DNA of 63,846 nucleotides, the filler included, from Octopus bimaculoides (lineage: Eukaryota): NCBI RefSeq assembly GCF_001194135.2. It is 4 parts of 4 records of this genome, joined end to end, with 100 filler letters (N's around TTAATTAATTAA, not from the genome) between each part and the next. Parts side by side here need not be neighbours in the genome. Positions count along the whole stretch, not along the records: positions 1 to 30,887 come from NC_068989.1; 3 more parts are not named here. One strand, given 5' to 3'. The translations under genes and the position numbers were made by a program. A model generated the notes under the pieces. It had not been told where the DNA came from. It was given only the letters and a program-made list of their open reading frames with translations, and ran no database searches. Position 1 is the stretch's first letter. The number at the start of each line of letters is the position of its first letter. Shown here in pieces: positions 1-63,846 of this stretch.

Positions 1-101
1 ATGTTATGAAAAATAGGTAAAGAATACTGAGATGAAAGTTTAATCTATGACTTTGTATGTATCACTTTCTCTCTCTTTCCCTCTCCCTCTTTTACTCTTA
101 T

Positions 102-369
102 TCTCTATATTTTTATGTTGAGCGCGTGCGTAAGAATGGCGTCCCAGGTAGCAGGGATGAAATATAAAAGTTGCTAGAAACAACAGCCAAATCTCCCTTA
201 AATCACACAAAGTAAACGGAATTTTAAAAATCTAATTACTGCACTGAAAAGTTCAGATCAAGAAAATTCCATTGATGTAAAAATTTTTACGAAAAAGTGG
301 AAAATGTGGATTTCTATAAACATTCAAAAAGGCTTCACACAAACACACAATTTCAGATTTATATATTAA
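102..369 (+). repeat. Dispersed repeat, about 268 bp; inverted near-identical copy at 30615-30882
   Basis: Reverse complement of 30615-30882 aligns without visible gaps and with only scattered substitutions. The motif tagaaacaacagcc recurs near 19150. Confidence 0.9.
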
Positions 370-385
370 GATTTTATAAAGACTT

Positions 386-866
386 CATGGTTTGTCTTGC
401 GACCTAAATGCTGGTCATTTCGCTCGTCACACCGAGCTAAACCTAATCATTAAGCGGGTCCTGGCTCGGGTTAATATCTCCTCAGTTCTGGAGCCATTTC
501 TTGCAAATGGTCTTACCTTTTGTCCCTGATTAAGAAATAGGTGCTTCATCTGGGACCACACAGTCTGTGAATCCTTTGCTCCCTCCACATCCTGGATGCT
601 GTGATAAATGGGAAGGTCACTACTTCCGAAGATGAACCGAACAAAATCCTTAAGTATCGGGACTTGTCAGTGAACCATTTCTTCTGGTCGGTGGCGTTTG
701 AGGCGTTGGACCGCTAACAGCAAAGTTCTTGTCAACGTTGGCAGCTCGCCTTGCCAAGGTGTCGAGTGATGCCTGTGAGGGTGTTTGGTTGTTCCAACGC
801 CTTAACCTCACAATCGCCTGCAATAATGCCGCAAGCATTTTGGCTTGCATCAGTAGGTTCCATTGA
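386..866 (+). mobile_element. CRE-clade non-LTR retrotransposon 3' fragment (restriction-like endonuclease region), with frameshifts and stops
   Basis: Hand translation gives HGLSCDLNAGHFARHTELNLIIKRVLARVNISSVLEP..GLTFCP*..CFIWDHTVCESFAPS, then KYRDLS..FEAL, then WLFQRLNLTIACNNAASILACI. This matches the CRE/RLE C-terminal pattern from family knowledge. Confidence 0.75.
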
Positions 867-1040
867 ATATTGTCGTGTGCTACCAATTGCAGCACTTAGT
901 GTTGAAGTGATGTTTTCTTCTTTCTTTTTCTTCCTTTCTTTCTCTTTTTTTTTTCTTTTCTGTCTTCACTCATGCTTGTGTTTTCTTCGGTTTTGGATTT
1001 GTATTTTAATGTATTTTTGTGTGATATATGTATCATATGT

Positions 1041-1300
1041 GGAGGCGCGTGGCTTAGTGGTTAGGGTGTCAGCATCATGATCGTAAGATTGTGGTTTCGA
1101 TTCCTATACCGGGCGACGCGTTGTGTTCTTGAGCAAAACACTTCATTTCGCGTTGCTCCAGTCCACTCAGCTGGCAAAAATGAGTAACGCTGCGATGGAC
1201 TGGCGTCCCGTCCAGCTGGGGAACACATACGCCATTGAAACCGGGAAACCGGGCCCATGAGCCTGGTTAGGCTTTAAAAGGGCGCATTTATTATTTATTT
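1041..1300 (+). mobile_element. tRNA-derived SINE, family B
   Basis: A-box-like TGGCTTAGTGG and B-box-like GTTTCGATTCC head, AT-rich tail. Related copies at 8526, 13742, 35598 and 39195. Confidence 0.85.
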
Positions 1301-2085
1301 ATATTATATCATATACATACGTGTTATATATGATAATTAACTTATCTAAATTTTCAATAGCTTGGTTTCAGATGACAAGAAGGGTATTCGAGTGTAGAAA
1401 AATCAGTGACAGTCGTGAATAGGGCTATGTTACTTGCTTTATCGACACATGATTTGTGTCCGAGACATATTGCAAGTAAGGGGGCCTACAACTCCCTTCT
1501 AGCAGTTGGCAGTACCAGTAGATCAATGGTTTCTGAGTAATTTTCCTTCTTCGGTACTGGACAACCGCCTGGCTCGAGACAGTAACCAGCCAACCTTAGC
1601 CACAGTATATACTTATCGAAAGCGACTATCAACGCTGATCTCGTTAGGAGAAAAACAACTAGTTTTAAATTTCTTATAAACCAGCTAGAAAAGATGTTCC
1701 CTGGCGTTAAAAAGTAATAACATAGTTCTATTAAGGACTGCCACGTTATATTACTATTCAGTATTGTTACTACATAGGTCTCAATCAGAGATTTAAAGCT
1801 AATTATATATCTATATATATTATAAAGAAGAAAACATACTCCAAACACCTTTGAAGTCATTCAAAATTACAGTATGTCGTTTCTATATTGTGTCCTCCGT
1901 TTTCTACGGGTGATTGGTTGTGTGACGTATACTCGACAACTTTACCATATGTTTGTATGTATGTGTGTGGCGTGTACGTACGTAACATATGTGATAAAGA
2001 GTTAATAGTATGTCAAGGTTAGTTTAGTAAAAGAAAAAAATCACAAATAGCCACAGAACAATGGTTATTTATAAATTTTACGTAC

Positions 2086-2178
2086 CGAAGAAGATTCGAA
2101 ATACTTCCAGTAAATTATAAGATATACAAAAAAGCCTCCTGTTATCAGGATGTAAACTTTTTTTCTATTTTCAATCAT
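2086..2178 (-). CDS. First coding exon of a putative second METTL24-like paralog (membrane-anchor exon): MIENRKKVYILITGGFFVYLIIYWKYFESSS
   Basis: Open 31 codons from ATG, phase-0 GT donor (TCG|gtacgt), clearly homologous to exon 20876-20980. No downstream exons were found in the window. Confidence 0.6.
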
Positions 2179-3000
2179 TTCGAGTCCAAGTCACTACTAA
2201 TAAAATTCAAATGCTGGTTTACGATAAATTATCGAACAGCATGGTCTGCTTATCTTTTCCGATAAATTATAGCGGTGGGAATAATTTATTAAATTACTGC
2301 TAACAAGTTTGGGTTTTTTTATCTCCATTATTCCACTTCGCATTTTTTTCTTTTCTTGCTGCGATTTAAAATTATTTTACGGTTGCTTTTGTAGATATTT
2401 TGGTTTTCGGTTCTACTAAAGTGTGTTAATAGGTGATGACTACGTTGACATGTAAGATATTAAAATATAGACATGTATAAATTGATTCTAAGTTTTATTT
2501 ATTTCTTTTTCTCCGTCAAATATTTAAAATGATAAGTATATTAGAAAATTATAACTTCAAAAGATTTGTTTTATTTTCTTCGTATATTTGTCGCTATTTT
2601 CTTCATATATTTGTCCTTATTTTCTTCATTTTATTCATATATTTTTCTATAACTATTCCATTTCCATTTAAGTTGCTTATAAGAAAAAATATTGTAATAT
2701 TTGAAAGAGGCATAATTTGAGATATGGAAACAGTCCACTGAATGATCTCATTTCTATACAGGTATTATTTCATTTCATTTCCCCTGGGAAGAAGGTCAAT
2801 TCGACCCAGAGAACATAAGAATTTTCTAGTGAATGTAAAGGGACATAACTTTAGGTTACAAAATAACTACAATTCTACCTTATTGGAGTTGTCGTTCATG
2901 CTTGTGCACTAACTACTTGGAATAACCAGTTGCTCGAAACATCAACTGATCCTACAAGCTATTGTATTCATTTCTAATATGTGATGGCAGCCATTAAAAG

Positions 3001-3401
3001 AAGGTGGCTGAGTGATAAGAAGTTTCCTTCCCAAATACATAGTTTCGCATTCAGTCCCACTGTGTAGCATCTTGGCCAGGTGTCTTCTACCATAATCTCG
3101 GGTCGACCAAAGCCTTATGAGTGGATTTGATTGACGGAAACTGAAAGAAGCCCGTCGTATATATGCCTATGTATATATCTATGTGTGTGCGCACCTTTGT
3201 GTCTGTGTTGTTCACACACACACACACATAATGCCTGATAACTGGTGTTGGTATGCTTACGTCCCCGAAACTTAGCAATTCGGCAAAGAAATCGATAGAA
3301 TAAAATAAGTCCTGGGGCCGATTTGTTCGACCAAAACCCTTCAAAGCGGTACCACTGCATGGCTGCAGTCAAATGACTGATGGATGTAAAAGATAAAAAG
3401 A
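3001..3401 (+). mobile_element. SINE family A (most abundant family in the window)
   Basis: tRNA-like head, internal (TG)n, tail gtcaaatgactg..aaaga. More than ten related copies in the window. Confidence 0.85.
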
Positions 3402-3832
3402 TATTAATTTAGCTTTCTCTCTCTCTCTCTCTCTCACTTTCTTTCTCCTTAATGACCGCCAGCAAGATTTCCATAAAACCAGATTCTCTGGTGATCAACT
3501 CCTCTCTGTCACCTACCATGGGGCTCTTGCTTTTGGAAGATGCTGGTGATATTGTCGTCCGCATCTGGAATTTGAATCACCAATCAAAACTTCTATGGCC
3601 TCCTCCCGTCTTTCATCTCTTGAATCAGTGGCTTCCCATTAGATCACGTTATTTTTTATTTAAAGTAATATTCGTGACACGTTACAGGCCTCCGAGGCTG
3701 GTAAAAGGGAGAGGAAAAGGTTACACCAACCAATTTTCCATGAAAACGTGTTCTGATATGAGGAAATATCACTTAGCTTGGTAACAGATGACAAGGACAG
3801 AGTGTAGAAAAATCAGCCTTAACAAATTCTAT

Positions 3833-3924
3833 GTATTTTTCTGCAATGTATGGATAATTTATCTTGATCACGCTATTTATAGCATTATCACGCGTTTGAG
3901 AAATAAATTTATTTCTGTATCTTA
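3833..3924 (+). repeat. 92-bp direct repeat, copy 1
   Basis: 91/92 identical to 4125-4216. The 13-bp sequence cttaacaaattct flanks the unit at 3818-3830 and 4213-4225. Confidence 0.95.
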
Positions 3925-4046
3925 CAATACATCTCAACGATTCTAAAGACAAACTTTGTTTACTTTCATCGTAAAGTTGAATTTAACGTTAGCGTCTTAT
4001 GAAGCTAAATGTATAAGTTCTAAAATTGCAGAAGAATTCGTTGCTG

Positions 4047-4118
4047 GGCAGTTTAGTTTAATGGTAAAACACTTGACATGTAATCACAGAAATGTGAGTT
4101 CGAGTCTCATGGCTGGAT
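4047..4118 (+). tRNA. tRNA-Thr(TGT)-like cloverleaf, probably a pseudogene or tRNA-like structure
   Basis: D stem GTTT/AAAC, T stem GTGAG/CTCAT with TTCGAGT loop, 7-nt anticodon loop with TGT at 4079-4081, A and B boxes present. There are two mismatches in the acceptor stem, two in the anticodon stem, and A at position 33. Confidence 0.6.
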
Positions 4119-4124
4119 GGCAAC

Positions 4125-4216
4125 GTATTTTTCTGCAATGTATGGATAATTTATCCTGATCACGCTATTTATAGCATTATCACGCGTTTGAGAAATAAAT
4201 TTATTTCTGTATCTTA
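4125..4216 (+). repeat. 92-bp direct repeat, copy 2
   Basis: 91/92 identical to 3833-3924; period 292 bp. Confidence 0.95.
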
Positions 4217-4639
4217 ACAAATTCTCTCTGATCTATGGAAAAGTGGACNNNNNNNNNNNNNNNNNNNNNNNNNNNNNNNNNNNNNNNNNNNNNNNNNNNN
4301 NNNNNNNNNNNNNNNNNNNNNNNNNNNNNNNNNNNNNNNNNNNNNNNNNNNNNNNNNNNNNNNNNNNNNNNNNNNNNNNNNNNNNNNNNNNNNNNNNNNN
4401 NNNNNNNNNNNNNNNNNNNNNNNNNNNNNNNNNNNNNNNNNNNNNNNNNNNNNNNNNNNNNNNNNNNNNNNNNNNNNNNNNNNNNNNNNNNNNNNNNNNN
4501 NNNNNNNNNNNNNNNNNNNNNNNNNNNNNNNNNNNNTGATCTCTAATATATACGTGTATATATATATATATATATATATTATGAGAGACAACTTCCTGTT
4601 ACCAAAGAGTTACTTAGCTTGACATTATTATTTGCTATA

Positions 4640-5260
4640 TTAATTTGAGGTGGGGAAAATATAGCAGAAAATATTATTCAGAATATGACCAGGAAATATT
4701 TACGTGATGTTGTGGAAACAAACAGCCTGGTATCATTGCTACACAGGTAGATGATTTCTGCTTTTCGGGTTCAGAGCTCTTCCAGACCCAAGTTATAAGT
4801 AGGCTTCATAAATTATTTAAAGGCAAGTCTGAAGAAATAGTAGAGTTCCAGTATATCAGATTAGATATTGAAAAGAATGGTCAGAATATTAAACTTGGAC
4901 AAGATGAATATGTAAAGGAATTAAAATATATCACAATAAAAAATAACAGAAATGGTTGACATGGCAGAAGCATGTATATTTTATAGAAGATTTTTATTAG
5001 AATTGCTTCAGTTAGAGAATAATAATGAAAAACATAAAATTGCCTAGCAAGACAGACAATTCTTGCCTGTTTGATACAGTACACTAAATTTTAGACAAAA
5101 GGCTTCACACAGAGATGGCCATCCTGGGAAGAATGATAGGCAAAAAGGAAATTGCAGAGATTTCATGGAGTCCAACAAATGTACAAATTACTGACACCTT
5201 CACAAAGAAAGGGATAGCATCCTTTAAGATTCTTGAGTTTATAATAAAGCCTAAAGAATC
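4640..5260 (+). mobile_element. Degenerate Ty1/Copia LTR retrotransposon RT and RNase H fragment
   Basis: Hand translation gives IATQVDDFCFSGSELFQTQVISRLHKLF..FQYIRLDIEKNGQNIKLGQDEYVKEL and EMAILGRMIGKKEIAEISWSPTNVQITDTFTKKG. Confidence 0.7.
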
Positions 5261-6323
5261 TTCAGTATACAGGCATACCTTGGCTTAAGTCTTCTCGATT
5301 ATACATCAGTTTTTAAAAATAATGTATGGAAAAATAAAAATCAAGTCATGTCATTTTAGTTGATTTTACGTCTGTTCACCACAAATATTGGAATCGTAAA
5401 ATTACTAGAAAATCGTTAAAAACACATAAAATCATGTTACTGTACAATAAATAAGAATAAAAGGATATAAAATCATATCAAAATACGTACAGTAAATGTT
5501 AAGATACACACCATAAAGTAGTGTAGCTTAGTGAATGCATCGAAGAACAGCCAGAGTCAGATGTAAATATTGACAATTTACAGCCATCTACATCCACGAT
5601 GTAAACCACCAAACTGTATGTACGTATTGGTAAATTTTAAATAATTTAGTTTTTTTTTTTACTATTGCAAATAATAATAATTACTGAATTTGTTTTTTAA
5701 GCTTAAAAAAAGGCTTTTATGTTACCATGTCTTATTGCAAACCGCATTCATAAAGTGTCCATGATGTATGGTAAACACAGCCAAATTGTATTCGTAAATT
5801 TAGATTGCTTCTTTTTTACTGTACTGTATTAAAAAAATTTTTTTATTGCTTGTTTGTAAGCTTAAAATAGGTCTTTATTAACCATGTATTATTGAAAATG
5901 TGTTCATAATTAAAGTACAGAACTGGGAATGTTTATTATCAGTTTAGCCTAGAGACAGGTAAATTCGGCCTAGCCTAGCCGAAAGAGAAGTTGATTTGAC
6001 TTAAGTCATGTCTCCTGGAACCAATTAATGACATGGGGTGAGGTGTGCCTGTGATTGTTAAAGTTACATTCATTTCCCTTTTTCAGCTGAAAGCCTGGTA
6101 CTAGCATTTAATCTCAATTGCCTGTCACCCATAAAAAAAAAATGAAAAAACAGGAAGATATAGTGCCAAAAGTATAAGGAAGATAATTCATTCCAAATTA
6201 TGAGGGGACTGTAAACAGAAAGTGAAGGATGCACAAGGTGTAAAAAAGAGGTTTCTTGATTTGGTTGTCTCACTAGTAATACAATGTTAACCCTACTGCA
6301 TTTAAAAATGTTTATTTTAATAA

Positions 6324-6327
<4 letters not shown>

Positions 6328-6354
<27 letters not shown>

Positions 6355-6489
6355 TAGTTCCCACCATACAACACTTGACAAGTGTTGGTTTGTTTATGTC
6401 CCCATAACTTAGTGGTACAGCAATAGAGACGCTCCAAACGAGCACCTGTAACCTCATCCACAGTCTAATGACTGAAACAAGATTAAAGA
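6328..6489 (+). mobile_element. SINE family A, partial 3' fragment
   Basis: (TG)n followed by degenerate family A body and tail aatgactgaaacaag. Confidence 0.6.
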
Positions 6490-6756
6490 TTCAAGATCAA
6501 AAGTACAGAGTTTTTCAAATTAAGTCCCTTATAAATTTGTTCAGCATCATATACATCAAATTCTGCCTCAACATTTTCACCACCAGGTGAAAATGATTGT
6601 CCTACCTGTAACCTCTAACCAACAATACAGCTATTCACAATTTGTGATGTCAATTTTCCCAAAAAGAAAATTTATATTTATATATATATATATATATATC
6701 CTACTCTTGTATCCTACACATTTACAAAATGACTTTCTGAAATGAACTTCCATTAT

Positions 6757-6844
6757 GCAGCTGAGGAGTACATTTTCATTGCACATCTTATGTGGTGTTC
6801 TCACTACATAAATAAATGAAGTTTGTACGAAACGTACGTACTGC
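6757..6844 (+). ncRNA. Minimal type I hammerhead ribozyme motif (Penelope-associated type)
   Basis: Stem I GCAG/CUGC, core CUGAGGA (6761-6767), stem II GUACA/UGUAC, then GAAAC-GUAC-GUA. Predicted cleavage after 6840; stem III tetraloop is palindromic. Confidence 0.75.
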
Positions 6845-6995
6845 TATAACCTAATGCATTTTTGTTGCTTTTCTTCAAATTTTATTCACCAAATCTCTTG
6901 ATTTTGTTTTTGGTTTTTACCCTACCAAATTCTGGTGCCTCAAACATTTTAAGTACCACATTTAATTTTTTGATTAAATCTATATTATTATATAT

Positions 6996-7410
6996 AGCTA
7001 CAAGTGTGGTTGTGTGGTAAGAAGCTTGCTTTCCAACCACATGGTTGTGGTTGTGGGTTCAGTCCCACTGCGTGGCACCTTGGGCAACTGTCTTCTATTG
7101 TAGCCTGATGCTGACCACAGCCTTGTGAGTGGATTTGGTAGATGGAAACTGAAAGAAGTCTGTCGTGTATGTGTGTGTGTGTGTGTATATACATATATGC
7201 ATGTATGTATTATGTGTTTGCCCCCCCCCCTGCTCCATCGCCTGACAACTGATGTTCATGTGCTTATGCCCCAAAACTTAGCAGTTCAGCAAAAGGAACT
7301 GATAAAATAAGTACTGGGCTTACAAAGAATAAGTCCTGGGGTCAATTTGTTTGACTAAAGGTGGTGCTCCAGCATGGTCGCAGTCAAATGACAAACAAGT
7401 AAAAGAAGAA
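6996..7410 (+). mobile_element. SINE family A, antisense in the probable 3' UTR of the METTL24-like gene
   Basis: Near full-length family A sequence ending 35 bp from the stop codon at 7445. Confidence 0.9.
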
Positions 7411-7444
7411 TATATATATATATATATATTACTGACAATATATT

Positions 7445-7741
7445 TTAACTAACTTTAACCATGTGGACGTTGTAACATTTGGTCAACAGAATATTTTTAT
7501 GACTGACATAATTGCAGTCTTTGTTCTTCGTTATTGAGAATGTTCGGAAGTTAAGATCCATCAATTTCTTGATAATAATAAGAGCATTATGGAAAGCATT
7601 CCACTTGGACTCTGCAGTGTAATATAGCACATGAAACTCAACTAACAACTGCTTTACAAGATCCAGTTCACCGTCAGAGATTGCCTTTGTCAGGGAGCGC
7701 CATTCTGCCATCTCTATATCTATTTTCAAAATAAATATGTT
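7445..7741 (-). CDS. METTL24: METTL24-like methyltransferase, last coding exon (exon 6)
   Basis: Acceptor tttttcag|AAC, phase 0. Encodes NIFILKIDIEMAEW..VKQLLVEFH..DLNFRTFSITKNKDC..CYNVHMVKVS*, the Methyltransf_22-type C-terminus. Confidence 0.9.
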   Translation of the reverse strand, partial: NIFILKIDIEMAEWRSLTKAISDGELDLVKQLLVEFHVLYYTAESKWNAFHNALIIIKKLMDLNFRTFSITKNKDCNYVSHKNILLTKCYNVHMVKVS

Positions 7742-8049
7742 CTGAAAAATTAAAGACAAAAAAAAGAAAAGATACTGAAGAAACTGTGAAACAAACACAC
7801 TTTTAACAAAGCTTTTGAAATAAGAAATGGATGATGCACAAATAGTTGAATGGAGAGAGAGAGGGGGAGAGGGAGAAAGAGAGGAAGAGCAGGGATAGAA
7901 GGAATAAAGAGGAAAAAATGAAAGAGATAGGGAGGAGGAGGTAAACAGAAAGAAAGACGGAAAAAGAATGTTTTAGTGAAAGATTTGTTTCCTTTATTAG
8001 TCCTTTATATTTTGAACAATAGCCTTGCTAAATCCATTAGCCTTCTGTC

Positions 8050-8320
8050 TGTTCAAGACACTCTTGTTATCCTCATCATCAGGATGAAATCATGGTAATT
8101 CTTTCTGATTTTCAGTTATCAAGACTTATCAATGAATAATTGATAAATTCTGGCATTGATGATTTTATCAGTTATAGCAGTATCTCCATGATCTTTTGCA
8201 GCCTGCTGTTAAGTGTGTGAACATGTTATCATCAGCATTATTTCATTCTGATAATAAGACCAAAGAGATCTTGAAATCTTAATGGACTAATGGATTTGTC
8301 AATATGACTGTTCCTAAATA
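8050..8320 (-). mobile_element. Possible highly degenerate Tc1-like transposase fragment
   Basis: KDHGDTAITDKIINARIYQ resembles the Tc1 G-x-MNA-x-x-Y segment. Multiple stops and frameshifts. Confidence 0.3.
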
Positions 8321-8525
8321 AATATAAAGAACTACTAAGGAAACAGGAAAATTCTTGAAAAGGATGAACCTCAAACACACTTTTATATAGCATGTTTTGA
8401 AAGAAAAGCTGTTCCTTCCTTACTTTCATACATACATACGTACATATATGTAGGCAGGCGCGCACACAGACACACACACACAAATAGATAAACAGACAGC
8501 TATTATATACAAATCCTTCCCAAGT

Positions 8526-8735
8526 CATAGTGACTCATAGGGTCAGTTTTTCAGTTTCCATGGCGTATATATTCTGTCTTGGATGGGATGCTGGCTTGTC
8601 GCAGTATCACTCATTTTCGCCAGCTGAGTGCAACAAGTTTTACTCAAAAACACAATACATTGCTTGGTCAAGAATCAAAACCACAATCTTACAATGATGA
8701 GTCCAACATCCCTAACCACTAAGCCACATGCCTAT
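8526..8735 (-). mobile_element. SINE family B
   Basis: Reverse complement matches the head and body of 1041-1300. Confidence 0.7.
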
Positions 8736-8768
8736 ACAAATATATACATACACACATATATTTCTTAC

Positions 8769-8904
8769 CTCTGTGTGATTTAAATACTTGCGAATGTCTG
8801 AGAGTGTCATAAACGATCTGTCACTAACAACATCCGTTTTATCCATTATTCCAATAGGATGGAAATTCATCAAAGAAAGATTTGGAATTCTTGTTTTATT
8901 TACA
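8769..8904 (-). CDS. METTL24: METTL24-like methyltransferase, exon 5
   Basis: Acceptor ttttactcag|T, donor GAG|gtaaga, phase 2 to 0. Encodes VNKTRIPNLSLMNFHPIGIMDKTDVVSDRSFMTLSDIRKYLNHTE. Confidence 0.88.
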
Positions 8905-9104
8905 CTGAGTAAAAGAAGAAAAAAAGAAAAAAACAAGGAAAAAATAATTTTGCTAACACATGTAAACAAAAAAGAAGCATGCATTAAAAGGAATGAGCCA
9001 TAGCATGCAGGAGAGAAGACTGTACTGGTTCAAATGTATGATACAAAGGAAGCATGATACTTTTTTTTTTACTTCATAATTTAGTTAGTGAGGAAAAGAT
9101 AACT

Positions 9105-9289
9105 CTGGAGAAAAAATTTCAGGAGTGGAAGCAAGGTCTGGATTCAAAGGGCCTCAGAGTTGATTGAACACATGCGTCCCTGCCCGTGGCTTGTACGGCT
9201 CTCACCAGCAACCCCTTTATCCCTAGTTTCTGCAATGACCAGCAGATAAGGGTACGGGGGACCTTGTCGAAGGCTTTCTTCATGTCAGA
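9105..9289. mobile_element. Rearranged RTE fragment: 66-bp direct copy of 9629-9694 fused to an inverted copy of about 9361-9480
   Basis: Exact 66-bp match; inverted arm of about 118 bp with few substitutions; flanked by gaaaagataactctg at 9093-9107 and 9288-9302. Confidence 0.85.
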
Positions 9290-9313
9290 AAAGATAACTC
9301 TGCATGCGTGCAT

Positions 9314-9354
<41 letters not shown>

Positions 9355-10741
9355 GCTTTTGCTGACATGAAGAAAGCCTTCGACAAGGTCCCCTGTACCT
9401 TTATCTGCTGGTCATTGTAGAAACTAGGGATAAAGGAGTCGCTGGTGAGAGCCGTACAAGCCATGTGCAGGGACGCTAGCAATGAATTCAGAATACAAGA
9501 ATCAATCCTCAGCCGCCTCCTGTTCATCATAATCCTCCAAACAAATAACAGATGTATTTAAGTTGGGCTGCCCCTGGAAGCTTCTTTATGCTGATGACCT
9601 TGTTCTTATAGCTGAATCACTAACAGAACTGGAGAAAAAATTTCAGGAGTGGAAGCAAGGTCTGGATTCAAAGGGCCTCAGAGTTGATTGAACAAAATCT
9701 CTTAGTAGGAAAGATGTCAAATCACAAATTCCTCCAGGTAGAAGATATGTAGAAAAGGCATAGGTAGAAACTCTATGAGGTGTACCCAGTGTAAGCTGTG
9801 GACACATGAGAGGTTCAGCAATATCAGAGGAAGCTTAACAGGGGAAATATTCTTTGTGTGTGGCAGATGCAAGGTACAGTAAACAGTAGAAGTATACAGA
9901 AAATACAGACTTCATCAAATGCTAGTGGAGGATAACTAGAAATAGTTGATAACTTTTGTTATCTAGGTGACCAAGTCAGTAGTGGGGGGAGATGCTCTGA
10001 AAGCATAGCTACTAGAATAAGAATAGGCTAGGCAAAATTCAGAGGACTTCTACCTTTGTTGGCAACAAAGGGTTTCTCCTTCAAAGTGAAAGGCAGATTG
10101 TATGATGCCTGTGTGCAAACAGCCATGCTACACTACACTGAAACATGGACTGTGGCAGCAGAGGACGTGTGAAGGCTTGAAAGAAATTAATCTAATATGC
10201 TCCACTGGATGTGCAATGTTGGTGTACATGTACGACTAAGTGTATGCATCTTGAGAGGAAAATTAGGCATAAGAGGCATCAGATGTCGTGAGCAAGAGAG
10301 ACAACTGTGGTGGTATGATTGTGTGATGCACATAGATGAGGACAACTGCATAAAGAATTGCTGATCTCTAACTGTGGAGGGAACTTGTGGAAGAGGTAGA
10401 TCCAGGAAGACATGGGATGAGGTGGTGAAGCATGATCTTTGAATGTGGGGTCTCATGGAGGAGATGATTGTGACCTTTCGCAACTTAATGTGGTTGAGAA
10501 GACTTGTCAAATCAAATGAAATCATAGTTGTGGCCAGTGTTGGAAACATAAAAACACCCATGCTAGAGACATGTAAAAGACACCCACTACACTCTCAGAG
10601 TGGTTGGCATTAGGAAGGGTATCCAGTCACATAGAAATCATGCCAAGTTCAGACTGGAACCTGGTGCAGCTCTCTGGTTTATCAGTTCCACTCAAGCCAT
10701 CTAACCCATACCAGTGAATGTCAAATGATGATGATGATGAT
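9355..10741 (+). mobile_element. RTE-clade LINE 3' part (degenerate RT, 3' UTR, (GAT)n tail)
   Basis: DMKKAFDKV, WKLLYADDLVLIAES, FCYLGDQVS and LYDACVQTAMLH motifs; tail atgatgatgat. Confidence 0.9.
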
Positions 10742-11335
10742 GTGCACATGCATTTATGTTGGGGCCTCCAGTTTTTGAGAGAAAAGGAAAAAGTTACTTT
10801 CAAATAAAGAACTGGCATAAATGCATTGGAGTAGAGACTGCTAAAGATACCTAAGGACCTGGTAGTGGTGTTAACGCCTATGTTACCATATTTCTGTTGA
10901 AGTACACTGACTTTGATGCAATTAATTTCTATAATAATGGTGAATTTAGCAGAATAACTTTGCTATTTTTGAGCTGGGATTTGAAACATAAATTAACAAG
11001 AAATTTCTCGAAGAATTTAATGGAGATTGCTTTACAAAACAGGAAATTTGTATCTAAGGCCCAGGAATAGTTTCAGGTAGGTTGGGATGAAAGTAGTTAA
11101 GCAGAGTGATGAATTACATCTACTCTCCAAGAATGCAGAACACAAAGAACCAAAACAAAAAGCCAAATCATCTCCCATGAGACAACTGAGTGCATCTGTT
11201 TGGATGCTGACAATTTGGCATGGGTGACTGGACACTCAGCCAGCTTTGTTGACAGTACTTTTTGGCACTAGATACACACATACACATGAAGACAGAAAGA
11301 ATGAGTGAGAGAGCGGTATTACAATTTATTAATTT

Positions 11336-11717
11336 ACACTTTTACTTGTTTCAGTCATTTCACTGTGGCCATGCTGGAGCACCACCTTTAGTCAAGCAAA
11401 TCGACCCCAGAACTTATTCATTGTAAGCTTGGTACTTATTCTATTGGTCTCTTTTGCCGAACCGCTTAGTTACAGGGACATAAACACACCAGCATCTGTT
11501 GTCAAGCGATGTTGGGGGGACAAACACATACACAAACATATACATATATACATATACACATATACGACGGGCTTCTTTCAGTTTCCGTCTCCCAAATCCA
11601 CTCACAAGGCTTTGGTCGGCCCGAGGCTATAGTAGAAGACACTTGCCCAAGGTGCCATGCAGTGGGACTGAACCCGGAACCATGTGGTTGGTAAGCAAGC
11701 TACTTACCACACAGCCA
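11336..11717 (-). mobile_element. SINE family A
   Basis: Reverse complement of a near full-length family A copy. Confidence 0.9.
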
Positions 11718-12658
11718 AACACAATTGACATAAATATTGTTCCCCTCTTCATACACATAAAAAGAAATATGGCCACACACATAAACCAATAGAAAGAAGA
11801 GGGAGAAAGTGGAAGAAACAGTAAAACGTCCGATATCAAATAAGATAGCATTGAATCAGTGTTACCAAATGGGCAGTGCCAAAACTGCTGTGATAAAATG
11901 TCTCATCTCTAACTTCGCTATACCAATACGAGAAGTAGTGAGGACCAATCTCGCGACACAGGTTTTCATAAAAGAAACATATGAAGGACCACGACTAGTG
12001 GTAAAACACTGTATTAAAACTTGTCCATCAAACCCGTATTAGCATAGAAAATACAAAATTTTCAGTGCTACTTTGTCATGATCTACAAGGGAGATTACTT
12101 TAGGCTACTTTTAAAATTATTTTGTACATACTTAGCATTGTAAATGTACTTTTCAAAATTCTTGATAAGAAAACCATTTGTTGTCGGCACTCCGTCGCTT
12201 ACTTACCACACAGCCACTCCTGCGCCTATAGAGAAAGTTTTCTGCAACACTGGTTGCTCTGTCCTATTTATCTCATATTCAAATAGTTCCATGAAACTAA
12301 ATCTAAGTAAGTCACTTCATGAGCTCCAGCTCTATCACACTGACATGAGAGCTAACTTTTCTAGTTATGAAATATGTACACCAATAGCTAAAGCAAATGA
12401 CACAAATCATTGTATTGTACTTTGGGGTTAGGGGCATAACTCTATTTACTACTGTGTCTGGGTAATAAACAGGTTGCACTTTTATGTTGCTTCTGTTCTT
12501 GTTGAGCTCCAAGTCAGCCATGGTTGAATAGAACTATCATCAAAAGCATTCCAACCATGACTATTTCTTCGACTCATTTTAAATATCTAGTAAGTCTTTT
12601 TTTTTTAATAGTTGGGTGTGACTATCGGGAGAAAATATATGTTTATATCAGTGTGGGG

Positions 12659-12925
12659 TTGTTGTTGGCACTCTGTCGCTTACGACGTCGAGGGTTCCAG
12701 TTGATCCGATTAACGGAACAGCCTGCTCATGAAATTAACGTGCAAGTGGCTGAGCACTCCACAGACACGTGTACCCTTAACGTAGTTCTCGGGGATATTC
12801 AGCGTGACACAGTGTGACAAGGCTGGCCCTTTGAATTACAGGTACAACAGAAACAGGAAGTAAGAGTGAGAGAAAGTTGTGGTGGAAGAGTACAGCAGGG
12901 TTCGCCACCATCCAGTGCCGGAGCC
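12659..12925. mobile_element. Dispersed SINE-like repeat, family E
   Basis: Near-identical to 58571-58880; (GTT)n at one end. Fragments at about 12180 and 54795. Confidence 0.85.
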
Positions 12926-13075
12926 ATGTAACATAAATTACATGTAACTGAACTACATTAACATGTAACATAAACATCAACTAAATTACACGTAACATAA
13001 CCTATTTGCTTCATAGATATAAGTTAAATATAGCTGCTATCACCATTGCCGCAACAACCGAAAGAAGGTACTTAC

Positions 13076-13150
13076 AAAGGATCAAAGGAATGCACTTCAC
13101 AGCTAAAGATTTTCTGCATCTCAACATCAAAACTTGACTCAAGACCAATT
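13076..13150 (-). CDS. METTL24: METTL24-like methyltransferase, exon 4
   Basis: Acceptor ctttctttcaacag|A, donor TT|gtaagt, 75 bp, phase 2 to 2. Encodes (G)IGLESSFDVEMQKIFSCEVHSFDP(F). Confidence 0.92.
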
Positions 13151-13399
13151 CTGTTGAAAGAAAGACAATATGTATATGATGTGTGTGTGTGTGTGTGTGT
13201 GCGCGCGCACGTGCATCAGTGACTCTTTGTCTTAACTTTGTATGATAGCTGTAAACAAATGTCACTGTCATACAAGTGGTGACTTTTATTTTCATTCTTC
13301 TGTGTAAAAATGCCAGGGCATGGGGAAATAATACCTTGCTTGAAAACAGCTAAGGGCATCTGGCTGTAAAAAAATCTGCCTCAACAAATAATGACTGGC

Positions 13400-13560
13400 C
13401 CATGCATGCATAATACAAATCGGTATTTCTGGGATGAAGAATTTTTATATTATGTATTAGCCAGAGTAGTTTCCTCATCTTAGTTGTTGCTTTTCACTAT
13501 GTTTCAGCTGTGTGTGCTCCACCTTCTTCAGGTAGATGGTAATTGACCTTAGTAACCTTG
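13400..13560 (-). mobile_element. Penelope-like element terminal fragment with a decayed CUGAAGA..GAAAC motif
   Basis: The minus strand reads CTGAAGAagg..ctGAAACatagtg; there is no valid cleavage triplet. Confidence 0.35.
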
Positions 13561-13741
13561 TCTAGGATTGAACTTTAAACTTCTAAGCAACTTCACTGCA
13601 TTAGCTAGTAGCACCTTTCTCCACTATGCTAAATCCATTTTTAAGGTTTATAAAGCTTCATTGATGTCCTATGTTGTCCCCTTACTGATTGGATGACACA
13701 ATTCTACATTTGTGAGATTAGGAATTTTTATATTATGTATA

Positions 13742-13945
13742 GTGAAGGTGCATAGCTCAGTGGTTAGTGCATTGGGCTCACAATCATGAGGTAGTGAGTT
13801 CAATTTCTTGACCAGGTTGTGTGTTGCATTCTTAAGCAAGACACTTTATTTTACGTTGCTCCAGTTCACTCAGCTGTAGGAATGAGTTGCTATGTCACTG
13901 GTGCCAAGCTGTATCAGCCTTTGCCTTTTCCTTGGATAACACCAG
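13742..13945 (+). mobile_element. SINE family B
   Basis: tRNA-like head tagctcagtggttag..gagttcaattt and body cttaagcaagacacttt..gttgctccagttcactcagctg. Confidence 0.8.
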
Positions 13946-13947
13946 AG

Positions 13948-14110
13948 GTGTGGAGGCAAGGTGGCTAAGTTCCTTTCGAGCGTTGGGCCACATGGAAGCA
14001 AAGTGGCCAAGCTACTGGGCTTCATGGAGGCAAAGTGGCAGAGTTCCTTTTGAGAGTTGGGCCTCATGAAGGCAAAGTGGCAGAGCTCCTCTCAAGTGTT
14101 GGGCCTTGAA
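13948..14110 (+). repeat. Diverged tandem repeat, about 4 units of roughly 30-45 bp (catggaggcaaagtggc..ttgggcc)
   Basis: Repeating core seen directly. Confidence 0.75.
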
Positions 14111-14375
14111 AAGATGAAAGGCAAAAAAATCAAAAACTGAGTTCAGTGGAATCTGAACGCAGAGTGTAAAGATGAATGAAATGTCACTAAGCAAGTGTGT
14201 TATGTGTTAATGATTCTGCCAATTTACTGCCTTACTATGAAATATTGAAAATCAATATATTTAATTACATTAAATTACCTTTTCTTATAACAGCTGTCAA
14301 ACACTACGTTATATATGGTGCATTTTAAGGGTCTCTAAACAATTGAGATCCAAATATCAAAATGTATATCATACG

Positions 14376-14973
14376 TGAAAAGACCTGACAAGCCAAGTGA
14401 GACCATAACCCATGGCCTATGCCAGGGGTGTAACCAGCCCACTTATGGGTACCTTTCCATCACTGGGCACTAAACTCTGCTTGCGAAGACCTGTTGAGGC
14501 AAGTGAAATCGAATCAAATTCGCAAATTCGATGACTGGCACCCGTGCCAGTGGAGCGCTGCGAGCACCATCCAAGCGTGAGTGTTGCCAGAGCAGCTGAC
14601 TGGCTTCCGTGCTGGTGGCATGTAAAAAGCATCATTCAAGCATGATCGTTACTAGCGTTGTGTTGGTGGCACATGAAAAAACATTTGAGCGAGGTCATTG
14701 CCAGTGCCACTGGACTGGCTTCTGTGCAGGTAGCATGTAAAAAACACCATTTGAGTGTGGCCGTTGCCAGTACCGCTTGACTGGCCCACATGCCAGTGGC
14801 ACGTAAAAGCACCCACTACACTCTCGGAGTGGTTGGCATTAGGAAGAGCATCCAGCTGTAGAAACTCCGCCAGATCAGATTAGAGCCTGGTGCAGCCATC
14901 TGGTTCACCAGTCCTCAGTCAAATCGTCCAACCCATGCTAGCATGGAAAGCAGATGTTAAATGATGATGATGA
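14376..14973 (+). mobile_element. RTE 3'-UTR-derived element with internal subrepeats and (GAT)n tail
   Basis: Shares its 3' end (aaaagcacccactacactc..ggttggcattaggaag..atgatgatg) with 10570-10741 and 17061-17400. Confidence 0.85.
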
Positions 14974-15571
14974 CGTGGTAGCATATTTATACACTTCTTA
15001 TGTTAACTCTCTCTGTATCTAACTTTTACTCCATTTCCCCCTCTCTCTTTGAGATGTAAAGTGATAAGAGAAAACAGACCAACAATTGTGTATGTGTGTG
15101 TGAATAAATATACAATTCTGTTATAAGAATTCATGCGTGTGTGCATATTTGTGTGTGTATACACATATTATTTTGTTATAAGAATTCAAAACTAATGTAG
15201 ATTGTCTGGGTCAACATTTAAAATCTTACCTGTTTATAATTTTACATGATGATGGCACATTACATGTTATGATATATCTTCTATGACTGCATTAAATAAA
15301 TAAAATTGTACTGAAAATTTGAACATTTCATAAATTTGAAATGCCATTTGTTTACTTTTTATATAGAGAAATTTAACTATATAATGACTATAAAGAATGA
15401 TCTTCTATAATTGTATATGAATTTAAACTCAGCAACATAAAGCTGGTGTGCAGTGCAGAAAAAAATGTTGTGATCTACTATTAAAAGCTATTATCCTCCA
15501 TTCCAGTGATATATACATATATATATAAGGTGATTAAAGTCAAAATAAGCAACAAGGATATCCAAAGTTAA

Positions 15572-15657
15572 TGCAGTACGATCGTTTCATGCGACTATTT
15601 AATTAAGCAATGTAAACATTGCATCAAATATAAAATGTAGAGCAATCTTCAGCTGCA
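15572..15657 (-). ncRNA. Minimal type I hammerhead motif in the left foldback arm (sense to the METTL24-like pre-mRNA)
   Basis: UGCAG-CUGAAGA-UUGC...GCAU-GAAAC-GAUC-GUA-CUGCA: 5-bp stem I and a palindromic GAUC loop. Confidence 0.6.
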
Positions 15658-15768
15658 CAAAAATATAGAAATTTAATGAAATTACATTTCAACAGAAGGA
15701 CATTATATTATATTATAAAAATATGTCCTTCTGTCTAAATGTAATTTCATTAAAATTCTATATCTTTG

Positions 15769-15856
15769 TGCAGCTGAGGATTGCTCTGCATTTTATATTT
15801 GATGTAATGTTTACATTGCTTAAATAAATGGAGTCACATGAAACAATTGTACTGCA
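15769..15856 (+). ncRNA. Minimal type I hammerhead motif in the right foldback arm
   Basis: UGCAG-CUGAGGA-UUGC...ACAU-GAAAC-AAUU-GUA-CUGCA: palindromic AAUU loop, weak stem II. Confidence 0.55.
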
Positions 15857-15916
15857 TTAACTTTGGATATCCTTGTTGCTTATTTTGACTTTAATCACCT
15901 TATTTTNNNNNNNNNN

Positions 15917-15970
<54 letters not shown>

Positions 15971-16080
15971 AAGAGAGAGAGAGAAAGAGAGGACACATAT
16001 TTATAATCATTTAAAGATACACAAAATTTAAAATAGAAAAGTATTCCAATCATTGATAAACACAGTAGGAATTTACTTAC

Positions 16081-16209
16081 CCAAATGAGTATACCAAGCA
16101 AGGCACCATGGGAAAATATCCATTATCCAAACAAACATTCCATCCTCCATCTCCCAAAGAACCAACACGCATTATCTTGTTACACGTCACCTGAATTTGG
16201 TTCATGAAT
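16081..16209 (-). CDS. METTL24: METTL24-like methyltransferase, exon 3
   Basis: Acceptor ttactttag|A, donor GG|gtaagt, 129 bp, phase 2 to 2. Encodes FMNQIQVTCNKIMRVGSLGDGGWNVCLDNGYFPMVPCLVYSFG, including the DGGW-x-VC and CLVYSFG family motifs. Confidence 0.93.
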
Positions 16210-16699
16210 CTAAAGTAATATTCAACAAATAAATTATTAATTTTTCTTTTACATAGACATAAGAACATGATGATTATAAAAGGCTGACAAGAGACATGAA
16301 GTGAAACAACTATAACTGGGAATGAAAGGCTGCATTATTTACTTCACTCTATGAAAGGGTGTTGCTTCTACTCTACAACATTAAACAGACTGACAGAGAA
16401 CCACAGGGGAAACTATATGTAACATTTCCTCATAGACCATGGAACTGGTTCTAGCCACTGTTTTTACATAAAGTCACAGCAAATCAAACCAAATGTAGTT
16501 TTAGAAATCAGAACAGCAAACAATGATTTAAATCAATGCAAGAAAAACAAATAGATAAGAAAACAGTCTTATGATGCTCATGTTGCTCTCAATATCATTA
16601 GCTTTAAAACACACGGAAGTCAGCTAAATACCATTGAAAGATTTCTTATACTATAGTTAACAAACAACAATGTGTAAAAAAGGAATCAAAGAATATTAC

Positions 16700-16764
16700 C
16701 CATGAAATAAATCTTCAAGATCTGATGCTGATTTTGCATCCAACTCTTCTGTGGACGGTAAAAT
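16700..16764 (-). CDS. METTL24: METTL24-like methyltransferase, exon 2
   Basis: Acceptor ttttcttgtttag|ATT, donor GG|gtaata, 65 bp, phase 0 to 2. Encodes ILPSTEELDAKSASDLEDLFH(G). Confidence 0.85.
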
Positions 16765-17060
16765 CTAAACAAGAAAACAAAATATGGAAGATGGATAATA
16801 ATATATTTCAGGTGCTTTCAATGTGCAGGATTTGGGAAATTTTAAGAGCTTCACTAGTTTTCTTACTTTTATCTAATGCACCAATTATGTGAAAGCTGAC
16901 AGTCTACTCTCATGTTTACCCTTAGCTGGACTACTTGCAGCAGTCACAAACAGATTATTTGATTCTGCTGATTTCTCGTGACTCTTATGTTTTCTTGACT
17001 CTCTTTTATTTGTCAAATGGGAAATTTTCCAAAAGAACTTGAAAATACTGGTCGCAATAT

Positions 17061-18362
17061 CATCATCATCATCGTTTAACATCCGTTTTCCATGCTGGCA
17101 TGGGTTGGACGATTTGACTGAGGACTGGTGAACCAGGCTCCAATCTGATCTGACAGAGTTTCTACAGCTGGATGCCTTTCCTAATGCCAACCACTCCGAG
17201 AGTGTAGTGGGTGCTTTTACGTGCCACCGGCACGAGGGACAGTCAGGCAGTACTGGTAATGGCCATGTTCAAATGGTGTTTTTTACGTGCCACCTGCACA
17301 GGAGTCAGTCCAGTGGTACTGGCAACGACCTCGCTCGAATGTTTTTTCACATCCCACCAGCACAAGTGCCAGTAAGGCGAAGCTGGTAACGATCACGCTC
17401 AAATGGGTGTGGCACTTTTTCACATAGCTATCCTCATCCATTCTCACCACATGACCATACCAGTGCAATCGTCTCTATTGCACACCACAACTGATGCTTC
17501 TTAGGTCCAACTTTTCTCTCAAGGTACTTACACATTGTCGAGTATGCACACTGACATTGGAGCATACTGGCTTCATTTCTTGCGAGCTTACGCATGTCCT
17601 CAGCAGTCACGGCCCATGTTTCCCTGCCATGTAGCATGGCTGTTCATACACAAGCATCATACAGTCTGCTTTTTACTCTGAGATAAAGGCCCTTTGTCAC
17701 CAGCAGAGGTAAGAGCTCTCTGAGCAGTGCCCAAGCTATTCTTATTCTAGCAGCTACACTTTCAGCACACCCTCTCCCTCTACTGACTTGGTCACCTAGG
17801 TAACAGAAGCTATCAACTACTTCTAGTTTTTCTCCCTGGAATGTGGCAGAAGTTGTTCTCTGCACATTTTCAGTGTTTATTGCTCCTGAGCATCTGCTAC
17901 ATACAAAAGCTATCTTCCTAGTTAGCCTTCCTTTGATATTGTTACCCCTCTTATGTCTCCATAGCTTACATTGGGTACATCTTATAGAGTTTCTACCTAT
18001 GCCTTTTCTACAGATCGAGCAGGGCCATCTACCTGAAGGGGTTTGTGGTGGTTTGTCTACCTTCCTACTTATTAGGACTTTGGTTTAAGCTACGTTGATT
18101 CTAAGGCCCTTCGATTCTAATCCTTGCTTCCACACCTGAAACTTCTCTAGTTCTGATAGTGACTCAGCAATTAGAGCAAGGTCATCAGCATAGAGAAGCT
18201 CCCAGGGGCATCCTGTCTTGAATTCCTCTGTTATTACCAGGAGGACTATGATAAATAGGAAGGGGCTGAGGACTGAACCTTGGTGGACTCCTACCTCTAC
18301 CCAGAATTCTTCACTGTACTCGTTGCCAACCCTCACCTTACTGACAGCGTCCTTGTACATAG
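17061..18362 (-). mobile_element. RTE-clade LINE, 5'-truncated (RT region, 3' UTR, (GAT)n tail)
   Basis: ORFs contain VGVHQGSVLSPFLF, WELLYADDLALIAES, VDSFCYLGDQVS and MLHGRETWAVTAED. The tail appears as catcatcat on the plus strand at 17061. Confidence 0.92.
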
Positions 18363-18600
18363 CTCACACAGAACTTGTGATAATTTTTTTACACGTTTAG
18401 GATTGGCTCGAAGGCTGCTTAGTAAGAAAACTACTTTAGTTGGAACAATTAGAAAGAACAGAGTTGAACCTCCAAGTGCTTTCACAAATGGAAAAGAAAG
18501 AGAAATCAACAGCACGATATTTGGATTTCAAAAGGATTCTATGATCCTATCTTATTGTTCCAAGAAAAATTATGTTGTCACAGTTATGAGTACAATGCAC
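18363..18600 (+). mobile_element. piggyBac-family transposase fragment
   Basis: TCDNFFT..LARRLLSKKTTLVGTIRKNR..STIFGFQKD..LSYCSKKNYVVTVMSTMH contains the DNxF catalytic-D and GTxRKN motifs. Confidence 0.88.
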
Positions 18601-18813
18601 TCTCTTTACTCTTTTACTTGTTTCAGTCATTTGACTGCGGCCATGCTGGAGCACCGCCTTTAGTCGAGCAGATCGACCCCAGGACTTATTCTTTGGAAGC
18701 CTAGTACTTATTCTATCGGTCTCTTTTGCCGAACCGCTAAGTTACGGGGACGTAAACACACCAGCATCGGTTGTCAAGCGATGTTGAGGGGACAAACACA
18801 GACACACAAACAT

Positions 18814-18858
<45 letters not shown>

Positions 18859-18903
18859 CGACGGGCTTCTTTCAGTTTCCGTCTACCAAATCCACTCACA
18901 AGG
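18601..18903 (-). mobile_element. SINE family A, 5'-truncated
   Basis: Reverse complement of the family A body and tail. Confidence 0.9.
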
Positions 18904-19774
18904 CTTCATTTTTATTCTTTTTATTTGTGAGAAACAGTAATTCTTTATTCACCTGATAGCATATACAATGTAGCCAAGAAGTAGTGGTAGTTTGAATGAA
19001 ATTTAATCAAAAGAAAATCATTGGGTCCATTGGACCCAGTTGGTAATTAGTGACACATTCTCTCTGGTAGACCAATGGTTAATGAGAAAAAAATGTTGAA
19101 AAAACATCAATACATGTGAGAGTAAAAACGGAGGGTGATTTGGGTTGTGCTAGAAACAACAGCCACACCTCCCTTGAAGTGCTCACTTTTTCCTCTGAAA
19201 ATATTTACAATTTTATCCTTTATTTTTCACTGAAATGGCTCCTCCCATGGTTTTTAATGAAAAAAAAAATGGCTTAAAACAGTCCAGATAGTTATTATTG
19301 TAAGGCTTATAGCGTTAAAAAAAACCAATAACAACAAAATCACTGGTATATTAAAAAAACAGCCAAAACTCCCTTGGTTCACCTTTCCCTTTGAAAATAT
19401 TTACAATTTTTATTGGTTTGGTAAATTTAACACAAAATCACTTAAAAATTACGCCGGTATATTATTAAAGAAATACAATGGAATGTAATTACAAACTTGT
19501 ATGCTTACAAGCAGGCGAAGACAGACAGAGGAAGGTAGCAGGGGAAAAAGTTAACAAACATCGATAAACGTACGAAGAGATAAGTAGCAACACATGAATA
19601 CGTGTGGAAATGAGTATCGTTTTACAATTAAGTATATGTATTGCTCTAGAATACGTGTGTGTGTGTGTGTGTGTGTGTATGTTACCTACTCCCTTTGCAC
19701 AAGAGACCACATAAAAACGTTATATTCAACCAATTTTAGAATATTTTTTTACAACAGTGATTACTAAGATTAAA

Positions 19775-20130
19775 TAACAGAGTTAATTTCCGTTCTATGA
19801 CACATTTTATAGACATAAAAACAGCACACCTTAGAATTTTTGTCGACATTCGTCGATTCCACACTTGTGTAAATAACACTTTAAGAGCAAAACCAATTAA
19901 ACTAACTTTACCGTTCTAAGCACATTTTATAAACAATAAAACAGCACGCCTTAGAACTGCTTACAGATATTCGGTGATTCTACACGTGTAGTGTAAATAA
20001 CATTTTTAAGAACCAACAAGGGAGCCTATGATTACTAAGGTTTATTAAAATGAGTTTAATTGCTGTTTTATAGTTCATTTTATAAACAATAAAACACTAT
20101 GCTTCGAACCCTTGTAAACATCCAAAATTC
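19775..20130. repeat. Diverged tandem repeat, about 3 units of roughly 120-140 bp (cattttataaacaataaaacagcac core)
   Basis: The core recurs at about 19803, 19923 and 20077. Confidence 0.65.
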
Positions 20131-20200
20131 AGCATGTCGTTTCTACACGGTATCATCGGTTCTCTACAGGTGCTGGTCATTAACGTATATTCAACAACTC

Positions 20201-20254
<54 letters not shown>

Positions 20255-20415
20255 TCAGAGGGTCATATATCCCAAAAAGAAGCTGACTCAAAACGTTAGA
20301 GCAGTAATGTATTTATAAGAAGTTAATTATCATTCTGGCGATATATATAATATAATATATAATATAATATATAAATATATGCATATATCCATATATATAT
20401 AAGTACATACCTACA

Positions 20416-20448
<33 letters not shown>

Positions 20449-20491
20449 CCATATATATAAGTACATACCTACATATATATATGTATATATA

Positions 20492-20735
20492 CATGCATAA
20501 ATGGGTACAGGACATCAAAAAAAAAAACCGTTAAACACAATGAGAAACGAAAACATAGAAACGAACTTTTTTTCGAACAGCGAAACAAACAAACAGAGAA
20601 ACGAGACATACTACATAAAGAGAATACCCCTTCGTCTGTTGTCCCTATTTCATCTACTCTACGTTTCGAAGGCAAGGAGAATACGCGACTTCGTTGAAAC
20701 AGTCCTTCCCGCAAAGCAAATAAAATAAAATTTGG
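20492..20735 (+). mobile_element. Dispersed repeat family G, probably a Penelope-like terminus
   Basis: Related to 53455-53650 (+) and 54045-54280 (-); carries the acgtttcga motif typical of PLE ends. Confidence 0.6.
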
Positions 20736-20875
20736 AATTTTTTGCGGAGGGTGAAAGTGTTAACAAGAACAGGACAGTGAGATGTGTGTGCCCGCACGCA
20801 ACCTGTCCCTGTATGTTTAGTAAAAAAAAAATTACAAATAACAACAAAATAATGGTTATTTATACATTTCCTTAC

Positions 20876-20980
20876 CGGAGAAGGTTCAGTATGAATGCTC
20901 GAAATTATAAGATATACAAAAAGGCCAAGTATAGTCAGGATATAAGCTTTTAAACAGAGTCGCTTCTTACTTACGATCAT
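20876..20980 (-). CDS. METTL24: METTL24-like methyltransferase, exon 1 (signal anchor): MIVSKKRLCLKAYILTILGLFVYLIISSIHTEPSP
   Basis: ATG, basic residues, then a hydrophobic run. Donor CCG|gtaagg is phase 0 and splices in frame to exon 16700-16764. The six exons total 807 nt (268 aa plus stop). Confidence 0.75.
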
Positions 20981-21844
20981 TTCAAGACCATGTCAGTACT
21001 AACAAGTTTCGAAAGTTGGTTTACGACAAATTGCCGAAAAACATAGTCTGCTGGCCTTTGCCGGCAAATTATAGTGTTGAGAATAGTTTATAAAATTAGA
21101 CCAAAATACGTTTTTCAAATTTCTATTATTCCACTTTATATTTGTTGTCTTTTTTTTTTATGCGATTTAAAATTATTTTACAGTTGTTTGTGTCAATATT
21201 TTGGTTTCCGGCTCAACTGAAATATGCTAATAGGTGATAACTACCTGTTCTAGGTGAAATAAGATATGAGTTTATTGATTCTAACTTTCATTGATTTCAT
21301 TTTCTCCGTCCAATGATATTTAAAATATTATTCTTTCTATAAAATTATTCTTAAAAGATTTGACAACTGTTCATGATTTTTTCTTCCTATTTTTGTTCAA
21401 ACTTCATTATATTATTTCTTTTTCTACAGTTATTTTATAGATATTCCTTTCCTATTTGGGTTGCTTTATTGGAACAAATATGGTAATTTTTAATAGAGTC
21501 ATACTCTTGGGTATGGAAACAGTCAACTAAATCGTCTTATTTCTTTACAGGTATTATTTCATTTCACCTGAGAAAAGGTTTAGTCGACCCCCGAGGGCAC
21601 TTGAATGCAGTGGGACGTAAATTGAATGTTACAAAATAATTTCCAGTTCTGTCTTATCGGAGTTGTCTTTCATGCTTGTAATTTTTGGTTAAATTTTAGA
21701 GTTCTTGTCTCCTCACTGCTTGGAATAACCACAGTTGATCGAAGCTTATCAATTTATTGTAAAGTAATCTTACAATCTATTACTTTATAGTACTCATCTC
21801 TAATATGTAGTAACAGCCATTAAAATGGAAGTTCTCTATTAACT

Positions 21845-21905
<61 letters not shown>

Positions 21906-21984
21906 AATGACCACCAGCAAGATTTCCATAAAGCCAGATCCTCTGGTGATCAACTGTTCTCTGTCACCTATTATTGGGCTCCTC

Positions 21985-22260
21985 AATGAGTGCATCCTGC
22001 CAGTGATGATTTACGGCAGGGAAACATGGACTCTCAACACTACCATCACGAACGCTCTCATTGTAGTGAAACGCAAAACGGAACGAATCATGCTCAGCAT
22101 CACATTGCGGGACGAGAAAACAAATACCTAGATACGGCATTACACGAATGTCAACGACATCATAAGAACTATCAAGGAAAACTAATATAAACGGGCTGGC
22201 TACATCGCATGACTGAAGAACAACAGATGGACAATCAGGGTGACGTTATGGAGACCAAGA
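21985..22260 (+). mobile_element. RTE/BovB-like LINE 3' fragment
   Basis: NECILPVMIYGRETWTLN..KTERIMLSITLRD..AGYIA*LKNNRWT. Confidence 0.75.
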
Positions 22261-22557
22261 CAATGTTTACACCCTACTGAGATAGTATTTGCCTTTCATT
22301 TTTACGGAAGCAATAAAATCAGTATTAATCAAGCTCAGAAGCCGATATTAATTGGCTATACTCATCTCCAAATTCATGCTTTTATGCCAATGTTTGAAAT
22401 TAGTATTACTCTCTATAGGAATGGCAGTCGGAAGACAGCAGACGACAGCGCCTTTAACTAAAAATACATACTGACGTTTAATAACTCTATGCGAAGTTTA
22501 TATCTGGAAGACGTCGGTGATTTCGTTCGGCTATACCTCTCCCGTGCACATTCTTGA

Positions 22558-22758
22558 CAAATTGATTTTGAATTTTGGCACAAGGCTAGCAATTTCGAGG
22601 AGGGGGTAAGTCGATTACATCGACCCCAGTACTCAATCCCGAAAGGATAAAAGGCAAAGTCGACCGCGGCGGAATTTGAACTCAGAACGTGAAGACGGAT
22701 GAAATGCCGCTAAGCTTTTCAACCGGCGTACTAACGTTTCTGCCTGCTCGCTGCCTTA
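22558..22758 (-). mobile_element. tRNA-derived SINE, family C, with an 11-bp TSD
   Basis: Head ggcagcgagcaggcagaaacgttag..gagttcaaattcc; cacattcttga is duplicated at 22547-22557 and 22759-22769. Confidence 0.88.
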
Positions 22759-23165
22759 CACATTCTTGATATAATGCCAATGTTGATATTGGCGAGTCGC
22801 AGCAGTAAAGCTCAAAATTCAAAGACGTGTGAAGATTATATACTGTGGTTTCGGTTGAAATACATTCTGAAAATAGATGCTGCTCAAGGCATGACACAAG
22901 AGGATATCACCATGATAAATTAAATGGATCAGCGAGTAAGGAAGGTTATTGTATGTGGAGGATCATCCATCAAACATTAGAAGCTGTATGGCACCATAAT
23001 CCCATGATTATTTTCATTCCAAAGTGTTATTATGTTTACCATTAAGTCCTTTATGAATAATTTCTTTTGTTAAACCTTTACTGTTGAATTAAACAAATGT
23101 CTCTTCTGGCACAATTATCATTTTTATTATACTTGCCTAATAATTTGTGACGGTGAAAATGTTGC

Positions 23166-23191
23166 CCAATCACAAAAATGGCCGCCATTTG
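23166..23191 (-). promoter_or_regulatory. YY1-like motif (CAAATGGCGGCC on the minus strand) next to a CCAAT, possible promoter
   Basis: Motif match only, about 2.2 kb upstream of the METTL24-like ATG; no transcript evidence. Confidence 0.25.
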
Positions 23192-23324
23192 TTGGCGTCT
23201 GCGCAGATCCGACTGATTTATTTTAACAGAATGTTCGCTGGTAGGTGTTGGCAACAGTCAGTGGGAAAACAACTGTTTTTTAACGAATATACATTTATTT
23301 ATTGAGAGAAGGTTGATTCACTTT

Positions 23325-23928
23325 AGGATCTATTTTAAAACGGGGGCACCAGTTTTCATTTATGTTTTATGAAGTGTTTTTGGTACCGAAAGACTTTCAA
23401 ACTTCGGATACTTATCTATTTTGTGTTATAGAACAGAAAAAAATTTTTGTATTCGAATTTATTTCATGTAAAAAATTGTCTTATTTCGATAATTTCTACT
23501 AATCACTGACGTCTATTCAGTTGAAAACAGTTAGCGCTGTAACGGTGTATATCGTATTAATCCCCTAACCCTAACCCTAACTCTAGAATCCGAACTCTAA
23601 AATTGTTACACACATAGATACGCACAGCGTAATTTATTATATAAACAATATATGCGTATAAATTACGATTAAACCGGATGAAATATGTCACAGGGAATAA
23701 CATTTTTATGACCGCCCAGCAGTAACTCTATTCAGCTGAATAGACGTCAGTGATTGGTTGAAATTACAGAAATACGACAACTTTAACATGGAATAACTTG
23801 CGATGTACATTTTTTTGTTAAGAAGACTAAGAGTAAAAGATGTTTTATATGACACATTCTACCAGTGTCCCAAGTTTCAAAGTGTTTCGTTAAGAAAATA
23901 CTGGTGCCCCCGTTTTGAAATAGATCCT
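23325..23928. mobile_element. MITE with terminal and internal inverted repeats and a short (CCCTAA)n core
   Basis: aggatctattttaaaacgggggcaccagt pairs with actggtgcccccgttttgaaatagatcct (1 mismatch). Inner IR aatcactgacgtctattcag at about 23500 and 23740. Confidence 0.85.
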
Positions 23929-24199
23929 CACTTTATAATGTGGGACGTAGTGTACATACACACGCACACATGTATGTATGTATGTATGTAACCTGTGGAG
24001 TAGACATAACTAGTGCAAGTTTACTCAGTTGCATACCATAAGTGTTTAACACTTTATTTATTATCAGGAGCTTGTCAATGGGGATCAACGTCCAAACCCT
24101 ATCAAGGCATGATATATGTAACCTATGTGGTAGATATATAAACAGGGTTAATTTCTCGATTGAAAAAAATGGTGAACAGCCTTAATGGATTTTCGAATA

Positions 24200-24420
24200 A
24201 TATTATTATCCTCATTGAGTTAGAGAGCAGCACATGCCATCAAAGTGACACTCGGGTGCAAATATAGAAAGTCTAATATACCCATTATGACTACCTGTTT
24301 GATAACGGTACACCAGGCGCATACATCACAACCGTATATGCCCGATATGGTGATCTCATATTAAGATAAACAGCGCATGACCTTGCAGTTGGGGCTCAGT
24401 TAGAATTTTCTTCAAGCTAA
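24200..24420 (-). mobile_element. Family F non-coding repeat, 3' part
   Basis: Aligns with 44247-44430 and with 39954-40415. Confidence 0.8.
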
Positions 24421-24599
24421 GTTATATGTGTGTATGCGTGTGTTTGTGCACGCGCGTATGTGCGTGTGTTTGTTGGTTTGTATGTGCGTGTATACGTGCA
24501 TATATAATTTATATCTATACTCATACAGATATGTTATATACATTTAATGTGTATGTGTGTGTGTGTACATATAATGAATGAAAGGAAATTTCCTTTCTG

Positions 24600-25860
24600 A
24601 TTGGACACAGATACACATCGATATTTAGACGTGGGATCTTGCAACCCAACCGCAACAAAAAGGATAGAATGACGTATAATGTTTAATAGTTACAGCACGA
24701 ATAGATAAAAGAAACGACTGGTACAACTAAATATGTTCCTTCAGAAACGAAACTACCCACAAAACGTAATAAATTATGCCATGATCATGATCAAAATAAA
24801 AATTCCCAATCTGTGCCTTACGGAGAAACACTTACACTAAGGGTGAACAAAAATACAAATATACAAATATAAGTATTCCATAAACAAAAATACAAATATA
24901 AGTATTCTATTTATTGTCACCCGTAATCCTAGAAACCATGGCTTCTTACATTCGGCCAAACAATACCTTCCAATTCTACGTCAGTCACCGAATCTCCGAC
25001 GAACAATTAAAGTATCACAAATTATAAACAGCGTTAGACAACTATCTAAACGAAGAACACTGGAGTCTTCTTTTTATGCCTTTCATCCTCCGACTGTTCA
25101 TTGCATATATGTTGTCAGCTGTTGGCCATCCTACAGATCCTGTCAATGCCCCCTCTGTTACATCCCAACGCCCTCTAGTAGTCACAGTGTATCAAATTTA
25201 TACTAAGCTAATAGACTTGGAAGGAAGCCCATCAAAAGATGAAGTCGTCGCTGGAGCCTATTCTACGCTATATCGTGATTGGTCAGATTTAGTTGATCAC
25301 GTGAGCAATACTCTAACCAATTGCGACATCGGGAGATTGCTGAATATCTCAGCCACACACCAAATATCAAAAGACTACTAAGAAAGGTTAGATTTACATC
25401 AGAGAAAGAAATAATGCAGGTAACAAACTGTGGAGATCTTCGTTGGGGGGATGTGAAATAATTCGAACAAGTACAACCAAAATATTCAAAAATAGGAAGG
25501 AATTAAAGGTGAATGGTTATATGAATAGCAAAGCAAAATATCTTATCTACTGCATCGCATGCCCATGATGCAGTATGAATTACATCAGAGAACAAGATCA
25601 AAATTAACCAACTGTGTGAGAGTGCACAAGCAGCAAAGTAAAGATTCATCTTTTAGTAAATGTTCCATGTTGTGAACATCTAGACGCAAATGGAAAATTG
25701 AAAATATTTCCTTTTTTCAAAGTAAAAAAAAGACAATAATCAGCTTCGAAAGGCAAAAGAAGAATAGTCGATAAGAATTCTAAATTCAGAAATATTCAAC
25801 CCCATTACCAAAAGCAGGTTCCTCTACACAGATTGGCCCATAACACGTGTGTTTGAAAAA
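24600..25860 (+). mobile_element. Degenerate Penelope-like element (RT thumb and GIY-YIG endonuclease)
   Basis: TDTHRYLDVGSCNPTATKR, FLQKRNYPQNVINYA and SKAKYLIYCIACP*CSMNYI..VRVHKQQ. Confidence 0.8.
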
Positions 25861-25989
25861 TTGGTCAATAAAAGCGCTTACGTACAATACGAAAACATTT
25901 TTCCAAAAGATTCATGTCACTCCGTTTTTCGAAAACGTATTTTTGATAGTATCTAATAACGTTTAAGAAAAATTTTCTTGAAAAATCCA

Positions 25990-26082
25990 TTTGAAAAAGG
26001 TTTCCTTTGTGTGTGTGTGTATTATGTATGTATACACACACATACACACACACAAACACACATACATACATATATGTATATG

Positions 26083-26143
<61 letters not shown>

Positions 26144-26330
26144 AGAGAGAGAGAGAGAGAGAGACAAAGAGAGAGAGAGAGAGAGACAAAGAGAGAGAGA
26201 GAGAGAGACAAAGAGAGAGAGATAGATAGATATACATACATACATACATACATACATGTACATATGTACGTACATATATACATATAAGTATGTGTGTGTG
26301 TGTAGATATATATATATATACATATATATA
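25990..26330. repeat. Compound microsatellite (GT/CA/TA/GA/TACA)
   Basis: Seen directly; it explains six overlapping spurious ORFs. Confidence 0.95.
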
Positions 26331-27985
26331 TGATTAATGCGAGAGACGGAAAATGGAAGATACGAAATCTTTATTGATCACTACAATTGTTTCGATTCAT
26401 CTAGCATCGATCCATAACGGGTTCGATACTGAACAACTGGTTTATGAGTATCTGTCGGTGTAGATGTGTGTCCTCGAATGTATAGATGCTGTATATCGTT
26501 ATAATAACGTCTGTTCCACAAAATTTCTTCTCAGTATGTGTATATAAAAACAGCAAATTAAGAGATGCAGCTTCATTTTTATTGAAGATCAATAATAAGT
26601 ATCAAATGCAAAAAAGAACCAAATACACAATACAGCGAAAAATATATTAGATATAACTGTTAGTAGATATGAATGTATAAACACTTTCACTTAAGTTGTA
26701 TGGCGTACGTATACTCGCTCGTAGAAACTTACACGAAGATATAGGCATACTCACATGCGTGGTTTGGCACACATACGTTCACACAACGAATTGAATTGAT
26801 GCTTTGTGTTTGTAAGAATTGGGAGGTTGCGGTTAACTCATAAATACATTAAGGTAAAATGTGGTTATTAATTTGCTTAAGGATTAATCAAATTCAGTCC
26901 CACTGCATTGTGCGACGGTGCATTTATAAGCATGCAAGCACCTCGATAGTCTTTCAGAAATCCTATTAATGATCTTCTCATTGATCCACAAAATAGACAG
27001 GGGTTCTTAGGAGCGGGGTTTGCATCTCCTGGAAGAGATCCTATACGGTTGCGCGTGTCTTGTTATTGACGAAGTTAGATCATATTTAATTTTATCTTCC
27101 TTAAGGATGTGACAACTGCGGAGAGAGATGCCTGCACCAGCAGTGTGGGCTAGATTAACGCGGGTCAAAGAATTGAAACCGCAACCTTATGATCGTGAGC
27201 CGAACATTTAATCTTATTTTCTTACCACTTTAAAGTAGGAGCGTCGTAGCCATAACGTTAATTTTGTGTTCAGCTTCCTCTTAATTAGATTGTCGAGTCA
27301 GGCCTTAATGCCATTGAAAATAAATGAAATGCTTAACTTCATGTACACTGAATTAATCTTTATCCTCATATTAAGATTCTTTAAGCGCTAATGGATACTA
27401 AATTCTATTTTACATTATTGATTAAGAAGAAATAGATAAGAAAAAAAAATTAATGCATGACTAACTTACATAACCCTATGTTATCAAGGTAAATAACTCT
27501 AATTTGACATTATAAAGTTGTTTCCCTTGCAAAAAAATTGGTTTCACTTAATGGTGTTTAATTCATGCTGCCTATTTCAGTTCTGATCAAAGCGTTCTAA
27601 ACATGACCATCTCAGTCTATTTTAAAACGAATTATTTATGATTATATTATCCACCGTGTGTCTCGTTTTTGAAATTGTATGGTGTGGTATGAGTAAAATT
27701 TGGTTGATAACTTTTTTTGTACATCATGTGTGATTATGGCAAGGTTCCCCAACTAAATGTTATAATGGCTAAGAATATTCATCAGGTAAGCAAGAGATGT
27801 GAAAGTTAGACTTTTATCAGCACTTCTCGTTAATATTCACTCATGAATTCTCATTTAGCATGAATATCGTTAAGCTTATTTTAAATATAAAATTTGTAGT
27901 TGCTCTATAACCGGCTTACTAACGATTCTGCCAGTTGCCACCTACTCCTCTCCGTTCTAATATATTTATAAAATCGTTATCAGTT

Positions 27986-28021
<36 letters not shown>

Positions 28022-28350
28022 ATCTCTCTCTCTCTCTCTCTCTCTCTCCCTNNNNNNNNNNNNNNNNNNNNNNNNNNNNNNNNNNNNNNNNNNNNNNNNN
28101 NNNNNNNNNNNNNNNNNNNNNNNNNNNNNNNNNNNNNNNNNNNNNNNNNNNNNNNNNNNNNNNNNNNNNNNNNNNNNNNNNNNNNNNNNNNNNNNNNNNN
28201 NNNNNNNNNNNNNNNNNNNNNNNNNNNNNNNNNNNNNNNNNNNNNNNNNNNNNNNNNNNNNNNNNNNNNNNNNNNNNNNNNNNNNNNNNNNNNNNNNNNN
28301 NNNTCTCTCCCTCCCTCCCTCCTTATCTTCAGTATATCATATTCTTTCTT

Positions 28351-28568
28351 TATTCTTTTATTCTTTTACTTGTTTCAGTCATTTGACTGCGGCCATGCTG
28401 GAGCACCGCCTTTAGTCGAGCAAATCGACCCCAGGACTTATTCTTTGGAAGCCTAGTACTTATTCTATCGGTGTCCTTTGCCGAACCGCTATGTTACAGG
28501 GGCGTAAACGCACCACCATCGGTTGGCAAGCGATGTTGTGGGGGACAAACACAGACACTCAAACATAT

Positions 28569-28601
<33 letters not shown>

Positions 28602-28780
28602 CATATATACGACGGGCTCGGGCTTCTTTCAGTTTCCGTCTACCAAATCCACTCACAAGGCTTTGGTCGGCTCGAGGCTATAGTAGAAGACACCTGCCCA
28701 AGATGCCATGCAGTGGGAATGAACCCGAAACCATGTGATTAGTAAGCAAGCTACTTACCACACAGCCACTCCTGCGCCTG
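28351..28780 (-). mobile_element. SINE family A, full length
   Basis: Head caggcgcaggagtggctgtgtggtaagtagc through tail aagtaaaagaataaaagaa. Confidence 0.92.
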
Positions 28781-29607
28781 TATATATATGGATAGAGGAC
28801 GTCACCAACTGTGCAAACAACATGAAATACGTAAATAACGAGAAAAAAAAATGGAAAACGGGACTAGTAAACATAGAGAAAGGACCTTTCATCAGTTGTT
28901 GGCTGTCTATCTACTCATTTCAAGCATTCAACGACAATATGAGTCTTCAAAGACGGCTGGTCCCATAAATTCTAAAATAAAATTTAGGATTTATGGAAGG
29001 TCAAAGTTGGGAACAAAAACAGGACAGTGGAGGCATACAGAGAAATCGAGCGAAAACAAACATGGAGGACCGTTAGACCAGAACGAGAGGAAAATAGTGT
29101 ACACTGAGAGTTTGAGTTTTAGTATTATATATANNNNNNNNNNNNNNNNNNNNNNNNNNNNNNNNNNNNNNNNNNNNNNNNNNNNNNNNNNNNNNNNNNN
29201 NNNNNNNNNNNNNNNNNNNNNNNNNNNNNNNNNNNNNNNNNNNNNNNNNNNNNNNNNNNNNNNNNNNNNNNNNNNNNNNNNNNNNNNNNNNNNNNNNNNN
29301 NNNNNNNNNNNNNNNNNNNNNNNNNNNNNNNNNNNNNNNNNNNNNNNNNNNNNNNNNNNNNNNNNNNNNNNNNNNNNNNNNNNNNNNNNNNNNNNNNNNN
29401 NNNNNNNNNNNNNNNNNNNNNNNNNNNNNNNNNNNNNNNNNNNNNNNNNNNNNNNNNNNNNNNNNNNNNNNNNNNNNNNNNNNNNNNNNNNNNNNNNNNN
29501 NNNNNNNNNNNNNNNNNNNNNNNNNNNNNNNNNNNNNNNNNNNNNNNNNNNNNNNNNNNNNNNNNNNNNNNNNNNNNNNNNNNNNNNNNNNNNNNNNNNN
29601 NNNNNNN

Positions 29608-29675
<68 letters not shown>

Positions 29676-30066
29676 AGTGTGTGTTTTTGTGTGTGTAATG
29701 TCTGTCTACGTACGTATGTATGTACGTATGTATGTATATATGTATGCATGTCTACATATATATGTATGTATGTCTACGTATGCATGTATGTCTACATATG
29801 TATGTATGTGTGTATGTATGTATGTATGTATGTGTGTGTGTGTGTGTCCTTTCGTTTGCTTTCCTGTCATGCGTTGCCAAGCTGGCTGATCAACAATAAA
29901 TTCAAAGCAAAAAAAAAAACAACAAAAGAAATCATTCAGAAAGAAACTTTTAAGAATATTTGGAAGGCCCTGTAAAAGTGGCACTAATAATATTTAAACG
30001 CCTTGTTAATTCCTGTCGTCTATTTTAGTGCAGCTGAAAACAAACCTTTTTACATCTTAGTTCAGT

Positions 30067-30618
30067 ATGAGTAAAGAAGATAGCAATATCGAAAAGAAAG
30101 ATTCCACCGGAGAAGAGGAAATCTTCGAAGATGATGAAGTCGAAGATGATGAAATCGAAGATGATGAAATCATCGAAAATAAAGATATCAAAGAAGAGAG
30201 TCTCACCGACCTCTTACATGATATAACAAAAGTTCAAGAAAATTTGCCCGTAACGTTGGCATTTGTTCAACAATCCTCCGATATTGAGGAGAAACCGGAG
30301 GTTAAGAAATTAGATAAACGGAAAAGTTTTCGGCGGCTCTTTAAATCATACAAGAATCCTTATATTCTGAAAACCGTTAAAAGTAGCACCACAGATGAAA
30401 AACCTGTTATGGAGGAATTGATCGATGATATAATTTTCGATTTCTGCGACTGGGTAGAAGAGACGGTATCAGCTTTGGAAGATAATGAACGGAAATACGT
30501 TATGGCAACGCTGACTAGTTTTTTTGAACTGAAAGCCATCTTAAGTACAGAACCAGAAAAATTTAAACCAGGATTTCGAAGCCAAGTTCGTGCAGTAATA
30601 GGATTCCGAAAATTTTAA
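30067..30618 (+). CDS. Orphan intronless 183-aa acidic ORF of unknown function
   Basis: Longest non-repeat, non-gap ORF in the window apart from TE fragments. Acidic N-terminus (EDDE x3 from a 15-bp tandem), helical-looking C-terminal half. No family recognised. Confidence 0.5.
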   Translation: MSKEDSNIEKKDSTGEEEIFEDDEVEDDEIEDDEIIENKDIKEESLTDLLHDITKVQENLPVTLAFVQQSSDIEEKPEVKKLDKRKSFRRLFKSYKNPYILKTVKSSTTDEKPVMEELIDDIIFDFCDWVEETVSALEDNERKYVMATLTSFFELKAILSTEPEKFKPGFRSQVRAVIGFRKF

Positions 30619-30882
30619 TATATAAATCTGAAATTGTGTGTTTGTGTGAAGCCTTTTTGAAAGTTTATAGAAATCCACATTTTCCACTTTTTCGTAAAAA
30701 TTTTTACATCAATGGAATTTTCTCGATGTGAACTTTCCAGTGCAGTAATTAGATTTTTAAAATTCCGTTTACTTTGTGTGATTTAAGGGAGATTTGGCTG
30801 TTGTTTCTAGCAACTTTTATATTTCATCCCTGCTACCTGGAACGCCATTCTTACACACGCGCTCAACATAAAAATATAGAGA
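30615..30882 (-). repeat. Inverted copy of repeat 102-369
   Basis: Direct reverse-complement match. Confidence 0.9.
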
Positions 30883-30887
30883 GTAAG

Positions 30888-30987
30888 NNNNNNNNNNNNN
30901 NNNNNNNNNNNNNNNNNNNNNNNNNNNNNNNTTAATTAATTAANNNNNNNNNNNNNNNNNNNNNNNNNNNNNNNNNNNNNNNNNNNN
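30888..30987. other. Artificial 100-bp assembly linker (44N-TTAATTAATTAA-44N)
   Basis: Identical pads at 57702-57801 and 61573-61672. Confidence 0.95.
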
Positions 30988-31143
30988 GCTCTAAATAGAG
31001 CTATTTCCGATTTGAAAAATATATGTTCACGAAGTATTTTGTGTTATACACAACTTATACAAAATTTTAAAACAAAATAGGTCTTTTAAGAGGTGAAAAA
31101 TGCAACTTACATGGGAGCCGATGTGTCTACCGTCCGTCCATGA

Positions 31144-31144
31144 T

Positions 31145-31190
<46 letters not shown>
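31144..31190. repeat. (GATA)n microsatellite
   Basis: Seen directly. Confidence 0.95.
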
Positions 31191-31235
31191 GTGTCTGGCT
31201 TTATTACTCTGCTTGTTTTCATCGAGGCATTCAAA

Positions 31236-31645
31236 CCAGGTGTGGCTGTGTAGTAAAAAGTTTGCTTCCGAACCACATGGTTCCAGTTTCAGCCCCACTC
31301 CGTGTTACCTTGGACAAGTTTCTTCTACCATAGACTAGAGTCGACCAAAACCTTGTGAGTAGATACGGTAGACGGAAACTGAAAGAAACCCGTCGTATAT
31401 AAGTGTGAGTGTACATGCGTTTTCCGTGTCTGTGTTTGGTGCGCATGTCTTGCCGTATTTGTTTGTCACCCCACCAACGCTTAACAACTGATGTTGGTGT
31501 GTTTTAAAAAAAGAAACCTATAGAATAACTACCAGGTTGTACAATAAAACTACTGGGGTCGGTTCGTTCGACTAAAATCAAGGTGGTGCCCTAGTATGGC
31601 CGCAGTCTAATGCCGGAAACAAGTAAAAGATAAAAGAGAAAAGAT
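31236..31645 (+). mobile_element. SINE family A, diverged
   Basis: Family A head, body and aagtaaaagataaaaga tail. Confidence 0.8.
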
Positions 31646-33799
31646 AAATCACAAGAAACCCGTTAAGAAATTCTTTACATATGAAATATTCTGGAGAAAT
31701 AGAAAATTATTTGGTAGTAATTGTGTTCTTCCTTTCAAATGGAACGTTCTTTCATCGTGTTTCTTTCGTTTTCTCACTTTAATCTCTCGTATGAGACTTT
31801 ATAATTTTATATATGAAGATTCATCCAGCTTTTCCAAAGACATATTTCACTTTGATGCCAGTAATTGTATTTGTTAGAGACAATTCCACTTTCAGGATAC
31901 TGATGAGGAAAGAAGATAAAATCGACAGCCATAGAAGAGTAGAAGATTTTCTGAATGTTGGATTTGAACGTAGTCATTGTTACTAACACGAGGAATAAAG
32001 AAAACTTTGTGCGATCGACAAAGGTTCTAGATCGATAAAGAGCATAGAATATCATTCTAACCACAGTCCTAGCGACTAAGGAAAATATTGGAGAACAGAG
32101 TAGTTCACAGCCAGTGTTTCACCAAAAGAAGGGATGGTCACAAATTGATAGCCTTTGAGCACAAGTTTTCTCTGTGAGAAATGAACTGTACAACTACTGC
32201 AACATGGACATTTGTAGACAAAACCCCGATTTCTTTTAAATGAAACCAAAAGACACGAAAATGCTTATATTACTATGTATAAAATTTAAGGTATTCAGTG
32301 GAAGCAGCTCAATATTAAAAGCTGGATCAATGCAACATATTTAATGTAGAAACTGTGGTGTTGTTATCTTAAACAGTACAATATCCTTCATAGTTAGGCG
32401 AAACGAAATCGCTCCTGAAGTGACTGTGAGAGCTACAGATAAGTATTTTGCTGCTATGGCTGCTTACGATCACACACGTGCCACTCCGAAACGAAATCAA
32501 ATCAGCTACTCTGAAGTATTTAGGAATAGCCTTTAAACTATACACTAGTGTTCAATGACCCATTGAAAATAATACTATCTAAGTTTTCAGAGAGTTATCT
32601 ATGCCAAAGGTATGAGAGCAGGATTAAATAGTACTCGCCTACTTCATCTTCTCAACGAATGTTTCGATTAAATCTATTTACCTAAGTGGTTATGTTGGAG
32701 GAAGACGAAGTGAATGCAATTGAAATAAGCAGGACTACTCGCGTAGGTCCATATTGACGGCGACATATGTATACATACATATATGAAAATGTGTGATCAA
32801 ATGATCGTGTGTGTACGTGCGCGCATGTGTTGTGAATACACACAGATAAGCACATACTTATGTATAGATGCAGATTTAAATGAAACTGTAAAATGAAAAC
32901 ACTTCAGTACTTTATGTTACTTCTATTCATCTCTTTGTTCCTTCAAATTCTCAACACTGTTATGCTACCTTGTTTTATTTGACCATTGAAGTCAAGTATT
33001 TCAGCATATCTTCTCGTTTATTCAATACTTCCTACGTCAGTGCTATTGTCATTTTACTACATTCTTATTTCTTTTCTAATGTATTTATGGTTTTCAAAAT
33101 TCTAGTGCTTATTTCAATAAAGTCAAATATTTGCTGAGCTACTGATTCGTCTATTATATGCGAATTTGTACTCATAGAATTCATAATAATATTACAGAAT
33201 ATGGAACTGAAAAGCAATGGTTTTATTCCAGCAAGCATATTTCACAAATCATAATCCATATTAATCTAAAACCCTAGAGCGTCTATTATTCAAGGAAATA
33301 ATAATCAATGAAATACGACTGAACGAAGTAAAATACTAGACACAATTGAAGACAAATAAAGACACATTCGCATAAACATAAATATATATAATCTATTCAC
33401 AAAGGGAATAAGGCATTCCTGCGAGGAGATATTTGTCATTTTCTCACTGTATACTAACTTATTCTACTTGGTAACCTTTCTACAATATCCAACTACAATG
33501 TATTTTCGCATATAGAAATGTATGCCCCTACACACTTAGTAATTCAGCTTTGTATATAATAAATGGAAATTATATAATATTCGATGAAAAACATGTAGAG
33601 TAATGTATCTTTGATGTCAACATAAATACATGACAGGCTACCAGGGAATCAATTATTAAGAAGATCTATATCTTAAAAGTCTGCTGACATATGAAAAACA
33701 TTTCAAAACATATCTATACAAAACCCTTTCGTTTCCGTTCAAACGAATGTCACTTAGTGGAGATCTATTCTTTCGCATATGACGTTGAAAAAAGATATA

Positions 33800-34440
33800 C
33801 CTTTTAATATACCTTTTCTAGTGTTTGAGCCTTTAGACGACTTTTCTATGGATGGTGTATGACTGTACATTTTTTGTTTAAAATTCCTTTCTCTCGTGGT
33901 TATGTAACTTTCGCAGATAAGTTTTAATGTGAACTTTAGCGATGTGACCTCAGATTCATAAATTATGGTTTCTGCATGACAGGATTTATATTGTGACCAT
34001 GTATTTGGAATCCTGTATAATCACTAAGGTATGTAAGCGTGGTTATATATTTCTGTTGCCAACGTGCAAATGTAGTTTATTTTAAATTCGTGTCTGTCAA
34101 AATAAAACTTCTACATCTATGGTTAGCAGAGAAGTGTTCACCAATTAAATTCAGAAAATCTCATCAATATAAAATAGAAATTCTCTTTAGGTCGTCTTCA
34201 GACGAATATACTTGCGGTGTATTTGGCCACCCTACTTTTCCATACAACCTGTAAACGCGTTAGCAAATGAACGCAAGGCTCTTGGTTGATAACATTTACG
34301 CAATACACAGTGGGTTAAAGGACAGAATAAACTGACTTCAAATCGTTGAACTATTTTAAAGTAATCCATTATTAAATTGTAGAGATAATCATTTTTGAAT
34401 TGAATTCTTTCTTTATCAATTCGTGAAGTGATTATCACTA
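33800..34440 (-). mobile_element. Degenerate Penelope-like RT fragment
   Basis: KYIRLKTT*REFLFYIDEI..LVNTSLLTIDVEVLF resembles the PLE SYIxDTxDFL..LVTLDVxSLY segment. Confidence 0.45.
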
Positions 34441-34844
34441 AATCTGCGCCAACATTATAGAATAAACATTATATATAAATTGTTAACCGTATATATACTG
34501 CTATGCATCTCTGATTATCTTTGAGTAATACAACATTTTTTTTGCTCAGTGACATTTGCATTGTCAGAGATAAGCATCGACATAACCAATTATCTATCCA
34601 TCAATTACCCATCTATCACAACTTCCTGTTTGAATTACAGGGGAAATAAGTTTACAAAGCATTTGCTAGAATTCTCCTCTGCATTTAATAGATTTTGGTA
34701 AGTTTCCAGTCCAAAGCAGGAAAATAAAGAAAACAATTATGATTAGCTAGATAACATCATGAATATATAAATACAGTTATGCAAAGTTAAACAATGGTGC
34801 ACATATACCTGCGCTCATGGTAAGTCAATGGCTTGGCAAACACG

Positions 34845-34880
<36 letters not shown>

Positions 34881-35597
34881 NNNNNNNNNNNNNNNNNNNN
34901 NNNNNNNNNNNNNNNNNNNNNNNNNNNNNNNNNNNNNNNNNNNNNNNNNNNNNNNNNNNNNNNNNNNNNNNNNNNNNNNNNNNNNNNNNNNNNNNNNNNN
35001 NNNNNNNNNNNNNNNNNNNNNNNNNNNNNNNNNNNNNNNNNNNNNNNNNNNNNNNNNNNNNNNNNNNNNNNNNNNNNNNNNNNNNNNNNNNNNNNNNNNN
35101 NNNNNNNNNNNNNNNNNNNNNNNNNNNNNNNNNNNNNNNNNNNNNNNNNNNNNNNNNNNNNNNNNNNNNNNNNNNNNNNNNNNNNNNNNNNNNNNNNNNN
35201 NNNNNNNNNNNNNNNNNNNNNNNNNNNNNNNNNNNNNNNNNNNNNNNNNNNNNNNNNNNNNNNNNNNNNNNNNNNNNNNNNNNNNNNNNNNNNNNNNNNN
35301 NNNNNNNNNNNNNNNNNNNNNNNNNNNNNNNNNNNNNNNNNNNNNNNNNNNNNNNNNNNNNNNNNNNNNNNNNNNNNNNNNNNNNNNNNNNNNNNNNNNN
35401 NNNNNNNNNNNNNNNNNNNNNNNNNNNNNNNNNNNNNNNNNNNNNNNNNNNNNNNNNNNNNNNNNNNNNNNNNNNNNNNNNNNNNNNNNNNNNNNNNNNN
35501 NNNNNNNNNNNNNNNNNNNNNNNNNNNNNNNNNNNNNNNNNNNNNNNNNNNNNNNNNNNNNNNNNNNNNNNNNNNNNNNNNNNNNTATATATATATG

Positions 35598-35846
35598 AAG
35601 GCTCGTGGCCTAGTGGTTCGGATGTTGCACTCAAGATCGCTAGACCATGGGTTCGATTCTGTGATTGGGCGGTGCGTTTTGATCTTGAGCAAAACATTTC
35701 ATTTCACGTTGCCCCAGTCACCCTTCAGTTAATGGGTTATGTTGGCCTGCTAGACTAGCCAATTGTGTGGCGACATTTGAAGGCTAAAACACTGCAAAAG
35801 CGCATTGTGACAAGTGACGTGTCCTGGTCGGTCAAGTGATCACGTG

Positions 35847-35850
<4 letters not shown>
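35598..35850 (+). mobile_element. SINE family B
   Basis: Head tggcctagtggtt..gggttcgattc and body cttgagcaaaacatttcatttcacgttgc. Confidence 0.8.
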
Positions 35851-35878
<28 letters not shown>

Positions 35879-35896
35879 ATGTGCGTGTGTATATGT

Positions 35897-35932
<36 letters not shown>

Positions 35933-36124
35933 ACATGCATACATACACATAAGCGGTTGATGAAACAAACATCATGTATATAGTATATTACACAATAGTT
36001 TCTGCAACCCGTGTCACGGTGAATGTTACAATTTTGACCAATTGTAAACCTGTAACAGTCGAGTTGATCCTAAATATATTATGCCACATGAATACACGCG
36101 CACACACACACACACAGATATATA

Positions 36125-36221
36125 TAGGCGCAGGTGTAGGCGGTTCCGGGTTAGGCTTCACTGTGTGGCACCTTGAAGAAGTGTCTTCTACTTTGTCTTC
36201 TACTATGGACCACACACACAC

Positions 36222-36252
<31 letters not shown>

Positions 36253-36465
36253 CGACTGCGTTTGACCATCCCCATCATCACTTGACATCCGATGTTGGTG
36301 TGTTAACGTTACCGTAACTTAGCGGTTGAGCAAAATATATCTATAGAATAAGTAGAAAGGCTACAAAGAGTAAGTTCTGGCGTCGATTTTTGCGACTAAA
36401 ACCCCTAAAGGTGGTATCCCAGTATGACCGCAGTCGAATTATTGAAACAAGTATGAGCATAAAAG
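36125..36465 (+). mobile_element. SINE family A, degenerate with deletions
   Basis: taggcgcaggtgt head and ttattgaaacaagta tail. Confidence 0.7.
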
Positions 36466-36600
36466 AATATATATGTTAGTGTATGCGTGTGCACGCCTGC
36501 GTGTATGCATGTGTGTGTACGAGAGAGAGAGAGAGAAAGATAGAGAGAGATATAGAAACAATACCATACAGATGTAAACTATGGTATTCAAAACTTTATC

Positions 36601-36675
36601 GAACATACGTGTTTCGTTAAATTACCGTCATAATTGCATAACAATCAAAATCTTGAAAAAGCCTCTTCAGTGTTC
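36601..36675 (-). ncRNA. Minimal type I hammerhead-like motif
   Basis: GAACA-CUGAAGA-G...C-GAAAC-AC-GUA-UGUUC: perfect 5-bp stem I, weak stem II. Confidence 0.45.
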
Positions 36676-36706
36676 CACAATAATACAATGACTGATGTTA
36701 AAGGCT

Positions 36707-36809
<103 letters not shown>

Positions 36810-38214
36810 ATTATCAATGACCTCGCCAGTCACACTATGTAGTAGGAGACAAAAAAGAAACCGACTACATGTAACCGAGGGCGCACATCTCAAACCCAAG
36901 CAGATACAACCGAGAAAGAAAAAGAAAACATTAATAACAACAATAGTAAGAATGACAGAACCGGAAGCAGGGATTTGATTAGAGTTGTGGGTCCCAAAGA
37001 AGAGTTTAACAGCCAGAGGCTGGTTTATTGTCAAGTTATGTGTTAAAGGCATACACACACGTATAAACATACACGTACACACAATATGCATATACATATA
37101 TATACCAATGAAAAAAAAAACATATTTAATTACAAGTTACATATGTTTCCGTGCCATCTTCATTTGCAACGCCAGCTTACGCGAAAATTCTAAGAGAACA
37201 ATTACGTAATATATACGGTTTGGGGTATTGGAGAGGCACTTCCTCAGACTTGCATCAAAGTCATGCTTTTACATTGTGCGTCTATCAAACCTTGTAGTTA
37301 TGAAAATATCGGGAGGAAAGAAAAAGAAAAAAAATTAATAGTGTGTATGCGAGATGGGTCTGTGGGGGGGGGGATCAAGAGGGTGGATACGTATAATAGG
37401 AGAGAGACAGGGAAGGAAGGGAGGAAAACGAATAGAAGGCGAAAGAGAAGAATACGAAGAAGAAGGAGAGGAAGAAGTAGAAGAAAAAGGAGGAGAAGAA
37501 GAGAAAAAATATATATATACACGCGCATATGAATAAATACTTATGCATATATGCACATAAGCACGCAAACACAATATACACACGTACACTCACATGTCGC
37601 TGTCTCTTTACACACACATCTACATACACATATATACATAAATATATCGGCAAACATATACATGAATTAGTGGAAGACGCACTGCATGCGCACTATTTCT
37701 CATAGAAAAGCCGAAAACGTAGTGATGAAGGTATATTATGTAGATAAACCCAGTCTTATAAGTCAATAGACCTGCCTAACTGGCTGTCTTAAGCACAGTG
37801 TATCCGTAGAAAATAACTCAAGCAAACAGAAAACGTTCTAGACATGATGCAAACGTAAGCAGAAGTTGTTCAGGCCGGAAGAAGCAATCCTTCGTCCACT
37901 ACTATTCAGCTCTTATCGCCAACTTATGGCTTCCACGAGCTTGAACACATTGGGCATTATCACTACCATATTTCTAAAGAGGCAAAATTTTTTTTTTTAA
38001 ATAACAAAGAAAAACAGCCGGTTACAAATATGATAATTGTGCCATTTAGGGCATAAGTTGTCGGTTCCTCACTTTATCACGTGAGGTAGGGGCCTTTTTA
38101 TTTTAGGTCTCAAAAATAAAACAACAACAACAATAATCTGTTATATACGAAAATCAATCAGGTCAAAACGAAATAAAGTCAAAGTAAAGTAAAGTCAAAA
38201 CAAAGTAAAGACAG

Positions 38215-38955
38215 AAACGAAGGAGAGCACTTAAAATTTAAAAAGCTGAATGGTCAGTTCTGGGGAGAAATGCAAAATGATCCAAATGAAAGATAATTGT
38301 GTTTAGAAAAAAGCGACCTGAAACCTGAAATAAAGACCTTGATATGTGCAATACAGGAACAAGTATTGAGAGCTAACAGCAAGAAGCAAAAAATTGGTCA
38401 ATTAGAATCTGACAAATGCAGAATGTGAGGTGAAACTGGAGACAGTTGAAAGTGAATGGTGTAAATTGACTCAAGGATAATACAAGAAAAGGCATGGCAA
38501 TATCAGTAGAATGGTTCTCTGGGAACTATGTAATAAGTTTAGACTGGAAAAAGCGAGAATATGGTGTAAGCATTAGCCAAATGAATATTAGCCAACAAGA
38601 AACAATGGATTTAAGATCCCTTGGGACTTCTGATCCATTATGATCATACAATAATATATTGGGAACCCGATATTGTCCTGGAAGCCAAGCAAGAAAAGTG
38701 ATGCCATGTCATAAACATCGCTTACCCTGGTAACGGCAGAATCACAGATTAAAGAAGAAAATCTGACGCGATTTGACGCTCTGAGAAGAGAAATCAAACA
38801 GTTGTGGTCAATGAAGACAGCATATATTGTTCCAATAATTGTTGGTGTCATAGATACAGTGCGCAAGAAAATAAAAAAAATGATTCGTAATGATAGGAAT
38901 AAAATGGAAATAGAACATATCGAGAAAAGTCTCCGAAAAGTTCTCAGGACTTGAA
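38215..38955 (+). mobile_element. R4/Dong-clade non-LTR retrotransposon 3' fragment (zinc knuckle and RLE), degenerate
   Basis: KLNGQFW..LKPEIKTLICAIQEQVLRAN..DKCRM*GE, YKKRHGN..LWELC, PDIVLE and IVPIIVGVIDTV. Confidence 0.85.
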
Positions 38956-39194
38956 AAGTATCACCTTAGTTCACGTAAAGTGTGCAGCTGTTACATAACA
39001 TTTCCAGCAAAAAGCTGAATATACTAGATATAATGCACTCACCGGAGGAAGACGACGTGTTAGCGTTCAACGTTTCCCGAACGACCTACAAAAACGATTT
39101 GTTTATAGTGATCAAATGTTCGTGCCGCACATTCGTTCACTCTCCCCATCAAATCGACGTTGACTGAATACATGCACAGTATGCCACACGTCAG

Positions 39195-39330
39195 GTGTCG
39201 AAGTGATCACAGAGCAACGTGAAATGAAGTGTTTTGTTCAAGAACTCAACGCACCACTCGGTATAGGAACTGAAATCACGATCTGGCGATCGTGAGTGCA
39301 GCGCCCTAAACATACACCATGCACCCTCAA
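39195..39330 (-). mobile_element. SINE family B, partial
   Basis: Reverse complement of the family B head and body (gagcaacgtgaaatgaagtgttttgttcaagaac). Confidence 0.75.
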
Positions 39331-39332
39331 TG

Positions 39333-39337
<5 letters not shown>

Positions 39338-39409
<72 letters not shown>
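39338..39409. repeat. (TAA)n microsatellite
   Basis: Seen directly. Further runs at 39892-39953, 40416-40488, 41179-41217 and 44206-44246. Confidence 0.97.
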
Positions 39410-39410
<1 letters not shown>

Positions 39411-39891
39411 ATATAAAATATGGAAGAAAAATAATGTAAATAAAGACCTCGATAAAACAATGAACCCTAACAAACTTGCTAACATAAGAAGATATATTCT
39501 AAAAGCAAAAAAGATATCAGAAATAGAAATAGAACAATTGAAATGAAAAATACATCAGGAAAATCTAGATAATAGTCACACAGCAATGACAAATAATAAT
39601 ATAAACACTGAGATAGCAGAATCTAAAAACAGAAACAATTCCTATTATATAAGGTGCCTTAGGTATAATAAAAAAAATATTCAGACAAATACATAACAAA
39701 AACACCAGGACTTACAAATATATATAACATACAGAAACTAGCACTACTGGGCACAGCACACATCCTACGCAAAACACTTTCAATACAGTAACCATAAGAG
39801 CACCACAGCAAACCACAGCACATACCCAAGGCGCACAGAGCTACGCTCGGTAGTGAAGTGAAAGCACGTTATAAAAATAAAACTACTGATC
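39410..39891 (+). mobile_element. Internally deleted R4/Dong-like element between two (TAA)n runs
   Basis: 5' part MNPNKLANIRRYILKAKKISEIEIEQLK is joined to the ORF end KTPGLTNIYNIQKLALLGTAHILRKTLSIQ*, a 3' UTR and a (TAA)n tail. Confidence 0.7.
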
Positions 39892-39953
<62 letters not shown>

Positions 39954-40415
39954 GTTTTATCATGCACATTGTTTTGTCTTTGTATGAAAGATGGGCTACA
40001 GCAAATATTCTGCTCAATACCACAGATTTGCTTGTCAGTTGTTTGACCTTAACCAGTTGAGCATGTCCCTTGGTAGCTGACGATATGCGCATCTCTGATC
40101 ATGAGCAGAAGTAGTGGAGGAGCATCATAGCCATGTGTTGAGAGGAATTCTTTGGGGTTAGAATAATTCACCTTTGGAAATATGGGTGTTTTGCTCAACT
40201 TCCTTAAACAAACCTTATTCAGGGACCTTTTGAGCGGGATGAGCTACTCGGCTTGAAGAAAATTCTAACTGAGCCCCACCTGCATGGTCATGTGCTGTTT
40301 ATCTGGATATGAGATCACCATGTCGCGCACATATGGTTGTGATGCATGTGCCTGGTGCACCCTTATCAGACGGGTAGTCATGATGGGTATAATGGNNNNN
40401 NNNNNNCTCTCACTC
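39954..40415 (+). mobile_element. Family F non-coding element flanked by (TAA)n on both sides
   Basis: Reverse complement of 44247-44782; ends ctctcactca followed by (ATA)n. Confidence 0.8.
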
Positions 40416-40488
<73 letters not shown>

Positions 40489-40490
<2 letters not shown>

Positions 40491-41178
40491 CAACAGGCAT
40501 GATAGAGCTGCACAATATATTCACTGGGTAATATGCAAAAACCTCGACTTGCCCCATGACAAAAACTGGTGGGAGCACAAACCACCCCCAGTACTTGAAA
40601 ATGATCATATTGCACTCTTCTGGAACTTCACCATTCAAACTGATAGAAAGATAGACGCAAATAGACCAGACATCATACTGAAAGACTTCAGACAAAAATC
40701 ATGCCTCCTCATTGATATGACTGTCCCAATCGATATAAACGTATCTGTCATGACCTACCAAAAACTGAGCAAATATAAAGATCTTGAAATAGAAATTAGC
40801 AAAATGTGAAATCTGAAGATGAAAACAATACCTATTGTCATAGGTGCCCTGGGAATGACAGCGAAACGGGCTGATTACTACCTAGCTCAGATACCAGGAA
40901 ACCCCAAAATGGCTGAAGTTCAAAAGAAATTGCTCATGGGAACTGCCCATATCCTACGTAAAATACTGTCTATGTGATCTCAAATTTTAAAACAAACACA
41001 TAATTTTCTTATGGTTTCTTAAACATTCACTAGAACAAAACTGTACAAATACAAATATATGGTACCCTAGGCATAACACCTACATGAACATCTAACTTGT
41101 TGTCTCTTGAGGTCTCTGGGTGAGACTTGGATCCAACTTGTACAAATGCAAAACAAAAGTCAAACATAAAATAATTAA
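40489..41178 (+). mobile_element. R4/Dong-clade element, 5'-truncated, inserted in (TAA)n
   Basis: RHDRAAQYIHWVICKNL..LFWNFTIQTDRKIDANRPDIILKD..LLIDMTVP..QKLSKYKDLEIEISKM*..IPIVIGALGM contains the PD-D-xxK RLE motif. (TAA)n lies on both flanks. Confidence 0.92.
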
Positions 41179-41217
<39 letters not shown>

Positions 41218-41218
<1 letters not shown>

Positions 41219-42230
41219 TTTTCTTTATTGGCTAGATGGGCCTACATAGAACATACAAGGACGTAAATACAAAGGCACAAACGGAGGGGTTTACCGAGTA
41301 AACATAAAACAATAGCAAAAGTGAATAATAATGTTAAACAATTATAATTCCCTAATAGGGAGAAGAATTTCAATGGAAAATCGTGCAAATCCCACAGAAA
41401 ATCACGGTTTCCCCGACCACTTAGGCAAGTGCTTCCTCTCTCTTTTACTCCACTCAGAAGCGCATGCTCAGAACAGGCCCGTTCACACGAACCATTCTCT
41501 CCACCCCTGTCCACCTTTCAATAAATTTGCTAGAAAGGAGCACCTCCCTCTCCACTCTGATCCACTTATTCAAGTGGAACCTAAAAAAGTTGATCAGCGA
41601 TTCGCCTGAGAGGAAACTGCTCGTCTTCAAACCTTTCACTCTTGTTCACCACACAACCTCTTCCACCATGGCCACCAGGCAGGTGAAGATTGCCCGGCTT
41701 TCCCGTTGCTGGACTGGGTGATGTACGGGCCGTGTGTGTGAAAAGGGTTGTGTTTGCAAATGGGCTGTCTGTGATGGTGACGGTGGTTGAGGTAGTAATG
41801 AGGACCGTTTTATTGATGAAGATGGTGCATGTGTAGTTGCACTTGGGTCGATGTATGAGCACCATTGCTCACAGGAATCTCTCACATTTGTTTATCTATG
41901 TTTTTTGGTATTTATTTGGCTACTTCTATTTCTTTTTCTTCTTTTTGGATTCCTGACTGTTTGTCATTTCGGCTCGTTCCCCTCCTCTTCATTACAGGAC
42001 ATGTCTGATTGGTCCGAAGAGGCAGGGTGGGGTACATCCTGGGGCTGTTTTTGGACAATTGATGTTGTGTTCTTTCTGTTTTGTATGTTCCTGATGCTGT
42101 TCTTGGTAGCGGTGATAATGGTGGTGCTGCTGCTGCTGCTACTACTGCTGCCACTGTGGACGTTGTAATTATTCTTGCTGCTGCTGTTGTTGGTGACGGT
42201 GATGATGGTAGTAGTGTTGTTGCTGCTATT
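41218..42230 (-). mobile_element. Tx1/L1-like LINE, internally deleted (ORF1 end, ORF2 C-terminus, 3' UTR)
   Basis: AIFTCLVAMVEEVVW*TRVKGLKT..INFFRFHLNKWIRVEREVL..FIERW; AATAAA near the end; upstream low-complexity stretch ending *QTVRNPKRRKRNRS. Confidence 0.6.
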
Positions 42231-42234
42231 GTTG

Positions 42235-44205
42235 TTTCATGCCTATTTCCTCAATCCATCTGTTCAGATCATAAGGGACAGTTCCCAATGCACCTATTAC
42301 TATTATGATACATTTTACCCGCACTTTCCACAATCTCTGTAATTCAATAGCTAGGTCCTAGTACTTTGCAATTTTTTATATATTTCTCATATTAATGTTT
42401 TCATCATTTGCGACTCTAATGTCTATTATCTGGCATTTTCTACTCTCTTTATCTAGTACTACCAAATCAAACATTCTAGCTTATATTATTCTGTCAATCT
42501 GAGTGTTGAAGTCCCACAACATTTTATATTTCTTACTTTCTCGTACTTTACTTGGTTCGTGTTGATACCATTTATCAGTATGTTCAAATCCTAGCTTTCT
42601 ACATAGTTCCCAGTGAATTAGTCCCCCTAGATTACCGTGCCCTTTCTTGTTTTCTTTCTCTGCCAGCATACTACATTCACTTACTATGTGAGTGAGGCTT
42701 TCCTTATTTGATTTGCATCAACTAAATTAGGAATCTACAAGGTTTTTGTGTATCTTGGCTTTTATTCAATTAGTCCTTAATGCTTGATATTAAGCAGCTG
42801 CTAACAAACTTTCTGTCTCCTCTTTAGCCTTCATTTCTGTAGCCATAATCATATCTCACTACTACTATTTACTGCAACTATCTTTGGGAATCTACCATGC
42901 AACGCCGTCTCCTGCCAGTCAGATAATTTCTGGTGGGGTTTTCTGATTTTTAACTTCGTTTGGGTTTTTCGTTTCCCTATATCTTGCTGTGACTTTAGCA
43001 GTTTTTAATAAACTTTCTTCGCTATTACCTACATAGGTGTCTGTATCTACTCTAGCTAATTCCCTGCAGTCTCCTAGTGATATCAACCCTCTTCCGCCAT
43101 CCTTTATTGGTAGGTATAATCTTGTTACTCCTGCTCTTAGGTAGAGTTCTTCATTCATATTGAATTCCTTCCTATATCTTCTGTCTAGCTTTGCTAATTC
43201 AGTTTTTGCCCAATCTACAAAAGTGGCTGAGTATCTAAGCAATGATACTGCCCAAGTATTTACAACCTTCACTAGATTCGAACCATTTAGCTTTGACTTC
43301 ATTAACTTCTTCACCCTTCTGATGTGTTCCTTGTCAATTTTCGTTTTCATTTGTGTAGTCAGTACCCTGTCAGATTCTAATACTCCTAGATATTTATAAC
43401 TCTCTCCTCCTTTCAATGATTTTGATGACTGGCAATCTGGTAATTGGATGTCTTCGCTGTTGACTACCTGTCTCCTTCTCATGGCTAATATTGCACACTT
43501 ATCTATGCCGATTTCCATGCCTATATACTTGCTGAAATGTCTTACAGTCTGTATTAAAGAATCTCTCTTTTTTATTCTTACTAAAACGCTGCAGACAATT
43601 CATGTAGAGAAAATGGTTAATTTTACCCTCACTATTTCTGAACTGATGCCCTGCTTTGCCTTCATTAATACTAAACTGAGGGAGACCAAACATAAGACAA
43701 ATATCAAAGAGGACAACGAGTCCCCTTGGAAAATTCCTCTTTTGATATTAACTTTCCCTAAGTGTGTATCACCTGAGTAGAGATCTTCTTTCTGTTTCTT
43801 GACGCTAAAGCTAATTAATTCTCTTATGTTGTCTCCTATACTGAATACACACCAACATTCAATTATGCATGAGTGTGGGATCATGTCAATCTATTAAAAT
43901 TATTGTTAGATTTTTCTTTCTAGCTTTTACATCATTTAGAACTGCTTTGTCTATCTATAATAGACCATTCGTTCCTCTAGCCTTCTTCCTTCGACGTTTC
44001 TGTTCTTCTGGCAGTAAATTCTCATTGTCAAGGTGTTCGTAAATGCTTTTTGAAAGTATTACTGTTAACATCTTCCACACTAATGGTAAGCAAGTGATTG
44101 GTCTATAATTGCTGACTGTATTAATCTTGCTCTTATATTTCATGATGAGTATTCTCCTCCATTTAGTCATCCAATCTGGTGTTTTCCCTCCATTTTTGTT
44201 GTTGA
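42235..44205 (-). mobile_element. R4/Dong-clade element (RT, zinc knuckle, RLE), degenerate
   Basis: NYRPITCLPLVWKMLT, IKRGIFQGDSLSSLIF, GIDKCAIL, YKYLGVLESD, RLYLPIKDGGRGLI, LIHWELCRKLGF, LWDFNTQID and VIGALGTVP. Confidence 0.92.
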
Positions 44206-44246
<41 letters not shown>

Positions 44247-44782
44247 GTGAGTAAGAGAGCAGCGCATGCCATCAAAGTGACATTGGGGTACAAATATACG
44301 AAGCCCAGTATACCCGTCTGATAAGGATACACCAGGCATCTGCATCACAACTATATATGCGCAACATGGTGATCTTATATCAAAATATAAAGCACATGAC
44401 CTTGTAGGTGGGGCCCAGTTAGAATTTACTTCAGGTTGGGTAGCCCATCCCGCTCAAAAGGTCCCTGAATAAGGGTTGTTTAAGGATGATGAACAAAACA
44501 TCCATGTTTCCACAGGTGAATTACTCAAACCCCAAAGAATTCCTCTCAACATATGGCTATGATGCTTCCCACTTCTTCTGCTCATGATCAGAAATGCATA
44601 TATCATCAGCCACTAAGGGACATGTTCAACTAGTTGTGGTCAAGCAACTGGCAAGCAAATCTGTAGTACTGAGCAAAATATTTGCTGTAGATCATCTTTT
44701 ATATCAAGACAACACAATGCACACGATAACACTTCCAATCATTTAAGATCAAAAGCCATGAGCGCCGCTACTTGGTATTGCT
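44247..44782 (-). mobile_element. Family F non-coding element, longest copy, between TAA-type microsatellites
   Basis: Aligns with 39954-40415 and 24200-24420. Confidence 0.85.
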
Positions 44783-44838
<56 letters not shown>

Positions 44839-44909
44839 TAATATTATTATTATTATTATTATTATTATTATCGTTGTTGTTGTTGATGTAGCTGCTGCTG
44901 CTGCTGCTG

Positions 44910-44972
<63 letters not shown>
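44783..44972. repeat. Compound trinucleotide microsatellite (ATC)n(TTA)n(GTT)n(GCT)n(TTA)n
   Basis: Seen directly. Confidence 0.97.
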
Positions 44973-44976
<4 letters not shown>

Positions 44977-45534
44977 AAATTGAAAATACTTGGTGCTTAG
45001 CAATACAGATGTAAGTTGTAATCGGAAATACCGAATATTCTACCATATTAGCGACTGGGGAAAATACTTTAAAAAAAATTAAACACATTCCTGTAGTTTA
45101 AATGGAAAAATTATAAGTCCAGGAAATTACAGTGAATACAAGTTAAAGTTATGAACGGTAAGCCGTATTTCTATTTCAATCGGAAATGAAAAATTAATCG
45201 ACATCTAACATTTAGTGTGAGCAATACATCATGGCATTAAAACATGTAATATCACATGTGACATGTGATGTAGAACAACCTATAATTGACACAACTGATA
45301 GCAGACGTCGAAAATAAGTGCTACATATACGTAGTGTTGACATTATATTAAATAGTTATATTTACAACGCATGCACACATATAGATAGGCTCTCATTTAT
45401 GTGGATCTTGTTATTCAAAACCTACAGCTCTACAAAATAATAATGCAAGTAGCCAAAAACGAACTTGTCCAACAAGAAAGTGAGTTGCAACGGAATAAAT
45501 CCCGAGCTTTGTATTAATCATTTATCTGTTATAT

Positions 45535-45905
45535 TTTACTTGTTTCAATCATTGGACTGCGACCATACTGGGGCACTACCTAGAAATTTTTAACTGAACA
45601 TATAATACCTAGTACTTATTTTTGAAGAGTGGTACTTAATTTATACGCCTCTTTTGTCGAAATGCAACGTTACCGGGAAATAAACAAATCACCACCGGTT
45701 GTCAAGTGGGGAGAACAAACACATCACCCACACGGACACACACACACATAAATACACATATACATGTACAAGATGGATTCAGTTTTCCATCCAGCAAACC
45801 TGCTCACGCGGTTTTGATTAGCTTGCAGCTATAATAGAAGACGTACTGTGGAAGTGAGCTTGGAACCACATGGTTTGTAATCAAGCTTCTTAACCATATC
45901 GGCAT
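45535..45905 (-). mobile_element. SINE family A, old and degenerate
   Basis: tttacttgtttcaatc tail and ggaaccacatggtttg head remnants. Confidence 0.65.
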
Positions 45906-46175
45906 TACACATATTTAGTATGTGTACATCGTACCAAATGTGTCCATATTTCGAGGGTTTATTGTTGTGGCATTGTCTGAGAAAATATTCTTATAAACCT
46001 GTTGTGCGATTTTAATTTCCTGCTCTTTCCATTGCATATATTCTAATCGTCTGTGATAGCCATGAATGTCTTATTTACAATTTCTCGAAGTACGAATTTA
46101 GCTTAAGCTAATGGCATTCGGCATTGACAAGCTGAAGGAAGACGAAACAGGTGAGAAGCGATATTCGTTTTGCCC

Positions 46176-46228
<53 letters not shown>

Positions 46229-46508
46229 GGCACACACACACACGCTCGCACACAACGTGAATATTTCAAAGATTGCTGAAAATATTTCACGTAGTTCAAA
46301 CATTACCTGATATTGGAGCTCAATACACTGGGTAGAGCGGATAAATATGTTTATTATATCGAAATTTGACCGCCTTAACAGTTTCGTCCGGAGTTCTATT
46401 GTGCAGGACAAGTTGAAACAAACTACTGTATGACAATGCCGAACCTCATACTATTGTTCACACTGGTGAAATACTGTAATACATACTGAAATTTGAAGTT
46501 CTAGGTCA

Positions 46509-46610
<102 letters not shown>

Positions 46611-47221
46611 ACAAACACACGCTCACACATATTCAAACAAGAATGCAGTGTGATCAATACTTGCCTATATCAGGCCTGCAGAATATATTATAAAGGGATC
46701 AGTGTAAATGAGAAAATAAAATACATAAGCATTTTTTTCTGAGACCTCATTTTTTTCTTCTAAGACTCTATGATATCACGTTTCGTGCAAGCAGGCTCTC
46801 GTTAGCGAGGCGGAAAGAATTTAGTGGACCGATAAGACTCTTTTGTTCGTTGAGAAGTTGATATTCACAATCTAGCGACGGTTTACAAATATAAAATCGA
46901 ATTAGTCTTCTTATCATTCTACAGAGAAGCTTTACATGTGCTGTTATCAAGATTTACATTATACTATTAAATAATCTATCTGAGAATGTTATATTTTGTG
47001 AAAGCATGAAGATTTCTCAGTATTAGTATGTGGTTTATATGTATCCATAGTTTTTAGATGTATTTCTAAAGTACAACTGTATAAATACTGGATAATACAG
47101 TGCACAAAACATCAGCTCTCACGGTTAAAGACAACTTTTGTGTTTACGTTTTTGCATATATATTGAACGTATATTTTCAATAGCCAAATTTTCTTTCTCT
47201 CTCTTTCTCTCGCTTTCTCTC

Positions 47222-47276
<55 letters not shown>

Positions 47277-47550
47277 TTCTTTCTTTATATATATATATAT
47301 AACAGGAGACGGGATATAATACCCAGGTAGATACTGAATTTCTCTGAGTAAAACGCCAAGGCTAGTTTCTTCATATAGTGCATTCATTGGTAAATTTCCT
47401 TTAGCGCCTATCTGATGTTACAGTTTTTTTTGTTTGTTTTCTTTTTTGGCTACTTAGAGTGTAAAGTGCAATATTGAGGATAAGGAGAATGAAGAATTCG
47501 AACTTTCAGGCTTTATGCTTATTTCCAGCTAGTTTATTCATAATAATTGT

Positions 47551-47633
47551 CCCCAGGTATTTCGATCGCACTAACTACATATTGTTGCATATCTATACGC
47601 AACGATTTGTGCATGAATACGATCTCTTCAGGG
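47551..47633 (-). ncRNA. Decayed hammerhead motif near the 3' side of a Penelope-like fragment
   Basis: CCC-CUGAAGA-GAUCGUA...UGCGAUC-GAAAU-ACCU-G-GGG: 7-bp stem II, but the UA of the cleavage triplet is missing. Confidence 0.4.
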
Positions 47634-47695
47634 CATATAAGTATGACATTGTTCGAAGAGGAATTTTCCTCCGCTATTAGTTTGAATTAGGCCTG

Positions 47696-47698
47696 GTA

Positions 47699-47773
<75 letters not shown>

Positions 47774-47774
47774 A

Positions 47775-47820
<46 letters not shown>
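47696..47820. repeat. (TAG)n microsatellite
   Basis: Seen directly. Confidence 0.97.
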
Positions 47821-47821
<1 letters not shown>

Positions 47822-48289
47822 AACCACGATATTCTACGATGAGATGTTTTTCTCCACTGATTTTCGAAATAAAACAGCAGTGTTTTTTGAAGTTGGCAAA
47901 TGTTCTTGGCTAGTGGGGGATGGCTATTTATAGAATATTTATTTTTGACTGATTCTACATACTTTATAGTCACATGGTATTTAGATGGATTTCAGAGTTG
48001 ATTATATTATTTGAATTTTTGTGAAGTTTATTAATAGTAGTAGTGGATAATTACAAGGCCGTCAGAACCACGTGGTTATTAAAGAAGTAGTCAGTTGTAT
48101 TTTAAATTCTTCTAACTTATTATTGTTTTAAGGTGTTTTAAAATTATATCATGGATAATCTTATGAATTGAATTCTATTCTTATATTCGTTATATGAGTC
48201 TTTATCATTACAGGTCTTATAGCTATGTTGAGAGAAAATTATATGAATTAATGTATTCTGCTATTTGAATTTTTTTAAAAAGAAAATGT

Positions 48290-48630
48290 TGTTTGTGTAG
48301 GTAATTAAAACTTCTCCCTTGTCTAGTGTTAATTTATTTTTCGGAGTAAATATTTGGTATAATTCCTTTAGGCCCAAAATTGCATCTTTTGTCCACTATT
48401 TTATAAGGTTTCGCAGCATTAATAATTTCCAGTTTTAATGAATGTTTAATATTTTCATTCTTAAGCGACCATGTAAGCTTGCTAAGAGTTGTAAATTTTC
48501 TAGTATTATTTCTAAACGAACATTCATGATTTGCTATTCTTTGTTTTATAGAGCATGAGCTAGCACTAACATAACAATATTTATTTTTACCTGTTGTGAC
48601 TACACATCTATAGACGCTATTTTTTACTTT
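48290..48630 (-). mobile_element. Penelope-like (Poseidon-type) GIY-YIG endonuclease fragment
   Basis: Open stretch NSVYRCVVTTGKNKYCYVSASSCSIKQRIANHECSFR..TTLSKLTWSLKNENI..LEIINAAKPY..KRCN. Confidence 0.8.
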
Positions 48631-48796
48631 ACAGTCATTTTAAAATTTGCATTTCGTTTTCCTAGCGCAGTCATATTTTCCATGTACTAAGCTATCTATA
48701 ATGTTTGTGTTTGTCCTATATTTTTGCTGATTATCTTTATTATTAATGTTTTCATAACAGTCGCTACTCTTACTAGTCACCCGACTAAGCCTCATT

Positions 48797-48895
48797 AGAA
48801 TATTAGTGGAGGGGATAAATCAATTACGTCGACTCCAGTATTCCACTGGTACTTATTTTATCGACCCCGAAAGAATGAAAGGTAAAGTTGACCTC
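48797..48895 (-). mobile_element. SINE family C fragment fused to the following family A copy
   Basis: Matches 22600-22670; the junction is at the shared cctcgg. Confidence 0.7.
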
Positions 48896-48953
48896 GGGCC
48901 GACCAAAGCCTTGTGAGTGGATTTGGTAGACGGAAACTGAAAGAAGCCCGTCG

Positions 48954-49017
<64 letters not shown>

Positions 49018-49237
49018 TGTATATGTTTGTGTGTCTATGTTTGTCTCCCCAACATAGCTTGTTAACCGGTGCTGGTGTGTTTACGCCCCCGTAACATAGC
49101 GGGTCGGTAAAAGAAACCGATAGAATAAGTACTAAGCTTACAAAGAATAAGTCCTGGGGTCCATTTGCTCGACTAAAGGCGGTGCTCCAGCATGGCCACA
49201 GTCAGTGAGTAAAAGAGAGTAAAGGAGAAAAAGAAGT
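48893..49237 (+). mobile_element. SINE family A, 5'-truncated
   Basis: Family A body and tail. Confidence 0.88.
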
Positions 49238-49438
49238 ATANNNNNNNNNNNNNNNNNNNNNNNNNNNNNNNNNNNNNNNNNNNNNNNNNNNNNNNNNNNN
49301 NNNNNNNNNNNNNNNNNNNNNNNNNNNNNNNNNNNNNNNNNNNNNNNNNNNNNNNNNNNNNNNNNNNNNNNNNNNNNNNNNNNNNNNNNNNNNNNNNNNN
49401 NNNNNNNNNNNNNNNNNNNNNNNNNNNNNNNNNNNNNN

Positions 49439-49544
<106 letters not shown>

Positions 49545-49919
49545 TGTGTGTGGGTGTGTATAGATACACACATATAAATACATGTATATATACATATATA
49601 TGTATACATACTCACATACACACACACATACACACACACACACACAAACACATACACACACATATATTAGAAAGTGTGATGGTAAGAATTGTTGTGTATC
49701 AATGTGTGCATTGTAAAATTTGCTACGCACACAGATACATATAGAGATCGATTACATATATAGTAGGCGTATAAGATGGATTCAGTGAATAGTGCGAGTA
49801 CCACAGTAAGCTCACGTAAGAACTCTGTTCTCAGTTCATGTTGTATTGCGTTAAGACATGTATTTAGGAAAAACATTGTGCGTATATAGTTATAGAAACA
49901 TACTGTATAAGTAGTTAAG

Positions 49920-50300
49920 CAAAACAAAATATATAAGTTCTTTACCACTACACTTGGTAAAGAATATGTTTATATTGGTGCGTTCCTCTTCCTCATACAA
50001 ACTTCGCCTGAATAATAATCTACATTCAAGCATAAAAATAATGGCCAACATTTAGACTAAAATAAGGCTAGTAGCACATCTTTATCTAAATCTACAGATT
50101 CTCTCATTCATAATAACAGTAGATATAGAATTGCTTGATCCATCATATATAATCACAGCTATATAAAGTGGGGTGTTCGCTAAGGGCTCTATGTATCTGA
50201 GGCGTTCCAAATTGTTAGAATTAAATCGATTATTAATCAACGTGACAAATTGATTATAAGATGCCACTGTCTTAGAAATAAATCTTTACTATAGCTTATG
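49920..50300 (+). mobile_element. Penelope-like (Poseidon-type) GIY-YIG fragment, degenerate
   Basis: IYKFFTTTLGKEYVYIGA..SYKLRLNN, STSLSK..YRIA*SII and INQRDKLIIRCHCLRNK. Confidence 0.65.
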
Positions 50301-52013
50301 GATATCTAACCATAAATTGTCTGATCAGACGTACGCCGATATATCCCATGACTTTGATTAATTCTGTGAAACAGAACTCTGTTTCCACTTTGTGATGTAG
50401 TGTATTTGATCATAAACTGTCATTCCACTGTTATATAAAACTACGTAATGACTTCAGATATTTAATATTCAATCCCTTCATACCCATATATTGTACACCT
50501 CAATTTAATACATTTAAGTATTACTAAAGTAGACACTCTTGGGTGACAACCCTGCTTCTGTTATTCTAAACCTTACACTCACACTTGATTGTTGGAATCT
50601 TAGATACTATTTATTATGATGCATGATATTTATATTTGATATTTAATAATATATTTGATATATTCATCTGATGGAAGTGTTTACTCTTTAAATTTAGTGA
50701 TTGGCTATATGTATCTATCTGCTTTCGTATATATGTACACGCATGTACATTGATGCACCTGTGTGTAGACGGATTCGTCTTGGTGCGTATGCGTCCCCGT
50801 GCTTATTTATAGACATAAGCGCACATGGGTATCTCAGTGCATATATTTATGTATATATATATATATATGGTAGATGTGAGTGCGTTTATGTATATATTTA
50901 TGTTATATAGGTATGTGACTGTATACGAGTGTGTACATATTGTTTGAACGTATATATATATTTGTAAATATATAATTATATATGAATACATTTGTGGATG
51001 TATGCATGTGGATGTATATGTATATAGATTTAAGTATGTGCATGCGTATGCATGAGTATATCTATGCATTTACGAGTATCTAAATAGTAATATGCACCAA
51101 CGTTTCTGTTTATATGCTACGTACGAGTTATATCAATTTATATTTTAAAAATCTGTACCTATTTTATTTTCTGCTTATTTTATATACATTTATATACGAG
51201 CGCATGCAGATGTATTTATATGCGTATGTTATGTACATATGTGTGTATATGTATGCTTGTATATGCTTGTATGGGTGTGTCTATTTGTGTTTGTATATAT
51301 ATATGTACATTTACACATACATGCATACACAGACACACACACACACAAATATATGCATATATGTATATATGAGTATTTGGGATTCTTTACATGTATGGTT
51401 TTATTTCTCCAGCCCTGTCACTTCCCGCACTCTATGTATATCTATATATCTATATATATATATATANNNNNNNNNNNNNNNNNNNNNNNNNNNNNNNNNN
51501 NNNNNNNNNNNNNNNNNNNNNNNNNNNNNNNNNNNNNNNNNNNNNNNNNNNNNNNNNNNNNNNNNNNNNNNNNNNNNNNNNNNNNNNNNNNNNNNNNNNN
51601 NNNNNNNNNNNNNNNNNNNNNNNNNNNNNNNNNNNNNNNNNNNNNNNNNNNNNNNNNNNNNNNNNNNNNNNNNNNNNNNNNNNNNNNNNNNNNNNNNNNN
51701 NNNNNNNNNNNNNNNNNNNNNNNNNNNNNNNNNNNNNNNNNNNNNNNNNNNNNNNNNNNNNNNNNNNNNNNNNNNNNNNNNNNNNNNNNNNNNNNNNNNN
51801 NNNNNNNNNNNNNNNNNNNNNNNNNNNNNNNNNNNNNNNNNNNNNNNNNNNNNNNNNNNNNNNNNNNNNNNNNNNNNNNNNNNNNNNNNNNNNNNNNNNN
51901 NNNNNNNNNNNNNNNNNNNNNNNNNNNNNNNNNNNNNNNNNNNNNNNNNNNNNNNNNNNNNNNNNNNNNNNNNNNNNNNNNNNNCAAATGACTGAAACAA
52001 GTAAAAGATTAAA

Positions 52014-52060
<47 letters not shown>

Positions 52061-52495
52061 CATACATATGTGTATATAAAGATTTTTCGAATAATGACGT
52101 ATTTGTAATAAGTATATACTATAAGTTTACTACCAAAATTCCTACTTAAATTGGAACTGTGGGATTGAGGTTGCTTATGAAAGATGGCTAGAAGTTGTTC
52201 ATCGTATAGCGGGTAGATATGTCTCAGAAATAGAGCATAAAGAGGCAAAGTATGTGGAATCACTTTAGAGCATTTAATTTATAAAAATTTAAACATACTT
52301 AGAGTAGTGATAGCAAATACGTATTTACTATGTTTAAATCATACTGCACTATGTTTAAATCAGAAATTCAATGCACGAAAATGATTCGACATGCTTTGGT
52401 TGTTATGGTCTATTTCTGATATATATATAAATTGACAGAATGGCATAAATAAACGAAGGAATTATATAGATTTCATAACATTTATCAAGAAAAGG

Positions 52496-52541
52496 TCTTA
52501 CAGCTATTTCCGGGATATTTTATATATCCCTTCATCAGAGA
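52496..52541 (-). ncRNA. Compact type I hammerhead motif
   Basis: UCU-CUGAUGA-A-GGGAUAU-AUAAA-AUAUCCC-G-GAAAU-AGCU-GUA-AGA: 7-bp stem II, palindromic AGCU loop, 3-bp stem I. Confidence 0.65.
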
Positions 52542-53454
52542 TGTTGCGAGAAGATGTTTGAGTATTAATTATTGTAGAGAAGATATGAAATACAGAGGGA
52601 GTAAGAGAATGGTTATAGAAGCGAGATACATAAGGATATTATTGTGTTTTCAGTTCCATTATTCAAGTAGAATGGTGTATATAAGCGGTGAAAAAATGTT
52701 TTGGTGAAGAAATTGAGGGGGAATAAAGAATCCAAGTTGTTATAGACATGTGTAGCAAGTTAGTAGGAAGAGAAAGAAAGAGTGTATATGTTTGAATATG
52801 TATACACACATACATACGTACACACACATGGATATATATATATATANNNNNNNNNNNNNNNNNNNNNNNNNNNNNNNNNNNNNNNNNNNNNNNNNNNNNN
52901 NNNNNNNNNNNNNNNNNNNNNNNNNNNNNNNNNNNNNNNNNNNNNNNNNNNNNNNNNNNNNNNNNNNNNNNNNNNNNNNNNNNNNNNNNNNNNNNNNNNN
53001 NNNNNNNNNNNNNNNNNNNNNNNNNNNNNNNNNNNNNNNNNNNNNNNNNNNNNNNNNNNNNNNNNNNNNNNNNNNNNNNNNNNNNNNNNNNNNNNNNNNN
53101 NNNNNNNNNNNNNNNNNNNNNNNNNNNNNNNNNNNNNNNNNNNNNNNNNNNNNNNNNNNNNNNNNNNNNNNNNNNNNNNNNNNNNNNNNNNNNNNNNNNN
53201 NNNNNNNNNNNNNNNNNNNNNNNNNNNNNNNNNNNNNNNNNNNNNNNNNNNNNNNNNNNNNNNNNNNNNNNNNNNNNNNNNNNNNNNNNNNNNNNNNNNN
53301 NNNNNNNNNNNNNNNNNNNNNNNNNNNNNNNNNNNNNNNNNNNNNNNNNNNNNNNNNNNNNNNNNNNNNNNNNNNNNNNNNNNNNNNNNNNNNNNNNNNN
53401 NNNNNNNTATATATATATATATATATATATTACAAATAATGTGTGAGTATATGC

Positions 53455-53650
53455 ATATCTAGGTACAGGTCGTCACAAAAAAACGTGGATAAAATGAGGA
53501 GTAGAACACAAAGAGAGCACAGAAAACAAACAGGCCACATAGAGAAAATTTCCGTCATCAGCTGCCACCATCCTAAAACTAAGTGTTTCGAAGAGTTAGG
53601 GCAGGACGCATTGTTAGAATGGCTCTTCCCGTGGAAAAAATTAAATTTGT
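53455..53650 (+). mobile_element. Repeat family G copy (diverged)
   Basis: ggtacagg..tcatcagc..tgtttcgaag..cttccc; related to 20492-20735. Confidence 0.55.
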
Positions 53651-54044
53651 AATGCGGATGAATAAGTGGCGAACAGAAAACATGATAGGAAAACGAAACA
53701 GTGAAAATAAACAAGTAGGGATATAAGGCCAGACGTGAAAAAATATATATGTATAATGAACACTGTGATGTGACGAACTGAAAGGAAGAGGGAAGAAAAA
53801 GGTTCGTGCGAGTTTGGCAGTGGCCAAGATAAGAAAGGAAGCAGTAGCCGGACACATGTGACCAGCGAGAGGCAAGGAGAGAGAGTGGTAGAGAGAGAAA
53901 AGAAGGGGAGGAAGTATAATATAGGTGAGCAACGAGAGACACGGAGGAAGAGAGAGATATAGTAGTGAAGGGGAGAGGCGAAGAACAACCGAAGGAAGAG
54001 CGGGAGGTGTAGAAAGATTCAAAGATAGATAGAGTCGCGTCTGA

Positions 54045-54280
54045 AATATAAAGGACTGTTCCAACGAAGTCGCGTAATGTCCTTGCCCTCGAAACGCGGA
54101 GTAGATGAAACAGGGACAACTGACGAAGGAAGATACTCTTTATGTTGCATGTCTTGTTTCTCTGTTTGTTTTTTTTCGTTGTTCGATAAAAGTTCGTTTT
54201 CTGTTTTCGATTTTAAGTTTTCCTTTCTCATTGTGTTTAACGTTTTTTTTTTAATGTCCTGTACCCATATATGCATATAT
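54045..54280 (-). mobile_element. Repeat family G copy
   Basis: Reverse complement aligns with 20492-20720. Confidence 0.8.
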
Positions 54281-55299
54281 GTATACATATAGATGTAGGT
54301 TTTACATATATGTATGGATATATGCATATACCTATATATTATTTATATTATATTATATATATANNNNNNNNNNNNNNNNNNNNNNNNNNNNNNNNNNNNN
54401 NNNNNNNNNNNNNNNNNNNNNNNNNNNNNNNNNNNNNNNNNNNNNNNNNNNNNNNNNNNNNNNNNNNNNNNNNNNNNNNNNNNNNNNNNNNNNNNNNNNN
54501 NNNNNNNNNNNNNNNNNNNNNNNNNNNNNNNNNNNNNNNNNNNNNNNNNNNNNNNNNNNNNNNNNNNNNNNNNNNNNNNNNNNNNNNNNNNNNNNNNNNN
54601 NNNNNNNNNNNNNNNNNNNNNNNNNNNNNNNNNNNNNNNNNNNNNNNNNNNNNNNNNNNNNNNNNNNNNNNNNNNNNNNNNNNNNNNNNNNNNNNNNNNN
54701 NNNNNNNNNNNNNNNNNNNNNNNNNNNNNNNNNNNNNNNNNNNNNNNNNNNNNNNNNNNNNNTATATATATATATATGTATATGACTGGCTGAATGGCAC
54801 TCCGTCAGTTACGACGATGAGTGTTCGAGTTGATCTGTTCAACGAAACCCTACTCGTAAAACTAACGTGCAATACGAGGTTAAGAGTGTGTATGTGTACG
54901 TACTTAGTTTACTCCCACTAATAAGCATACTGAGATGCGACTTACGTGAGTAAAATGGTTGCAAATTCAAACCCTTTTCATGGTGCTTTGTTACCTTGCT
55001 GTTTTCTATAGAAGTTTATTGTTGAATTTAATCTTTCGTATTAGTTTATCCTCCCCGTTTGTATGCATTTATTCATGAATACTGGAGTATCTTCAGTTCA
55101 TCAAATTTACTATCCCCTACATACTCAGCTGTAAAATTACTTTGGCAAAATAATCTTTCATATTATTTGCATAGTTTTATATATTTTGCTAATTTATTTT
55201 TACTCTATCTGTAATCTTTACTTGATCTTATCTTCTATCTAGCAGGTCTGGCCTCTCATACATTGTATATATAAACCGGATTTTGACTTTGATGTTCCG

Positions 55300-55452
55300 G
55301 TGATCTGATGAGCTAGCTATCTATAATTTGTGAATATACAAATGGAATGCATGATAATGAGCACGACATATTAATGTAAACATGTAATATATTTTCTTGC
55401 ACACTGAACTCTGATACTACTTTAAAAAAAGTTACGAAACGGCCGTAATCAT
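55300..55452 (+). ncRNA. Type I hammerhead-like motif with a long, decayed stem II region
   Basis: GUGAU-CUGAUGA-G..(about 124 nt)..C-GAAAC-GGCC-GUA-AUCAU; palindromic GGCC loop. Confidence 0.45.
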
Positions 55453-55517
55453 ATGGAAACCACATGGTTAAATAAATAAAGAATATATTCAAATTTTAAA
55501 CCTCCTACGCATAAACA

Positions 55518-55733
55518 CAGTCATGACCAAAAGTTTGAAACCTAGGTCTGAAAATTAAAATTTTTATATTAAGTGCCTAAAATTATATTTAATTTGCAAT
55601 ATATCATTACCTGGCCATAAGTTTGGAGCATAGGCCTGAAAATTATTAGATGAGTATATATTTGTGTCGAATTGTACTTTGGCATAACAATTTTAATTTT
55701 TAAAATGATGTTTCAAACTTTAGGTGACGACTG
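55518..55733. mobile_element. Tc1/mariner-type MITE, 216 bp
   Basis: 24-bp TIRs cagtcatgaccaaaagtttgaaac and gtttcaaactttaggtgacgactg (21/24 match); TA on the right flank, CA on the left. Confidence 0.8.
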
Positions 55734-56288
55734 TACACACACACATTTCATATACGTGTTTATGAGTATATTAGTATATATGAATATATGTATATGTGTA
55801 TATATAGAAAAACCTATATAAAGAATAAGAATATTAGACAGTGGAGTGTTTTTATCTTTTGAAGTGCAGTTACCGATATATTATGACAGAGATTGAGATA
55901 TAGCTGTGGAGTAATTATTCCCATAGAAAAGAGATAATACAAGCAGAATATCAAATAATCTTTATTTCAATAACAAAAATCAACCAGGTACATTATGCTA
56001 CAACCTTGTTGTATACTAGTGTATATTTATCACACCTCAGGTATATGTAAGTAAAATGAAGATGAGAACATAATTAGAGAAGGCATCAATATACTAGCTG
56101 AGATTTTCAATTTCAATAAGTTTCCTTTCATGTAAACATACACGAACTCTCCATTTTCATCTTCTTACACATAATAGATAACTCATAACGTACACAAATA
56201 CATATGTATTTTAAAAAAACTACATATACACACGCAAATATATATATATATATACGCATGCATAATATATATATATATATACGCATGC

Positions 56289-56338
<50 letters not shown>

Positions 56339-56769
56339 CATACATACATACACATATATAAATATATATTCCGAGGGGAAATAAGCTAAAGTTTCACTCA
56401 TATGTATATATGCAGTTACGTTGGATACATAATTTTAGATACTTTGTATTGTAAGGAAGTGTACGCGCACATGTGTTTTTTCTACTAAGTAAAATAAAGC
56501 TAAGACAAGAATTCAAAATGTCAGAGTAGCTTCATAATATCATTACGTTTTATTTAATATCTTTCAGTGAGAAAACTGATAAGACATAGTTTCAAGCGGA
56601 ACAAATGGACATAGAAGGAGAAAACATTACAAAGATGAAATAAATTTGTTTTTTAACAACGATGTTTGGCGGCTCTTTACAAAAAAATAATGAACTAACT
56701 CTTAAAAAATGTCGATTAGTTCTTTAATCTACTTGAAAAATGATATCTATTCCCCTCCCCTTCTTCTTC

Positions 56770-57400
56770 TTCTTATTATTATTTCAGTAGTTCATGGTAT
56801 TTTATTTATTAGGTATTTTATTTTAAAGTTTGGTGACAACAAGTCTCCTCAAATCACAAGAATATGGGTTGTGGTATTATCTGCAGGTCGACAATGCAAA
56901 TTTCAATTCCAATCGCTTTCACTCTTTTAGGTAATGTTTTGAGTGTTGTCCGGCTAACATGACAATCAAATTGTTTGCCTACGCAGTCATGTCAGCGCTT
57001 ATACTCCTTTTGTGCTAATGTACTGCACTCACTCAAAATATGTTTTGTTTCCTTTCCTCCAGATTCTACGTTTGCTGTCTTACTTAGTTTTGTCAAACTT
57101 TGCCTTTAACAGATTTGTTCGAAGAGTTTATTCCTGAGCGGTTAACTTAGTGTTTCTATTTTTCGTTCAAGTTTCCGCCCGTCAAACAAAGCCAGCAAAC
57201 TCCCTCAGTTAGTAGCCTGATTTGACCATGTAGTTCCACTTCTTTCCATTTGTTTGTTCTGTTGTACTTCCTTTTCTCTTTGAATTCTCCTACTGTTTCA
57301 GTCATTTTTTGAGTACTTCTGGCTGCCAATAGTGTTCTTCTTCTTTTACTCTTTACAACAAAGCTCCTCCGACTCAGCATCACAATATCAACAGAACCTT
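56770..57400 (-). mobile_element. R4/Dong-clade 3' fragment, degenerate
   Basis: NKWKEVELHGQ..WLCLTGGNL, KETKHILSECS.LAQKEYKR*HDCVG; short aataataata tail. Confidence 0.75.
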
Positions 57401-57666
57401 CCACGTTTAATGATTAGCTATAACCTTTCCTTCTTGGCCGATAGATTTATTTAAACGCTCCCATGTAAATTTTGCGTTCTTCGATTCCATGTCTAAAATT
57501 TCTAACAGGAAATGTTTTACATATCTCTCCTATATGTACAATTTTGTAACTCCAATAAATAAATGAAACATGTGTCATGGTGAATAAATTATATCAGAAG
57601 GTTTTTCTAGTCTCCTGTTTTATTATGTGTATGTGTGTGTGTGTGAGTCTGTGTGTGTATATATGT

Positions 57667-57701
<35 letters not shown>

Positions 57702-57801
57702 NNNNNNNNNNNNNNNNNNNNNNNNNNNNNNNNNNNNNNNNNNNNTTAATTAATTAANNNNNNNNNNNNNNNNNNNNNNNNNNNNNNNNNNNNNNNNNNN
57801 N
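57702..57801. other. Artificial 100-bp assembly linker
   Basis: 44N-TTAATTAATTAA-44N. Confidence 0.95.
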
Positions 57802-58570
57802 ATTTTCTGCGTTTAGCGGAGCGGTGTCAACTTTAAGGTTGTACCCTGTGATATTTAGAGTTTAGCGTCTGACCTGTTCATTGTAGGTTTCTAAATAAAT
57901 AAAAAAATACCTAATAAAATCAACATGCTTCATCTTATTGTTTCTTTTGTCTCTTCATTGATTGTATAGTTTCATTATTTTTTTATAATTTGTTATATTA
58001 ATATATTTGTCTGCATGTGTTTACTCTATGCGTACTTCAATATTATGTACACCTGTCGTGTGTTTGTGTACATCATTAATATATATAAGTGCATACGGAT
58101 CTATATATTCATATATAAGTTTATATATACATTTATGCATTCATGTGTGTGTGTGTGAAGGGCGAATCTGTCTCCAAAACTTCAAAGTTGAATAACGTTT
58201 TCATGCTTGGATTTGTAAATTACGATAAGATTAACACAAGTCAACAAAGAATTTGCCCCAAAGAATAGAACATCTGTATCCTATACGTTTTTGCATGCAT
58301 AATTCAAAAGTAATGTCAAATTAGCTGTATCACCCACAGTTCCTGTTCCACGATACCCCCTCTCAGTTCCTGTTACGTGGGCTAAATTTCAGTTAAGCTG
58401 TTAAAGCTTACGGTTTAAGAAATACTCCTAATTGAAATTTTTCATGAACAGAATTAACCTAGTGAAATCATAAATCCAGCTGAGTCAACGAGTCCCAAAA
58501 ATATACGAAATAAAAAGAAAATGTAAAAATACTAACACAGAAAAAAGCACAGAAAAATATGTAATATACT

Positions 58571-58880
58571 TGTTGCTGTTGTTGTTGGTGGCACTCCGTC
58601 GCTTACGACGTCGAGGGTTCCAGTTGATACGATCAACGGAACAGCCTGCTCGTGAAATTAACGTGCAAGTGGCTGACCACTCCACAGACACGTGTACCCT
58701 TAACGTAGTTCTCGGGGGGATATTCAGCGTGACACAGGGTGTGACAAGGCTGACCCTTTGAATTACAGGCACAACAGAAACAGGAAGAAAGAAGGAGAGA
58801 AAGTTGTGGTGGAAGAGTACAGCAGGGTTCGCCACCATCCCCCTGCCGGAGCCTCGTGGGACTTTAGGTGTTTTCGCTCA
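58571..58880. mobile_element. Family E repeat (runs into a gap)
   Basis: Near-identical to 12659-12925. Confidence 0.88.
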
Positions 58881-59422
58881 NNNNNNNNNNNNNNNNNNNN
58901 NNNNNNNNNNNNNNNNNNNNNNNNNNNNNNNNNNNNNNNNNNNNNNNNNNNNNNNNNNNNNNNNNNNNNNNNNNNNNNNNNNNNNNNNNNNNNNNNNNNN
59001 NNNNNNNNNNNNNNNNNNNNNNNNNNNNNNNNNNNNNNNNNNNNNNNNNNNNNNNNNNNNNNNNNNNNNNNNNNNNNNNNNNNNNNNNNNNNNNNNNNNN
59101 NNNNNNNNNNNNNNNNNNNNNNNNNNNNNNNNNNNNNNNNNNNNNNNNNNNNNNNNNNNNNNNNNNNNNNNNNNNNNNNNNNNNNNNNNNNNNNNNNNNN
59201 NNNNNNNNNNNNNNNNNNNNNNNNNNNNNNNNNNNNNNNNNNNNNNNNNNNNNNNNNNNNNNNNNNNNNNNNNNNNNNNNNNNNNNNNNNNNNNNNNNNN
59301 NNNNNNNNNNNNNNNNNNNNNNNNNNNNNNNNNNNNNNNNNNNNNNNNNNNNNNNNNNNNNNNNNNNNNNNNNNNNNNNNNNNNNNNNNNNNNNNNNNNN
59401 NNNNNNNNNNNNNNNNNNNNNN

Positions 59423-59775
59423 CGACAGAATAAGTACTAGGCTTACAAAGAATAAGTCCTGGGGGTCGATTTCTTCGACTGAAAGGCGGTGCTCCAGCAT
59501 GGCCGCAGTCAAAATGACTAAAGCAAGTATAAGAGTAGCTTCCAGCCGACTAATACCTTGACAGTGGATTTGATATGTAGAAACTTTGTAGAAACCTGTT
59601 GAGTGTGTGTGTGTGTGTGTGGATGTGTGAGTGTGTGTGTGCCCGCGTGTGTGTGGATGTGCGAGTGTGTGCCCGCGTCTGTGTCCCACCCACTCACCAA
59701 CTGATAAGCGGTGTTGTTTTGTTTACGTCCCCGTAATATAGCGATTCGGCTAGAGTGATCGACGGAATCGTTGCT
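59423..59775 (+). mobile_element. SINE family A pieces
   Basis: 3' part at 59423-59527 plus degenerate body fragments. Confidence 0.7.
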
Positions 59776-60027
59776 AGATTTGAAAGCAAAAACTGCGGGT
59801 CACATGTTCGGCGAAAACTTCAAGTGAGGGCAAGTAAAAGGTAAAAAGATACGTTCTGTTTACCCGTTGTTTCAAGATCTTCTTACATACTCTCTCACAC
59901 ACAGACACACACACACACTTGTATGTTTTAACTAATGACCGCATCAAAGGAATAATGAATGGGGAGATCAACAAGAAGAGCTTGAGAGAGAGAGAGAGAG
60001 AGAGGGGGGGCGCAATAAGAAAGCTAC

Positions 60028-60224
60028 TAAGCTGTAAATGAGAGAGAAGGGATTAGGATCTTGTTGCCTTCCATGCAACGTGATACGAGTTTCAAGACTT
60101 GCAATTGGCCAGCACGTATTTTGTGAAAACGCATTCACGTGGAAACGGTGATAGATATACGTATGTCCAGAGAGAGCTTACGAGACAAACAGAGAGAGAC
60201 ATAGGTTTATAAGTAGACACACAC

Positions 60225-60284
<60 letters not shown>

Positions 60285-60554
60285 GTAACTATTTTCCTAT
60301 GTCGATATATCTCTAGTTATTTATTAATTCATATCTAGTTACCCATTGACGCATCTCAGTCAGTATGTATGTATGCATGCATGTATGTATGTATCGATCC
60401 ATCCATCTATCAATCAATCACTATTGTTTTTAGATATCGATATCTAGATATTCATCTTTCTATCTATCCATGAACCAATCAATTCATCTGTCATCTACGA
60501 ATCTGACTATCTATATAATTAGCTATTCATCTATCTATCTCTCGCTCTATCTAC

Positions 60555-60594
<40 letters not shown>

Positions 60595-60741
60595 TTAACT
60601 ACCTACCTACCTACCTACCTACCTACCACGTGAATGCATTTTCACAAAAACACACGTTGGCCAATTGTAAGTCTTGAAACTCGAATCACGTTGCATGGAA
60701 AATGACAGGATTCTAATCCCTTCTCTCTCACTTACAGCTTA
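60028..60741. mobile_element. Foldback/MITE-like element: arms of about 115 bp (60028-60142 and 60626-60741) around a microsatellite core
   Basis: The arms are reverse complements; inner (GATA)n and (TATC)n are also mutually inverted. Confidence 0.8.
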
Positions 60742-60929
60742 AACGTTTCCCTCAGCCTTTCACTCACTCACTCACTTACTTTCTCTTACACACACACACA
60801 CACACATTTACTCTCTTTCGTTCATTAATTAACGCATATTTGTGTGTGTGCGTGTGTGTGTGTGTTTGTGTTTAAGATTGCAGAAAGACGCTGAAAGTAC
60901 ATGCTAACAGGGCGTAAGTGTAGAAATGA

Positions 60930-60960
<31 letters not shown>

Positions 60961-61468
60961 NNNNNNNNNNNNNNNNNNNNNNNNNNNNNNNNNNNNNNNN
61001 NNNNNNNNNNNNNNNNNNNNNNNNNNNNNNNNNNNNNNNNNNNNNNNNNNNNNNNNNNNNNNNNNNNNNNNNNNNNNNNNNNNNNNNNNNNNNNNNNNNN
61101 NNNNNNNNNNNNNNNNNNNNNNNNNNNNNNNNNNNNNNNNNNNNNNNNNNNNNNNNNNNNNNNNNNNNNNNNNNNNNNNNNNNNNNNNNNNNNNNNNNNN
61201 NNNNNNNNNNNNNNNNNNNNNNNNNNATACATATATATACATATACATATATATACATATATATACCTATCTATACATAAATATATATATATATATACAT
61301 ACATATATGAATATATAGATAGATATATACATACACATATATGTATCTCTATACATATAGATATACATATCTGTTCATATATATATATATATACACGCAT
61401 ATATATACACATGCATTCAAATATACATATATTTACATATATATGTATATATGCATACACAAGTACGT

Positions 61469-61499
<31 letters not shown>

Positions 61500-61572
61500 G
61501 TTTTTGTAAGTATATGTAGACATGTGTATAAGGAACACGACCAGAAGACGAAGATTTTAGAGGGAAAAGCAA

Positions 61573-61672
61573 NNNNNNNNNNNNNNNNNNNNNNNNNNNN
61601 NNNNNNNNNNNNNNNNTTAATTAATTAANNNNNNNNNNNNNNNNNNNNNNNNNNNNNNNNNNNNNNNNNNNN
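61573..61672. other. Artificial 100-bp assembly linker
   Basis: 44N-TTAATTAATTAA-44N. Confidence 0.95.
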
Positions 61673-61674
61673 AA

Positions 61675-61840
61675 GACCAGCAGTTTCGAACCCTCCGCAT
61701 AACTACTACTTTATTTTATCGACTCTGAAGAATTGAAATGCAAAGTTATCCTCGGCGGGATTTGAACTCAGCGCGTAAAGAATCGGAGCAGATACCCCAA
61801 AGCTTTTCTTCCGATGCGCTAACGATTCTGCCAATCTACC
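61675..61840 (-). mobile_element. SINE family C, diverged
   Basis: ggcagaatcgttagcgcatcgg..gagttcaaatcccgccgagg on the minus strand. Confidence 0.7.
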
Positions 61841-62113
61841 ACATGAAAGGGATGTGATATAATGGTTTCTTATTTAGGCACAAGGCCAGCAACTTTTATT
61901 GAGGGTAGGGGTAAGTTACTAGAGGCAATAACAACAGACACAAACAGCGCCACCTCTCCTCCACCGTCGCTGCCCGTGCAGGGGTCTTACGGTTGGGTTA
62001 GAATTAGGGTTAGGGTTAAGTCGTTGTTATGGTCGTAGTCGGTTGTGATTTCTTTTTCATTGTCTTCGTCGTCGACATCATCATCATCATCATCATCATT
62101 ATTATCAACAACA

Positions 62114-62520
62114 TAGGCGCAGGAGTGGCTGTGTGGTAAGTAGCTTACTCACCAACCACATGGTTCCGGGTTCAGTCGCACTGCGTAGCACCTTGGGCAA
62201 GTGTCTTCTACTATAGCCTCGGGCCGACCAAAGCCTTGCGGGTGGATTTGGTAGACGGAAACTGAAAGAAGCCCGTCGTATATATGTATATGTATGTGTA
62301 TATGTGTGTTTGTGTATCTGTGTTTGACCCCCCCCCCCACAAACATCGCTTGACAACCGATGCTGGTGTGTTTATGTCCCCGTAACTTAGCGGTTCGGCA
62401 AAAGAAACCGATAGAAAAAGTACTAGGTTTACAAAGAATAAGTCCGGGGGTCGGTTTGCTCGACTAAAGGCGATGCTCCAGCATGGCCACAGTCAAATGA
62501 CTGAAACAAGTAAAAGAGAG
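62114..62520 (+). mobile_element. SINE family A, full length
   Basis: taggcgcaggagtggctgtgtggtaag head to aagtaaaagagag tail. Confidence 0.93.
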
Positions 62521-63377
62521 TAACAACATCGACAATGTCGTGGTCGCCGTCGTCTTCGTTGTGGCGGCGGTGGTCGTCTGTCAGCAGAAATATCTAGAGA
62601 AGCGACATCTGGTGATAGCAATGTGCAGCATGTCACAATTTCTGAGAAATCGTATCTGAAATGTCGGCTGTCATAATTTTCAATGCAAGCTTTAAACAAA
62701 CCTCTCATGCCAGGTCTTTGCCGGCGGACTTCATCCTGGCAAAAGCATTGAAACCTCGTTCACTCTCGTTCATTCTCGTTCATTCTCGCTCATTCTCACT
62801 CTGTCTTCTTCTCTCCTCTGTTTCGTTCGTTTGTCTCACCTACTCTCGCTTTCTCTTCCCTCCTCTCTCTTAGTCCTCCTCCCCGCCTGTCCGTCTTTCT
62901 CTCTCTCTTTCTCACTCCCTCGTTATGTCTTTCTCTTCTCTTCTCCGCCAACCCTCTCTATTACTCACTCTCTTTCTGTTTTACTCATTCTTCCCCTCTC
63001 TTTCTTTCTGTCTTTCCTCCTTTCTCTCTCTTTCTCTCTCCCCTCTTCCTTATTCTTCACTGTTACTCTCTGTCTCTTTCTCCCAGTAATATTTGCACAT
63101 TGTGTGCGCGCGCGCGTATGTAATGTGTGTGTATATGTGTGAGTGCGTGTGTATGTGTGTGTGGGCTCGTGTGTGGGCTCGTGTGTGTGCGTGTGTGTGT
63201 GTCTGACTATGTATGCATGTATGGTGCTATCAAGATAGATTTTGATTAGACCGAAATTCCAAAACCTAAGCTACGGAATTGTGTGTGTGTGTATATATAG
63301 ATATATGTATACATATATAGACATATATATGTATAAATATATATGTACATATATGTGTATATAATATGTATATAAGA

Positions 63378-63492
63378 ATGTATGTATGTACGTATGTATG
63401 CATGTATGTATGTATGTATGTATGTATGTATGTATGTATGTACGTATGTATGTATGTATGTATGTATGTATGTATGTATGTATGTATGTATG

Positions 63493-63536
<44 letters not shown>
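63378..63536. repeat. (TATG)n(TATC)n microsatellite
   Basis: Seen directly. Confidence 0.97.
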
Positions 63537-63537
<1 letters not shown>

Positions 63538-63846
63538 GTACACGATCCCTATTGATCGGCTTTCCCCATGTTTTTTTTCACGATCTCTTTTGATCGAAAT
63601 TCTACCCACTTTCCTCTTTTTTTTTTCTTTGTTCCGCCAAAAGAAAAGCTCTACATTGTATTTTGTTCACTTTCTGTATTTAGCCCTGTGTGGCCATAAT
63701 AAAAAGATCAAGGTTACCGTGGTCTTTTCCGTAGGCTTTTCTTTCCACGGCCAAACCTAAACTGTCCTCCCCTCTTTTACACGAGAACATTACTGTGTGA
63801 TACACGATCCCTATTGATCGGCCTTTCCTTTTTTTTTTTTTTTTTT

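What the first reader, a model, noticed from the sequence alone, without database searches (positions are those of the whole stretch)
3818..4225. tRNA-Thr-like cloverleaf on a long stem inside a terminally redundant 292-bp unit with a 13-bp TSD
Seen: cttaacaaattct is duplicated on both sides. The insert is 92-bp repeat, 200-bp unique, 92-bp repeat (91/92 identical). The unique part ends in a 72-nt cloverleaf (anticodon TGT, A and B boxes, T5 run about 10 nt downstream). Its flanks ttgcagaagaattcgttgc and gcaacgtatttttctgcaa pair at 18 of 19 positions (one G-U), so the cloverleaf caps a helix of about 21 bp. The AT-rich D stem (GTTT/AAAC) is not typical of animal nuclear tRNA-Thr. Inference: a TSD plus 1.3 unit lengths is what reverse transcription of a circular or multimeric RNA followed by LINE-type insertion would leave. 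It could be an undescribed retrozyme-like or TRIM-like element using a tRNA-like structure instead of a ribozyme, or a captured piece of a foreign or organellar tandem/minicircle tRNA unit.
Basis: partly seen in the sequence, partly recalled or inferred. Interest (0 to 1): 0.75.

Follow-up and report, generated by a model that had tools for sequence, protein, structure and literature searches.

The report
Small tRNA-bearing retroelement, partial-tandem insertion
A young, roughly 385-bp mobile-element insertion in an octopus genome consists of 1.3 head-to-tail copies of a 292-bp non-coding unit carrying a decayed tRNA-like module; this layout is already known from Penelope-like retroelements and their riders, so it is a real but fairly ordinary find unless more copies show otherwise.

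Summary
Two 92-bp repeats (91/92 identical) lie 292 bp apart. They are flanked by an exact 13-bp duplication, and a tRNA-like sequence (Rfam 31.2 bits, cut-off 29) sits on a 21-bp helix followed by a T5 run. The window is Octopus DNA, collinear with O. vulgaris at about 87% identity. The best reading is a recent insertion by target-primed reverse transcription: a 5'-truncated copy followed by one full unit of a small non-autonomous retroelement. Such partial tandems ("pseudo-LTRs") with 8-10-bp duplications and palindromes are the published signature of Penelope-like elements, which are active in Octopus. Schistosome Sm-alpha elements already combine a tRNA-derived module with tandem units. 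LTR/TRIM membership fails: no TG..CA ends, PBS or PPT, and the duplication is too long. Retrozyme membership fails: no hammerhead. A canonical SINE fails: the tRNA part is internal and a terminator follows it. Foreign or organellar origin found no support. I found no second copy in 51 kb of octopus DNA. I could not reach the orthologous site or any whole octopus genome, so family status, the empty site and stem covariation remain untested. The ribozyme-free circular-RNA idea is not excluded but has no direct support.

The parts
3818..3830 (.). Left copy of the target-site duplication, CTTAACAAATTCT
   Evidence: Exact 13-bp direct repeat with 4213-4225. It lies inside an older host repeat that aligns with 13320-13389 up to ...CAACAAAT.
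3831..3924 (+). R1: the 5'-truncated partial unit (last 92-94 nt of the unit), i.e. the pseudo-LTR
   Evidence: 3833-3924 is 91/92 identical to 4125-4216. A3831 also matches A4123, then there is a T/C mismatch.
3899..3916 (.). 18-nt perfect palindrome AGAAATAAATTTATTTCT in R1. It contains AATAAA at 3902-3907.
3925..4024 (+). Start of the full unit: unique AT-rich leader made of local hairpins
   Evidence: No similarity elsewhere in the window or in L001. Local hairpins in the fold.
4025..4046 (+). 5' arm of the long helix. It is an inverted copy of the 5 nt before R plus the first 15 nt of R.
   Evidence: Inverted repeat I2, 18/20. 13+8 bp in the MFE fold, z = -4.9.
4047..4117 (+). Degenerate tRNA-derived module: A-box-like TAGTTTAATGG, B-box-like AGTTCGAGTCT, anticodon loop CAUGUAA
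   Evidence: Rfam RF00005 at 4049-4115, 31.2 bits against GA 29. ARAGORN finds it only at a relaxed threshold and as Tyr.
4118..4139 (+). 3' arm of the long helix; overlaps the start of R2
4127..4131 (+). T5 run, a Pol III terminator-like signal 10 nt after the tRNA-like module. The same run is in R1 at 3836-3840.
4125..4216 (+). R2: the 3' end of the full unit, with the palindrome at 4191-4208 and AATAAA at 4194-4199
4213..4225 (.). Right copy of the target-site duplication. Its first 4 nt (CTTA) are shared with the end of R2 (3'-junction microhomology).
4249..4536 (.). Assembly gap (288 N) next to a (TA)n tract. Not part of the element, but it limits the right flank to 23 bp.

Best explanation
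This is a recent retro-insertion made by target-primed reverse transcription. A staggered break at CTTAACAAATTCT was primed on the 3' end (...CUUA) of a small non-coding RNA. The cDNA ran through one complete ~292-nt unit (3925-4216) and then a further 92-94 nt into a second, head-to-tail copy of the same unit before stopping (3831-3924). The result is a 5'-truncated copy in front of a full copy, which is a pseudo-LTR.

This layout is the hallmark of Penelope-like elements (PLEs) and their non-autonomous riders. It arises from multimeric transcripts or from the enzyme re-copying its template. A LINE reverse transcriptase that jumps templates would give the same product.

The unit carries a decayed tRNA-derived Pol III module set in the centre of a 40-bp palindrome and followed by its own T5 terminator. 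The module is most likely a relic of how the unit arose, either as a SINE-like promoter or as a captured tRNA pseudogene. It is not a working tRNA.

Shown: the repeats, the duplication, the helix, the tRNA similarity, and the absence of LTR-type and ribozyme signals. Inferred: the RNA intermediate, the enzyme, and the existence of a family.
For: - Exact 13-bp duplication flanks a repeat-unique-repeat block whose repeats are 91/92 identical.
- 4-nt overlap between the element's 3' end and the start of the downstream duplication, as expected when the nicked target primes on the RNA 3' end.
- The left duplication copy belongs to an older host repeat, so it is target DNA and not element DNA.
- Published PLE insertions are partial tandems in which a full copy is preceded by a truncated copy that forms a pLTR. 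They carry 8-10-bp duplications and 18-38-bp palindromes in the pLTR, and can carry unrelated sequence between pLTRs (PMC8557442, PMC3846280).
- Non-autonomous pLTR-forming and head-to-tail multicopy elements without hammerheads exist, for example MRC1 and the Chlamys/Naiad elements.
- PLEs, LINEs and hundreds of unclassified SINE families are recently active in O. vulgaris (PMC13282606).
- LINE RT fragments lie in the same window.
- Youth: 1 difference in 92 nt between the repeats, against about 13% divergence between the window and O. vulgaris. Identical duplication copies. CpG observed/expected is 1.38 in the insert against 0.62 in the window.
Against: - Only one copy was seen. There is none in the other 30 kb of the window or in 20.5 kb of O. 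vulgaris.
- No whole octopus genome could be searched, so the existence of a family is unproven.
- No hammerhead, which canonical PLE pLTRs carry.
- No 30-40-bp PLE 'tail' was recognised.
- At 92 bp the repeat is short for a pLTR.
- No similarity to any autonomous element could be tested.
- The right flank is only 23 bp before an assembly gap, and the paralogous empty-site alignment across it is not significant (290 of 2000 shuffles do as well).
Confidence: 0.55

Rival explanations
1. Ribozyme-free retrozyme analogue. Multimeric transcripts are cut at the tRNA-like module by RNase P and RNase Z. The 21-bp helix holds the ends of the remaining ~220-nt piece together, it is ligated into a circle, and a PLE or LINE reverse transcriptase rolls around the circle to give 1.3 units.
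For: - The unit size (292 bp), low GC (0.27-0.40), head-to-tail arrangement and a duplication longer than 4 bp match metazoan non-LTR retrozymes (PMC7229834).
- The helix that brackets the tRNA-like module is far more stable than chance (z = -4.9).
- The circular unit folds better than shuffles (z = -3.3).
- The 3' end coincides with a 4-nt target microhomology, as expected if priming can start anywhere on a circle.
Against: - No hammerhead or other Rfam ribozyme.
- The paired fraction of the circular fold (63%) is the same as in shuffles (61%), and the fold is branched, not rod-like.
- The tRNA-like part is degenerate: 5-bp acceptor stem, A33, bulged anticodon stem. Recognition by RNase P/Z is therefore uncertain.
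- No expression or circular-RNA data, no second copy, no covariation.
- A multimeric linear template explains the same structure.
Confidence: 0.08
2. DNA-level event or a collapsed array. The block is a piece of a 292-bp tandem array (or of a circular DNA derived from one) pasted into a staggered break, or it is a longer local tandem array that the short-read assembler reduced to 1.3 units.
For: - Head-to-tail structure with near-identical repeats.
- An assembly gap 23 bp away and other gaps in the window show a fragmented short-read assembly.
- PLE-type tandems are known to break short-read assemblies.
Against: - Both junctions to unique DNA are assembled, and they carry a precise duplication with a 3' microhomology, which a collapsed array alone does not create.
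- The gap is next to a (TA)n tract, which explains it without invoking the element.
- Tandem Repeats Finder reports no 292-bp array anywhere in the window.
Confidence: 0.15
3. Retro-copy of the terminally redundant genomic RNA (R-U5...U3-R) of a miniature LTR element, inserted by LINE machinery like a processed pseudogene. The 92-bp repeat would be the retroviral-type R region.
For: - Terminal redundancy is what such an RNA has.
- AATAAA lies 17 nt before the end of the repeat, where an R region's poly(A) site would be.
- The duplication is of LINE type.
Against: - No poly(A) tail at the 3' junction.
- No PBS-like TGG after the first repeat and no purine tract of 8 nt or more anywhere.
- AATAAA is part of an AT-rich palindrome and is expected by chance at a few percent in sequence this AT-rich.
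Confidence: 0.07
4. A true miniature LTR retrotransposon (TRIM, Helenus-like) integrated by an integrase, with 92-bp LTRs and a 200-bp internal part.
For: - Direct terminal repeats around a short non-coding core, with a tRNA-like sequence, superficially like Helenus/TRIMp3 (PMC10886601).
- An alternative parse gives TG...CA-like ends with a 6-bp duplication, AATTCT.
Against: - That parse needs a 7-bp coincidence between the target and the LTR end.
- The duplication is 13 bp, not 4-6.
- No PBS next to the 5' repeat, and no TGG at all on the minus strand. No PPT.
- The tRNA-like sequence is in the internal part and occurs once, not in the LTRs as in Helenus.
Confidence: 0.03
5. Captured foreign or organellar tRNA unit, or a pure assembly chimera.
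For: - The AT-rich D arm is unusual for an animal nuclear tRNA.
- CpG is not depleted.
Against: - ARAGORN's mitochondrial modes find nothing. The conserved D-loop GG and the T-loop TTCGA are, from general knowledge of tRNAs, of the cytosolic type.
- Exact-pattern scans of viral contigs, JGI metagenomes and 185,579 bacterial/archaeal species found no copy of the repeat or of the tRNA-like 3' half.
- A D-arm-plus-T-arm pattern hit only an unrelated tRNA-Asp and an unrelated tRNA-Met.
- The two repeats differ at one base, so they are separate copies and not one read path used twice.
Confidence: 0.04

Closest known systems
Penelope-like elements and their non-autonomous pLTR-forming derivatives (e.g. 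MRC1 of Chlamydomonas; pLTR-flanked captured sequences in Adineta vaga)
   Same: A 5'-truncated copy directly in front of a full copy gives direct pseudo-LTRs. Duplications are of variable length, about 8-10 bp or more. The pLTR contains palindromes. The content is non-coding and the target AT-rich. Hammerhead-less lineages exist (PMC8557442, PMC3846280, PMC11167929).
   Different: The repeat is only 92 bp. No hammerhead, no recognised tail, and no demonstrated similarity to an autonomous PLE. The unit contains a tRNA-like module.
Sm-alpha / Sj-alpha SINE-like retroposons of schistosomes
   Same: Non-coding units carrying a tRNA-derived (Gln-TTG) Pol III module. They often sit as tandems of two or more units and propagate from multimeric transcripts (PMC6765202, PMC2770079).
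   Different: Those carry an active hammerhead that cuts the multimer. Here there is none, and a T5 run directly follows the tRNA-like part, so Pol III would stop before the rest of the unit.
Metazoan non-LTR retrozymes
   Same: Monomers of about 170-450 bp (here 292), low GC, dimers to multimers, duplications longer than 4 bp when present, and no PBS or PPT (PMC7229834; bioRxiv 10.64898/2026.07.22.740005).
   Different: The defining type I hammerhead is absent. The fold is no more paired than chance. No circular RNA evidence.
[quoted passage not shown]
   Same: Short terminal direct repeats, a tiny non-coding core, and a tRNA-derived sequence that is not a working tRNA (PMC10886601).
   Different: Helenus has the tRNA-like part inside both LTRs, a PBS and a PPT, and 4-5-bp duplications. 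None of these holds here.
Classical tRNA-derived SINEs (including the octopus OK, OR1 and OR2 families cited in PMC10886601, ref. 12)
   Same: tRNA-derived A and B boxes, a short non-coding body, and a duplication typical of nick-primed insertion.
   Different: The tRNA part is not at the 5' end and is followed by a terminator. There is no A-rich or simple-repeat tail. The copy is a 1.3-mer. Sequence comparison with the octopus SINE consensus sequences was not possible.

Membership tests
Penelope-like (PLE-type) partial-tandem insertion, non-autonomous | Full copy preceded head to tail by a 5'-truncated copy, giving direct pseudo-LTRs | tested here: met
   R1 (3831/3833-3924) abuts the start of the full unit (3925-4216), which ends in R2. 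The repeats are 91/92 identical. Definition from PMC8557442.
Penelope-like (PLE-type) partial-tandem insertion, non-autonomous | Short target-site duplication of variable length (8-10 bp reported in A. vaga) | tested here: met
   9-13 bp, exact. Literature values.
Penelope-like (PLE-type) partial-tandem insertion, non-autonomous | Hammerhead ribozyme in the pLTR (canonical clades only; Naiad and Chlamys lack it) | tested here: not met
   No Hammerhead family hit at E <= 10. No CUGANGA core on either strand.
Penelope-like (PLE-type) partial-tandem insertion, non-autonomous | Palindrome in the pLTR | tested here: met
   An 18-nt perfect palindrome lies in each repeat. The repeat start is half of a 40-bp interrupted palindrome. 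Compare the 18- and 38-bp pLTR palindromes in PMC3846280.
Penelope-like (PLE-type) partial-tandem insertion, non-autonomous | 3' end shared with an autonomous PLE of the same genome; many copies with the same 3' end | not testable with these tools
   No eukaryotic genome collection can be searched by DNA. There is no copy in the 51 kb of octopus DNA held.
Metazoan non-LTR retrozyme | Type I hammerhead in every tandem unit | tested here: not met
Metazoan non-LTR retrozyme | Tandem units of about 170-450 bp with low GC | tested here: met
   292-bp unit, GC 0.27-0.40. Criteria from PMC7229834.
Metazoan non-LTR retrozyme | Expressed as a highly self-paired circular RNA | tested here: inconclusive
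   The circular fold has z = -3.3, but its paired fraction (63%) is about the same as in shuffles (61%) and it is branched. Expression is not testable here.
TRIM / Helenus (TRIMp3) | 4-6-bp target-site duplication and TG...CA LTR ends | tested here: not met
   13-bp duplication. The repeat starts (A)TGTAT / ACGTAT and ends ...ATCTTA.
TRIM / Helenus (TRIMp3) | PBS next to the 5' LTR and a polypurine tract before the 3' LTR | tested here: not met
   No TGG between the end of R1 and the start of the tRNA-like part (4045), and none on the minus strand. No purine run of 8 nt or more on either strand.
TRIM / Helenus (TRIMp3) | tRNA-like sequence inside the LTRs | tested here: not met
   There is a single tRNA hit, at 4049-4115, between the repeats.
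tRNA-derived SINE | tRNA-related head at the 5' end, able to drive Pol III through the body | tested here: not met
   The head starts 215 nt into the insert and about 120 nt into the unit. T5 follows 10 nt after it.
tRNA-derived SINE | LINE-derived, A-rich or simple-repeat 3' tail | tested here: inconclusive
   The element ends ...TTTCTGTATCTTA with no A run or microsatellite. It shows no similarity to the LINE fragments in the window. The partner LINE is unknown.
tRNA-derived SINE | Dispersed multicopy family | not testable with these tools
   None in 51 kb. The ORF-as-protein search of the element found nothing.
Functional nuclear tRNA-Thr gene | Canonical cloverleaf: 7-bp acceptor stem, U33, intact anticodon stem, score typical of tRNA genes | tested here: not met
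   31.2 bits, barely above GA 29. Model positions 3-68 only. Bulged anticodon stem and A33. ARAGORN gives no call at default and Tyr at a relaxed threshold. The cloverleaf is not the MFE fold.
Organellar (NUMT) or foreign tRNA unit | Match to an organelle-type tRNA, or to viral, bacterial or archaeal sequence | tested here: not met
   ARAGORN -mt and -mtmam find none. Exact-pattern scans were negative or hit only unrelated tRNA-Asp and tRNA-Met. The octopus mitochondrial genome itself was not available.

The most novel reading that the evidence does not exclude
The 292-nt unit is a ribozyme-free counterpart of animal retrozymes. The tRNA-like module seated on the 21-bp helix acts as a cellular processing signal (RNase P / RNase Z) that cuts multimeric transcripts into monomers. 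The helix aligns the monomer ends for ligation into a ~220-nt circle. That circle is the template for rolling reverse transcription by a Penelope-like or LINE enzyme, which gives insertions of more than one unit length.
Probability: 0.07. Interest if true: 0.8.

Novelty: new member of a known kind. Interest (0 to 1): 0.33.

Why it matters
If the unit proves to be a family, it would add a small hammerhead-less, tRNA-module-bearing rider to the Penelope-like or LINE retroelements of octopus genomes. In O. vulgaris, 893 of the 900 recently active SINE families remain unclassified (PMC13282606). It would also be a useful young insertion marker between Octopus species. Only if the tRNA-like module turned out to replace the ribozyme in making circular RNA would it bear on a wider question, namely how retrozyme-like elements can arise without catalytic RNA. 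As it stands, the value of the check is mostly negative: the striking terminally redundant layout is explained by a known insertion signature.

Tried and rejected
1. Other copies.
- blastn (word size 7) of the insert against the rest of the window and against 20.5 kb of O. vulgaris found nothing beyond chance.
- Searching the element's 67-aa ORF as a pseudo-protein against 5.8 billion proteins found nothing.

2. Empty site.
- ORF 30067-30618 led to O. vulgaris OX597822.1. The locus is collinear with the window only from 21,436 onward, about 17.6 kb short of the site.
- A 4,079-aa concatenate of all non-repeat ORFs from 1-14,200, used as a handle search, found no annotated protein.
- Exact look-ups of ORFs next to the site, and of the 183-aa ORF, found nothing on record.
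- A paralogous empty site (13320-13389) supports the left duplication copy as host DNA. It is not significant across the 23-bp right flank.

3. Foreign origin.
- Three viral, two metagenome and one bacterial/archaeal exact-pattern scans found no copy. The only hits were generic AT-rich tRNAs.

4. Full-text search for four sequence words of the element found no paper.

5. Rejected readings.
- Working tRNA-Thr: weak score, broken acceptor top, A33.
- TRIM/Helenus: no PBS or PPT, no TG..CA ends, wrong duplication length.
- Strict retrozyme: no hammerhead.
- MITE carrying a tRNA: no matching duplication next to the 20-bp inverted arms.
- Viroid-like rod: the fold is branched and no more paired than shuffles.
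- tRNA-complement PBS of a minus-strand LTR element: the position where TGG should pair with CCA reads CCA on that strand, and the repeat ends are not TG..CA.

6. Pfam on the pol-like fragment at 4708-5285 and on the flanking ORFs gave no hit.
Full report
**What is there.** The coordinates and all sequence statements of the finding are correct.
- Two 92-bp direct repeats, R1 (3833-3924) and R2 (4125-4216), are 91/92 identical and lie 292 bp apart. One more matching base extends them to 3831/4123, followed by a T/C mismatch.
- The block is flanked by an exact 13-bp direct repeat, CTTAACAAATTCT (3818-3830 and 4213-4225). The right copy shares CTTA with the end of R2, so the true duplication is 9-13 bp.
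- Between the repeats lie 200 bp of unique sequence. It ends in a tRNA-like stretch that Rfam scores at 31.2 bits (gathering score 29; 4049-4115).
- The tRNA-like stretch is bracketed by a 20-nt inverted repeat, 4025-4044 / 4120-4139. In the minimum-energy fold this becomes a 13+8-bp helix carrying the tRNA-like domain. The z-score is -4.9, and none of 200 dinucleotide shuffles folds as well.
- A T5 run follows 10 nt after the tRNA-like part.

**How good is the tRNA?** Poor.
- ARAGORN finds nothing at default or in the mitochondrial modes. At a relaxed threshold it proposes Tyr-GTA, while the Rfam alignment implies UGU.
- The top two acceptor pairs are mismatches, the anticodon stem has a bulge, and position 33 is A.
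- The cloverleaf-on-stem fold is 6 kcal/mol worse than the MFE.
- It is therefore tRNA-derived, with recognisable A- and B-box-like motifs, and is not a working tRNA gene. No other tRNA-like hit occurs in the window or in 20.5 kb of O. vulgaris DNA.

**Whose genome?**
- ORF 30067-30618 is 71% identical to a hypothetical protein of Octopus vulgaris.
- The O. vulgaris locus (L001, OX597822.1:26154148-26174672) is collinear with window 21,436-30,605 at 81-98% nucleotide identity, about 87% weighted.
- The window is thus from an Octopus species close to, but not the same as, O. vulgaris. It is full of repeats: a ~400-bp high-copy element at five places, LINE RT fragments and a piggyBac-like fragment.

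**Is it an insertion?**
- The precise duplication at both junctions is very unlikely by chance. Eight other non-simple direct repeats of 13 bp or more occur in 30 kb, but none sits at the junctions of a larger repeat.
- The left 13-mer lies inside an older host repeat that aligns with 13320-13389 up to ...CAACAAAT. It is therefore target DNA.
- Extending that alignment across the junction into the 23-bp right flank is not significant (290 of 2000 shuffles do as well). The paralogous empty-site test is therefore inconclusive.
- The insert looks young. The repeats differ by 1 in 92, the duplication copies are identical, and CpG observed/expected is 1.38 against 0.62 for the window.
- Against about 13% divergence from O. 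vulgaris, this predicts an empty orthologous site there.

**What kind of insertion?** A 9-13-bp duplication, together with a 4-nt overlap between the element's 3' end and the start of the downstream duplication, is what nick-primed (target-primed) reverse transcription leaves.

The LTR-integrase alternative fails on every defining feature that could be tested:
- no TG...CA ends;
- no TGG-type primer-binding site after R1, and no TGG at all on the minus strand;
- no purine tract of 8 nt or more;
- a duplication that is too long.

A 6-bp-duplication parse exists, but it needs a 7-bp coincidence. Helenus/TRIMp3 elements, the known TRIMs with tRNA-like sequences, carry that sequence inside both LTRs and make 4-5-bp duplications (PMC10886601). 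Neither holds here.

**The 1.3-unit layout is a known signature.**
- In Adineta vaga such structures carry 8-10-bp duplications and 18- to 38-bp palindromes in the pLTR. They can even carry unrelated sequence between pLTRs (PMC3846280).
- Non-autonomous pLTR-forming and multicopy head-to-tail elements without hammerheads are described, for example MRC1.
- The PLE enzyme initiates internally on multimeric transcripts (PMC11167929).
- PLEs (31 families), LINEs and 900 SINE families, 893 of them unclassified, are recently active in O. vulgaris (PMC13282606).
- The block here fits this pattern. R1 is the 5'-truncated copy, 3925-4216 is the full unit, each repeat holds an 18-nt perfect palindrome, and the repeat start is half of a 40-bp interrupted palindrome.
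- A template-jumping LINE enzyme would give the same product, and I cannot separate the two.

**Retrozyme comparison.** Animal non-LTR retrozymes are tandem units of about 170-450 bp with low GC, duplications longer than 4 bp and no PBS or PPT (PMC7229834; bioRxiv 10.64898/2026.07.22.740005). All of that matches.
- Their defining type I hammerhead is absent. Rfam finds no ribozyme at E <= 10, and there is no CUGANGA core on either strand.
- The circularised 292-nt unit folds better than shuffles (z = -3.3). However, it is branched, and its paired fraction (63%) is about the same as in shuffles (61%).
- The nearest published combination of a tRNA-derived module with tandem units is Sm-alpha/Sj-alpha of schistosomes, which again carries a hammerhead (PMC6765202, PMC2770079).

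**Role of the tRNA-like module.** This part is inferred, not shown.
- Because T5 follows it directly, Pol III starting at the module would make only an RNA of about 85 nt and would not transcribe the rest of the unit. The module therefore cannot serve as a classical SINE head for this unit.
- It is most simply a relic: a SINE-type or tRNA-pseudogene sequence caught in the centre of a palindrome of the element, perhaps through template switching.
- The more novel possibility is that RNase P and RNase Z cut multimers at this module, and the helix aligns the ends for circularisation. This is compatible with the geometry but has no direct support. I give it about 7%.

**Foreign or organellar origin.**
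- Exact-pattern scans for the repeat core and for the tRNA-like 3' half found nothing in IMG/VR viral contigs or JGI metagenomes.
- A D-arm-plus-T-arm pattern, run against the viral contigs and one genome from each of 185,579 bacterial and archaeal species, hit only an unrelated archaeal tRNA-Asp and a viral tRNA-Met.
- The AT-rich D arm is therefore generic, not diagnostic.

**Limits.**
- No whole octopus genome could be searched by DNA.
- The three protein searches yielded only the one O. vulgaris handle, too far from the site. Exact ORF look-ups failed.
- Family membership, copy number, the true empty site and covariation of the helix are therefore untested.
- A 288-N gap begins 23 bp after the right duplication. 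It adjoins a (TA)n tract, which probably explains it, but the number of units could be under-assembled.

**Verdict.** The most likely reading (0.55) is a young target-primed insertion of a partial tandem of a small non-autonomous retroelement carrying a decayed tRNA-derived module. That makes it a new member of a known kind. Interest is modest unless genome-wide copies reveal circular permutation or a conserved processing role for the tRNA-like domain.

Noticed in passing
window 3004-3404, 7006-7427, 11324-11717, 18600-18906, 28347-28789; also L001 around 4374-5147, 7991-8349 and 15264-15706: A repeat of about 300-430 bp occurs five times in 30 kb and at least three times in 20 kb of O. vulgaris, at 72-92% identity. 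It is presumably one of the very abundant octopus SINE-like families. Rfam sees no tRNA head in it.
   Followed up: partly
window 4708-4956 and 5088-5285 (+): Just beyond the assembly gap, two ORF fragments look like the end of a retroelement pol (VDDFCFSGS...; ...QITDTFTKKG...). Pfam gave no hit, so this rests on my reading alone. The relation to the insertion is unknown.
   Followed up: partly
window 9100-10340 and 17431-18360; 18280-18663: Two related LINE reverse-transcriptase fragments (RVT_1; YADD motif) and an overlapping piggyBac-type transposase fragment (DDE_Tnp_1_7, E = 4.6e-11).
   Followed up: partly
window 30067-30618 (+): An acidic 183-aa ORF with no Pfam domain is conserved (71% aa) as an annotated hypothetical protein in O. 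vulgaris. The 9 kb upstream is collinear between the two species at 81-98% identity.
   Followed up: partly
window 15621-15804 (+): Full-length match to the plant MIR841 precursor model at 74.7 bits (gathering score 200, E = 6e-14). It is surely not that miRNA and is probably a long hairpin or inverted-repeat element next to a 10-N gap and an (AG)n tract.
   Followed up: no
window 3758-3827, 13320-13389, 1358-1406: An old, weakly conserved (72-78%) repeat contains the insertion's target site.
   Followed up: yes
window 3413-3526 versus 21844-21981: The ORF just upstream of the insertion starts with the same (CT)n-plus-SKISIKPD.LVIN.SLSP segment as a LINE-like ORF at 21.9 kb. The homology stops at 3526.
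   Followed up: no
window 3831-4216: CpG observed/expected is 1.38 in the insert against 0.62 for the whole window. The sample is small but points to a young or unmethylated sequence.
   Followed up: partly
window 19790-20011; 13951-14106; 14666-14808: Short tandem arrays with long periods (120 bp x 1.8, 42 bp x 4, 66 bp x 2.2), of unknown nature.
   Followed up: no
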